DNA of 61,163 nucleotides, from NCBI GenBank assembly GCA_010093995.1, contig ML992511.1, positions 1 through 61,163 on the forward strand. Reading direction: 5' to 3'. The notes below the pieces were generated by a model that had not been told where the DNA came from, did not search any database, and saw only the letters and a program-made list of their open reading frames with translations. Both the position numbers and the translations under genes were made by a program. Shown here in pieces: positions 1 through 61,163 of the stretch. The DNA comes from Elsinoe ampelina. Lineage: Eukaryota. Positions within the stretch are counted from its first letter, which is position 1. Every line of letters begins with the position of its first letter.

Positions 1-119
1 TACTAGAGAAGATAGAGAACTAGGTAAACGTCGGGCTAGGTCACGTAATAACCCTAGTAGTTTAATTAGTCCTAGCGTCTCTACGCTTTAGCTGTTCTAC
101 TAGTTTGTAATAAGCTATT

Positions 120-445
120 ACTCTCTAAGAGATTCGTTACTACTAGAAGATAACTAAACTCCTTATATATAAGCTCCTCTTCTTCTATGTTGTTTATAAC
201 ATTACGTAAGATATTAAGTTAATACTTATAAGTAAAGATTTACGCTTTACGCTAGATACTATTAAGTGTCTCTAGGAAGTAAGTAAGGCAATACTAGTAG
301 AATATTTTAAAGGTATATTAACTATGTATTTAGAATATATAATACCTTATACTAACAACTATAGTAGACTATAATCTTAACGCTATCTATGCTAAGCGTT
401 ATACTATTATATAGAAAGACTCTTAGCTTACTAGGAAATATTATA
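120..445 (+). pseudogene. RIP-inactivated histone H3-like gene (histone fold) with one intron (313-367)
   Basis: Frame from 120 reads TL*EIRYY*KITKLLIYKLLFFYVVYNIT*DIKLILISKDLRFTLDTIKCL*EVSKAILVEYFK, then GT..ACTAAC..AG, then DYNLNAIYAKRYTII*KDS*LTRK. This aligns to H3 [49 protein letters not shown].QLAR, with the stops explicable by C->T/G->A changes. Confidence 0.88.
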
Positions 446-746
446 ATAAGTACTACCTACTTACTTTCTCTAATTAGTAAGACCTCTTCTCTATAATACT
501 ATAAGAATAGACTATAAGAAATAGATAGGTGTATTTTTACATAGACTAGACTATTAAATTTTCTTTCTATAGACTTATTATAATACTAAAGTATAGTATA
601 GTAACTATAGTCGCCTTAAAGCCTAACTAAGGCGTAGTACTATAACGTAGTATAATACTAGGATTTAACTCTAGTACTAATTCGGTGTAGTGCTATTATA
701 GTATAGTATAGCGCTATTATAGTGTAGTACTATTCTTACTTAACTA

Positions 747-799
747 CGGTGTAGTACTAGTACTAGTATAGCTCGGCGTAGTACTAGTACTAGTGCTAA
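747..799 (+). repeat. Two-copy 27-bp tandem repeat inside the RIP block
   Basis: cggtgtagtactagtactagtatagct followed by cggcgtagtactagtactagtgcta; related units at about 683-735. Confidence 0.6.
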
Positions 800-2066
800 T
801 ATAGTAGGGTACAGAGCTAGTGCTATTTAGTTTAGCACCGAGTGCCGACCTACTAAGAATAGCTCTATACTAGCACTAGAGTTAGCCTTTAGCCGCCCTA
901 ACCTCGCTCTAACAGTTATACTAAGATTAAGGTACTAGAGAGATAGCTAGTAATAGTAATAGCTAGTAATATGCTCTACCTCTTACTATGCTACTTTAGC
1001 TAGATATCTATATACTTCTTACTAATAGGCGCCTACCTATATCTCCTCTATACTATATACTTATTATAAGCTAACTTATTAATATAAATAATTCTATTAA
1101 CTAGCTAAAGCATATACCTTCGAGTCTAATTTGCCCTAAGTATTATATCTCTTTTAGCCACTACCTTCTTAGCTACCTTTCAAGACTACTACTAGCACTA
1201 GATTATATACTAGATTATACTTAAGTATATCTAGTAATTATATATCTCTCTTAAGAAGGCTTAAACTTTGTTAAGATAAGTAGTAGAGATATTATTTAGG
1301 TAAGCTATTACTTCCTTAGATAGGTTAGTATAGAAAGAGCTTAGCTATAAAGGACTTATATCTTCTAAGAAAGAGGTAAAAGTATAAGAGTATAGTATAT
1401 AAGCTTTAATAGAAGAATAAGAAGTACTAAAGAACTTAAGGGATAGTCGAATTTAGCGGATTATAGCTCTAGCTACCTTAGTAGTAGCATAAATAGCATA
1501 ATTAGTATACTCTTTAGTAAGTAAGAACTATATGTCTACTAGTTTTAATTTAGCTATCTAATAATTAACTATAACAGTAATAACCTAATTAGAGTAGTAT
1601 AGCGACTATTATACCTTTTTTTAGCTTCAATTTATCGATATTCTCTATGGACTTCTAGCTAGCCAAATTTAATAACGAGAGGTCGACGCGGAGTACAACA
1701 CGCCAAGCCCGGGGTGGCTCGGTTGAACTCAAAACGACTGTATTGTGGACGCGATATGTGGCCACGCAAAGCCCAAATACATGCAGGCCGTCAGGCATCA
1801 GCCTGATCTAGCAGTGTCGCCACGCAAATATGATAGTTGTCGTGTGCTCGCCTATCAAGATGGCACCAATCTCGAAGAATACCGCCTCGGAGACTTGTCT
1901 CCACCAACGGAGACAACCAGATAGTTAGCTCCACACTTTCACAGCTTGACATCCACATGGTCCGGCTGTATCGTACGATATGTCACTGAGGTCTTGAAGC
2001 GCTAGTATGAGCAAAAGCCCTCGGGTTGCCTAACAGGAGGTGGAACCATGCTGCCAAAGACTCTTA

Positions 2067-3242
2067 TTAGGGACTCTTCGATGGCCGTCTCCACTTGCCA
2101 TCGCCGGTCGCGCTCCATCCCTGGGCTGCAACAGCCAGGAAGCCTTCTTCTAATATCCGACGTATCGACTCGACAGCGTAGTCACCAGTGCTAAATTCCA
2201 CCAAGTTTGCCACCTCTCCAGCACTCAGTAAGTGTCGACAAAGCATCTGATATATCTGCTCCATCTCTCTCCAACAATCCGCCATGTCCGCTTTTCCGAC
2301 CACACTTGAATCATCGAGTACGCTCATGTTTGGACAAGGTGAGAAATGGAAATGCAGATGCTTGTAATGCGTCAACGACAATACATGCAGCTCGTCAACG
2401 TGCGAGCTGAACGGGAACAAGCAATGTAAGCGCATTGACTCTAGGTGCTCACTTCGTGGTAGGATTAAGCCTTGAAGGATCGTAGGGGGCTGACGGTGGA
2501 AGTACTCATAGATGCCGTAGGCCTGCAGCATGGAACCTTCCATTAGCTGTAGCTCTTTCCAAGGCCGGGCATTGAAGAGGTACTCCGTATCCCAGGCGGC
2601 ATTCTTCGGGTTCTCTGGTGCTTTCTTGAGGTAAGGACGATCGGGAGATTGGGACAGCTCGAGCATTTGCGTGCTCATGTCCTTAAAGGCCCATTCATCG
2701 CTCATGTTGGGAATCGTTGTGATGAGGTACCCTAGAATACTTACTGGCGCCACTATGGCAAGACGAGTCGGATCGACAGCCTCGAAAATGCGTCGCCAGA
2801 AACCAAACATGGTAATGATGTCGGTGGAGTGGCGGGCTGGATTCCTCAAGGCCTGGGAATTGGAGACTAGCAATTCGTCGATCTCGATGGCCAGACTATC
2901 GATCCTTATTGGTCCTTCACTTTGGTTCTCAGAACGGTGTGGAAGTTGTGTGAGGCTCTCGGCAGCATCGTTGATTGCAAGCCGGAAGCGGGTAGAGGTT
3001 GAGTAGTTTCCTGACACCCCTTCGCCCATGTAGAGGACCAAATGTGAAAAGAGATGTGGCTTTGCTATCACGCGCCACTGCTTGTTGAGTGAAGACAAAG
3101 ACTTCAGCGTGCCGTACTTTAGGCCTGTAGCTTTTCTTGGTGATAAAGGCAGTTGTGGTATTCGCATGTGGTTTGTTTCCGGGTCCATGTGAGCGACATG
3201 CTGGGCAATGACAAGCTTGATCTCGGTCGGGAGATCATCCAT
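2067..3242 (-). CDS. Putative F-box domain protein (391 aa)
   Basis: N-terminal LPTEIKLVIAQHV...LKSLSSLNKQWRVIAKPHLF fits the fungal F-box pattern; single long ORF. Confidence 0.7.
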   Translation of the reverse strand: MDDLPTEIKLVIAQHVAHMDPETNHMRIPQLPLSPRKATGLKYGTLKSLSSLNKQWRVIAKPHLFSHLVLYMGEGVSGNYSTSTRFRLAINDAAESLTQLPHRSENQSEGPIRIDSLAIEIDELLVSNSQALRNPARHSTDIITMFGFWRRIFEAVDPTRLAIVAPVSILGYLITTIPNMSDEWAFKDMSTQMLELSQSPDRPYLKKAPENPKNAAWDTEYLFNARPWKELQLMEGSMLQAYGIYEYFHRQPPTILQGLILPRSEHLESMRLHCLFPFSSHVDELHVLSLTHYKHLHFHFSPCPNMSVLDDSSVVGKADMADCWREMEQIYQMLCRHLLSAGEVANLVEFSTGDYAVESIRRILEEGFLAVAAQGWSATGDGKWRRPSKSP

Positions 3243-3501
3243 ATTTGCGGTCTATCGAGCTTCTTCTGAACTTCGATGTTAACATAGGTTCAACATTATC
3301 CGTCTCGTGCGTGCATTGCTTCCAGAACCACCCGAAATACACGTGAGAGATGCCTCATCGTGCCCCTCCCAAAAAGGCAAGATCAGCCGCCGCGAAAAGC
3401 TTCCCACTCCAGCAAGCTAAAAATTATCTTCAAGCTGCCATCACCACCGATTGCCATTCCCACACCATACAACCCACCTCTCACACTCCTAAACCACCAC
3501 A

Positions 3502-4239
3502 ATGGCCAAAGACAAATCCGAAAAGAAGGAAAAGAAGGAGAAGAAGTCCTCCAAGCTCGCCGACGACGGCGTCAAGAAGGACAAGAAAGACAAGAAAGAA
3601 AAGCGCAAATCTCTCGAGGCAGCGACAGCGACACTCAATGCGATCGAAGACGCCGCTCCAGGCGCAGTAGCAGTTGACGCAGACGGCGACATCATCGTCG
3701 ACGTAGAAGGGACGACGAAATTGGACCTCCCGACCGCAGCGCTGGTGCCGTTCGCGAACCCGCTCGCCGACGAGAAGAACGGGAAGAAGGTGCTCAAGAC
3801 AGTGAAGAAAGGTGGGTCCCACACGCGTGACACCTACCGAAAGGAACAGCGTACTGACATGTCCCCAGCCGCCAAAGCCAAATGCCTCAAGCGCGGCGTC
3901 AAAGAAGTCGTCAAAGCAGTCCGCAAAACCGCCCCGGGCCAGCCATCGACAATGAAGGATCTCCCGCCCGGAATCGTCGTTCTCGCGGCCGACATCTCGC
4001 CCATGGACGTCATCTCGCACATCCCTGTGCTCTGCGAAGACCACAATATCCCGTACGTCTTCCTGACGAGCAGAGCCGAGTTGGGCGCGGCGGGGAGCAC
4101 GAAGAGGCCGACGAGCGTGGTGATGGTCACGCCGAAGCAAGGCGGGGCGAAGAAGGTGGAGGAGGACGAGGAGTGGAAGGAGGCGTATGGGGAGTTCAAC
4201 AAGCTGGTGAATAAGTTGGGGCAGTATGTCAAGGTGTAG
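3502..4239 (+). CDS. NHP2: H/ACA snoRNP subunit 2 (L7Ae family); intron 3812-3868
   Basis: LKRGVKEVVKAVRK, VVLAADISPMDVISHIPVLCEDHNIPYVF and LGAAGSTKRPTS motifs; Lys-rich N-terminus; intron GTGGGT..ACTGAC..CAG. Confidence 0.95.
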   Translation: MAKDKSEKKEKKEKKSSKLADDGVKKDKKDKKEKRKSLEAATATLNAIEDAAPGAVAVDADGDIIVDVEGTTKLDLPTAALVPFANPLADEKNGKKVLKTVKKGGSHTRDTYRKEQRTDMSPAAKAKCLKRGVKEVVKAVRKTAPGQPSTMKDLPPGIVVLAADISPMDVISHIPVLCEDHNIPYVFLTSRAELGAAGSTKRPTSVVMVTPKQGGAKKVEEDEEWKEAYGEFNKLVNKLGQYVKV

Positions 4240-4535
4240 AAGGGGGGAGGAGCAGTATTTTTATGCTGGGAAAGGCGGTGATGATGGCGAGGACATTGTG
4301 CACGGCGTTCAGGAGCGGGAACACTTTCGATGCGTGATGTATGGGAAAATCATGCAGTGTGCTATACAGGGTCAAGCTACCTAGGGTATTTCCAGAGATC
4401 CAGGGGGGAGGTCTCAAAATGCACAAGACGTTGTCAAATGTTCGACGAGGGAAAAAACGCTGCAGAATGGGAAAGTGACGGTGAGGGCCGAAATCCACCG
4501 CGTACTGCCTCTCCAGACTAAGATCAGTGCTCACT

Positions 4536-5684
4536 TCACGCTCCGGCTGTCGCGTGGCCATTGACGGGCTCCTCCACTCGCATCTTCTCCAGAAGACCTC
4601 GAATGCCATCTGCTTTATCCCGCCCGTTCTCCATGTCGTCCAAAAGCGCCAGCGCTCGTTTCGTAAGTCCTCGTAGAATCTTTCGTGTGTATGCGAAGCT
4701 TCCTGTCCTCTCCATGTACGCCATGGCGTACCGCTTCACCTCGTCGTCTTTGGTCTTTTGCTTCAGGATGTTGATGAGCACAAGATTCTCGGGCTCAGTT
4801 CGTATGCTGTGAATGACTGGGAAACTGAATTTGCCTTCTGTGAGGTCTTCGCACAAACCCTTGTTCGCCGTATACGTGTCGTCACTCAAGTTCTTGTAGT
4901 CGTCCAGGATCTGGAATATGAGACCTATGCTGTTGACCAAAGGGACGCAGTCGATGCCGGTTTTGCTTTCCGCCTGCATCAATTTGACGGCTAATCGAAA
5001 AAGTCCACCGGTCTTGTTGCCAACCATTTCCAGATAATCATCTTCGCTTGGGCAGGTCAGGGTATCTCGCCAGAATAGATCCATGCCTTGTCCTCGGTGC
5101 AGGTTCAGCAGCTCCTCTGTGTAGATCTGAATGAGTACGGGATTGTTGAGCTTGAGCAGTTCTTGGAGCGCGACAAAGTACACATAGTTTGCCGAGTTGA
5201 TGGTCTGCGCAGTCCCAAAGATGTTGTGAGCGACCGGCACACCTCGTCGCAGTAGTGAATTATCCTCTACATCGTCTACTAAGAGCGAAGCCGTATGGAG
5301 CATGCCCACCACTTTTGTGATCACCGCAAGTGATTGATCAGGCACTTTGAGCCAGACATTGAATGAAGCGATCAATTGCGATCTGATATCCTTGCCCGGG
5401 TGTCCCAACATGTAGTCATAGGGTCCCAGTAGAATCTTGTCCTTTTCCCGTGACCAGTCCGCGGGTTGTTGCAGAATCTCGTTCGCTTGGGACGTATCTG
5501 TAGGTGATAGAGAACTTCCGATTGTACCGCTGGCTCTTTTCGTCTTCCTTTGCGAGATCCACTCGTCCTCTGTTATCGCCGGTCGTGAGATGCGCTGTGT
5601 CGAGTTCGCTAGGTTTGCGCCGTTCACAGCATTGTGGGAGCTCGTTCGAGGTGGTATCGTGCCAGGCATTGCGTCGGAAGCCAT
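4536..5684 (-). CDS. BTS1: Geranylgeranyl pyrophosphate synthase (BTS1/al-3 type)
   Basis: [29 protein letters not shown] (FARM), [24 protein letters not shown] (SARM), [11 protein letters not shown]. Confidence 0.95.
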
Positions 5685-6696
5685 CGTAGAAGAAGGAGGG
5701 GGCGTGCCCAGGCAATTAAGGTCGAGTGGTCGGCCTTCAGCGGATGCGCCTTCGGGGAATGGACATCGACTTGAAACTTTGTGGTTACGCCTAATTTGGG
5801 ATGGAAGCTCAAGGCAGAAGTCACAAAACGAAGTTCATGACTGCGCCTCTTGACCGGACTTGCCTTGACGTAGAGACTATGCTACGTGCGAAAGGGACAG
5901 CTGTGGCCTAGAGGTCGTTGGGGAAGGAGGATCGGAGCTTGCAGGTTGGTGGGCTGTATTCGGTTCGTCTTGTACTTCAGCCCCAGATCAAATACCTCAT
6001 GCCATGTGATAAAAAGACGGTTGAAACTTGGCACACGCTTGTCCATGGCCAATCGATGCCCGGTTGCGGGCGGAATACGGCGAACGGGGCTTTGAGAGGT
6101 CCGAAGTAAATAAAAAGTGTCGCTCTATTGATACTTGATGTCGTAGCTTGGTCCATTGTTGTTACCATGCATGAGCACTGTGGCAGAGGGGATTACTGCT
6201 ACATGCTGATCTGTTTGTGTGTTTACTCGATGCCCAAAAGTGGAGCGGTGTAGGGCAGCTGCATCTCGCAGCTCAATTGCTCGACAGAATGGCCTCGTGA
6301 TCCAGATATGACAGCACACAGCCTACAAGACTTGTGTATGCTTTGCCTATTCCCCAGACATTTGTCCAAAATAGCACAATGCCTGAGACGGTGTATGCAA
6401 CTAGTTGATAGTATCGTTGTCAAAACAGCCACCAGGGACCAAATGGTTCACGACAATGGCTGCAGCAGTTCTTCGGGGATCGTCGGCTTTGGACAGTTGC
6501 CCGGGATACGGCCCCGTTGAAGATCTCCCAAGCTCGCAAAACGTCGAGAACAATCACTCGAACTCCGACTCTAACCTTGTCCGTCGACTGCTCTTCATTC
6601 ATCTTGTTCCCTTTTGTCTTCAAGGATATGGGTATTGGCGTTCGATTCATTCAATTATGAGGATAGTCCACGGCATCCAATTCAACCGCAAGCATC

Positions 6697-7613
6697 ATGG
6701 AATCACTCCTATCCCTGTCGTTTGACAATATTTCATCACGAGACATCAATAAGATCAGAAAAGGCTTGAGGCAGATTGAAGGGCTATTAGCACACATATG
6801 TCTGGCGGAAGATAAAAAGAGCAAGGCAAAGAAGCAGAAGCATACATCGACGGCGGGCAGAGCAGCGACACCAGGATGCTCGTTGAGTGATGTTGCGGCG
6901 GATCCAGCATTTCGGGAGTTTTTCAGATTACAGGAAGGTTTTGAGTGCAATGGTGAGCAGACTTCAAAAAGCTCGAGGGTTACCAGCTAATTCACCTGTA
7001 GTTGCGTCACGGCTAGTCGGATGCTTGGAGAGGTTACTAGGGATGCCAAACTGTAAGCCATGACTCTAAGGAACTTCTGTATGCATATGCTCACATCCAG
7101 TCAGATGACAACATAAATGCTGTCATTGTCTCAGCCCTGGATCTCTTACAAGGTGTCCTCTTGCTACATCCACCATCAAGAAGCTTATTTCGACAAGAGA
7201 TCCACATGAACGTCATTCTGGACCTTCTCGACGCTGGGAACCCTCCAGCTGTTCAATCTCAGGCGCTTCTGGTGCTCGTGTCTGCCTTGCTGGCCAATCC
7301 GGACAACACTCGGACGTTTGAGAGTCTCGACGGTCTCATGACTGTAGCCAGCTTGTTCAAGTCCAAGATAACAACCAAGGAGGTCAAGCTGAAGGCAGTC
7401 GAGTTTTTCTATTTCTATCTGTTGCCCGAGTCAGCACCAAAGTCATCCAAGGGCGGCAAATCTGCTGGTTCGTCGCTCGGCAGCAGCGATGGCAGAGTCC
7501 CGAAGACAAAGTCTACGGACGAGAAGCAGCTGATGTTGGGCAAGTACATGAACAACGTAGCCGAGCTGGTCGGGGATCTACAGGAGGCGGCGCCGTTCGA
7601 AATCTCATGTTGA
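6697..7613 (+). CDS. cdc14: Cell division control protein 14, SIN component (S. pombe Cdc14-like, not the phosphatase); introns 6953-7001 and 7053-7104
   Basis: MESLLSLSFDNISS..KIRKGLRQIEGLLAHIC, DPAFREFFRLQEGFECNV, LDLLQGVLLLHPPSR, NTRTFE, EFFYFYL; spliced frames join. Confidence 0.85.
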
Positions 7614-8395
7614 TGGGTTCGGCATCTGTAGGGTTTACTATCATTGGAGTTTGGCATAGCTGGCATGGGTGTGGAGTTCAGCCGCAGGACTTGGGATACC
7701 ACTTTTGATAACGGCCGGTTACGGAGTCGCGGGCATGCCCCAATTTGGGTGGGCCTGGAACGGATCGGGCTAGCTTTCTTCTATGTCACAATCAGGCAAT
7801 GTACGATTCCAGAAGCAAATAAAGCATTGTCTGCCGCCACACGACTTGACCTCGGGTAAGAGAGGTAGGGACGTGAGACCAAGTGACCTTGGACTCAAGT
7901 CGTGGGAGCTGATGAAACACTGCGACAAAGATGAAACAAATGCACTGCCTTGATCGCAACGACGACGCTCGTCACGAGCTCTCGTGCGCTAGAAAGCAAG
8001 ATGAGTCTCTGTGCTGGTCTCCAAAGTGCTTGCAGATGGTCCAAGCGCCTCTGTAAGCGCCGTGCCACAGAGCGTCGACGTCCTCTCAGCTTCCATTTCT
8101 TCACTTCCCAGCTGCACGTCTACGCGCTTTGTTGACACCCGTCGTCCATGACAATGGCATGGCGCGTAGAGGCAAGCCAATGCATCATGGGTCACCGCCT
8201 GATCGTAGAAGGTTTGTACCGCCATTTGTACCTTCGCGCCGCGTTCACTCGTTTCATCTCTGTTGTTTCAATTCTTCAAGTACATTTGCAAGTAGAGTCC
8301 GCTGGTCGGATCATTTGTGTCTTTTCGCCGTCGATATACATTCAATGTGTCTGCACATGCTTCTATGAGGAGTCGTCACCGGAAAGGATGAATTA

Positions 8396-10624
8396 ATGCA
8401 CGGACGAGGTGAGCAATCTGCCCGAGCAAGCTCTCACGCCACTGACACCTTGTCAGAGCAGACCACCAGTATGACTGCCCCTTTTGCCTCACGACGAGCT
8501 CTGCGGATACCAGTCCGGCAGACACAGAATTGCAAGAGAGATACGACCTCATTACCCAAACGACTCGATGACGTTGTCCCGACCTGTGCTGAACCTTGCC
8601 TCACATCATACATCAGTCAATACTGGGTACCTAGTGCATGCTCGAACTCGACCGACTTTGGATGCTTGTGCAGTCGGTACAGCAAATCTGGCTACACTGT
8701 GGGTGAGATAGCACTGGCATGCGTCTCAAGCAGCTGTCCACAGGCGGCGTCGGCTCAGGCTTCTCAACTGTACAACGTTTGTGAAAGGCAATCTGGCGCG
8801 GTATCAGCGACGCATACAGTCCTGACCGTGCTTGTATCGGCCACTCCTACATCAGCCACCACAACGACCAATTCCGGTCAACAGAGCGGTCCTACCACAT
8901 CACAATCTACTTCATCCCGACCGTCCACTTTTATCACCGCGACATCCAGTCCATCGATTACAGGAGTCATTCCAATCGTCACAAGCATTGCTCAACCACC
9001 GACAACACCAAGCCAGGTCTCAAGCAATCCGCAATCTGGAAGTGAACTCAGCTCTGGCCAGGCCATCGGGGTCACAGTTGGGGCATTCGGCGGCATCGGA
9101 CTGGCTGTGGGTCTGATCTTCTGCTGCATTTGCGCAAGGAGGAGAAAGTCTCAGAAAGTGAACGAGAAGAAGCACAAGAAGAGAGAGTCGTTGGACTTTG
9201 CCTGTGCAGAGACACCTCGCTTCTCACCTTTCCAGATGCGGTACGGAGATCTGCGAGGGCCGCTGGGTGGATCACACCAGCAGCGAGTCGAACTTGGAGA
9301 CCAGGGACAGCGAGGAAGCAACCGAATCACTCAATGGCTGGTACCCGGTGCAACAACGAGGACGAGGCACAGCAGGTCACTATCTCCAGCGAGCATCAAT
9401 AGTGACCGGACGGTGTCACAACTTTTGCCTGACAAGCCGACTACAGTTGCCCAAGCAGGTCCGCACTACAAGGGACAGAATGCACGACCATTCAGCGCTG
9501 AAACGCAAGGAACGGTCTTTGAAGAAGATCGATTACCGTGGAGTCCCGGTCTGCAGAAACCTGCGCCGATACAATTGAACTTCCGCTTCGGTCATAGAGC
9601 AGATCAGGCTGATATGCCTCATCAAATTATCCCAGCATCGACCAATTCTGGATCGGTATTTCCGGCTTTCCCAAAGGTCCCTCGACGGCAGTCAACTCGG
9701 AGTTCGAGGAGCATGAATTTGTCATTGACGATACCCAAACAGTCGTCGCTTGAGCAGTCTACTTCAAGAGAGGCGGACACGGCCAAGGAAGTCATAAGTC
9801 CCGGACAGAGTTCGGTACAGAACTACCAGACACCAATGACAACCAATCCTAACCAGTCTCTCTCAGCTGGCAGTGGCATGAGCTATCTACCATCCTACTA
9901 CACTTCGAAGGACAGTAGAACTCCGATTGTCCCTTTGAAGAGTCCTGCCAGACCACAAATACCACAACAGCAATTCAGAAGCCCTCCGCCTCAGAAACCA
10001 CTGCCCAGAGCTCCAGTGCCGAGACGACAACTCTCGAAAGCATCGGAGACGTCATTCGAGTCTGTTGATCCCAATGAAGTGACGCCGGATGAAGAGCTGG
10101 ATCGGCGCCTCAATGAAGGAGCGTCACCAATATCCGGGTTGAGGTATCCTAAGATACCACGTTCAGCGAATCAAGTGGTGCCTCGCTCGCCGACAGCGTC
10201 ACCACTGAAGAGAACACCGCCGAACCCACCGCATGGACTAGCAAGATCCGAGACAATCGCATCGAAGCGAAGAGGCCAAGAAGCCGCGACCGATATGCAG
10301 CGCCGACTGGGCCTGGCAGAGGCATTCTCCCCACAAGCGCCGGCTTCCACGCAAAGGAACAATCGAGACAGCTTCCTGTCCTACGAGACACCTGCAAGGA
10401 AGCCGATGCAAAGACCTACGAACCAGAACGCATATGTGACGCCACCACGGACGTCAAGCCAAACATACAAGGGTCACCGTCCGAGGTTGTCAGTCTTTCC
10501 AAACACAACGCCCACTCCGCCGAGGGGCAAGGAGATGATGCAGACGCCCTCACCTGCACGAGGGCCAAGACTGACGCCCACCAAGCGTGGAGACGAGCTG
10601 TTCCTGGCAGTGACACCAGCGTGA
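8396..10624 (+). CDS. CFEM-domain single-pass membrane protein with long disordered tail; probable in-frame intron 8409-8456; start uncertain
   Basis: Eight-Cys CFEM pattern PTCAEPCL..C..TDFGCLCS..ACVSSSC..C, Ser/Thr-rich linker, TM segment AIGVTVGAFGGIGLAVGLIFCCI followed by RRRK. Confidence 0.8.
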   Translation: MHGRGEQSARASSHATDTLSEQTTSMTAPFASRRALRIPVRQTQNCKRDTTSLPKRLDDVVPTCAEPCLTSYISQYWVPSACSNSTDFGCLCSRYSKSGYTVGEIALACVSSSCPQAASAQASQLYNVCERQSGAVSATHTVLTVLVSATPTSATTTTNSGQQSGPTTSQSTSSRPSTFITATSSPSITGVIPIVTSIAQPPTTPSQVSSNPQSGSELSSGQAIGVTVGAFGGIGLAVGLIFCCICARRRKSQKVNEKKHKKRESLDFACAETPRFSPFQMRYGDLRGPLGGSHQQRVELGDQGQRGSNRITQWLVPGATTRTRHSRSLSPASINSDRTVSQLLPDKPTTVAQAGPHYKGQNARPFSAETQGTVFEEDRLPWSPGLQKPAPIQLNFRFGHRADQADMPHQIIPASTNSGSVFPAFPKVPRRQSTRSSRSMNLSLTIPKQSSLEQSTSREADTAKEVISPGQSSVQNYQTPMTTNPNQSLSAGSGMSYLPSYYTSKDSRTPIVPLKSPARPQIPQQQFRSPPPQKPLPRAPVPRRQLSKASETSFESVDPNEVTPDEELDRRLNEGASPISGLRYPKIPRSANQVVPRSPTASPLKRTPPNPPHGLARSETIASKRRGQEAATDMQRRLGLAEAFSPQAPASTQRNNRDSFLSYETPARKPMQRPTNQNAYVTPPRTSSQTYKGHRPRLSVFPNTTPTPPRGKEMMQTPSPARGPRLTPTKRGDELFLAVTPA

Positions 10625-11655
10625 AGGGGAAACATCACGATAAACAACCTGAAGCGCTGAATGGCGGCACGCGTGCGAGACGGAAATTTATTTCTCTGGC
10701 GCAACGAGAGTTTAGCCGCCGGCGTCGGCTTGGCTGCGGTTGCTGGAAGAATTGTCGGCATATGAGAGGCCACCGGGAAATGCGGATGAATAGGCGAGAC
10801 ATGCATGTGTACGATTGTAGTCTACTTTCTATACGAGAGCAACGATAGATACTATCGAAGCGGATGAATTACAAGGTGCGCAATTGTAAATAATCAAAAT
10901 TTTACTTGATGTCCTGACCGAGATGGTGCACGAAGGAGGGGCCGAGTTGGCAGTCCGGGATGCCCCGCCATGCCCCTCCACAAGAGCTCCCTCTCCACTC
11001 GCAAAAGTTTGGGTCCCTTTTCCGTAACTCGAAATGTGTGGCTTGTTGCAATAGCTATTACGACACGACAACTCGATTGAGAGATCTGGTAGTTACAGGC
11101 GTAGCTAATAACTACCAGAACTATCTATGAGCCTGATTTGAGGCTTACAACTACAGTGTTGACGGAGTTATAGGTATAGCAAGTCAATACTCAGCCGAGA
11201 TAGTGTTAGAGAGGACTCAAACTCATTTGCGAGTGGGGAGGTCTCAGCATCTCCCCGGACCTGTCGTCCACGGGTGTCGTCCACTGGTGCCATGCAATCA
11301 AAAGCCAGCTCTTAATCAGCGTCGCCAGTATTGCATAATGGGATTTGGAAGCCATGCAGATACCGATACAAGTGTGTCAACCATGGCCTGAGACAGTCAG
11401 TAACCAAAAAACGCATTTCCGACGAGTATTTAGCCCTCTTGCCGCGGAACTGCAGTAGATAGCTCTCCCAGATCCAATCCCGGTGGGCGAAAGAGAGGAG
11501 GCTCTTCTCACTTTTGCACCCCCGGACGTCACCTCTCAGTCAGCAAAAGCTCAACCAAATTCCGACACCGACTCGCATCTTGGTGTCAAACACCGTCACA
11601 AATTCTTTTTCCTTCTCCATCTCCCACATCCTCAATTGATCAACACATTGCAATC

Positions 11656-14097
11656 ATGGGTTATACCGAGCTTGATCAGAAGTGTATCAACACAATCCGT
11701 ATCCTCGCCGTACGTCGACCCCTCCATCTGTGCCCCACCACCACTTTTTTTTCCAATGTCCGGATGAAGCGGCGGTGGAAACACTGCTCCTCGAAACAGC
11801 TGCTAACATATTTCTATACAGGTCGATGCCACCTTCAAGGCAAACTCCGGCCACCCCGGTGCGCCCATGGGCATGGCTCCGGTCTCCCACGTTCTCTTCA
11901 ACAAGTTCATGAAGTTCAACCCCAAGAACCCCAGCTGGGTCAACAGAGATCGCTTCGTTCTTTCGTAAGATCTCTCCATTCTCCCCGGCATATTTCGTGC
12001 CCAGAGTCAATGAGCGATTGCAAGAGTCGGAGACGTCGCATAAGATGCTTGCATCGGTTGATGGACATGGACTGACAGCAATTTCCAGAAATGGCCACGG
12101 ATGCATGCTTCAATACGCCCTGCTCCACCTCTTCGGCTACGCTCTCAGCATTGATGACCTGAAGAACTTCCGTGTAAGTGGTGTCCCTTTCGCTCGAGAA
12201 ACAGAACTGACGAGCGTCTAGCAAGTAGACAGCATCACCCCAGGTCACCCTGAAGCTCACGACACACCTGGCATTGAGGTCACCACTGGCCCTCTCGGCC
12301 AAGGTTTCTCCAATGCCGTCGGTCTTGCCATTGCTCAAGCTCACACCGCCGCTGTCTTCAACAAGCCCGGCTTTGAGCTGATCAACAACTACACATACAC
12401 CTTTTTCGGTGATGGCTGCGCCATGGAGGGTATTGCCTCTGAGGCTGCTTCCATGGCTGGTCACTTGCAGCTTGGTAATCTGATTGCCATCTACGACGAC
12501 AACCACATTTCCATCGGTGAGCTGCTTGAGTGTAATCATTCCGCGCGGAGCTGACGAGCATGCAGATGGTGACACCAAGTGCGCCTTCACCGAGGACGTC
12601 CTCAAGCGATTTGAGGCTTACGGCTGGCACACCGAGTGGGTCAAGGATGGCGACAACGACCTCGAGGCCATTGAGAAGGCCATCAAAAAGTGCCAGGAAG
12701 TCAAGGACAAGCCATCGGTCATCAAGCTCACAACCACCATCGGTTTCGGCTCCAAGCTCGCCGGTACTGGCGGTGTCCACGGTAACCCATTGAAGGAGGA
12801 TGACTGCAAGGGTGTCAAGTCCAAGTTCGGCTTCGACCCCGAGAAGTCCTTCGATGTCCCCCAGGAGGTTTACGACGCCTATGGCAAGACTGCCTCCAAC
12901 GGTGCGGCTGCTGAGATCGAGTGGAACCAGCTGTTCGAGAAGTACGGAAAGGAGCACAAGGATCTTTACAACGACCTCAAGCGCCGTCTTACAGGCCAGC
13001 TTCCAGAGGGCTGGCAATCGAAGCTCCCCACCTATAAGGCCACCGACAAGGCCGTTGCTTCCCGTAAGCTGTCCGAGTCTGTCCTTCAAGCAATCTTCGA
13101 CGCCGTCCCTGAGCTCATCTCCGGATCTGCCGATCTGACTGGCTCCAACAACACCCGGTGGAAGGAGGCTGTTGACTTTCAGCCACCCAGCACAGGCATT
13201 GGCGAGTACTCTGGCCGCTACATGCGCTACGGTGTGCGCGAACACGCCATGGCTGCTGCCATGAACGGTATGGCCGCGTACGGTACCATCATCCCAGCCG
13301 GTGGTACTTTCCTCAACTTCGTCTCATACGCCGCCGGTGCCGTCCGTCTCTCTGCCCTCTCACACCACCGTGTCATCTACGTCGCGACTCACGACTCCAT
13401 CGGCCTCGGTGAGGACGGCCCCACCCACCAGCCTATCGAGACTCTTGCCCACTTCCGTGCCCTGCCCAACTGCATGGTATGGCGTCCCGCCGACGGCAAC
13501 GAGACCAGCGCTGCCTACTACGTCGCCCTCACATCAAAGTCGACCCCTTCGATCCTCGCTCTCACTCGTCAGAACCTGCCCCAGCTCGAGGGCAGCACTC
13601 TCGAGAACGGTATCAAGGGTGGTTACGTTGCTCTCGAGGCAAAGGATGCCCAAGTCACGATTGTGTCCACCGGCTCCGAGGTCTCCATCTCGCTCGAGGC
13701 CGTCAAGGTCCTCAAGGAGAAGCACAACATTGTCGGTCGCGTTGTCTCCATGCCTTGCGTCGAGGTCTTCGATGCCCAAGACAAGGATTACAGACTCAGC
13801 GTCATCCCAGACGGTATCCCAACCATGAGCTTCGAGGTCATGTCCACTCTCGGATGGGAGAAGTACAGCCACGAGCAATTCGGTCTCAACAGATTCGGTG
13901 CCTCGGGTCCATACAAGGAGGTCTACGCCGTAAGTAATTCACAAAATGTGAGACAAGCTGCGAAACTGATACTTTTACAGAAATTCCACTTCACCCCCGA
14001 AGGTGTCGCCGAGAGGGCCGCAAAGACGGTCGAGTTCTACAAGGACGTCAAGCCACTCAGGTCGCCGCTCAACAGGGCTTTCCTCAACTTGATCTAA
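11656..14097 (+). CDS. TKL1: Transketolase; introns 11710-11821, 11965-12088, 12174-12221, 12517-12565, 13930-13980
   Basis: [72 protein letters not shown]; all splice junctions keep frame. Confidence 0.98.
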
Positions 14098-14621
14098 GTG
14101 AGAGTATGGGTACACTGTGCTGGTGATGTCGATGGACGTAGATATTAGCAATGAAACGACTTTCCAAATACCTTTTTTTTTATTGCAGGCTAGCACAGTG
14201 AGATTGGGGCGTCGGGTTTGAGAGGATCCTCAGCTATGGTCTGGTGAGAAGCAATCCAATGGCTACCATGTCTACGTTGAGTGTGTGTGACGGCCCTCGA
14301 AACTCGATAGCATACCATTCACTGCCACCATGTCCGACACGGTATCTGAGCAGAAATCTGGCGCTTCGAGAGGACAAAGTTCGTCATCTCTGCGAGCATA
14401 CAAGAGATTCAAGTGCATTTCCGACGCGACAAGTGGGCAGATGATGCGCGTACCAGGCCATCAGTACAGCGTGTATCAGATTGCGGCAGTCACACCCTGC
14501 AAGTGGAATAGTAAATCATGTTTGATTCACGAGTTCACCCGTCGGTGCTATCCCTCTAACCCCAAGAATGCACATTCCCTTGTCCAGCGCTATGCTTCTC
14601 CCCCCGGTTCCCCTGTCCCAC

Positions 14622-16178
14622 TCACACCACCAACCCCAACACCACCCCCACCACCCCCACCGCCACACTCCCCTTCACCCTCGTCCCCACCCCTCTCGTC
14701 CCAGGCAACGCACCACTCTCCCCCTCCCCCCTGCCCAATGCCGTATTACTAGGCAACGCAGTCGGTACCACCGCCGCGGTACTCGGCGCCAGGGCGATCG
14801 TCACCCCTCGGGCAAGACGCATACTCCTCGGCCCTCCCTCGGACTCGCTCCTCGTATCGACGAGCGGGATATTGGCCTGCACCAGCTCGAGCGCGGATAA
14901 ATGGTGGCCCAGTTTCTGGCCGATGGTGAGGTTGGAGAAGTAGCCCTCTTCCGACAGGGCGGTGACGGTGTCCGGGGTGGTGTAGAAGTGTTGGCTGCAG
15001 ATGGAGCCGTTGATGCCGAGGGAGGGAATGGTGGTTGGGGATTGCGGGGCGGGGGAGTTGGGGGCGACGGACGGGATGAAGCCTGAGCAGGCTATTCCGG
15101 CGCCTGTGGCGGAGGCGGAGAGGAGGGGGAGGGCAAAGGGGGCCAGGAAGGGCGCGACGATGGAGGCTTTGCTTATCCAGCGCCCGAGGAAGCCTTTGAA
15201 GAGAAGTTGGTCTTGGTTACAGCCGCCTTCTGCGTCGCGTTCGAGGCCGGATTGGCGGGGTTGGAGTTCGCAGGCTTGTTCGAAGATGATGCCTGTGGAG
15301 TTGGGGAACGGGCTGAAGAAGGTGCTGTTGGCTTGGGCGAGGAGGTAGAGGGCTCGGTCCCCCCAGATGGAGGAGCCGTTGGTGGCGTTGTAGAGGTAGG
15401 CGGCGCCGCCGAGGTAGAGGGCGGAATTGTACGTCCATTGGGTATGGTCGAGCTCGGCGCAGTCTAGTGTGTCGTCGCTGCCGTCGTAGATGGCAAAGTT
15501 CTGGCGGTCGATGAGACCGATGGAGGACGACCAGTCCCAGATGCGTGTGGCCCAATCGTAGTAAGTGCTGTTGCCTGTGTAGCGGGCGAGCCGAGCAGCG
15601 ATCTGGAAGAAGCCACCGTTGGAGACGGAGTTTTTGTAGTTGTATCCTCTGTTCTCGGGATACACTTGCCACTTGAGACCACCAGAGCAGCTGCTGGTGT
15701 CCCATCGGGCGACCATGCCATCGAACACACGTTGTGATAGCTGTAGCCATGATGTGAAAGGCAGTGTGCTGGAGTTGGGGAACGGCAGACCATATTCCAA
15801 AGCTGCTAGGGCACTAAAACACCAGAATGCTATATCGTCGTTTCCCATGCTCTGACGGTATTGCTGTGGCATGAAATCGCCCTGGAAGCCAGCCTGTGCT
15901 ACCAATGACTGAATCGTGGATGGGTTATACGTTACGTCGTTTGTGTATGCCCAGTAATCCACCAGCGCACCCCATGTCGCTCCGGCATGCCACCAATACG
16001 TAGGTGGTGGAAAGATGCCTACGGCGTATGGCGGAATGCCCGATGCATTGCCTGCATAGAGAGCGAGGACATTGTAGGCCAAAGTCGACGACGAGCCGCG
16101 CAGAGACTGTGCTGATCTGGTATCGATATCGAGTCCGGCGACCAAGGGCAATGCCACTAAGGATATTGATAATCGCAT
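14622..16178 (-). CDS. GH76 alpha-1,6-mannanase/transglycosylase (Dfg5/Dcw1 family), secreted, probably GPI-anchored
   Basis: Signal peptide MRLSISLVALPLVAG from ATG 16178; YWWHAGATWG, catalytic GNDDIAFW, CSGGLKWQ, YKNSVSNGGFFQIAARLARYTGN; hydrophobic C-terminus. Confidence 0.92.
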   Translation of the reverse strand: MRLSISLVALPLVAGLDIDTRSAQSLRGSSSTLAYNVLALYAGNASGIPPYAVGIFPPPTYWWHAGATWGALVDYWAYTNDVTYNPSTIQSLVAQAGFQGDFMPQQYRQSMGNDDIAFWCFSALAALEYGLPFPNSSTLPFTSWLQLSQRVFDGMVARWDTSSCSGGLKWQVYPENRGYNYKNSVSNGGFFQIAARLARYTGNSTYYDWATRIWDWSSSIGLIDRQNFAIYDGSDDTLDCAELDHTQWTYNSALYLGGAAYLYNATNGSSIWGDRALYLLAQANSTFFSPFPNSTGIIFEQACELQPRQSGLERDAEGGCNQDQLLFKGFLGRWISKASIVAPFLAPFALPLLSASATGAGIACSGFIPSVAPNSPAPQSPTTIPSLGINGSICSQHFYTTPDTVTALSEEGYFSNLTIGQKLGHHLSALELVQANIPLVDTRSESEGGPRSMRLARGVTIALAPSTAAVVPTALPSNTALGRGEGESGALPGTRGVGTRVKGSVAVGVVGVVLGLVV

Positions 16179-16704
16179 AATGGGGATTTTAGGTGGGAGT
16201 GTAACCAAGCGGCAGGCCCGGATGATGTTATATTCCAAAGATCCTCGTACCGGAAGCACTGCAGGGAAGTTACGAGCGACAACAGTCAACGGTAAAAGAG
16301 ATACGAAATCTTGTTCTAGAAAGATGCATACAAGGCAAGCTCGCTTGCCTACTCACTTGGCGAATCTACCGTCTCACGGGAGGGATCAGATGTCCATGTC
16401 TTGTGATAATTCTCATTGGATGGTGTCCAAGATCTGATGTGCAGAGGTGCAGGTGGAGGGGCGGAAGATCGCCACCGTGGACCTTTGAGGCCAAAAAGTC
16501 TTTTCCTTCGCTGCTTGGCTTCTGGGCAACCGTTCAACTTGCGGCTCTGCTCTCTCGGTTACGGCTTCTCCACAGTTTAGCGTGTTTTGATGTTTACGGC
16601 TAGATTTCATCACGCCCGCATTCAATTGCTTTTGCTTGAGGACATTGACACGCGATATTGCAATTGTATTCACTATTTGCTCACCGTTACAAGCCACGGA
16701 CATA

Positions 16705-19061
16705 ATGTCCGAAGCCGACGGTCTTAACATGTCAGACAGCAAATTCGAGCCATCCTGGTCAGACTCAGACGGTACAGCATTCCTTCCCACCAATCTTCCG
16801 GTGAAGCGCATTGCTCGCGCCTGGGAAAGAAAGCCGTCTTCACCCTACAGTCAAAAACCTGGAGTGAAGAAAGTATGGCGACGCGTCCGAATGCCCGTAT
16901 TTAATGCGCCAGTCACAAGTGGCGACTATCCTCGGTCAATTACTATCCCGCCGCAAGATCAGCACGTCACGATCGAATCTCCAAAGAAGGCGGTCAAAAA
17001 GCAATGCCTAGACACAGCCTACGGCCGCGATTGGAAGACGACAGAGTGGGATCCACGAGGCATACACATGCGTATGTTTGATAGCAACCCAACGAAAACA
17101 GTCTCTGACAGTTTGTCTCAGGAAAGAAAGTCTCCCGACCACCCATTGTCCTTAGAAGCGGCGCACGTATCGATCCAAATAGCGATGACGAAGGCATCAC
17201 GGATGAAGGCGACGACGATGATCAAGCGAGCGAGGCAGCCTCGGAAGGCGCGGTAGGGGAAGATGCGGATGGCGAATGGGAAGATGTAGAGTCGGAAGAC
17301 GACTCGGAAGAGCATAGACAAACTGGCGACCGAGAATTAGCGAATCACAATTCAAGCGCTGAAGCTGATAAGCAACTCATCGCGGAACAAGAACAACTGG
17401 TGCAAGCGTCAAGAGAGGTTGTAGCAAACGAGGATCACCACACGTATCAGCAAATAAGCGCGACAGAAGCGAAGGAGGAGCAACACATCGACAGCCCGGT
17501 CTCTGGTGTTCCTACAACATCTCCTACAAAACGATCGCCAGCGAGGCGATCACCAAAGAAGACTTCGCCGATCAAGCATCTTGCTGAAATACCGACATTG
17601 GCTATTCCATCGCCATTCCAACGGCCGACCTCTGCGCCCCCGGAGGAGACCATCACAAGCGAGAACTGGTACAGACCACGCATATCAGACGATACAGCGA
17701 TTCTTCACGCATTCCTCAGCCGCGCCGCGGCGAACAAGAAGCCGCTGGCCAAGCGCGAATCTCTTACCAACAGGCGCGATTCTGGCGCAATCCGCCACGC
17801 CCTGGCATCTCCTGCGAAACCTGACGTCCTGACAGAACTGGACGCAAACAGTCCCTCTCCCCACAAGAGTGCGCGTGTCGAGATTGAGGAGAAGGGAAAA
17901 GCAGCCTCAGACGAGAAGTCGCCGTCTTCGAGGAAGGCCGAAGAGCTGACCGAAGAAACGAAACCGAAGAGAAGAAGCGGAAGGAGCAGAGCGCGACCTG
18001 CACTACTTCTTGACCAGATGACAGCAGACGAGCCCGTGAAGGGCCCAAACAAGATTACGATCAGGGGCCCGACCGAGCAAGTCAACCTCAAGAAGAATGA
18101 GGTTGCCGAGCTTGCAGCCCAGACGCGTTCCAATACGCGCAAGAACAAGGGCCAGAGCATCATGCCCATAGCGCGACTCAGTAAGCTAGCTGATGAAGCC
18201 GTGGAGGTGCTCAGCGAAGACATGGAATCAAAGCCCAACCAGGAGGGTAGGAACGTCCATTGGGATGAGACGCTCGCATACTTCAGCAAATCCCCCGAGC
18301 AGTCGCTTGAGGCAGATCCCGAGGCTGGCGAAGTACCGGACACCGTCCAGGAGACCTCAGGCAAAGAAGCAGCCGCGACTTCACCACCAAAGTCCCGCTC
18401 GAAGCGCGCCAAGGTAGCCAGTCCAAAGAAAGCTGCACCTGAACCAGATCAAGAACCTGTCGTGTCCACTCCTGCCCCGAAGCCGGCTCCCTCCAAACGC
18501 CGCTCTCGCATAGCTACCCCAGCCAAAGGGCTCCTCAGCAAGTCACTCCTGCCAGAAGACGTGGTGCCCCATACGAACGAGCCAGAACCGACAAAGCCTG
18601 CTCCAACTACTGCTCCAGTGTCAAGGAAACGCGCCCTCCCAACTCCAAAGCGCAGCGCGCACGCTGTCGTCTCCGCGCTCAAACAATGCGCCACCGACTC
18701 AGCCCCTACCGCTGCGCCCGCCCAACCGGGACTTGGTAGTCGCCCGCCGCTCTCGCCGCGCAAGGCAGCTCCGACCACCGCCTCCTCCATTCCTAGTCTC
18801 GGCACATTCGCTCCTAGGATGAATAGCGAGATACCCAAGCTGAACTTCGACGAGGCCGTCGGGACAAATTTCAAGGCTAAGAACAAGACCAGTCAGTCGG
18901 GAGCAGAGGAGGAACAGGTTCCTGGTCTGGCAAGTCCGGCGAAGAGGAGGAGAGGCGTGCTCGGTCTCAGGAGGCAGGTGAGGGAGACGAAGGAGGAGAG
19001 GGAGGAGACGCTGCCTGGGTTGATGAGTCCGGCGAAGAAGAGGACGAGGAGTGCGCTTTGA
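16705..19061 (+). CDS. Uncharacterised, largely disordered Ser/Pro/Lys-rich protein; intron 17072-17121
   Basis: Two track ORFs join in frame across GTATGT..CTGAC..CAG; acidic patch, many SP/TP sites, C-terminal basic clusters. Confidence 0.75.
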
Positions 19062-19457
19062 TGATGTAGATCAGATGATGTGACGAGGCGGGGAGAGGTC
19101 GACGCTGGGATATGGTGGATGTGGCATAGTATGGTGGAACGAACAGTTGTTGGGGATGCACAGATACCAATGGCCTGATCGAGCGGACGTTGCTGGTAAA
19201 CAGTGATAGTATGTAGTCTGTACACAATTGTACACCCGGCCGCATCCCGTCTCATGCTCTTGTGGCCGTGACCGACCCATTGCGCCGTGCCAGAAAAACA
19301 CTCCCATTCCATGTCAGCCTCCCTGACTTCCCTATCCTTGCCTCACCCCCCTCATCCCCGCTTCTCCCCATCCCCTCGCGCATCTTCCATCGCATCTTCC
19401 ATCGCATCTCCCTCCCTCCCCTGCCTTGACCCCAACCCCCTGCTCATCCACAACCAA

Positions 19458-20990
19458 TCAACCCCCCCTCGGCGCCACGGACAAAATCACCGCCAAACTC
19501 GCCACGATCAACGCCCCGGCCACAGCGGACACGAGCAACACACTCCCCCTACTAGCCGGGAACTTGCCGCGGATGACATAGTGCTGGCTCTCAAAGTACC
19601 TATGGAACCCCACCAGCAAGATCAAAATCGCCACGACGAGGAAGGTAGCGCCCAAAGGTTTGCCGACGTGGCTGAGGCGCTGGAGGTCAGGGCTCGACGC
19701 GAGGGCGGTGAGGAATTCGCTCTGGTAGACCCTTCTGCTGCCGTTGGGTGGCAACACGCCGGCGCCGCTCGAGACGACGACGGGGGGAGAGGAGGATGAG
19801 GAGACGCTCGTGCTGTTCGCCGACTCGTTTTCTTGTAACGTGGTGTTCAGGCGGAACAGCTGCGTCACGGCGATGCCGATGGAGGCGAAACTGAGACTGG
19901 TGCGGAGCCAGGCGAGAAAGGTGCGTTCGAGGGCCAAGTGGTCGCGGGCCACGCTGCCTTTGTTTTCGAGCTCGATGGAGCCGTATTTCTCTAGGAGGGC
20001 GCGCCAACGGGAGTCTTCTTGCTGGGAGTGCGAGGTGGAGGAGGAGGGGGAGTGGGCGTCGCGGTCGCGAGAGGAGGAGGTGGTGGTGGGAGGGCTGGAT
20101 TTGCGCCGGAGAGGGGCGCCGGGGTCGGGAGGGGCTTCGTAGCCTGCTGCGTGAGGGCTGATCGAGTCGGTGGTGCGGGACGCTGAGGTGCCGTAGGTGT
20201 TGTTGGCGGCTTTGGCGGATGCGCGTCGCAGGATGGCGGTGTTTTCGTCGGCGCTGGATTCGGGTTCTTCGGTGAGGTGATGCGTGTCGGCGATCGAGCC
20301 GCGTGGTGAGGCTTTGCGGGCCATGAGGTAAGCGCTGTAGGAGGTGTTTGGCGACACGCCGTCCTCGCCTAGACCGGGGCGAGTGTACGAGGTTGGATGG
20401 AATGAGACGCTTCTTTGTCGTTCGGGCTCTGTGGGTTTTTTTGCAAGTGTAGGTGAGGTCGAGCCGCTTCCACTTTGTGATTTGGACTTGCTCTTGAGCT
20501 TGGTGCTTGAGAACGAACCTGATCGCGAGCGGCTGGACTTTGTGGATCTATTGGACTTGATCGACGGCGAAGGAGATGGCAGGCGACGACTGGGTTCTAT
20601 ACTAGCGACAGTGGTGATGACGCTGAACTGCTGTTGCGGTACTGCAGCATCAATCTGAGCTTGTTGGATCGGTGGAGACTGCTTTGGCTGCGATTTCGAT
20701 ACTTGTGAAGGCTCGCGGATCGCATGGCCAGATTCGATTGCCTGCTCTACCTCGTCGTCTTCGGACGCTGCGCCGGCCCTCTCTCGATTGGTATCGGTCC
20801 TCCAGTCTTTGAAGCTTGTCGACCTCTTGAAAGCTTCAGCTGTGGGCTGGGCGGGCTTGCTCAGGGTAGCTTGAGTGCGCTCGGCCGGAGCCGAGGGACC
20901 AGGTCGGGGAGTGATTAGACTGCCTTCTTCCGAGTCTGAACCAGCAGCAGACTGGGATTGAGAAGTTGAGGTGTCATCTCCGGTGGACAT
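19458..20990 (-). CDS. DUF202 (YidH/Vtc1-like) membrane protein with long disordered N-terminus; start could be 20990 or 21017
   Basis: [40 protein letters not shown] and two further TM segments around [17 protein letters not shown]. Confidence 0.88.
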
Positions 20991-21953
20991 GGAAACTGGA
21001 GAACATGGTAAAGGCATATTGCTCCGGGCTCGGCGCAGGCTAGGGTTCTGCTGCGGTTCCGGGCGAGAGGCACAGATGTCGCAATTTCTGGGCGGCAAAC
21101 GCGATGGCAATCGACCTCAGAATGAGCCAATGACCCAAATTTTCGGGTGTGTGATCGCGGATCAGGTACCTTTAGGGACTTTTCGATGCTCGACGGGACC
21201 GAAAAGAGGCCAAAGAGATTGATGATAGAACGGCAAGAAAGATGCGGAATCGAAGAGCTCGACCGACCCAATTGCGCGTGGGTCGCAGGATAACCCTATG
21301 TGTCGAAACGATACCACGAGTAGCGATTCAAGAGGTCCGTGTTGGCCTCGATCCTCATTTCGAAGCAGACGGACGGTGCGAGAGGAAGAATGCTAATTTT
21401 CTGATAATGCTCAGAGGTGACGGTGAAGAGGACGCGCAACAAGGGAAAGACGTGCGGGCGGTTGGATCCGGCTTTATTAACTGAACTATCTGTGCGGAGA
21501 AAACTCCACGAGGGAGGGGGGCTCAAGCCTCAATGCACAAGGGGATGAGGTGCATCAACGATAACCTAATCTCTAGCTGCAGGACAGCTTTGATCATCAA
21601 GCATCCTCCACAGAGCTAAATGTCTTGTGAGAATTGATTTCAAATCGAGCTTCGTTTCCGATGGAGATGCTCATGACTTTTTCTTCGTGCCTGTCGATAC
21701 AGGTGGTATCTATGCTGCATACTGATGCATGGAACCCACACGTCCTCCCTGATATGCGCCAAACGCTAATACAGCACGATTCCGATCCGCCATCCTATCA
21801 CCAGCCTGTTGTCAACGCGGCCTGCCCCTGCGCATTCCCCCATCCATTGCTGATATTCTCGACCCAGGTTGTATGCTCCATGACTGGAGGCGGGAGCGCA
21901 ACGTGGTCAGATGACTGCTGTGCAACATGGACGTCTTCAGTCGGCATGGACTG

Positions 21954-23510
21954 CTAGGCCATGCTAACCTCCTGCGTAGCTCCTCCGGGATTTCTTGACG
22001 ACTTGATAATTTGCTTGACAACACGCTCGACGTTATCCCAGTCGTCCGTATCCAGCTTGGTTGGCTGTATGCCAAGCTGAATACAAATCTGTTGGAATTG
22101 GCTCCAACTGCGACGGTCGTGGACGAGTGTGAGAGCAACGCCAACCTTTCCGAAACGACCAGTACGACCGACACGGTGCAGGAACGTCTCGGCGTCTGGC
22201 TGGCCACCTGGAAGATCCGGGACATCGTAGTTGATGACCATCGTGACCGACTGAACATCGATACCGCGAGCGAGGACGTTGGTGGTGATGAGAACTTTGG
22301 CGCGAGACTCCCTGAATTGATCGATGACTTCGTCGCGAGCTGATCCTTCGAGTCCACCAGTGAGGCATGCAACTTGGTGACCTTCGGCCATCATGCGCTG
22401 CTGAAGCGAGTCCGCAGTAGCTCGAGTGCGGACGAAGATGATGGATGAAGCAATGGTCATCAAGCCGTAGAACTTGATCAGGGCAGCATACTTGTCGTCG
22501 TCTCCGCTAACGTCGAGGTACATCTGTTTGATTCCCTCGACAGTAAGCTCATCGCGCTGGAGAGTGATCTGGTTGGCGTTGGGTGCGAATTGATCGGCAA
22601 AACCCAAGACCTGGTCGGGGAACGTCGCTGAGAATAGTACGGTCTGGACGTTCTGCGGGAGCAGCCTATCAAAGGTCAGGATGCCGATAGCATGGTCAAG
22701 AAGGGGTTGCTTACATCTTCACACGCTTACACTGATCCCCCAGACCCTGCTGATCCAGCATGTTGTCCGCCTCGTCTAGGACGAGCACGGCCATCGCACT
22801 GGGTTCAAGTTGACGTCTGCGGATGAGGTCCGTGACTGTGCCAGGCGTCCCAACTACTACATGTCCCTCGACCGTCTTGCCTCGTTGTGACTGGTCGGGC
22901 ACAGCCTGCCATGTCCTCAAACCATCCATGAACTGACCCATAATCTGAACCACCCCAAGGATCTGGCGTGCAAGCTCGCGGGATGGCGCAAGGACGAGAG
23001 CTTGTACTTTTGGCAGGTTGATGTCGATACGAGCGAGGATGTTGAGTACGAAGGCCGCCGTCTTTCCTGTGCCTGATTGTGATTGACCGATCAGGTTGGT
23101 GGGTGGGTTTGCGAGAAGGAGTGGGAGGGCGCGTTCCTGGATCTTGGATGGCTTGTTGAAGTTCAGAGCTGCTATGCCTTTGTTCAACGACTCGGGTAGA
23201 TTCAGGTCTGCAAAGTTCTTGACTGAAAAGAGAGGATTGTTCGGGTCCGCCTGAAGATCGTTAAGCTTCACGTTGACGTCGAATTCGGGTTCGAGAAGTG
23301 AGCTTCCAGCTTGGACTGTGGAGGCACCATCGACTTGGCCATTGTCGGTAGGGGGGTTAATCTCGGCTGTGAAGATGTCAATCCTTGGTCTGATGCGTAC
23401 GCTCTCAGGCGACCGAGAGGTGAGCACGAAGCGGCTGCTCTGGTGAGGTGTCACTCACGCTGTCCGTCTTCTGCCCAGTCGAGCGGCTTGACAGTTTGAT
23501 CGTCAGCCAT
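21954..23510 (-). CDS. DBP5: DEAD-box mRNA-export helicase Dbp5; introns 23367-23458 and 22666-22714
   Basis: [75 protein letters not shown]. Confidence 0.97.
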
Positions 23511-23920
23511 AGTGATCGAGTGATGATCAAGTGAGCGTGTATGTGGTGTTGTAATTTTGTGCGATGTGAGGAATTGAAAGGATGGAGGGGCAGTTGACAA
23601 AAGTTCAGAAAGAAGCTTGAGCTGCTTTGGAAGCTGTGGAACGTCACACTCAGGGCAAGGCGGGCAAGCGCATTGGGCTCGGGTGAAGCCGTCCCTTCCA
23701 GAATGTTACGGCTGGTTTAACCGAAGAGCGGGATATGATCCGGGTCGACCCCACAGAGCGGGCAGGGCAGGGCAGGACATGCGAAGTGCGAGGATCAACG
23801 CCCAGATCCAACAACACGCACTGCCACGCCTATATGTTTCCGGAGAGTTTCGAGTGCTGTCGCATATGACTGCAAAAGCAACTTTATGTCCACAAGTGAA
23901 TCTATTCCCACCATCCGTGA

Positions 23921-26550
23921 ATGGCCGCGGTAGACACAGTGGCGCAGTTTGGCGCAGAACTCAAGGCAAGTACTCGACTGGACACTTCAGCATTCATACT
24001 GACTGACGCCAGGATGGGTTCAAGCCGGTCAATGCCTGGGTATGTCGACCTTCTGCTATACCTGGGATCCGACCAGAGACTCACGAATTTCTCCGAGTCT
24101 CCCTGCACTGTCAATGGCTGACATCTCTATCTCCAGGTCTCCGGTGGGATCGCATGGCTGGATGACGTACAGTCCTTCTACAGGGAACGAAGCGCTATCG
24201 AGAAGGAATACAGTCAAAAGTTGAGTGCGCTTGCGAAGAAATACTATGAGAGGAAGTCAAAGAAGTCGAGTTCACTCAGTGTTGGCGATACACCAACAGT
24301 CACGCCTGGATCTCTCGAGAGCGCATCCATGACAACGTGGGGTGTGCAATTGACTACACTGGAATCGAGGGCTGCAGAACACGATCGATTCTCAAACCAG
24401 CTCATTACCGGCCTGGCAGATCCTATCAAGAATCTCGGGACAAGGCTGGAGGATCTGCGCAAACACCATTCTGACTTTGCTGCGAAGCTAGAAAAGGAAA
24501 GAGATGGGACATATGCAGAGCTGAAGAAGACCAAGGGCAAGTATGACAGCGTATGTCAAGATGTGGAGAACAAGCGAAAGAAGCAGGACGGCGCCTTTGA
24601 TCATGGTAGGTCGAAGGCAGCGGCCGCATTCAACCAGCAGCAGGAGGACATGCGGAACGTCAAGAATACATACCTTATCGCTATCAATGTGACAAACAAG
24701 CAGAAGGAGCGCTACTACAACGAGTATGTTCCGGAGCTCCTGGATGTATGGCTATACTGCTGTGAGTGCTGAACCTAGCTAATCCTCGCAGTCATTACAA
24801 GACCTTTCCGAGACTCGGATTTCCAAGCTGAACAGTCTGTGGTTACACGCTGCGAGCATCGAACATCAGACGCTTCAGCAGTCGACCCAGCTGATAGATC
24901 ATCTTTCGTCAGAAATACCAAGGAACCAACCACATCTCGACTCTCTCATGTTCGTTCAGCACAACACCGCTTCGTGGACGCCTCCTGCCGACTTTTCCTT
25001 TGAGCCTTCGCCTGTATGGCTAGATGATTCCAATATGGCGATCGATCCAACGTCTCAAGTCTTTCTTCGTAACATTCTTACAAAGTCCAAATCATCCTTG
25101 ACCGAATTGAGGAAGGACGTGGACGCAAAGCGACGTGAAGTAGAGGGTGCGAAGCGAGTTCGTGGTTTGATTCGAGAAGGCAAAGACAAGCGAGACGAGG
25201 CTTCCGTCCTTCAATCACAGTTCTACCTACAAGAACAACTACACGAATCCGAGCGAAAGAAGATTACAGCCGAGGTCGAGGTCGCGACCATCGCAAGCGT
25301 CGTTGGCGACATCTCGGTGGGCGCAAAGCAGCACGCCTTTAAAGCCCAGACATTCAAGATTCCGACAAATTGCGACTTGTGTGGCGAACGGATATGGGGC
25401 CTCTCAGCGAAGGGCTTCGACTGCAAGGACTGCGGCTTCACCTGCCACAATAAATGCGAGATGAAAGTCCCCGCTGATTGCCCAGGCGAGGTAGACAAGG
25501 CAGGACAGAAGAAGCTCAAGGCAGAGCGACAGGCATCCGCCCAGTCCGGTGCAAACAGCAACGCACAATCCGCCTCGCCCAGCGGCGCAGCTAGCATCAA
25601 TGGCGATGGAGCAGGCGACGGCCCACGTCTCAGCAGACGCGACACGATAGGCAGCATGAGCACACTCAGCAGCGGCTACGTACCAGCCAGCCAACGTAGT
25701 GTGAGCGGACGGCAGGATGAAAATGGCACCTCAGCAGTAGCCGTAGACAAGCCCAAGATTGGAGGAAGCGTCGCCGGCGGTGTCCGACGGAACAGAATCG
25801 TCGCTCCACCACCAACAACATACATCCACAACGGCGACGCAGGATCTTCCGACGACCACCAGCAGCGGGGCAAGATGGCCTACGCCTACCAAAAGAACGG
25901 ACCGGACGAGATCACCGTCGAAGAAGGCGACTCGGTAGTGGTAGTCGAAGCAGACGGTACGTTGCCCTTCTCAACATCTCTGCCCCTCCTGCTCCCCTCT
26001 CCCTCCCTCCTCTCCCGCCCTCCTTCCCATCAATCACACTAACCCCCCTCCCCCAGACGGCTCAGGCTGGACCAAAATCCAGCACCCCGCGACCTCCACC
26101 ACCGGCCTCGTCCCAACAAGCTACATCGACCTCCTCCCTGCCCCCTCCTCCCCTCCCCCCCCGACCGCCTCCACGCTCTCCCTCACCCCCTCCTTCTCCT
26201 CCAGCCTCAACCCCCCTTCCTCGACCGCCCCCTCCCCGAACCCCAACACGTCCTCCTTCCCCTCCGCTCCTGGCTCTACTACCTCGGGGAAGAAAAAAGG
26301 TCCCGCTGTCGCCCCGCGCAGGGCGAAGAAGGGTGTCCCCCCGCCGCCGCAGCAGCAGTCCCTGCAGCCGGCGCAGAGGACGGTCGAGGCCATGTACACC
26401 TATGCCGCGGCGGGGGAGGGGGAGGTGAGTATGGATGAGGGGGAGAGGTTGGTGGTTGTGGGCAAGGATGAGGGGGATGGGTGGGTCGAGGTGGAGAGGG
26501 GGAATGGGAGCAGAGGGGTGGTGCCTAGTGGGTGGGTTAGGGAGGTTTAG
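23921..26550 (+). CDS. BZZ1: F-BAR + C1 + two SH3 protein Bzz1; introns 23966-24012 (GC-AG), 24040-24136, 24746-24791, 25957-26056
   Basis: FYRERSAIEKEYS (F-BAR), HAFKAQTFKIPTNCDLCGERIWGLSAKGFDCKDCGFTCH (C1), two SH3 domains (MAYAY..DGSGW..GLVPTSY; AMYTY..DEGDGW..GVVPSGW). Confidence 0.95.
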
Positions 26551-27122
26551 TGGATGCGCATTGGTATGGCAATGGGAGGCAAAGTGGTGGCTTGGGCCAG
26601 GGTCGATGTAGGTGATGATTGGATTGGCGATTGGGTTGTTAGAGAGCATGGGCGAACCGCATAGCGTTTTATTCATTGCATTGTGAATAGCATTCATCTC
26701 ACCACATGCCACGTGAATAGGTAGAGTAGTGTGAATATGTTATCATTTCAAAATAAAGCAGCTACCTAATAACAGCAGGGCAGCCTCAACGTCTGCCCGA
26801 CCATGACATGTCCGACCCGAAATTGTTCTCGTGTTGCGTATGGTGTGTTTCCCGTTTATCATGAGTCTTTTCTTGAGTATGTCGTCCAACTGGTAGAGTA
26901 ATGTTGTTTCTGGTGCTTGATCTGATGAGAGCAATCGTGGTGCGCCGGCGTTTGTGCTCTCCCCATCAGGCTCAAAGACAAGGAAGAAGCAAAGCATAAA
27001 AATCATCGGCAACGAAGTGAAGCATGCCCTCCGAAAAGCAAGGCCGTTATGTAGAGACCAAAAGAAGAGAAGCGATCCGGGTCGTCCAGCCGTGTCGCTT
27101 CGAAAGCGCCTTGCGGCAATGT

Positions 27123-28522
27123 TTAGAGAGACTCGAAAGTGTAGGTAAGGGTACCTGAAGAAGCAGACAGCTGAGAAGATGTCAGTGGTGGTCAGCGGTG
27201 TGGAGGTTGTATCTTGCTTACCGTGCAGCCAGCATCGTTGGAGCCTCCAGCGACAACTGAGCCGGTGAATTGACCATTGGCATAGACACAGCTCTGCCCC
27301 ATGTCGCCACCACTGAGGGTGACCTTGAAGTCAAGGACCTCGTTGGTGGTAGGCTTGTTCGGGAACATGCTAATGTAAGCCATGCCGTTGGAGTAGCCAG
27401 CGCCCAGGTTGAGAGGCGCCCAGTTGCCGGTGTTGCCTCCGTTACCCCACTTGCAAGCGTCCTCGACACCCACACCAGCCGGGTTGACATAGTACTGAGC
27501 AGAGGTGCCTTGGCCAAGCCACTTGTAGTAGCTGTCCTCATCCGGGCAGGTGAGCTCCGAGGACTCGTTGGGGCCGACGTTGACCGGAACAGTCTCGGAT
27601 TCGGTACCTATAGAAGGATTAGTTTGAGGTCGTAAACATTGGTGGGATGATGCTCACCAGGATAGTCGGTCCTGCATACAGAAACCTGTTGGCCAAGCTT
27701 GTTGACGACCTCAACCTTGACAGCGTCGGTTCCCCTCATGCAGAGCTTGTTGGAGAGGGCAGAGTTGGTTAGACGAAGCTTGCCACCCTGGCAGAGAAGA
27801 CCACCAACGGACTGAGCAGTGAGACCCTGAAGAGCTGGCCATTGGGTCTTCTGGTAGCCTGCCGGGCAAGCGTACGAGCAGAACATGCCTTCGGAGCAGC
27901 AGTTCTCGCCGTCGCAGGACTCGGCGAGGACGGTCTCGATGTCATCATAGCCACCGTCGTGGGCAATGCCTGGGGATTGGACACCAATCCAACCACCAAG
28001 CTTGTACCACTCGAGGTTGAGAGCACCGTATTCGCTCGGGAAAGTGGAACAGTCGAGCTCTCCATCAGGGAATTCGCTGTCGATGCCAGTCGCGTCCCTC
28101 CAGGATGTGCTGCTAGATGCAGGAGCTGGAGCTGGAGCCTGGATGACTGGCGCAGCTGGAGTGGTGGATGGAGGTGGTGGAGGAGCCTCGCTTGTAGTAG
28201 TAGTAGGAGCAGGTGTAGCAACAGGCTCAGAGACCTGAACCTTCTTCTGCTGGGCCTGGGGCTGAACAGGCTTGGCCGGGTTTGCGATCTGAGGAGCCCC
28301 GTCGGCCCAAACCAGTGTTCCGTTCTTGATGCCCTCGTTGACGTCGTTCTCAGAGATGGCCTTTCCGTTCAAGGAGTACAGGACAACGGTGGGACCGGGA
28401 ATGGTAACCACATCGACAGCTGGGGTTGGGTCGCGCTTGAGGTGCTTGTGTAGGTGTGCATGCTGGTGCGGGTGGGCGCTGGCCAGACCAGCTGCCGCAA
28501 GAGCAACGTATTCGATCTTCAT
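27123..28522 (-). CDS. SUN-family secreted beta-glucanase (GH132); introns 27608-27657 and 27171-27221
   Basis: Signal peptide, His-rich pro-region ending in KR, FPDGELDCSTFPSEYGA, CSYACPAGYQKTQWP, SVGGLLC, CRTDYPG, GNWAPLNLGAG. Confidence 0.93.
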
Positions 28523-28612
28523 GTTGGGGATTGAAGATGCCGTGTGAGGTGATTAAACAATATTGTAGATTTGGCTCGTCGGCGCAAGGGGTGGCGAGAA
28601 AGGGTAAGGTAG

Positions 28613-28663
28613 CTGGACATGTCAGTGGCCATTCGTGTTACTTGCTTGACTTTGAAGGCTTAC
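28613..28663 (-). other. Probable 5'-UTR intron of the SUN gene
   Basis: Minus strand GTAAGC...ACTGAC..CCAG, 51 nt, ending about 90 nt upstream of the ATG; size matches other introns here. Confidence 0.6.
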
Positions 28664-30302
28664 AAGTGCTTCTCGTTCAAGTGATGTCGATTTCAGGCCT
28701 TCTGAGAGCTTTATGGCGAAGAATGTAGCGATCGTGTGCAGAATTCCTAAGGAGTGAATAGCAGCAAAAGCCGCTGGTGGAATTCTTGAATGAAGCGAAG
28801 GAGACGAAAGATGTAGACTCTGACGAGCAGACGCAGGTGAGCGACGAGAATCAATGGATCTTCAGCATGCAGTGTGTGAGGTGGGTGGAGAGAGGGAGAA
28901 GAGGACTTGCGGGTGTGGAGGGCATGCACGACGGGTGCGAGTGAAATGAGGACAGGGCATTCCACAACCGTTCCACCCAAAACACTCGACAGCACCTAAT
29001 TAGAACCCAGGCTCTTTCTCTCGACCTATGTCATATTTAGCATGCTTATGTCTCTACTAGGCTGCGGTCAAGCTTTTGCTCTTGCCTCATTGATGTGAAG
29101 CTGCGGTGATATTCCCGTCTGTCGAGGATGGTCTTGTATTGCTCCTACCTCGAATGGTCCGCAACAGCGAGTAACGAGTAATTGCCTCGGTCGTCCCATT
29201 GCTACTAGCTCAATCTCATCAGATAGAACTGCCAAGTGCGTATGCGTGCCATCTTGGTGACTCTCGACCTGATGAAGCTCGAAACTTGATCCGGCCTCTC
29301 GAGCTCGTGTAGACGGTCGCATCTCGACCTCCGCAGCATCCAAATGATCTGAAGGAGAAGCTTTTACCGGATCACGGACGGGTGTGACGGTAGACAATCA
29401 GTTGGACGATGGACGATGGAGGGAGGCCCCGTACTGGTAGGGCAAAGGTAAAGACCCCCGGGCCACTCCTTGGCTCCTTTCTTGCCTGCAGAAGCTTCAA
29501 TCATCAAATCATGGCCGCGCCATTGCAGATCATCCGTCTTTGGCGCCTGGGGAACATGAGGCTAATCATCCATCAACTGGCTGGAGAGGTTCACCATGCA
29601 TTGGATCTTGCAGTAGTCACGCATCGGATCATCTCGAATGTTGTTCTCGAGTGCCATGGACTTTGCATGTGACCTTTCATCAATCAAACACTGAAGCGCC
29701 GCAACATTCCGCTCACTTTTTGACTGTTGCATTCCACCTGGCCCCTCCTGAGCCCATCCAGACCTTCGGCACTTTTTTTCACGACGTCAACAAAATATCG
29801 TCAACGGTCACGGATAACATCACGCGACCGGCGCGTACCCTTGAATTTCTGCCCTGCACCGTTTCGCGGTCGTCCAAACACCGCCCGTTGACCAGTCGCA
29901 AGGGAGAATTGAGAACGGTTGTGCCTGGGTGGTCGAACGTCGTGCTTGATTGGCAACCAACGTCTGTGATATGGCTGCGCCGAACCGACCATGATGCAGC
30001 ATCTGTGCATTTGACAATCGTAATCTTCGCAGCCATGATTGCTCTTTGGCAGTGAATAGGATACTCAAGCCACCTCTGCATAGCACAGAGTCAATGTCAG
30101 CCAGGCCGCGTGTACACTGCCATACTGTCGGTTACGTCGGCTTCATTTTAGGTCGTATCTTGTCTATGGTACTTTTTGATCGATGAACCAGGAATCGGAC
30201 CACTGCTTCATCTCCTCGTTCAGCCATGATCCCAGCTGGAGCGTCGTGGTCGCCTTTGACGTTCTCTTGAACCTGCTTGCGTGTCTCGCAGCACCAGGAA
30301 AG

Positions 30303-31738
30303 TTACCTCGGACCCAATTTCTCCAGCGCTCTTGCGCCCTGTTCCTGCCATTCTTGTTTCGATATCCACATGTTGTCCTTGTCCGCCATCTGAAAGATAC
30401 GTCAGCCGCGCAGGAAGGATACATCGGTAGGTGAACTCACGATATTTGCCAGCACTGCACCACCCAGGAACACCATGTGGCGTCTCCGTGGTGGATCCTC
30501 TATTCTCACCTTGAATTTCTGTCCAAAATTAGCCTTGATGCTGGGGAAATGGAGCAACACATCTGCTTACGCTGAGTCTCTCCGGATTCCCGTTCAGCAC
30601 CTTGGTCAGCCAGAGCTGTTTGATCTCCTTCTCCATCCTGCTTGGAAGACCAGGATACATGGAGCTACCTCCACTCAGCACAATAGCTTTGTACAAGCTA
30701 GATCTAATGTCCACGTCCGCTGCTTGAATAGTGTTGAACAAGAATTCCGCAATGCCAGGCTGTTCCACGTCTACGAGATGTGGTTGGAAGAGACATTCGG
30801 GCGCCTCGAATCTTTCACTCCCGACTCGGATCACCCGACCGTCGGGCAATGTGTATGATTCCACTAGTACTGTCGTGTCTTCCGAGAGCTTCTGGTCCAG
30901 TGCAAGGTCGTAAGACACGTAGCAGAGCTTCTCCTTGATCGCGCGCACAGTCTCGAAATCTGCCGTCCGGTTCAGAGCATATCCTCGTCGAAGTAAAAGG
31001 CTGATCAGGTTGCGAGTGACATCTCGTCCGGCCACGTCCAGTCTTCGCGTCAAGTGGTTGAGGACTGTGCTCTCGTAGACAGGGACAATGTGGGTGACAC
31101 CATCGCCTGAATCCACTACAACTCCCGATGAGAGACCTTGGGCATAAAGAGCCAGTACGGCTTGGATAGCAACGTAAACCCCGCCAAAGTCGTAGCGCTC
31201 AAACATGACTTCGGCCATTTGTTCTCGATTCTTCAAGGGGTTGAGGGGTGGCTCTGTAAGCAGGATTTTGCGACCAGAGGGGTTGATCTTCATCTTCTCG
31301 GCAAAGACATAGTCCCATAAATGCTGCATGTCGTCCCACCGCTTCACAATACCATTCTCCATCTAGGCACCTGTCAGCCACAAGCTCTCTCCTACGTCAT
31401 GCCAGCTCTCAAATGCCCCTTGGACATACCGGATATGTTATTTGAAGCATTGACCGCGCTGTCGCCGCCTCATCACCGCACATGATATCTTTCAACACAA
31501 TGTCCCCTACTGCCTGCTCTTCCGTTCGAAGGATAGGTCGGCCAACAATAGATGGTATTTGGACGTCCGGGAAGTTCTGTTCTCGTCAATATACTGGCCC
31601 ACTCCCCGTCTGCTGATAGTCGTACCTGCCCAGCATAGCCAGCCTTGAGGAACCCAGTCCCTCCATCGAGGACTGCGATGCGGTCAGCTCAGGTTCACCA
31701 ATGTGCATAGCATTAGTACCAATGGGTGCCTCGGCCAT
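30303..31738 (-). CDS. ARP2: Actin-related protein 2 (five introns)
   Basis: [73 protein letters not shown]-terminal EKLGPR*. Confidence 0.97.
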
Positions 31739-32146
31739 CTTGACTGATGTATGGCAACAAGTTTATGGAATCCGATTGAATGCGCGATTCGTATAGGAAC
31801 GGTACAGTGTCAATGCCGGCTTGTGAAGTTGACGTCTCTAACGTGGGGCAGGCAGCGTAGTGCGCAGCTCGGGATGTTCATGCCAAGGCCCAGTCGTCAC
31901 TCATCGACTGTCACCTCTCAATTACGGACATCTCTCACTTCGCATCTGTACTTCTGCTAGGTAATCAATTCCTCCGACAGAACACTTTCAGACAATCATC
32001 CGACAAGACTGTCTTCAATGAGAGCTGCAAACGTCACATGTGAGTACATACATCTGCATAACATTTGGCCGACTATTTTCAGTCCAGTCATCACTGCACT
32101 GTGCGGCTCTGCGGTGAGCGGCCGTAATTCATTCGTCCGGTTTTTA

Positions 32147-32473
32147 GGCTCCGTATACTCTAGGCGTCAGGAGCAGGCCAGGAGCAGAAGCGATGCCTAT
32201 TTAGGTAGTTCTGTGGGTCTGTACGAAGCTTCCCGCTAGATCCCGTAAACTCTCGTAGAATCTGATCAGACGAAGTATACGGTCAAAAAACCTGCTCGCA
32301 GATTCTGAGCCGGCTCAAAATCCTACCGGAATAGGAAACCTGCTCCGAACCTGCTACCTGCTAGCAAAGTAGGCATATTACGAGTAAATAAGCTTTAACG
32401 GTGCATATTCTGCCTGGCTCAGAACTACCCCGCACAGCCTGCTCCTGATCTGCTACGCAAAGTATACGGAGCC
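32147..32473. mobile_element. Non-autonomous MITE, PIF/Harbinger (Tourist)-like, 327 bp
   Basis: Perfect 13-bp TIRs GGCTCCGTATACT / AGTATACGGAGCC, TTA on both flanks (32144-32146, 32474-32476), subterminal inverted motifs TCAGGAGCAGG and GGTAGTTCTG, no coding capacity. Confidence 0.8.
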
Positions 32474-32749
32474 TTATTAGACAAACGGAGCGATCTGGCG
32501 CCGACCCGATGCTTGTTCTTGTGTCGTGCATAGCCAGATCTTCTTCTTTTGCTGGCTGTGGTGACAGTCCCCGACATCATCGCATGCCGCATTGGACATT
32601 TCTTTTATCTCCGTCATGTTTCCTCCGTTCTATATCACCGGTATGTCTTCGACCAGGTAACTACTCCAACATCTTTCTGTTCCACGACTTTCACCCATTC
32701 TATTCTTTCACAGCATCGGCCGATTCCACACTCCCATTCCATCTCAGCC

Positions 32750-34084
32750 ATGGAATCCATTTCTGGCAAAGCGGACCACCTGGTGGTGCTAGTACATGGT
32801 ATGTGGGGACAACCCTCGCATCTGGAGTACCTTTCCAAATCACTACGAGAGTCATACGACCAAGATCAAATACACATCTTAGTTGCAAAGAGCAATGCCA
32901 ACACCTACACCTACGATGGGATCGAGACCGGCGGCGAGCGCATCACACACGAAATAGAAGCCGAGATTAAGAAAATAGAAGAGTCAGGCACATCGATACG
33001 AAAGCTCAGCGTGATAGGATATTCCATGGGAGGACTGGTAGCAAGATACGCCATCGGTCTATTATACTCTGCTGGACTCTTCAAGACCGTCGAAGCCGTC
33101 AACTTCACCACCTTTGCGACACCACACCTCGGCGTACGAGCACCCATCACAGGCAAGGCCTCTCAAATATGGAACGTCCTCGGAGCCCGCACCCTCTCCA
33201 CCTCCGGTCAACAGATGTTCCTCGTCGACAAATTCCGCGACACCGGCCGCCCCCTCCTGCACGTCCTCGCCGACCCCTCCTCCATCTTCATCCGCGGCCT
33301 GTCCCAATTCCGCCACCGCACCCTCTACGCCAACATCCTCAACGACCGCTCCGTAGTCTACTACACCGCCGCCATCTCCTCCACCGACCCGTACGCCAAC
33401 CTCGACCTCGTCCAACTCCACCCCCTCACCGACACCGACTCCGTCATCCTCGATCCCTCCCACCCCGTCTCCCACAAAACCCCCACCACCCCGCCTCTCC
33501 TCTCCCGCCTCCGCTCCGCAGCCACCACAACCGTCACCTCCATCCCGTGGGCCTTCTTCCTCACCGTCCTCCTCCCCGTCGGCACCGTCTTCTTCCTCAC
33601 CTCCGCCGGCATCCAAACGATACGATCCGCGCAACGCCGCAAGCTACACGACAGCGGAAAAACAGGCGTGCAGGTGGAGAAATACCGCTCTGCGCCCTTC
33701 ATGGTGGACGAGCTCCGCTCCGTCGCGGACAGGGTGTATAACGCCGCGGCCAATACCGCGGGAGGAGAGGAGTACCTCCCCACGCCACCGCCGGAGGAGG
33801 CGGAGAGGGAGCCGCTGGTCAAGGGGAGTAGGGAGACGTTGGTCGAGGGGAAGGAGGTCGGGGATGAGGCGGGTGGGAGTGAGAAGTGGCCTACGTTGGC
33901 GTTGACCAAGGAGCAGTTTGAGATGATTGATGCGTTGGATGGGGTGGGGTTTACGAAGTATAGGGTGCATATCACGACGGTGAGGCATAGTCATGCGGCG
34001 ATTGTGGTGAGGACGCCGTGGAGGCCGGGATTTGGGCAGGGGAGGACGGTGGTGAAGCATTGGGTTGAGAAGTTTGTGGTTTAG
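32750..34084 (+). CDS. DUF676 putative lipase/serine esterase
   Basis: HLVVLVHGMWG, TYDGIETGGER, nucleophile elbow GYSMGG, FTTFATPHLG, LYANILNDRSV, HSHAAIVVR. Confidence 0.92.
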   Translation: MESISGKADHLVVLVHGMWGQPSHLEYLSKSLRESYDQDQIHILVAKSNANTYTYDGIETGGERITHEIEAEIKKIEESGTSIRKLSVIGYSMGGLVARYAIGLLYSAGLFKTVEAVNFTTFATPHLGVRAPITGKASQIWNVLGARTLSTSGQQMFLVDKFRDTGRPLLHVLADPSSIFIRGLSQFRHRTLYANILNDRSVVYYTAAISSTDPYANLDLVQLHPLTDTDSVILDPSHPVSHKTPTTPPLLSRLRSAATTTVTSIPWAFFLTVLLPVGTVFFLTSAGIQTIRSAQRRKLHDSGKTGVQVEKYRSAPFMVDELRSVADRVYNAAANTAGGEEYLPTPPPEEAEREPLVKGSRETLVEGKEVGDEAGGSEKWPTLALTKEQFEMIDALDGVGFTKYRVHITTVRHSHAAIVVRTPWRPGFGQGRTVVKHWVEKFVV

Positions 34085-34439
34085 CGATACGGGAGGGTTT
34101 ATGATTTATGGGTTGGGGATAGACTTTTGCATGGTGTCGTGTTGGAGTATGTACATTGGAGCGTATCTATGTGCTTTTGATCGTTCATGTCGTGGTTGCG
34201 GGTTAGCTCTGTTCGTGCTCATTGATGTTATAATTGGTTCAAGCTTGTGTTTGCAAGGAGGCGGTACCCTTGGGCCAACTCTTCTCTCTGCTCTGTGCTG
34301 TTTCCAGAGCGCCTCGGATCATGCGCCTACCAGTCGACGGTCTTGGAAAAGAATATGGCTTCGACTTAATCCTATCCCTGTTTGTAGCCTTCCTCGGTTT
34401 CTCGACTGAAATCTCTCCCAGTAGGTGGGACGTCCCTCC

Positions 34440-35472
34440 TCATGAATTGACGTCGGCCACGGCAAAGTAGCCTTTATTCTCCAACACGCCTCGGTTGCTG
34501 ACTACGGCGGTGTATTTGACCACCCACTGTGGGACCACCTCTCCTTGTATGCCTCCACCAATCTTCTCCCCTTCTCTAGATTTTCGCTTCTCGCCTGTCG
34601 ATTCGTTTCCGGATAGGATGCCAGCCCCAGACTCGCCTTGACCAAGAAGCTCCCTGACCGTGCCTCTTGGGAGGACGTTTGTGCAATCGTTGTGAACCAG
34701 CAATTCGACGCCGTTCGTTTTTGCAAGTGACAGCAGCGTCTTTGGCACACTGCAGCAGTCTCGGAGATTGATCTGATCCACAGCAGGAGGTATTCTGGTC
34801 TTCTCCAGCAATGGTGTCAATCGCTCTGCTCCAAACTCTGCAAGACCAAGTTTCTTGACCAGACCTTCGTCCACTAGTTTCTGCAGGACTTCCCATGTCT
34901 CTATTTGTGCTTCCAGACTCTCTGGCTCTACCTCGATGGGTCCTCGACTCTTGATCTTGTCCGGGCAATCCTCGGTTTCTTCGTCAAAGTAAATGCCGGG
35001 GAATGAAACGATAAGGAGGTCGACCGAAGGCATGTGCAGCTCCTTCAGAACCAGATCGAGACCCTCCCTTGTGTACTTCTCTCTTTCTGCTGCACTTGTA
35101 GTTCTTAGGTAGAAGAGCTTGACGGTAATATCGTACTGCTCTCTCTCCTCTTGTAGACTCGACTGGCTAAAGTCAATTGCTGGTACGTAAAGCACTTTGC
35201 CATCCTCTTGTAGAGAAGTCCACTTCTTCCAATCAAACTTCTTCCTCAACAAATCGCCATTGGTCGTATTTCCATTGGCTTGGGGGAGCGCATCTCGGAT
35301 GGCGTCTTCGATGTTTAGGCGAAGTGATTGGACTAACTCGAGATTTGATTTCTGAGTTGCCGAAACATTGTAGGAGGCAGCTGCTGCGCCTAGCACATTA
35401 CTATATCAATCAGCAGACCACTTCATAAGTCACGACTGGCACTTCTCACCCAGAAGACAGGACTATCTTCAT
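34440..35472 (-). CDS. Glutamate-cysteine ligase regulatory (modifier) subunit, AKR-like fold; intron 35401-35449
   Basis: Spliced start MKIVLSSGNV, KSNLEL, EREQYDITVKLFY, DLLIVSFPGI, LGLAEF, DQINLRDCC, PQWVVKYTAVVSNRGVLENKGY. Confidence 0.88.
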
Positions 35473-35846
35473 GTTGACGCAGCTTCGCAGCAGTGTGGTC
35501 AAGGGGCCGAGGTCGGCGATGAAGAGAGGGTATGATGATGTTCAATCGACCAACTATGGATCGGATATCTCTCTCTGAAAGTATCGAACATTACTACACC
35601 GAATTGCCTTTCTTTATGCAACCCGACATGTGCCTCGATGTGATCGGAACGAGACACGGCAAAAAAGTCACCCGCCCTTCAGCATCTGAAAGCCTCCCAA
35701 GCTCCGACCCCGCGGGATCCACTTTTGATGCGGCTCTGCAAATCCTCGACAGAAGTTAGTCTTGGCCATTTCTATCAAATTCACATCCCACTTTGAACAT
35801 CCATCCCATCACTGCCTGCAGACCATCAATTTGTGTAATCGTCAGC

Positions 35847-36538
35847 ATGGCCATCAAGTTTGTCTTACTTCTGCGATCAGTAAGACGAGCGACTGACCAC
35901 ATTTAGATACCTCGTCCTTCTATCACGGCAAGGCAAAGTGGTCAGTCTGAGCGGTCTGGCTTCTATCATGTGCCTGCGCTGACATACTCAGCGCCTTGCC
36001 AAATGGTTCATCACACTGTCTCCCAAAGACAAGGCCAAGATTATCAAGGATGTCTCGCAACTCGTGCTCGCTCGTCGAACTCGGATGTGCAATTTCCTCG
36101 AGTACAAGGGTTGGTCACCCACCGGTCTATCAATTTCTGCATCCGACTTTCGTGACTGACAACTTTCTTCTTCTCAGACACCAAGATCGTGTATCGTCGA
36201 TATGCCTCTCTCTTCTTCATCGCCGGCTGCGAGTCTACAGACAATGAGCTGATCACGCTCGAGATCGTACATCGTTACGTTGAACAGATGGACAAGTATT
36301 ATGGAAACGTTTGTGAACTGGACATCATCTTCAACTTCCAGAAGGCCTACTTCATCTTGGATGAGCTCCTTCTGGCAGGCGAACTGCAAGAAAGCAGTAA
36401 GAAAAATGTGCTTCGCTGCATTGCCCAGCAGGATAGCCTCGAAGACATGGAGGTCAGAATCATTCATTCTACTCTCCTCGACAACGTTCTGACCATTCCT
36501 TCCAGGTCGAAGAGGATAGCATTACCAAGATCATGTGA
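35847..36538 (+). CDS. APS1: AP-1 adaptor complex sigma subunit; introns 35858-35906, 35941-35991, 36110-36177, 36453-36505
   Basis: [70 protein letters not shown]. Confidence 0.95.
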
Positions 36539-37498
36539 GGTGTCGCGAAGGCATTCATGCGGCTCTCCCGGCTCTGGACGTCCGAGCCTCGTCTCGAGTG
36601 GACAATCTTCGATCTGTTGATCAAGGATGTCTCGAATGCGCGCGTTTCAGTCGTGACCACAACCTTATCCGGTCCACTCTCTGCCCCTTCTAGCACTCAG
36701 AAGCCGAGGACTCTAGCCGACACGTTGTCGCTGTCGCTGTCGCTCGGCGCATAGAAGAATATTCAAGGTTGGTCATCACCTGTCCAGTGATAAGGAACAC
36801 CATGTTAACACATTATCTTGATCAGGGTCACTTCCAAAAGTACCCTTTCGCCTAATGACCGGACTGCTGGAGCAGTAGCTAATGACTGTATGAAATGCAT
36901 CGAATTAGGACTTTTGTCCGATTGACTCTATGGTATGCCACACGTCTTGACCACCTTTTGAGACCACTTTCGCTAATCAATCAGCTATCGATGTCTGCCA
37001 TTCATCTTAGCATGTGTCTCCATCTATGGACATCACTTGATCCTCCACATCCCCTCAGTCCAAAACATTCCCCTCTCCGCTGACCAATCAGAGGCTGGAC
37101 CGCAGCACGCATGGAGGAGGGGTCCGTGCAGCCCTGAACCCCGATCCGGGCGCGACGTTGATTCCATCTGACGACAGCGACATTACTTGCTATCTACACA
37201 ACTCACATCATCAAACCGATCATCGCTACCTATATCATCATGTCGCGCATCAATAGTTTCTGATTCTGCTGGGCGCATAGCGTCGAGCGACAAAGTCAGA
37301 ATACCCGGATCTCCGGCGCGCTCACCCCAACAGACCTCACAGCTTGTTGCCTTGCGACGACCTCTACATTTCATCCATCATTGCGACCCAACAGACCGAT
37401 CAGAAATTGTCCTTCAGGTGCTCGAGACCTTGCGACTAGCTCTGGTAGATCCAATAGACCCAAGACGAACCAAGGAGAGACTGTGACAAACAGCAAAC

Positions 37499-38621
37499 AT
37501 GAAGGTAAGAATTTGCAATCTGTTTTGCGCCCGTACAGTGCTGACATGAATACCAGTATATCGCATCAAGAGACTGTCAGATCGTGACTGACGCTCTGAA
37601 TTTCTCCACCGCTGACTGCCACATAATCGGAAGCTGTGACCTTTACACGACAAAAGCTGCTGGAGCAGACAAGAAGCTATACAAGAGCATCGAGAACACA
37701 CTCGAGTCACAACATGAGAGCCTCGTTCGACTTTCGGCGTCTCTGTCACCTGTACAGCACCCGGTAGATGGCAAGCAGAGGAAGGATACACCTCCGATAC
37801 AAATGCCGCAAATCGATCTTTCTCGCGACAGTCCGTTTGGACCACTGAGTAAGATTAGTGCGCGGAGAACCTTTGCCTATCTTATCGCGACTCTCAACGC
37901 TTCGCATCCTGACTACGACTTCTCGAATATCCTTCGTCCATCAGATTTCCGCAAGACAAGTGGAACTGCGATTCGCAAATCTGTTGACAGCACAATGGCG
38001 CATCTCAGACCTCGCAGAATGACCACCACAGCCCATCGCACCTTCATCAGCAACTCCGCGCCTGGTGCGCCTTCGGGAGAGATCATGTGGAGTGATGCGA
38101 TGTGGAGCTTGATGGATCAAGAAATGAGTCTCCGCGAATGCGAAAAGTATGTATGGGACCCAGAAGACGATCCTTTTGAGGAAGAGAGCAGTCTTTGGAG
38201 CCAGCACTACTTCTTCTTCAACAAGGATAAGAAGCGCGTGTGCTACCTTCATTTCGGTGCTTTCAGCGTCATCTCACATTCACCGATCCGTACTATCTTG
38301 CCTGCTCGCGCAACATCGATGCCGCGCAACAACGTCAGTATCGCTGATGGTGCAGGTAAGAGGGCACAGTACTGGCTTGGTCACAGTGTCGATGACGAGG
38401 AAGTTGACAGCAGTTGGCGAGAAGACGATGATATGTACGATGAAGGCGAGTACACCGAGGATCTTGATGACATTCGCGAACAGCTCGAGGATGGTTATTT
38501 CAACTACGACGATTACGCCGACGACTACATGGACTCGGATGATGCGGCTGCCTGGCAACCTCGAGGGAGGAGCCAGCCTCGAGCTATTAGCGAGGATGTC
38601 ATTGAACATATGGAGATGTGA
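37499..38621 (+). CDS. MAF1: RNA polymerase III repressor Maf1; intron 37505-37556
   Basis: GSCDLYTTKAAGADKKLYK, SPFGPLS..RRTFAYLIATLNASHPDYDFS, WSQHYFFFNKDKKRV, acidic tail. Confidence 0.96.
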
Positions 38622-39159
38622 GTGAAGAACATGCAACAATAATGGATACGAGTAACAAGGGATTTTCGGGCAGGTGGTCAATGGACGGGATGGATAAGCT
38701 GGGTGCCGGCTAATGTGTTGGGCACAATGTGTTCTTGTATGATATGCTCGACGGCGTTACAGGATGGCTGGGATCAGCGAAGGAGTTCAATTGCTCTTGA
38801 GGAAGGATTATGATACCATGGATGTTTTGAGCTTGAGTAGCACAGTCTTGACTCGATGATTAGTCTTCAGCTTCACTTTGTTGTTCCTTGTACGCGTCCA
38901 AGAGGTCATTCGTGAGATCTCCTCCATTACCATCTCACGAATTGATGCAGTGCAACTTGTACCCAAAGTACCGTCCGATTTTCAAATTGTCAGGCCTGCC
39001 GTCCTCGAATCATATAACCAACCCAAAAATATCCAACCATACCTACCCCATATCTCACCTCAGCCCAACCTGAGTGGTCTGATCCCCTCCACTCAAAAAG
39101 CTTCCTCCCACCCCACCCCTCCTCTTCACACCCACCAACCACTCCTCCCCTCCCCAACC

Positions 39160-40518
39160 ATGGCGCCCTACACCATCCTCCTCACCGGCGCCAACAGCGG
39201 CCTGGGCTTCTCCACCTGCTGCCGCCTCATGAACGAATTCCTCTCCACCCGCCCCGCCTCGCAAACCCTCCACCTGCTCTTCACGACCCGCTCCCCCTCC
39301 AAATCCTCCTCCACCCTAGCGCGGCTCACCGCGCACCTCGACCGCACCATCGCCTCCGTGTACGGCTCCGAGGCCAAGACGGCCTCCATCCGCGAGATGC
39401 AGAAGGCAAGGGTGAGGATCGACGGCGAAGAGGCGGACCTCTGCGACTTGGGGTCCGTGAAGCGCTTGGCTGGGAGGGTGAGGGGGAGGGGCCAGAAGGT
39501 GGATTGTTTGATCTGCAACGCGGGGATAGGTGGGTGGGAGGGATTGCATTGGGGCCAGGCGATGTGGGGGGTTTGCACGGATATTTTCGAGGCGACGACG
39601 TTTCCGTGGTATAAGAGGGGGATGGTGGGGAGGAGGGTGGAGTGGGATGGTGCTGGGAGGGGGGAACCAGGGAATGAGAAGGATGTGGGTGGCGAGGAGG
39701 AGCCGGTGTTGGGGGAGACGTTCACGGCGAATGTTTTTGGGCATTATATGTTGGTGCATTGGTTGGCGGGGGTTATGGTTAGGAGGGAGGGGGAGGGGAG
39801 TAGGGTGGTGTGGGTTAGTAGTATTGAGGCGTTTGATAAGTTCTTTGATGTGGAGGATTTGCAGGGGTTGAAGGTGGGTTGGTCGTATGAGAGTAGTAAG
39901 AGGTTGACGGACTTGTTGGTGTTGACGTCCGAGGAGACGAGTACGAGGAGGTATGTCGAGGAGTTCTTCTCGGTTGGGAATGGAGGTAAGGAGAGCCCGA
40001 AGATGAGGGATGAAGGGGAAGGTGTGTTGATTGAGACGGAGGGAAAGGTGAAGCCAAAGATGTATGTCTCGCATCCTGGTGTTTGCGTCACGTCCATATC
40101 TGGCATTCACTGGTTACTGGTGTACCTCAACATTGCTGCGCTCTACATGGTCAGATGGCTGGGCTCCCCATGGCATCCTATATCGTCATACATCGCAGCA
40201 GTCTCGACAGTCTGGATCGCACTTGCAGACACAGAGACTCTTGACAGGCTCGAAGGCGAAGAGGGGAAAGGTAAATGGGGAGCTGCCACGGATCGAATGG
40301 GAGGCGAGAGGGTGGTAAGGACGGAGGTAGATGGTTGGGGATGGGGAGGAAAGCCTGGCGAGACTACAGATGGTGTCTGGAGGCTCGAGGCAAGAAAGGG
40401 CAAGAACAGGGTATACACCAAGGAGGAACGTGAGGAATTCGATGTGAAGGGCGCACAGGTCTGGAAGGCAATGGAGCGTCTCAGGAAGGACTGGGAACGA
40501 CGATTGCAAGAATCGTAG
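39160..40518 (+). CDS. ERG27: 3-keto-steroid reductase (SDR family)
   Basis: LLTGANSGLGFSTCCRL, LICNAGIGGW, GETFTANVFGHY, WVSSIEA, SYESSKRLTDLL, SHPGVCVTSI, RWLGSPWH. Confidence 0.92.
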   Translation: MAPYTILLTGANSGLGFSTCCRLMNEFLSTRPASQTLHLLFTTRSPSKSSSTLARLTAHLDRTIASVYGSEAKTASIREMQKARVRIDGEEADLCDLGSVKRLAGRVRGRGQKVDCLICNAGIGGWEGLHWGQAMWGVCTDIFEATTFPWYKRGMVGRRVEWDGAGRGEPGNEKDVGGEEEPVLGETFTANVFGHYMLVHWLAGVMVRREGEGSRVVWVSSIEAFDKFFDVEDLQGLKVGWSYESSKRLTDLLVLTSEETSTRRYVEEFFSVGNGGKESPKMRDEGEGVLIETEGKVKPKMYVSHPGVCVTSISGIHWLLVYLNIAALYMVRWLGSPWHPISSYIAAVSTVWIALADTETLDRLEGEEGKGKWGAATDRMGGERVVRTEVDGWGWGGKPGETTDGVWRLEARKGKNRVYTKEEREEFDVKGAQVWKAMERLRKDWERRLQES

Positions 40519-40802
40519 TCGTATTGAAGCGATGCTGTTGCCTACTTAGAAGCATGCAAGATACCCCTGTATACATAATCGCAAAAGCCTCTGTCTGAAC
40601 AACCTTCTGAATGTTATTACCCATGGGACACCACTAACATCTAGTTTTCCGACGTTCAGCCAAGATACGACCTCCATGTATCAGGCATGCTACAGTAAGA
40701 CAACCAGCCTTCTCCCTCTAGAAGGCCGACCAGCTCACTGGTAGTGGTCATTTCCCTGGTAACGAGTGACTCTAGTGTTTCGACTCAGGCGTCTGTATAT
40801 CT

Positions 40803-43085
40803 TTACGCTCCGCTTCCATCATCCTGCTCGGGCTCCTGGTCATCATCGACGTGCAGATAGACGACATAGCGGACATCGTCATCTGCCAACCTCATATTCA
40901 TGCCCTGACTGCGAGTAATCCTCAAACCCCAATCCAGGATGAAGCTCGTCGACCACAATGGCGATCTCCATACATTTGTGGCTCGAGCGTCACCAGCTAC
41001 CACGTCGGACGCAGCTTTGCCTACCAGCTTCATGAAGTATCGACCTTCTGGATCATTTTGGTCGTCATCGGAGTCCGAAGCTGGCACTACTGCGAGAAAT
41101 TGGTCACCATCGTATTCGTCACTCAGGGTCTTCATCTGCAACGGTAGCAGCTCGCGCGTGGACTGCCCGTCTGGATTGTCCCTGGTGGTAGCCACGGCCG
41201 TCTGAGCTGCTATGAGAGCCGCACATAGATAGAGCACCCAGACGTGCTGCTCTAGCTCGGAACCACGTATGTCAGCGATGTCGTTGAGCGAGAATGCGGC
41301 AATGATGCCGGTGATAAGTTGCTCGTGTCGGGCTGGAGCAGAAACCAGCATATTGTGGATTGCCTCTTCCAGGGTGAAGATGTATGATCGAGCTTCAAGG
41401 TTGCGGAGGCCGGCGACGCTGGTGATCTCGTTCTGAGGACGAAGGGAGCGGTTGAAGGTGAGAAGACCGTTTCGTAACGAATGCATGATCGTCAGCTGAC
41501 CTTCCCGGTATATCTTTGCATATCGCTGTCTTTCGTTGGCGGGTTCTGCTGGTAGTCGCTCTCCAGCCTCTGTGATTTTGTTGATCTTGGGCATCAGTGA
41601 CGACACGATGTAGAAAGCTATTCGAGGGAGTACGCGGCGTCCTGGACCGTTGAGAAGGTAGTCCTTTGGTTCTTCCTCAATCGGCGTGACAACGAGGCCA
41701 CGCTCGAACACGACAATGTAGTAGAAGAGCTCGATCAGTGGTATCGGAATGCATTCCCAGACATCATTTCCAGATTCAGACTGCCAGCCTGCAAGGCGAA
41801 AAGTTGCAGCATCAGAGTTCCAAAGACCCATGGTAGTAAAATAGCCTGGATGAACGGCACGGATCAACTTTTGTAGTTCGCGTGGAGGTGGCTTGAGAGT
41901 CTCGAAGACGCAGTCATGAGGGTTCCCTTCTATGCAGAAGCCGTAGCCCATGAGCAGTTCTGAATTTGATTTGGGTCCGTAGTTGTTGAAGATCTCAGAA
42001 TCATTACTCGCTCCCTCATGTAATGAGAGGATAAAGCGGCCAGGCTCGAAGGCCCAATCGACCTTTGCATCGGGATTGTGGTTCAGACAGTCCATGATCG
42101 GGACGAGGACTGGGAAGTCCTTCCTGGTTTGCGACACCCGACTAAAGTCTAGCAAGACGGTTTGACGACCTCGTGGTCCCTGCTTGTACGCAGTCCAGTA
42201 TTTGCTGTCCTGCGGGGTCACTGCTCGAGAGCTCAGACTGCGAGAGTTGAAGACAGTAGCTGCCCATTTGCAAAGTGTCCTGAACAATATTAGTCTATGC
42301 AATCTTTCGCTGTCATGGGTCTGAACACCTGCTGCAGCGAAAGTACAACCACAATGGTCCAGGCGAGCATCGGTGCTAATCCTCCTGAAGCGGGCTGGTG
42401 GTACTTATGAAATGTATTACCAGGTCCTGAAGGCAACCAATCTGCATCTCAAACGAGCCACGGTCGCAAATATGTGTCGTGCCCATGAGACCTGGCCAAC
42501 GTGGTACGTAAGGGCGAGGCCTGCTCCTGTAGGCAATGTATGGTGGGGTACGCATCTTGAGGGAGTATGTTGCTTCGCGTAATATATGGAGACGACTCAC
42601 CAGGTATACTGACTTACGTCCATACCGCCTGCATCCAGTACTTTCGTATCACCCCGCCAGTACTTGCGCCAGGCCTCCTCGAGGCCTTTGAACGTGTTCA
42701 GCAGGTCAGTGCCTTGCAGCCATAAAAGATCTTCCTCATCGAACCAGAAAGGAGTGTTAAATCCCTGGTCAGGAGTCGGTAAGATGTCTAGATAAGGCTT
42801 CCAGAATGATTTGTCCTTGTTCAGCCATTGTGACATCAGATATAGGACTCCTAGCGCCTCCACTGTGAAGGAGTCCGCGTTGGCTTTGAGCACAGGGAGA
42901 GAGTCGTCGACCATGGCATTCAAGCAGGACAAGAACACCGAGTGAGGAACACTCATGACCTTCTCCCCCGCAGCGAGATCCTCTTTGGCGGTAAGATAGC
43001 ATCCTTGTTCTCCCTGCACTCGTAGCTCTGTGGATGGGTGAAGGTGCCCATTGTTGTCTTCGAGCCACTTTCGCAATTCGTCCAT
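40803..43085 (-). CDS. SET-domain protein lysine methyltransferase (Rkm1/Rubisco-LSMT-like); one 321-nt intron 42280-42600
   Basis: WLEDNNGHLHP, SFWKPYLDILP, WAATVFNSRS, LVPIMDCLNHNP, EIFNNYGPKSNSELLMGYGF; YTW and TLCKW join in frame. Confidence 0.9.
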
Positions 43086-43320
43086 AATAGGGTATTGCGC
43101 AATGAATCGTTTACAAATCCGCCGCAGGATTTCAGCTTTACTATCACACACCCATTACATGCGTTTCTGATGTGAGAGCAAAGGAGAGTTGCCCAAAACG
43201 AGGAATATCAGATTTCTTTCCCCATGAACGTCACTCGGCAAACTTTCCTCCCCCACAATTCATCATCACCTCCCCTGCTGTCTGACTCGACCTGTCGTCC
43301 ATCTTTCCTTCTTGAATGTC

Positions 43321-45341
43321 ATGTCTCGCGCGGCGACATCATACAAGAAGAAAGATGGTACCCTCGCCGTCGGTGATGATCGCAAGTCCCTCTTCTGGAC
43401 GGCTGCCGCGCCTCCAGGTGCCTCCCCCAGTCTCACGATACCAATTGGAGACATTGTCAGTGAGTACGAGCTGGGATATGATCGTGAAAGTGAGGCTAAT
43501 CTGCGTCAGATCTCCAACAGACACCTGCAAACAAGCCGAAAATTGCCTTGAAGGTCGTCGTCCAAGCGAGCGGCGCCAGTCAGTCAGACGATCACATCTT
43601 CTCATTCACCTCCCCCACAGCGGCTCGAAAGGAACAAGAAGCGATTACAGAAGTCTTACGGAATGCCTTGGCCACACTCAAATCCGCCACGGCCCCTCGA
43701 CCTGTACTTCCAGCAGCGTCCACGAACAAACAGGATGACGGTGGGTCGGCACAGTCGGCCTCTATGGCCATCGCCAAAGCCCTCTCGGCGGGTGCAGGCT
43801 CGGATGGATTTTATGACGACAACCACTTGAAGCAGGACATCGATCTGCAACAGTCTCTTCTGACCGAGAATCAAGCATTGCGGCAGCGATTCAACGAAAG
43901 TCTGAAAGAGAAGCCCGACACCATAGGTCTCACCCAGTTCAGCGCGCAGTTCTGGTCAACGAGACTACACCTATTACGGGCTCATGCCATCGAGAAGGCG
44001 CAAAAGCAGGGAGATTACAATGTTCTACCAGACTTTACCTACAAACGCATTCCTGTTGAGGGACAGGCGGACAAGCTGGTCATCAACTTGGCGAAGGAGC
44101 AGATCCAGCTGTTGTTCAAGCAGTACCCTGTCGTCCGCGAGGCATATAATCAAAGCGTGCCGCAGATTGACGCAAACGCCTTCTGGTCACGCTTCTTCAA
44201 TAGCAGACTGATCAAGAAGCTCAGAGGAGAGAAGATCACGGATGCCGACCCTACCGATCCAGTGTTCGACAAGTACCTCGACTATCGGGAAAAGGGACCT
44301 GATTCCATGGCACAAGTACCTCATTTCATCGATCTAGAGGGAAATGAGCAAAATCACAGCCAGCGTAAAGGCAACCGACCAGATGAAACTATGCGACCTG
44401 GCGAAGACGACCGCGTTCCGATCCTTCGAATCCTCAACAGCCTGTCTGAGAAGATGTTGTCGAGAGTCACGCCTTCTGATGCTGAAATGCACGGACCTGT
44501 AGGCATGGATGAGGGCACATTCGAAGAGCTCCAGTTGCGAGATCTGCAAGCAGCCGACAAGGACAACAGAGTTAAGCTCAACATCAGAGATCAACAGCGC
44601 TTTCTAAATGGCAACCCTGAAGATGAACTTTCCGCAGATGCCCAGAAGTACGCCACACAAGATCCGAAAAAGGTCCTTGCGGATTTGCAGAGAGATCTTC
44701 AGCCAAGTCATCTGGGCGAAGACGGCATCGGCAGTCTGAAGCTTGACGAAGCAATTGGATACCAATCCGACAGTGACGACAGCGATGAGGAAATGGATGG
44801 GCAGACAAACGGACACGCGACAAATACTGGAAAAATGCGAATGGGTGGATCAGCTGCACTGGACGCGGCGACGACAGATGTAATGGCTTCTGCAAAGATC
44901 AGGCGCGAGATACTTTCTGGAGAAAAGACAGGGACCATGGGGCTGTCACAGACAACCTTTGACGCAGTCACGATGACACACAATACTACGATAGAGTTCT
45001 TGCACTACTTCTGGACATTGTTCCTGTCCGGAGATGGCTCAAGAACAAGTGAATTGGCAAAGCTGGTGGAGACTCTGGACAAGTCGATTGACCGGATCAA
45101 CGCCGTGGCAAAGACAGCAGAGAACGAGAGGACGAAACGGAAAGAGAATCTCCTCTCGGCCATTGAAGGGCTTAAGCAGACTTCGGCCAAGCGAAGGAGG
45201 ATAGAGATGGAGATCGAAAGCATGGGTGGTGGCAGGAAAGCAGTCGAACAGATGATTGCGCCCACCATGAAGGCTTTATCGGAGGCGACCAGGCAGTACA
45301 AGAAGGCGTATGAGGAGCAGAGCGCCGCGATGGCGACCTAG
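43321..45341 (+). CDS. TFB1: TFIIH p62 subunit (PH + BSD domains); intron 43460-43509
   Basis: YKKKDGTL..NLQQTP (PH), QFWSTRLHLLRAHAIE, IQLLFKQYPVVREAY..FWSRFFNSRL (BSD), THNTTIEFLHYFW. Confidence 0.93.
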
Positions 45342-45674
45342 ATACCCATGATTGAATTAATCAACAAACAGTCCCCGTCACACATGCAGCTTGAGTTGCT
45401 TTTGATGCAGGGGAAAGACTGCTGAGGTGGAGTGTATGCACGGATTTAAGCCGGAGCTCCCACGGTTGCTTTGACGACGCACGCACCATCAACACTGACG
45501 CCAAACCTCGACCCTCCACACCTCAGGCATTTACTATCCTCATAGTTTTAGTGGTACTGAGCTTCCCTTATGCCCGATTTTCAAATTCTGCTCATATCTT
45601 CTGCTTCGAGCTTGTACCAGTCAGGCTGCTGAATGTCGAGCTGCCACTGTCTCCTGCAGAGACGTTAAGCTACC

Positions 45675-48445
45675 ATGGCTGACGTGGAGAATGGCCATCG
45701 CCGGTCCAAATCATCCAATGTTCTTCACTCACTGGTCAATCCAAAGACACGAAACAGGATGAGCAAGGATGTATCCCAGGACGCCGCAGCTCTGGGTGTC
45801 CGCAATGCCAATGCTCAACACGTACCTCTCTTACCTCCAGATCATCCTCATGCTAAAGCTTCCGGAACTGAGAACATTGCTCCGACCCCGACAAACGACC
45901 AGCGATCCTCCAGGAGGCGAGACAAGGAAACGGACAAGAAGGATCATAAGAGATCAAAGAGTGCCGTCTCGCTTAGAACGCTGGTCGGTGGGGATTCAAA
46001 GTCCGGAAAGGAAAAGGATCGCAAACCAAAAGACCAATCACCGGACAAGAAGAGCTTGCGAAGACCAAAGAAAGAGAAATCCTTGACTGGGCTCTCCGGT
46101 CTCTTTTCTAAGAGGAACAAGTCTTCCAAGGATCTCGTCGAGACGGCGGTGGTGGATAAGGATGCACAGATCTCGCCGACGAAGGAAGTGTCCATGGAGA
46201 CACCCATCTGGGCACAATTCGCCTCACAGAAAGAAGAGCAGCCGATGAGACATCCAAGAGTCCGGGACGATGTATCTGACGAGAAACTGAGAGGTATCAA
46301 GGACGAGATGGACAGGTACACACCGAAAGAGTACAATCCCTATGCTCAACGAGACTTTCAAGGAATCAAGCCGGCGCTCAGTCGACCTACCTCTTCCTAT
46401 CGACCACGGAGCGCTGTAATGGTACCGCAGACCTCCATGTTCAGCGATCTTCAGAAAGCCCTCGAATCGGCCCAGCGCTCACAGATCGGCTCCCGTGGCA
46501 GTGATACTTCCAGTATCAGTGTTAGAGGGATCGGAGGCGACACAACGTCTGCGCCCAGTAGTAGACCACAATCTATGCATTTCGAGGCTCCTCGCCAGAC
46601 CAGCAGCAGCAGTACGGATCAAGGACCCGCAAAAGACATTGCTATTGCCAAACGTGGCTCTAGAGTGGCTGCTGCCGTCGCTGCTATTGATCACAAAACA
46701 CCTGTCAGCAGGAAACCGGAAGCACCCGCGGTTGATCCAAGAGAAGTCGAAGAGGCATTCGAAGCAGTATTGGAGAGGCGAAACATTCCGGAAGACCAAC
46801 GTCGTTCCATGCGGTCACTCACTCTGCACATCAAGGCCGACTTTGTCAAACAGGACGAAAAGGCTAGTCGCCCTTCCAGCCCTGTTAAGAAGGCATCCAA
46901 CGAGGCTATCCATACCCTGAATCGAGCGACGACGGATGAGGTCAAAGCCAAATCGGCCAAGAAGGAAGAGGACGTGAGGGACAAATCACCTAGCAAGCGA
47001 GAACGCCCACGCAGCAGGACCTTCAACTTCACCAAGACCGATACATCGCCCGTCAAGAAGCAGAAGGGAACTAGTCGCCCGACTTCGATTCAAGATGCCA
47101 ACCAGCTTGTCAGGGCCGACTCTGGAGGATCGGCTAACGAGAGTGTCAGGACTGCTTCATTTGGAAGATCGACTCAACGACCAGCCATGCCTGAAGACTA
47201 TGTAACTCATCTTCGCGACATGCGTGATCCGACCCAAGCAGAAGTCGGCCGTGTACATAAGCTCAGGATATTGCTGAGGAACGAGACGGTAGCTTGGACT
47301 GACAGCTTCATTGAGCTAGGTGGCATGGCTGAAATCATGGCTTTGCTTCAACGGATCATGGCCATAGAATGGCGCGAGGACCACGAGGATCAGTTGCTAC
47401 ATGAAACACTTCTGTGCTTGAAAGGCATCTCGACGACAAAATTCGCCCTGCAGAAGCTTGAAGAGGTTGCGGATGAGCTTTTCCCGCAACTGCTGCACTT
47501 GATCTTCGACGAGGAGAAGAAGGGACCAAGCGAGTTCAACACTCGTGGGATCATCATTACGGTCTTGTGTATGCCTTTCCTCGGCCATTTTTTGGATGAC
47601 CTTGCTAATGTGTCCTAGTCAGCTATCTTTCCTCGGCTTCTTACTCTTCGCCAACGTCACTTGCGGATCGTGCTGCCAAGGTCCTTCAGTATCTACAAGA
47701 TACGCACAAGCCTGATGCTCAACCATTACCTTTCGTTCTGGAGATGCAAGCCCGTCGACCATACAGGACATGGTGCAGAGAGGTAGCCAATGTAACGAAG
47801 GAAGTATTCTGGATCTTCCTTCACCACGGGAACATCATTCCAGTCCCACGGTGCCCGACCGACCCCAACACTCTGCTGAATGAGGATAATCGTCCACGAT
47901 TTCCAACGTCAGATCGTAAACCTTTACCGACACTACCTTCTGGTCTATCCGGCACTCCGTCGCTGGATCTGTCCTCTTCATACACCAAAAGGCATTTCCC
48001 TGGCACTCGGCCGCCGGTTCCAGCAGCTCCATACATAGGAGGTGTGGAGTGGGATGCGACGACATACATCACCTCTCACCTCGATCTGCTCAACGGGCTA
48101 CTTGCATCCCTGCCCAGCGTCGAGCAACGCAACGAGCTCAGAAGTGACCTTCGTAACTCTGGCTGGGAAAAGGTCATGGGCGCCACTCTTCGTACGTGCA
48201 AGGAGAAGTTCTATGCTGGGGTCCACGACGCTTTGCGGACCTTTGTCGGAGCGGCCATGGAGGACGGCTGGAATGTTGAGTACATTCGCACGGGCAAGGA
48301 TGAAGAAGTGGAGAAGAAACTCGCCAGCCCGAAGAAGTTGAGTAAGCAGGAGAAGGAAAAGGTCGTCCTGCCTGAGCTCAATCTAGGCATCGGGCTCGAC
48401 GAGAAAAAGCCTTTGAAAGACGACGATGACGGATGGCTGATCTAG
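45675..48445 (+). CDS. Formin-type GTPase-binding (GBD/FH3) protein without FH1/FH2, Rid1-like; intron 47569-47618
   Basis: FEAVLERRNIPE..MRSL..IKADF, HKLRILLRNETVAWTDSFI, EWREDHEDQLLHETLLCLKG, RPYRTWCREVANVTKEVFWIF, GGVEWDATTY. Confidence 0.85.
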
Positions 48446-48622
48446 TGTACCACCACGGCATGCACAGGATCAAAGGCGTTATGACGGGACGTGTAATGAC
48501 AAAAATACAAACGACGGCGTTTGGGATTCATGCAATGTATTATGCCCATACCGCCTCCCTCCCATTCTACCTGTGTATCCCAAGCCCATGACGCCTCCCC
48601 TTTTTTACCCCCTCCTTTCATC

Positions 48623-49707
48623 TCACCAACTCGTCAACCCCCTCCCCCTATCAAACCCCCCCCTCAACTGCCTCTCCGGCTTAACCACCTTCCCCTGCAA
48701 CACCGTAAACCTCACCAAATTCTCACAATCCTCCGGCCTCACCCTCGCGAGCCAAATACACTGACTCGCCTCGGGCGCCGGACTGCCATCCACCGCCGCC
48801 GCCGCCTCCCTCCCCGCGTCACCCCGTCTATACACCATCACATTCGCGGCGTACTTGTGGCCCCCCACGTGGCTTATGAAGTACACCCCCACGCCGCCGG
48901 GCCGGTTGTCGTCCATGTCCCGGTGCAGGCCGAGAGGGCGGAGGTGGCGCTCGAGTTCGCGCCGGAGGAGGGGTGCGGATTGGCCGCATCTGGCGTCGCG
49001 GGTGGCTTGGGAGCAGAGGAGGATGAGGGCTTGGTGGTTGCAGGGGCGGGGGGAGAGGGGGGCGGGGAGGGAGGGGAGGGGGGACGGTGGGGAGAGGGAT
49101 GGGGTGGCGGGGGATGTGAGGGGTGTGGTGTTGGTTGGTGAGGGGGAGATGGCGGTTTCGATCAGGGTGGGGACGAGGGTGGGGGTGACGTTGTCGATGT
49201 AGGTGAAGGAGGGGAGGAGGAGGACGGTGGTGCCTTCGGAGTGGGAGGTGGCGTGGTTGGGGAGCGGGATGTTGCACGCTGAAAGCATCATCTTCTTGGA
49301 GGTAATCAGCGGCTGGGCGACTGGGTGGAGGAGGAGGAGGGGGACCGGTGGAAGAGAAGGGGACTGACTCCGTTTGTTGGTTGGATGTTGCTGTCTTTTA
49401 CTGCTTCCATTACGCTGCCATTCTCGTCTGATACATCTCGTACCCAGTCGGTCTTCCCGGTGGCTACCAGGAGATGGGTACTCCAGCCATTGATGTGTCC
49501 GTATACCTGATCATCCTCGTCTATGCTCCATTTGCTGGGGTATTTGACCGTACACGATTCGCAGTCGTGCAGACATTCTTCCCCATCTACCTCAGGGTTC
49601 GTGATTGGGAAGAGTTCCTTCTCGTTCTTTGCCTTTGTGAAAACATCGTCGCGGTGTGCGTTCCCATTCGTGAGCTTGACCTTGAGATTGTTGAAGAGGG
49701 TCGTCAT
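48623..49707 (-). CDS. APD1: Sucrase/ferredoxin-like protein (Apd1/Aim32 family); intron 49295-49368; alternative start 49737
   Basis: CLHDCESC, HLLVATGKTDW, LLCSQATRDARCG, SHVGGHKYAANV (HxGGH iron-sulfur ligand motif), WLARVRPEDC. Confidence 0.88.
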
Positions 49708-50137
49708 AGTAGGTCGAGAGCGGCGAGGTGTAGACATCACGAAGAGGCCGTCAACAAAAATATCTAATCTGATTCATCGGCTTTTCGGAATGTCTCCGCT
49801 CCCGAGGTGGAGGAGGTTCAGGAACCGTCTGGGTCAGGCACTTCTTTTCAACCGCTTTCACCAGCTCGATCACGCAGGGACCGTACTCCTTCGGCCTTTT
49901 CGGCCTCTTCACGGCCAGATCACGACCTCCAGGCAGACGTGTAACCTCTCTGCCTATTCGCTGGCTGGTCTGACCGCCAGAATCGGTCTCTTTTGACCAG
50001 CGAGGATGGCGTCCATCTGATGGCTTGTCGATTGGTCTAGGGAACGCCTATCATCCCGCTGACCAGTTAAGAAGAATTCAACACATCGCTGCCCCTGGTT
50101 CTATGCGTGCAGGACTGGTATGGTCCCTGATGACGGC

Positions 50138-51220
50138 ATGTCTGTCAATGTCAAGTTTCTGACTGGAGCGCCCTCCTCGAACGACTTGACCTGGAACGAA
50201 CATGATTTGCTGAATGGTCTATTACCGCCTTTCATACCGGAAATCCAAACAAGTACGACTTCGTCTGCTCCGAGTTCTGCTTTGTCCATTCGAGCGAATT
50301 GGCGACACGTGAACCTGAACGGTGAGGTGTTTGCCGAGAGTCCGGTGCAGCACAAGCAGTCGCCTCACATACGTCCGTTCTCGTCAATCATCGAAACCAG
50401 TGACGACTTCATAGAACACTCACTGGCAATATTAGATGCCTTGCAATCGTCCCAACTAGCCCCGCACGAGCAGGCAGATCTGACAGTGGATGAAGAATCC
50501 ACATTCCTGACCAACGAGTCCTTCACATCTTCCTTGGATGGCTCCATCACATCACCGAGCTTCATAGCTTCTACCACTTTACTCTCGAGGCAGCCTCTAA
50601 AGCCCATCAGATCTTTGATCACACCACTCAATTTGATACCTTCCGCCAAGCACTTGCTTCGGTCCAGACCACAGACAATCACAGTAAATCTCATCGTTGG
50701 AATGATATCGATATCAACTCCTCGGACTGTTCATGTCAAGCGTGGTAGTTACAACATGGAGATCCTGGAGATGACCGTGGGAGATGAGACGAAAGCCGGC
50801 TTTAGTGTCTCAATCTGGATGACCCCTCAGGCAAGCGTTCAACAGACCAGATCCAAAGCAGATCTTCGGACATCGGTCGAGCTCTTGAGACCTGGGAACG
50901 TGGTCTACATTGGTCGACTTGCCTTGGCGGACTTCAATGGGCAAGTCTTTGGCCAGAGTCTGAACCGCAAAGCTTCGGGCGTGGTGACCAATTTTGTCGC
51001 ACTTGATGCGGCGGTCATGGCACGATCAGTCCTACACGATCCCGAAATCGTTGCGAAGACCGAACGAGTGTCAGCTTGGGTCGACGAATTTGTCGGCTCC
51101 AGGAATGGACAAGCTCGGAAACGAAAGCTAGACCATGCTCCAAGTGAGCAGCCAGCCAAATCGACGAAGATGGCCAAATTCAAGAATCGTGAATGGTTGC
51201 CAGACGATTCACCAGGCTGA
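50138..51220 (+). CDS. OB-fold nucleic-acid-binding protein, possible SHLD2-like
   Basis: Intact ORF; OB-like segment TVNLIVGMISISTPRTV..ILEMTVGDETKAGFSVSIW..LRPGNVVYIGRLALADFNGQVFG; RKRK NLS-like cluster. Confidence 0.7.
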   Translation: MSVNVKFLTGAPSSNDLTWNEHDLLNGLLPPFIPEIQTSTTSSAPSSALSIRANWRHVNLNGEVFAESPVQHKQSPHIRPFSSIIETSDDFIEHSLAILDALQSSQLAPHEQADLTVDEESTFLTNESFTSSLDGSITSPSFIASTTLLSRQPLKPIRSLITPLNLIPSAKHLLRSRPQTITVNLIVGMISISTPRTVHVKRGSYNMEILEMTVGDETKAGFSVSIWMTPQASVQQTRSKADLRTSVELLRPGNVVYIGRLALADFNGQVFGQSLNRKASGVVTNFVALDAAVMARSVLHDPEIVAKTERVSAWVDEFVGSRNGQARKRKLDHAPSEQPAKSTKMAKFKNREWLPDDSPG

Positions 51221-51489
51221 AGAAGCTGGTAGTGTCCAGTTGAACACTTGACTCCTGGAACAGATCACGATGCCCTTACGAGGCAATCCGTACCGCGATC
51301 GAATCTCCAGATCCGTCACATCTGGCGAATGCATGGGGATGGATCTTGACGTGTAACGGTCGTATTCCATTCGTCGATATTCAGACCACTCGCAAGCACC
51401 ATATTCCAATTGGTTCGTACTGTAGATATGCCGCAGCGTCAAATAGCCCTCATTAAGTGCTGGACTTCATAGGATACAAGGTCGATCAA

Positions 51490-52664
51490 TTTGCTACTCG
51501 ACCGGGCACAGCGGAACATTGACAAGCTTTAAGCGTGCATCGACACTGAGCAACACAATCGACGTATCTCTGACCGTACAGATTCTAAGCGAAGACAAGC
51601 AAAAAACAAGCACCGAGAGAGCCATTAGCATTCTCAGCCACTCCGGACTCGACCTGGATGTCGTAACGACCGGATGCTTCGCACTGGAAATATAGTTCAA
51701 GCAGGTCCCAGGTTGTGAACAGAATGGCTGCAGCACGTACAAGTGGCGAGGTCCTCCACGAGCATGAACTCGATCAACCAGCTCCAACAATCTTACCATC
51801 TTCACCAACATTTGGGTCGTCGCCACAGATTCAATAATGGGTTCCTTCAGTAACCTCTCCGCCATCGCCAGCACCATAAGCAAGCTTCCACCCACTCCCA
51901 CCACCACTCCCGTTTCGGTGCCTGCACGACCAACGGATACTCCTCATCCTGCACCGATCTATACTCCACGCTTGGCAGTCCACACACTGGCCTGCGATGT
52001 GCAGTATGATGCCACTAAACCCGTCAGTGTCCAGTACGTCAATATTACGTCAACCACCAATGTCCTGTCAGGGACAAACTTGGTCATCCCTACGGTCACC
52101 GGGACTGCCTTCAGCACACTTACCCACTATGTCACTGTCACAACGACCAAGGCCAGCGGCACTGCCACTACAACCTCCGCGGTGACATTCACCCCAACGG
52201 TCACGACATGCAGAAAACCTTTGACACTCGCGGCCCAAGGCCTTCTGTCATCAAGCGTGTCGAGGCCGTCTTTGAGAGGCGCGACATTGCCAGTGATACT
52301 GCCACCGAGGTGGCTCCAGCTTCTGTCACGGGCGCTACGTGTAGCGACCAGGCTACTCTCTACCTGCCATCTGCCACTGTCACGAGCATCTTCTCTGCTA
52401 CGTATGTATACTAGCATAAGACGACTGGTCACTACTGACGAAATGGATGACCATTGATTACAAGCATTGGTACCATCACCAAGGAGGCAATCACGCCCGC
52501 TTCGACGTATGTAATGATTCATAACAGTGCCTCATCGGCTGCTGACATGTGAGAGTCTTACTATCAGGGTTACGAACGTTGCGCCGTTCCATACTGTCAC
52601 ACACTGCGCTCAGTGTCGCGGTCTGCAGAAGCAAGGATGCCCTACACATGATATCATCTGGTAG
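51490..52664 (+). pseudogene. Decayed Ser/Thr-rich extracellular-type gene; start not located
   Basis: One frame with stops at 51693 and 51765, a frame change near 52210, and two well-formed introns (52402-52464, 52507-52567) joining Thr-rich exons to a stop at 52662-52664. Confidence 0.55.
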
Positions 52665-52790
52665 TTCGAGTTACCTACGCACTTGGCCCATGCGCGGTCT
52701 GAAACTCCAGACTCACAATTACAACCGGTCACAAGTACATAGTTCGTGCTTCTCGATAAAAATATTTCTTCTCTCATCCATCTACCTCGT

Positions 52791-54272
52791 CTACAATGAC
52801 AAGTTCTTGCAGCTGAATGCCGGTGTCGTGCCGCCACTGTAATCGGCAATGATGGCCTCAACAGCAGCATACAATCCCGGTCCCAGCAAGAATAGCCCAC
52901 AAACCATGACAAAAGCATGCACCACCGTCAGCACACTCCTTCCCAGCCCCTGGAACAGTTTCGTCTTGTACAACTGCCAGTACGCCACCGCAAAGAAGAT
53001 GAAGCCAAAAAAGCTGTCGAACGCCGCTCCCAAGAGCGACAAAAAGTCACCCATGCTCGGAATCACCTCGGCAAACACAAACGCCACCAACCAAATCGCC
53101 ACCATAACCCCAACCCACACCCCCCAACCCTTGACACTATTACTGTGCGCATGCCTCGAATTCCCCATCGCACGGGAGTAGATGAACTTGGCCGTGACAT
53201 TGGCGTAAATGACACCGATGATCAGCGTCGGCACAATGACAAACGCAAACGACGCCTTCTTGTAGGCCACCACACCGAGCGACCCAAACGCCGGCGCGGT
53301 GGAGTACTGGCCCAGATACTTGAAGCCGACGGCGGGGGGGACGATGAACAAGAACGTGGATATCGCGGCCAAGACGGCCAGCGACTTGGGGAAGTCCTCT
53401 GGCTTCTCCATCTCGGCGATGAAGGTGGGGAACAAGATCTGCGGCACCCAGAGGAAGGTGATGTTGAGCACGGCGTTCATGCAGGCCACCCAGGTCGTGC
53501 CGGGGAGGGGGAAGGCGTAGGTCTTCACGGGGCCGAGGGAGGGGTAGGAGCCGTTGTAGCCGTACCCTGGGGCGTCTTCGGTGCCGGCGAAGATCAGGAA
53601 GAGGAGGATGGCGAGGGCCATGCAGAAGGCGGAGAACATGGACATGAAGGAGACGTGGTTGAGGGTGCGGGGGATGGAGAGGACGATGCCCATTAGGGTG
53701 GCGATGACGGAGAAGACGACTGTGCAGAGGGAGTGGTCGCTGAGGGTGTTGAGGACCTTTGCGCCGGTTAATATGTGGAAACCGATTAATAGTATGTTGT
53801 TTGCTAATAACTGCCCCAAAAATCAGCATACAGTATTGCAGAGTCGATGCACCTAACGTACCATGAAGGCGGTGAAGTACCATGCGATCTTACTCTTGCC
53901 GAAGACGATGTAGCCGAATTCGACAATGTCGGTGATCTGCGGGTGCTTCATGATGTATTTGTGCATGGTGATGGAAGTGATCCAGAAGAGGGCGCCGGCG
54001 ACGAGCATGGTGATGATACCGGGGACCCAGCCCAGGACGGAGAGGGACCAGGTTTGAGCCATGATGGCGAGGCAGACTTGGTCGCCGGCGAGAAGCCATG
54101 CGGCTTTTTGCCAAGACATTGTCCGTAGCTTGATATCATGTTTGTGGTCCTCTTTGATAAGGTCGCTGAAGCCAGTGTCAGAGCTGCCATCCGAGTCAAC
54201 GGCTGCGTGCTCGTCGACAACCGAGGCGCGCTTGTGGGCGGGGATTTGCTCCCCGTCGTTGTCGAAAGCCAT
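52791..54272 (-). CDS. Neutral amino acid permease (Aa_trans/AAAP, Mtr-like); intron 53811-53861
   Basis: RTMSWQKAAWLLAGDQVCLAIMAQTW..LGWVPG, FIAEMEKPEDFPKSL, multiple hydrophobic segments. Confidence 0.92.
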
Positions 54273-54328
54273 GCTGGTAGTAATGTTGAAGTTGAAAGAA
54301 ACCCGAAAGTGTACTTATCTCGACAGCC

Positions 54329-54355
54329 TTATAAAATGCACTTCACAGCGAGTCA
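54329..54355 (-). promoter_or_regulatory. Candidate TATA box and Gcn4/CpcA-like site of the amino-acid permease
   Basis: Minus strand TGACTC(G) at 54350-54355 and TTTATAA at 54329-54335, about 60 nt upstream of the ATG; short motifs that could occur by chance. Confidence 0.35.
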
Positions 54356-55916
54356 GGAGAGGCCTGAAGATCTGTAGCTAAGATGGCTAAGCAAATCTTA
54401 AAAGCACGTAATCGGTCAAGAACACGTCCGGGGCAGTTGCAAAGTCCCACCTCAAGCTTTTTCCAAGCTCAGATTGGTCGGATCAAGCCTCATGATCGGC
54501 GTTGCCGAGCACTTGGGAACGGGTCTGGATCCGCCATGCAGCGCTATCGTTGCTGGAGAGGGACTCGTGCTGGTCATGGTGGCTCGTGGCGTGCACATTG
54601 TCGTGTTTGAATTTTTCCTTGTCGCAACATGTCTGGTGAGTCGGTGGCAATGGCATCGCAAGGCCACTCTTAAGCTCGCAAGCTGCATGTACCATCGCAC
54701 GTGCTGCCCCCCACACAGCCGGTCTGGAGAAGCCCATCAGCACATGGTTTGCTTATTCGGCATCTGAACGACCATGAATTGCATCTTTACCGCCAGTCTG
54801 GTAGGATACATGCGTGGTCGATGGCGAATAATGTCGCGGCTCGCTGTTCAAGCGAATCAGGTCGTGTTTTGTCTCTGGGTGAAGAGAATCGCGACATCAA
54901 TTGATGCCCACGGGATTGGTACGTCGAGTGGTATCGATTCGTTTCTCACTGCATCGACAGTATATGGGTCCTTTAGCTGTTCATGCCGCCTCCAACTGAT
55001 TGTCCGAAGAGGACTGACCGGCTCCGGTGTAATCTCGGTCATTGAAAGATGAAAAGCGGTGCGGAGGTACGCTCGGGTTTAGATATCACTCGCTCTGCCG
55101 TCTGATGTAGAAATGCATCCGCACAGTCCTTGTGATGGGGACCTCACAGCGATCGTACTGTAATACTTAAGCGAAAGGAGCATCAGATGCCAAGAGTGCC
55201 AATTGGGTTATCATCGTTTTGTAAAATGAGAGAAGGGTGTGGCGATCCACTTCGGATTCGGCGGGAGATGAGTGTCTGTCATGTGCTGCAGATAGCCACC
55301 TTGCCTGAATGGATTGCAAACGCCGACAGGCTGGTCTTGTGCTGCCTCATGAACTTTTCAGCCCTCATCGTTGACTGAAGGACTTTGGTGCGGAGGTGTT
55401 TCATATGGCTGGGCAAAACATCAAAGCCCGCACTGCCGTCACCTGATTGGCATTTGCCCCCACACTTTCCTTGAACTTTTCGAATTTCTCACAAAAGGTC
55501 CACGCTCAATTTCAACAGGATGGTCGGTTCCGCAGAAGGTGGCCCCTCAGGCGCTTCGGGCGCATGTCCAGCTGGAAACTGTTTCACTTGGTCCGGCTGG
55601 AAACTGTCGACGTCGTTCTACCAGCCAACCCCTTCTTTCTTTCACTCCTGTATAACAAAATCTGTACTCCAGTCTGATATCTCAGGCCATGCTGTATGTT
55701 CTTGTTCGTTCCGTCACTGGCCTTATGGCGTCAAACTAACTACAAACTTTTCATCTGGAAATGAGGGCACAATCAGAGGAATGGTTAACTTCAGGGCGCA
55801 CCATGCTTCACTGTAGGGCTTCAACATCACAAACTTCCCTTCCTCGTCTTGTGTCGTACTCAGAATGCCCATATAAGGTCGGTCGAATGCCCTCGGGGTC
55901 TTCTCTTCTAGAATTA

Positions 55917-55944
55917 CATTCATTCATTCATTCATTCATTCATT
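55917..55944 (+). repeat. (CATT)7 microsatellite upstream of the DUF1996 start codon
   Basis: Seven consecutive CATT units. Confidence 0.9.
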
Positions 55945-55974
55945 TCTTGTTCTATTCTACTACTATTCTTCGAC

Positions 55975-56933
55975 ATGAAGTCCACATTCCTTGTTGCTGC
56001 ATGCGTAGGCAGTGCCTATGGCATCCACATTGTCAAACTCGCTCAGTTCATGAAGAAGAACATCGATCCACTCGTTTTCCCGGGAGCGTACCGTTCTCAC
56101 ATGCATTGCTTCTTCGGCTCCCCTGCAGTCACCGTCAACACCACCACGAGTGATCAGATCAGCGAGGGTGGTTGTACTACTGCCACCAATTTGAATGACC
56201 TGTCCGTCTACTGTACGTCTTCGCCCACCACAAGCTTGATGTCCTTGACTGACCTGTTCCAGGGGTTCCGGAGCTCTACACCAACATTGGCGGCAAACTT
56301 ACCGAGGTCCCCGTCTATCTCCAGGCGTACTATATCAACATCGACAAGGCCGAGATCCCCATCCCCGAGAACTTCCACGCCATTGCTGGTAATTCCAAAG
56401 CTACATCCAACGCCGAGACCGTAAGCGGCTCCAACATCCGTATCGGCTGCGAAGACGAACAGCCAAGCGATCGTGGTGTTTTCCCTCAGAAACCCTGCAA
56501 AGGTCCCATGCAAACCCTCCTATACTTCCCGGACTGCGTTGATACCCAGACACTGAAGTCAGTCTACGCAAGAGACAACGGCTGGAAATGTCCATCCGGA
56601 TACAAGCGTATCCCTCAGCTTCGGTTCAGCGCCCGCTACGACCTCAACAAGGCTATCCCTGGTGGATGGAGCGGTACACCTCCTCTCCAGTACTCCTGCG
56701 GTCCCAGCTACTGCTGGCACGGTGACTTCATCAATGGCTGGCTCCCAGAGGCTGCCAAGAATATGCTCCGAGCTACCCACGCCACCAAGCACGAGGGGGT
56801 CCCTGGGCCTAACGACTCCAAGGTTCGGGGGAAGAACTTCTGCCGCGTTGAGGATGCACATGACGCAGACCCAGATAGGGGCACCAGTGATCTCGCAAAG
56901 AGCATGCAGATCCTCAAGTCCTATTCACCTTAG
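55975..56933 (+). CDS. Secreted DUF1996 protein; intron 56213-56262
   Basis: Signal peptide, KNIDPLVFPG..SHMHCFFGS, CTT..NDLSVYWVPELY, LYFPDC, CPSGYKRIPQL, CWHGDFINGW. Confidence 0.92.
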
Positions 56934-57377
56934 CTTATCTCGAGATGGTTGGCGGGCTCTGGCAAGTCCGTCAGCTCGTTGCTTCAGATACTACCAATCA
57001 ATACTATCCCACTCCTTCTTCTGACTGTCTGTGAAACGCTGTCACGTCGCTCGCCGCCTTCTTGTCTTTCTCCTCACCTACTGACTTCTTGGGCTACAAT
57101 CTTCCAGTGTGCACGATACATCTGGTAGTTATTCTACCAGTCTCCTTTCGATTGTCCCGCTTTCTCGATCCGAGTCAGAAAGTCATGTCGTCGAAGCCGC
57201 CCGCGCTCAGAGCAATGTCACTCCTGGTTTGTCCCCATCGAGTACACCCCTCTTGGCACTAAAGGCCACCTACTGGCAGACGTTGTATCGACTAGAAAGG
57301 GGTTAGAGGAATGTGCCACCTGGTCTCGCCTGCCATCATCATCGAGAAGGTCAAGTAAGTTATGTCGTCACTGGTAG

Positions 57378-58897
57378 TTATTGCGATCTCACTCTCAACA
57401 TCGTTCGATGGAGTGTCCTCGTCAGCCATGATGCAGGTGTCAGATCGAACAGGGTTTCGCCGCAGGCACGTTCTTTGGACAAATGAACCGCTGACATGCT
57501 AACGGTTACCCTTGCCTGGATAGATTCCTTGACTTGCTTCATCGCATTCCCGTCTAGCGGCATGAGGGGTTGCCGGAATCTGTTGGCCTTCTTGGTCGCT
57601 GGCTTCTCGACGTCGATGTTCTCAAGCAGGGCTTTGTCTTGGACATCGCGAAGACGATTTCTGACATATCTAGAATGAAGTCAGTCGTGCACATCTTCCC
57701 TTTGCTGCAAGACTCACTGTTGAGACTGTTTCGGAAGATCGTCAAAATCAGTAACGTTCTTTATGCCGAGCGGCCATTGCTTCTTGAAGAAGTCTTTGAG
57801 TTCGGTGTTGGAATACCGACGGTGCTTCCTTGGACGGAGCGTCGCATGCTCGTCCGGCGTGAGAGCTTGTATGTCTGCGAACTTGGGCTCCCTGCGATGT
57901 ATCTTCTCCTTATTGGACGCGCGAAGGGAGTTGAATTCATTTGAGATCCCACCGATGTAAGGAGATGTCACAGCTGGCGCGAAGTTGAGGTTGTGATCTA
58001 GCGACTCCCGAACACCAGTAGTTGTGGTACCGTCAAAGTCTTTTGGGAGATGCGCAATGTCACGCGCGTAACCCCTTCGGAGGGCGTGAGCGTAGACGGC
58101 GCTCAGGATACCAGCGATCTTTCCCATCTGCTGGACGCTCTCATTGATGAATGGGGCGCCAGCGGGTTTGTCAAGGATCAGTTGGTGATGTCCATTTACC
58201 AGTGCACAGATGACTGGATACTGTGGGAACTTCCAGACAAGCGTTCGGTCGTTGCGTCCGGGCATGTCTGCCAACAGCTGGTCGATGTTTGTAACTTAGT
58301 CTAATTGGACAAAAATGAGCGCAGTGATCTGCGTGTAGACACGTCGAATCAGGCGAAAGACGACCAAGAGCCGAAAGAAGGTACCCGGGAGCTAGCCTAG
58401 GAGATAAAAGGCGAAGAGGCGGCGGTAGAGACCGTAGAGTCGACAGTAGTGGTAGTTAGTGCCGAAGATTCGACCAGACTCAGCAAGCGAGTAGCCAAGT
58501 CAGTAGCGAATGCCAGAGAAGGAGTGGTAGTCGCCGGAGGAGATCCTACCAGGTCGGCGACAGATGTGGTAAGTTAGGAATGACCGAAGGAAGTTCCAAA
58601 GAAGGGACCCGGGAAGATGAGGAAGCGTGATAGTTACTTGATCGGGACCGTGGCGGCCGATTCAAGCTTGTGGCCTAAGTTATACTGGCGCGGAGAGAGA
58701 CTTGGGCTTGGAGGTCTAAGACTGTGAAGTCTTGAGCGTCGTCGTTGAAAGTGATTTTGATGTCTGCAAACTTCATGTAGATGTCGGTGTAGCCAATAAG
58801 TTAGAAACAGCCACATCTCCGGCGCGGATACCGTTCGATGAGTACCCTTTCCTAACGTCGCGCGTCCACAACCGACGCACGTCCACGAGCGACTCAC
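57378..58897 (-). pseudogene. Decayed gene of unknown family beside the RIP block
   Basis: Track ORFs 57714-58274 and 57378-57563 share one frame broken by TAA (58296) and TGA (57714, 57681). Upstream, a different frame from 58897 carries CxxC..HxxxC and a Ser/Thr/Pro-rich tract with further stops. Confidence 0.55.
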
Positions 58898-58944
58898 ACC
58901 TCGTTTTTTTTTACGCGTGTACTTCGTAACTATCCTTCCTTTTT

Positions 58945-59569
58945 ACGTAACAAATATCATAGTCTAAATTGTTTTATCATGTATACTAAAGCTGACGTCG
59001 CTACCGCCCTAGATAGCTATCGATATAAGCGATTTATCTCTCTAAACACTACTACTAACATATTTAAAATTCTATATATAACACTTTAATATTAATACTA
59101 TAGCTAACAATTATAATATATATATAACAAAGGATGCTAATTACTATCTCCGGCCGAAGAATAGACACTTATAGCCTATATTCTTTAGCTTAATAGCCTT
59201 AGAATACCTATAATACTTTACTTTATCTATAAGCTTATTTATAAGATAGTTTAATATTAAACATGTTAAATAGACTACTAACTTCCCTTGTCTCTATCGT
59301 AGCTAATTAGTTAAATATAGATATAATAACTATATAAATGTTATTTATAGATTAAGATAGCTTAGTTATAGTAGCTAGAGTCTTTACGCTATAAAGCTAA
59401 AATATATAAGGCTATTATACTATTCTTCGATGCGTTATTTAACTTGTTTAAATAATATAACTATCTACCTTCTAACGTCTATAACTTTAATAAGGTAGGC
59501 GCTAGTATTAGTTTAATATAATTAATATAGATAGTTATTATTAAGCGGAAGGCACGTTTAGGGGTAGAA
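58945..59569 (+). mobile_element. RIP-degraded Pogo/Fot1-type (Tc1/mariner) transposase fragment; left end approximate
   Basis: LSPAEE*TLIAYIL*LNSLRIP (about 59144-59210, CENP-B HTH-like) and YNYLPSNVYNFNKVG (about 59456-59500, matching DIYNFDETG after G->A reversion). Confidence 0.7.
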
Positions 59570-59741
59570 TATTATATAGAACTAATTATATACTAGTTAG
59601 GTAATAGACAAGTTAATTAATTAAAAGAAGTCTATCTACTAGAAGAAAGAACAGCTATAAATCTCTAGGCCTTAGTATTATATAACTTAAGGTTATATAA
59701 CTTTATAGCCTAATTATCTAGAGAGAGCTATATTCTTAATA
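59570..59741 (-). repeat. Putative 3' LTR (about 172 bp) of the Copia element
   Basis: Purine tract AAGTAGGAG directly precedes TATTA (RIP form of TGTTG) at 59741; the segment ends in TAATA (RIP form of CAACA) at 59570. Confidence 0.5.
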
Positions 59742-61163
59742 CTCCTACTTAGCTCCTATAGATAAGCTATTAGATTAATAATAAGCTAAGTTACTTTATA
59801 AACCTTATAAAGATCTAACCTTATAATAGCTTAGTTAACCTATTAGCTACTATGTCTACTATCCTTATAAACTCTACTTAAATCCTCTAGTCCCTCTATA
59901 GCTTTCTAATATAGTAGTAAGCAATATTAATATACTTTGCCCTTTTATAAGTATATAGCTTTTTTATAAGTAAAAGAGCTACTTAGTTATTACTATTAAT
60001 CCTAGTAGTAAAGAGTAATCTTATTATTGCTTTCTAAGATTCCTTTATAGTTAGCCTCTATAGTAGTTGCCTAACTATCTTATAATAGCCTATGTCTCTT
60101 AGTAACTAAGATAGGAACTATAATTTCTTTATATAAGAGTATATTACTATATATTTAGCCTCTATAGTAGAGGTTAAAACAGACTTCTACTTTCTACTTA
60201 TCTAGCTAATAGAACTACCTATAAGTATAAAGACATATCTAAGGATCGAGACTCTATCTAACTTGTCTAAGGTATAGTCTAAATTAGAGTATCCCTTAAG
60301 AGTCTTATTTCTATTCCTTCTAAATATAATACTAAGATCTTTAGTTAATCTAATATATCTTAATATCTTCTTTATTTTAATAGTATAACTATCTATTAGA
60401 TCTGCTATAAACTAACTTAGCCTTCCTAAGGTAAAGGTAGTATCTAGCCTTATTAGAGTACTAAGGTATATCTAGCTTCTAATAGTATATAAGTACTTAG
60501 TTCTACTATACTTTATATTATCTTCCTAAGCTCTTTAAGGGAGCTTATTATCTATTAGCTACTTTATTAGAGTAACCTTATTAGAGGTTATATTAAGCCT
60601 CTATAGTATATTATCTACATAGTAGGTTTAATTAAGTCTTAAGGTACCTTATTATCTATCCCTTATAACCTTAACTCTAAGAACTTTATTAACCTTACTA
60701 AGATCTTTAATCTTAAAGATCTTACTAAGTTCTTACTTAAACTACTAGATGTTCTTTTTGCTTTATGCTATAAATAGTATATTATTAATATAAACTAAGA
60801 GAATAATCTTCTTATTATAGTATATAAAAAAACAAGAGTCTACTTTGCTCTAAGTAAAGCCTAGCTTTAGAAGCTTAGAGATATAGTGCTAGTTCTAGTT
60901 TCTAGTAGCTTACTTAAGTCTATATAAGCTCCTTAGAATCTAGAAGGTAAATCTAGGACTAACCTTTAGTCTAGGTAGTAGTCTTATATAAATTCTTTTA
61001 TAAAGAAAAAACTCTATAAAGACGTTATTAATATTTACCTAGTAACACTTAAAGTTATATATATAAACAATAGCGAAGAATAGCCTAAGTATATCTACTC
61101 TAACTATTAGTATAAATATGTCTTTATAGTTAATACTATACTTCTATAAGAAGCCTCTAGTAA
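59570..61163 (-). mobile_element. RIP-degraded Ty1/Copia LTR retrotransposon, 3' part (RT, RNase H, 3' LTR)
   Basis: Minus strand reads ILRSLYRLK*ATRN (SLYGLKQA, about 60900-60940), LLVYINNIL (YVDD, about 60780-60800), SRK*KSVLTSTIEAKY (RNase H, about 60150-60200) and DIVANRLTKL (ADGLTK, about 59830-59857). Confidence 0.9.

Follow-up and report, generated by a model that had tools for sequence, protein, structure and literature searches.

The first 1.7 kb of the window analyzed here (the whole stretch of DNA, 61,163 nucleotides long) raises the question of what a histone gene is doing in a ruined, AT-rich repeat: whether it is the decayed gene of a host chromosome or the passenger of something that moved, and, if the latter, what carried it. 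An earlier note, made from the letters alone, had recognized the remains of a divergent histone H3 in this block and suggested a multi-copy, transposon-carried histone variant in a possibly different lineage from those on record. Our literature search found fungal transposon-borne H3-like genes only in Manning et al. (2013) and Dhillon et al. (2019), and none for Elsinoe or the Myriangiales. In Pyrenophora tritici-repentis, the H3-like gene H3L is reported to be the cargo of a 5.6-kb hAT transposon and of its 2.3-kb derivative; it was transduplicated by the hAT element, its 26 copies are nearly identical, intact, transcribed and little affected by RIP, and it matches neither H3 nor CenH3 (Manning et al. 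2013, PMC3538342). Hosts of hAT-borne H3-like genes named in the second study are Pseudocercospora fijiensis, P. musae, P. eumusae, Cercospora zeae-maydis, Sphaerulina musiva and S. populicola. These Mycosphaerellaceae genes are described as intronless and are interpreted as retrocopies, or captured transcripts, of the host H3 within a 9.5-kb hAT element; their many copies are confined to AT-rich blocks, and RIP with a CA>TA bias has inactivated all of them (Dhillon et al. 2019, PMC6710886).

Structure of the H3-like gene

The span first proposed for the gene, 120 to 445, proves to be correctly placed but too short. The gene runs from 2 to 477 (+) as three exons separated by two 55-nt introns with GT..AG ends, and thus has an additional intron (60-114) and an additional exon for the N-terminal tail, which is itself cut off at the left edge of the window. 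Its reading passes through all three forward frames (the tail in frame 2 at 2-59, the body in frame 3 at 115-312, and the C-terminal part in frame 1 at 368-477) and is broken by six internal stop codons, at 126, 144, 207, 273, 412 and 424, every one of them TAA or TAG.

Exon 1 (2-59, +), truncated by the window edge, encodes the end of the N-terminal tail. In frame 2 it closes with ...NNPS and the first base of a Thr codon, and it aligns with the K(P/A)GT junction of H3L proteins; the loose ends of nine contigs from public run X1 read GGT (Gly) at the position of the window's AGT. Intron 1 (60-114, +) interrupts the Thr45-equivalent codon in phase 1, with a +1 frame shift across it and a donor that possibly lies at 57 instead. 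The metagenome relatives P0131 and P0020 show a 16-residue read-through insertion exactly at this point.

Exon 2 (115-312, +) covers alphaN, alpha1, a long loop 1 (213-236) and most of alpha2, and contains the stops at 126, 144, 207 and 273. The motifs quoted in the earlier note are found on the forward strand, EIRYY*K at 129-149, DLRF at 237-248 and L*EVSKAILVEYF at 270-308; the motif NLNAIYAKRYTI follows at 373-408 (+), in the next frame relative to these. Between them lies the one intron that had been claimed, and the claim holds: intron 2 (313-367, +) begins with GT, ends with AG, has a TACTAAC sequence at 350-356, 12 nt before its end, and interrupts the Asp106-equivalent codon in phase 1. 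Its length of 55 nt accounts for the +1 frame shift observed across 313-367. In the relatives P0022, P0131 and P0020, a read-through insertion starting with Gly (G+GT) is found at the same point. Exon 3 (368-477, +) supplies the end of alpha2, loop 2, alpha3 and a family-specific C-terminal tail, carries the stops at 412 and 424, and ends in a terminal TAG at 475-477.

A separate observation concerns P0267, a JGI metagenome fragment that is otherwise a canonical-looking H3 and yet has a read-through insertion at the H3L intron 2 place. The position of intron 2 may therefore be older than H3L in some fungal H3 genes.

Resemblance to histone H3

Even with X substituted at its stops, the translation of exon 2 alone (P0001) bears out the histone fold, matching the Pfam family Histone (PF00125) with an E value of 2.4e-4 and 21.8 bits, a score below the gathering score of 26.4. 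Compared with the PDB, exon 2 matches 158 distinct sequences at E <= 1, of which the best 60 are all histone H3 (top E value 6.3e-6); the alignment to these places a 5-residue insertion in loop 1. A tblastn search of the 61-kb window with three intact H3L proteins detects this locus only, through both exons, at E values from 2.6e-9 to 4.8e-12, and the spliced translation scores 82.5 to 89.1 bits on HMMs built for H3L and for canonical H3. A search of the ESM Atlas returned generic histone clusters only, and a search for a second H3-like copy in the left AT-rich block gave none, only short chance matches. As a matter of sequence comparison, the resemblance to histone H3 exceeds chance even with an X at every stop.

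Placement in the Pyrenophora-type H3L family

To which kind of H3 the gene belongs is less easily read from overall similarity. Raw identity does not discriminate: the window gene is 38-44% identical to H3L members, and against canonical H3 its identity reaches 48% at most, with 42% as the median. Searching 1.84 billion representatives with exon 2 yields 19 matches at E <= 0.001, mostly concatenated canonical H3, but the leads P0019 and P0020 have a straight read-through of an insertion exactly at the window's intron 2. P0022, the fullest member of the P0019 cluster, has the window's odd C-terminus in common. A whole-protein search with P0022 retrieves 7,706 proteins, most of them canonical H3 that is either tandem or wrongly named, and only the region-restricted search is informative. 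Confined to the C-terminal region, the search returns 209 candidates, 155 of them at E <= 0.001, and the best named matches after the query's own cluster are from Paraphoma chrysanthemicola, Parastagonospora nodorum, Massariosphaeria phaeospora, Pyrenophora tritici-repentis and P. teres, all of them Pleosporales; Pyrenochaeta and Stemphylium, also Pleosporales, are lower-ranking named matches. Canonical H3 also dominated a metagenome scan with P0022 (of 607 stretches, 539 are relatives; 76 loci were kept at 53-63% identity and left unused), and the H3L family's own contigs were not among the loci it retrieved.

The P. tritici-repentis H3L proteins among these matches are P0382 and P0265 (e.g. 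EDU39997.1). Their cluster has 19 members with accessions from the Pt-1C-BFP reference, and the member P0382 occurs on 85 contigs. Three traits of H3L are absent or rare in canonical H3. Cys110 is replaced by Asn, the KD(S) position is occupied by Ser, and the canonical ending gives way to a Tyr-Tyr tail that extends for about 10 further residues. All three C-terminal traits (the Asn, the Ser, and the Tyr-Tyr tail with its extension) are present in the window gene. In a tblastn search with P0382, residues 125-157 match window positions 367-468 at 56% identity, the match reaching residue 157 of 158; the same kind of search with the canonical H3 P0297 did not detect exon 3.

Nine diagnostic columns separate 11 H3L from 60 canonical sequences. 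Most family rows in them (7-10 of 9-10) have the family residue, and 38-58 of the 60 canonical rows have the canonical one. At these columns the window has the family residue in five and, after reversal of RIP, in a sixth; one is canonical, another is canonical via RIP, and one is neither. The H3L HMM scores the spliced translation at 89.1 bits against 82.5 for the canonical-H3 HMM, a margin of only +6.6 bits; in leave-one-out controls, all 11 family members fall at +14 to +74 and all 12 canonical sequences sampled from the 60 fall at -6.5 to -61. A 28-row tree splits the window and the 11 H3L sequences from 16 of the 60 canonical H3 with support of 100/99, and a 73-row quick tree recovers the same split with an SH-aLRT value of 85; both trees took in H3L and canonical H3, and no CenH3 sequence. 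At about 2 changes per column the window has a very long branch, and its composition is skewed, so its placement in the tree could be partly an artefact of these properties.

The principal alternative at this level is an independent event, in which a host H3 was captured and amplified within the Elsinoe lineage and the residues shared with H3L arose by convergence or reflect a long-branch artefact. The equal raw identities are compatible with it, as are the long branch and biased composition, and the canonical-like P0267 also has an insertion at the intron 2 position; because of that read-through insertion, introns alone are no proof of H3L ancestry. We nevertheless judge an independent capture improbable, since the C-terminal signature is common to H3L and rare or absent in canonical H3, both the HMM comparison and the tree favor H3L, and exon 3 is found by H3L queries and missed by the canonical H3 query. 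It would appear that the window gene belongs to the Pyrenophora-type H3L family, a placement that the C-terminal signature, the HMMs and the tree make well supported, if not beyond doubt. The kinship with published transposon-borne H3-like genes that the earlier note had proposed is thus borne out, and specifically for the Pyrenophora type.

Some further members of the family deserve mention. Intact H3L-type genes in which both intron positions are read open occur on JGI metagenome contigs (P0019, P0022-P0027, P0020 and P0131), the P0019 cluster having seven members and a longest contig of 29.5 kb. Identical or near-identical H3L accessions are annotated five times in Paraphoma chrysanthemicola (P0262/P0381) and three times in Stemphylium lycopersici (P0283), which hints that Pyrenophora is not the only genus with repeat-borne copies. 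The Stemphylium H3L model was also suspected of having a BED-finger-like N-terminus, but the idea was rejected: Pfam shows the histone fold only, and the N-terminus is unmatched in the window.

RIP and copy number

The gene lies in an AT-rich, multi-copy, RIP-mutated repeat block at 1-1700, which extends beyond the left edge of the window and whose right edge is approximate (about 1680-1702), set by the change in composition and by contigs of run X5 that depart left of 1702. Over 1-1680, the GC fraction is 0.30, TpA/ApT is 2.11 and (CpA+TpG)/(ApC+GpT) is 0.20, versus 0.53, 0.58 and about 1.23-1.24, respectively, in the adjoining 1681-5000. The indices thus change sharply at the block's edge, and the normal values in the latter interval mean that no leakage of RIP into the first flanking gene is evident. 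Across the 107 columns aligned to the H3L consensus, 50 are identical and 57 different; C>T and G>A changes alone explain 27 of the differences, the premature stops included, the reverse direction only three, and four of the six internal stops stand where the family consensus has Gln. The dinucleotide indices, this directional bias and the transitions seen among copies (below) agree that the block has been mutated by RIP, as first supposed.

At the other end of the window, a second AT-rich block (59000-61163, -; GC 0.26, TpA/ApT 1.76, (CpA+TpG)/(ApC+GpT) 0.19) is a RIP-degraded Ty1/Copia-type retroelement, with an RVT_2 match at 5.2e-20 when stops are read as X. A comparison of the left block with this right-hand block shows no similarity between them. 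The roughly 57 kb between the two (1681-58900) are gene-dense and of normal composition, with open reading frames whose domains include polyprenyl synthetase, CFEM, GH76, DUF202, DUF676 esterase, SDR, BSD and formin GBD.

Copy number was approached by aligning public contigs on window positions 1-3000. Run X1 (organism A), which contains 0.88 of the words of the stretch, places 922 contigs on 1-1800 at 80-100% likeness, and transitions make up 97 of the 100 places of change that were listed. The summed depth per 100-nt bin over 101-1800 is 5,142-23,820, compared with 227 on the single-copy flank (one contig, 1715-3000). This corresponds to about 40-100 fold over the block and about 40-70 fold over the gene itself (9,227-16,382 in bins 101-500); since summed contig depth is a rough proxy and no copy number, we read the excess only as tens of diverged copies. 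The claim that the element is multi-copy is supported by these contigs.

The first bin (1-100) of X1 stands apart, with a depth of 116,155, which exceeds the rest of the repeat about 10-fold and the single-copy flank about 500-fold. The H3L tail and intron 1 may also belong to another repeat of far greater abundance, or the excess may come from a few contigs of very great depth.

Run X5 (organism C) comes from a relative whose single-copy flank is about 92% identical to the window, with 49 of 604 letters different. In this run the depth over the H3L part (bins 101-600) is 4,187-23,830 against about 128 on the flank, or 33-186 times, and the rest of the block (bins 601-1800) has 0-2,801, or 0-22 times. 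The high depth over H3L indicates that this related species also has an amplified H3L-bearing repeat, of which the gene is the best-conserved or most widely shared part; in this relative, the gene may occupy a different or more diverged element. Runs X3 (0 contigs) and X10 (one contig, at 2781-3000) give no cover of the repeat and are uninformative as to its absence.

CenH3 and the possibility of a host pseudogene

The earlier note had drawn attention to two features as CenH3-like, and both are accurately described: eight residues lie between "*D" and DLRF in loop 1, as against three in canonical H3, and the residue at the Gln68 position is Phe, not Gln. Their reading as marks of CenH3 finds no support. 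A residue other than Gln at position 68 is a trait of the H3L family, whose consensus there is Ser, and the window's Phe has a simple origin, because its codon TTC is one C>T step from the family's TCC. Loop 1 varies in length within H3L, being canonical in P. tritici-repentis, longer by two residues in P0022 and P0271, and longer by five in the window. The PDB matches listed for the window gene are all H3, as are those of the P. tritici-repentis H3L protein among the best 60 listed. The window gene therefore resembles CenH3 (CENP-A/Cse4) in its lengthened loop 1 and its loss of Gln68, but differs from it in being multi-copy, RIP-mutated and dead, where a CenH3 is characterized as single-copy and essential.

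These two features are also compatible with a single-copy host H3 or CenH3 pseudogene, mutated by RIP leaking from a neighboring repeat, and only one copy of the gene is present within the window. Such a pseudogene is nonetheless extremely improbable. Hundreds of diverged contigs from the same organism fall on the gene, with the X1 depth in its four bins far above that of the flank, and neither the PDB matches nor position 68, with its family-wide substitution, speaks for CenH3. Judged by its letters and those of its relatives, the H3-like gene is not a decayed host H3 or CenH3.

Host lineage and relation to described systems

Among named proteins, the best matches to a GH76 open reading frame in the window come from Elsinoe fawcettii (77% identity) and Sphaceloma murrayae (70%); the next is at 53%. 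These identities place the window in an Elsinoe-like member of the Myriangiales. The survey of Dhillon et al. (2019, PMC6710886) is described as comprising 12 Mycosphaerellaceae genomes and the protein sets of nine further genomes, with no Myriangiales among them, so the suggestion of a different lineage is upheld. As far as their accounts of sampling go, the Myriangiales are outside both published surveys (Manning et al. 2013; Dhillon et al. 2019), and in the main text of the Elsinoe fawcettii genome paper the words "histone" and "hAT" have 0 occurrences.

The window gene shares with P. tritici-repentis H3L its protein lineage, as the C-terminal signature, the HMM preference and the tree indicate, and both genes are multi-copy and, by the published description of the Pyrenophora gene, neither canonical H3 nor CenH3. 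They differ in host order (Pleosporales there, Myriangiales here), in loop 1, which is longer by five residues in the window, and in fate, for the P. tritici-repentis copies are reported to be intact with little RIP, whereas the window copy is destroyed by it. They differ also in that the hAT vehicle reported for Pyrenophora has no counterpart seen within the window. The likeness to the Mycosphaerellaceae genes, as these are described, is of another kind: here too an H3-like gene has been amplified, sits in an AT-rich block, and survives as RIP-inactivated copies. The window copy, however, keeps two introns and the H3L signature, a comparison made with the published description. Where the copies in the account of Dhillon et al. 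(2019) are intronless, the window has two frame-shifting interruptions of 55 nt with GT..AG ends, at positions common to its H3L relatives. The retained introns and the H3L signature together make it a Pyrenophora type of gene with a Pseudocercospora type of fate.

The vehicle

What carried the gene has to be sought in the rest of the repeat. The remainder downstream of H3L (478-1700) is unclassified; its X1 depth is as high as that over the gene, and its X5 depth much lower. It shows no Pfam family at E <= 1 in six frames. Over 1-2003, no transposase domain, TIR or TSD was detectable, the six-frame Pfam search giving the histone match only, and no TIR could be defined at the repeat's right edge near 1680-1702; to the left, the repeat continues beyond the window. 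RIP is able to erase a transposase beyond recognition.

The same H3L family might accordingly have travelled here on something other than a hAT element, such as a DNA transposon of another superfamily, a large cargo-carrying element, or a composite repeat with an H3L fragment as passenger. Consistent with such a vehicle are the lack of a hAT domain in the 1.2 kb downstream of H3L and the far greater abundance of the H3L part over the rest of the block in X5, which could mean that the gene sits in differing contexts. The hAT elements of P. tritici-repentis and the Mycosphaerellaceae are, moreover, reported to be without sequence similarity, so that vehicles do differ between lineages (PMC6710886). 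Set against this, the only H3L family member with a described context is hAT-borne (PMC3538342), and a transposase could have been lost to RIP or could lie in the missing part of the repeat. A vehicle of another type is accordingly somewhat unlikely, though the possibility is a serious one.

We consider it very probable that the locus is one RIP-inactivated copy of a dispersed repeat carrying an intron-bearing H3L gene, in an Elsinoe-like Dothideomycete, and that the gene is of the same lineage as the hAT-borne H3L of P. tritici-repentis. The repeat would be a DNA transposon that multiplied together with its H3L cargo, and, as in Pyrenophora, it would most likely be a hAT element; carriage by hAT is suggested by family membership and copy number. 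Duplication would have made the element a target for RIP during sexual cycles, and RIP would then have destroyed cargo and vehicle alike, leaving an AT-rich, probably heterochromatic relic. The H3L copy in the window would now yield no histone. The further idea of the earlier note, that such cargo may have altered the chromatin of its own element, is speculative and finds no support in these results.

Implications

The locus itself is a dead relic, of practical use as a marker both for a repeat family degraded by RIP and for sexual cycles in the past. Transposon-amplified H3-like genes were already documented in two groups of Dothideomycetes, and the window copy adds a third order, the Myriangiales, by means of a RIP fossil tied to the Pyrenophora H3L lineage and not to the Mycosphaerellaceae retrocopy type. 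Taken with intact, often multi-copy H3L proteins in seven genera of Pleosporales, it suggests a widespread repeat-borne family, the origin and function of which were left open in 2013.

H3L looks like a conserved histone variant lineage, borne by repeats and spread across Dothideomycete orders. Tentatively, and as a reading that may well prove wrong, we suggest that H3L could be an old, intron-bearing H3 variant lineage, and not something that one Pyrenophora species captured recently by accident. It would be conserved at the protein level, live on the mobile repeats of two or more Dothideomycete orders, the Pleosporales and the Myriangiales among them, and occur intact in environmental metagenomes. 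It would be upheld by serving its element, as a transposon-encoded histone, or by horizontal movement of that element between fungi, and RIP-proficient hosts like the present one would hold only its fossils.
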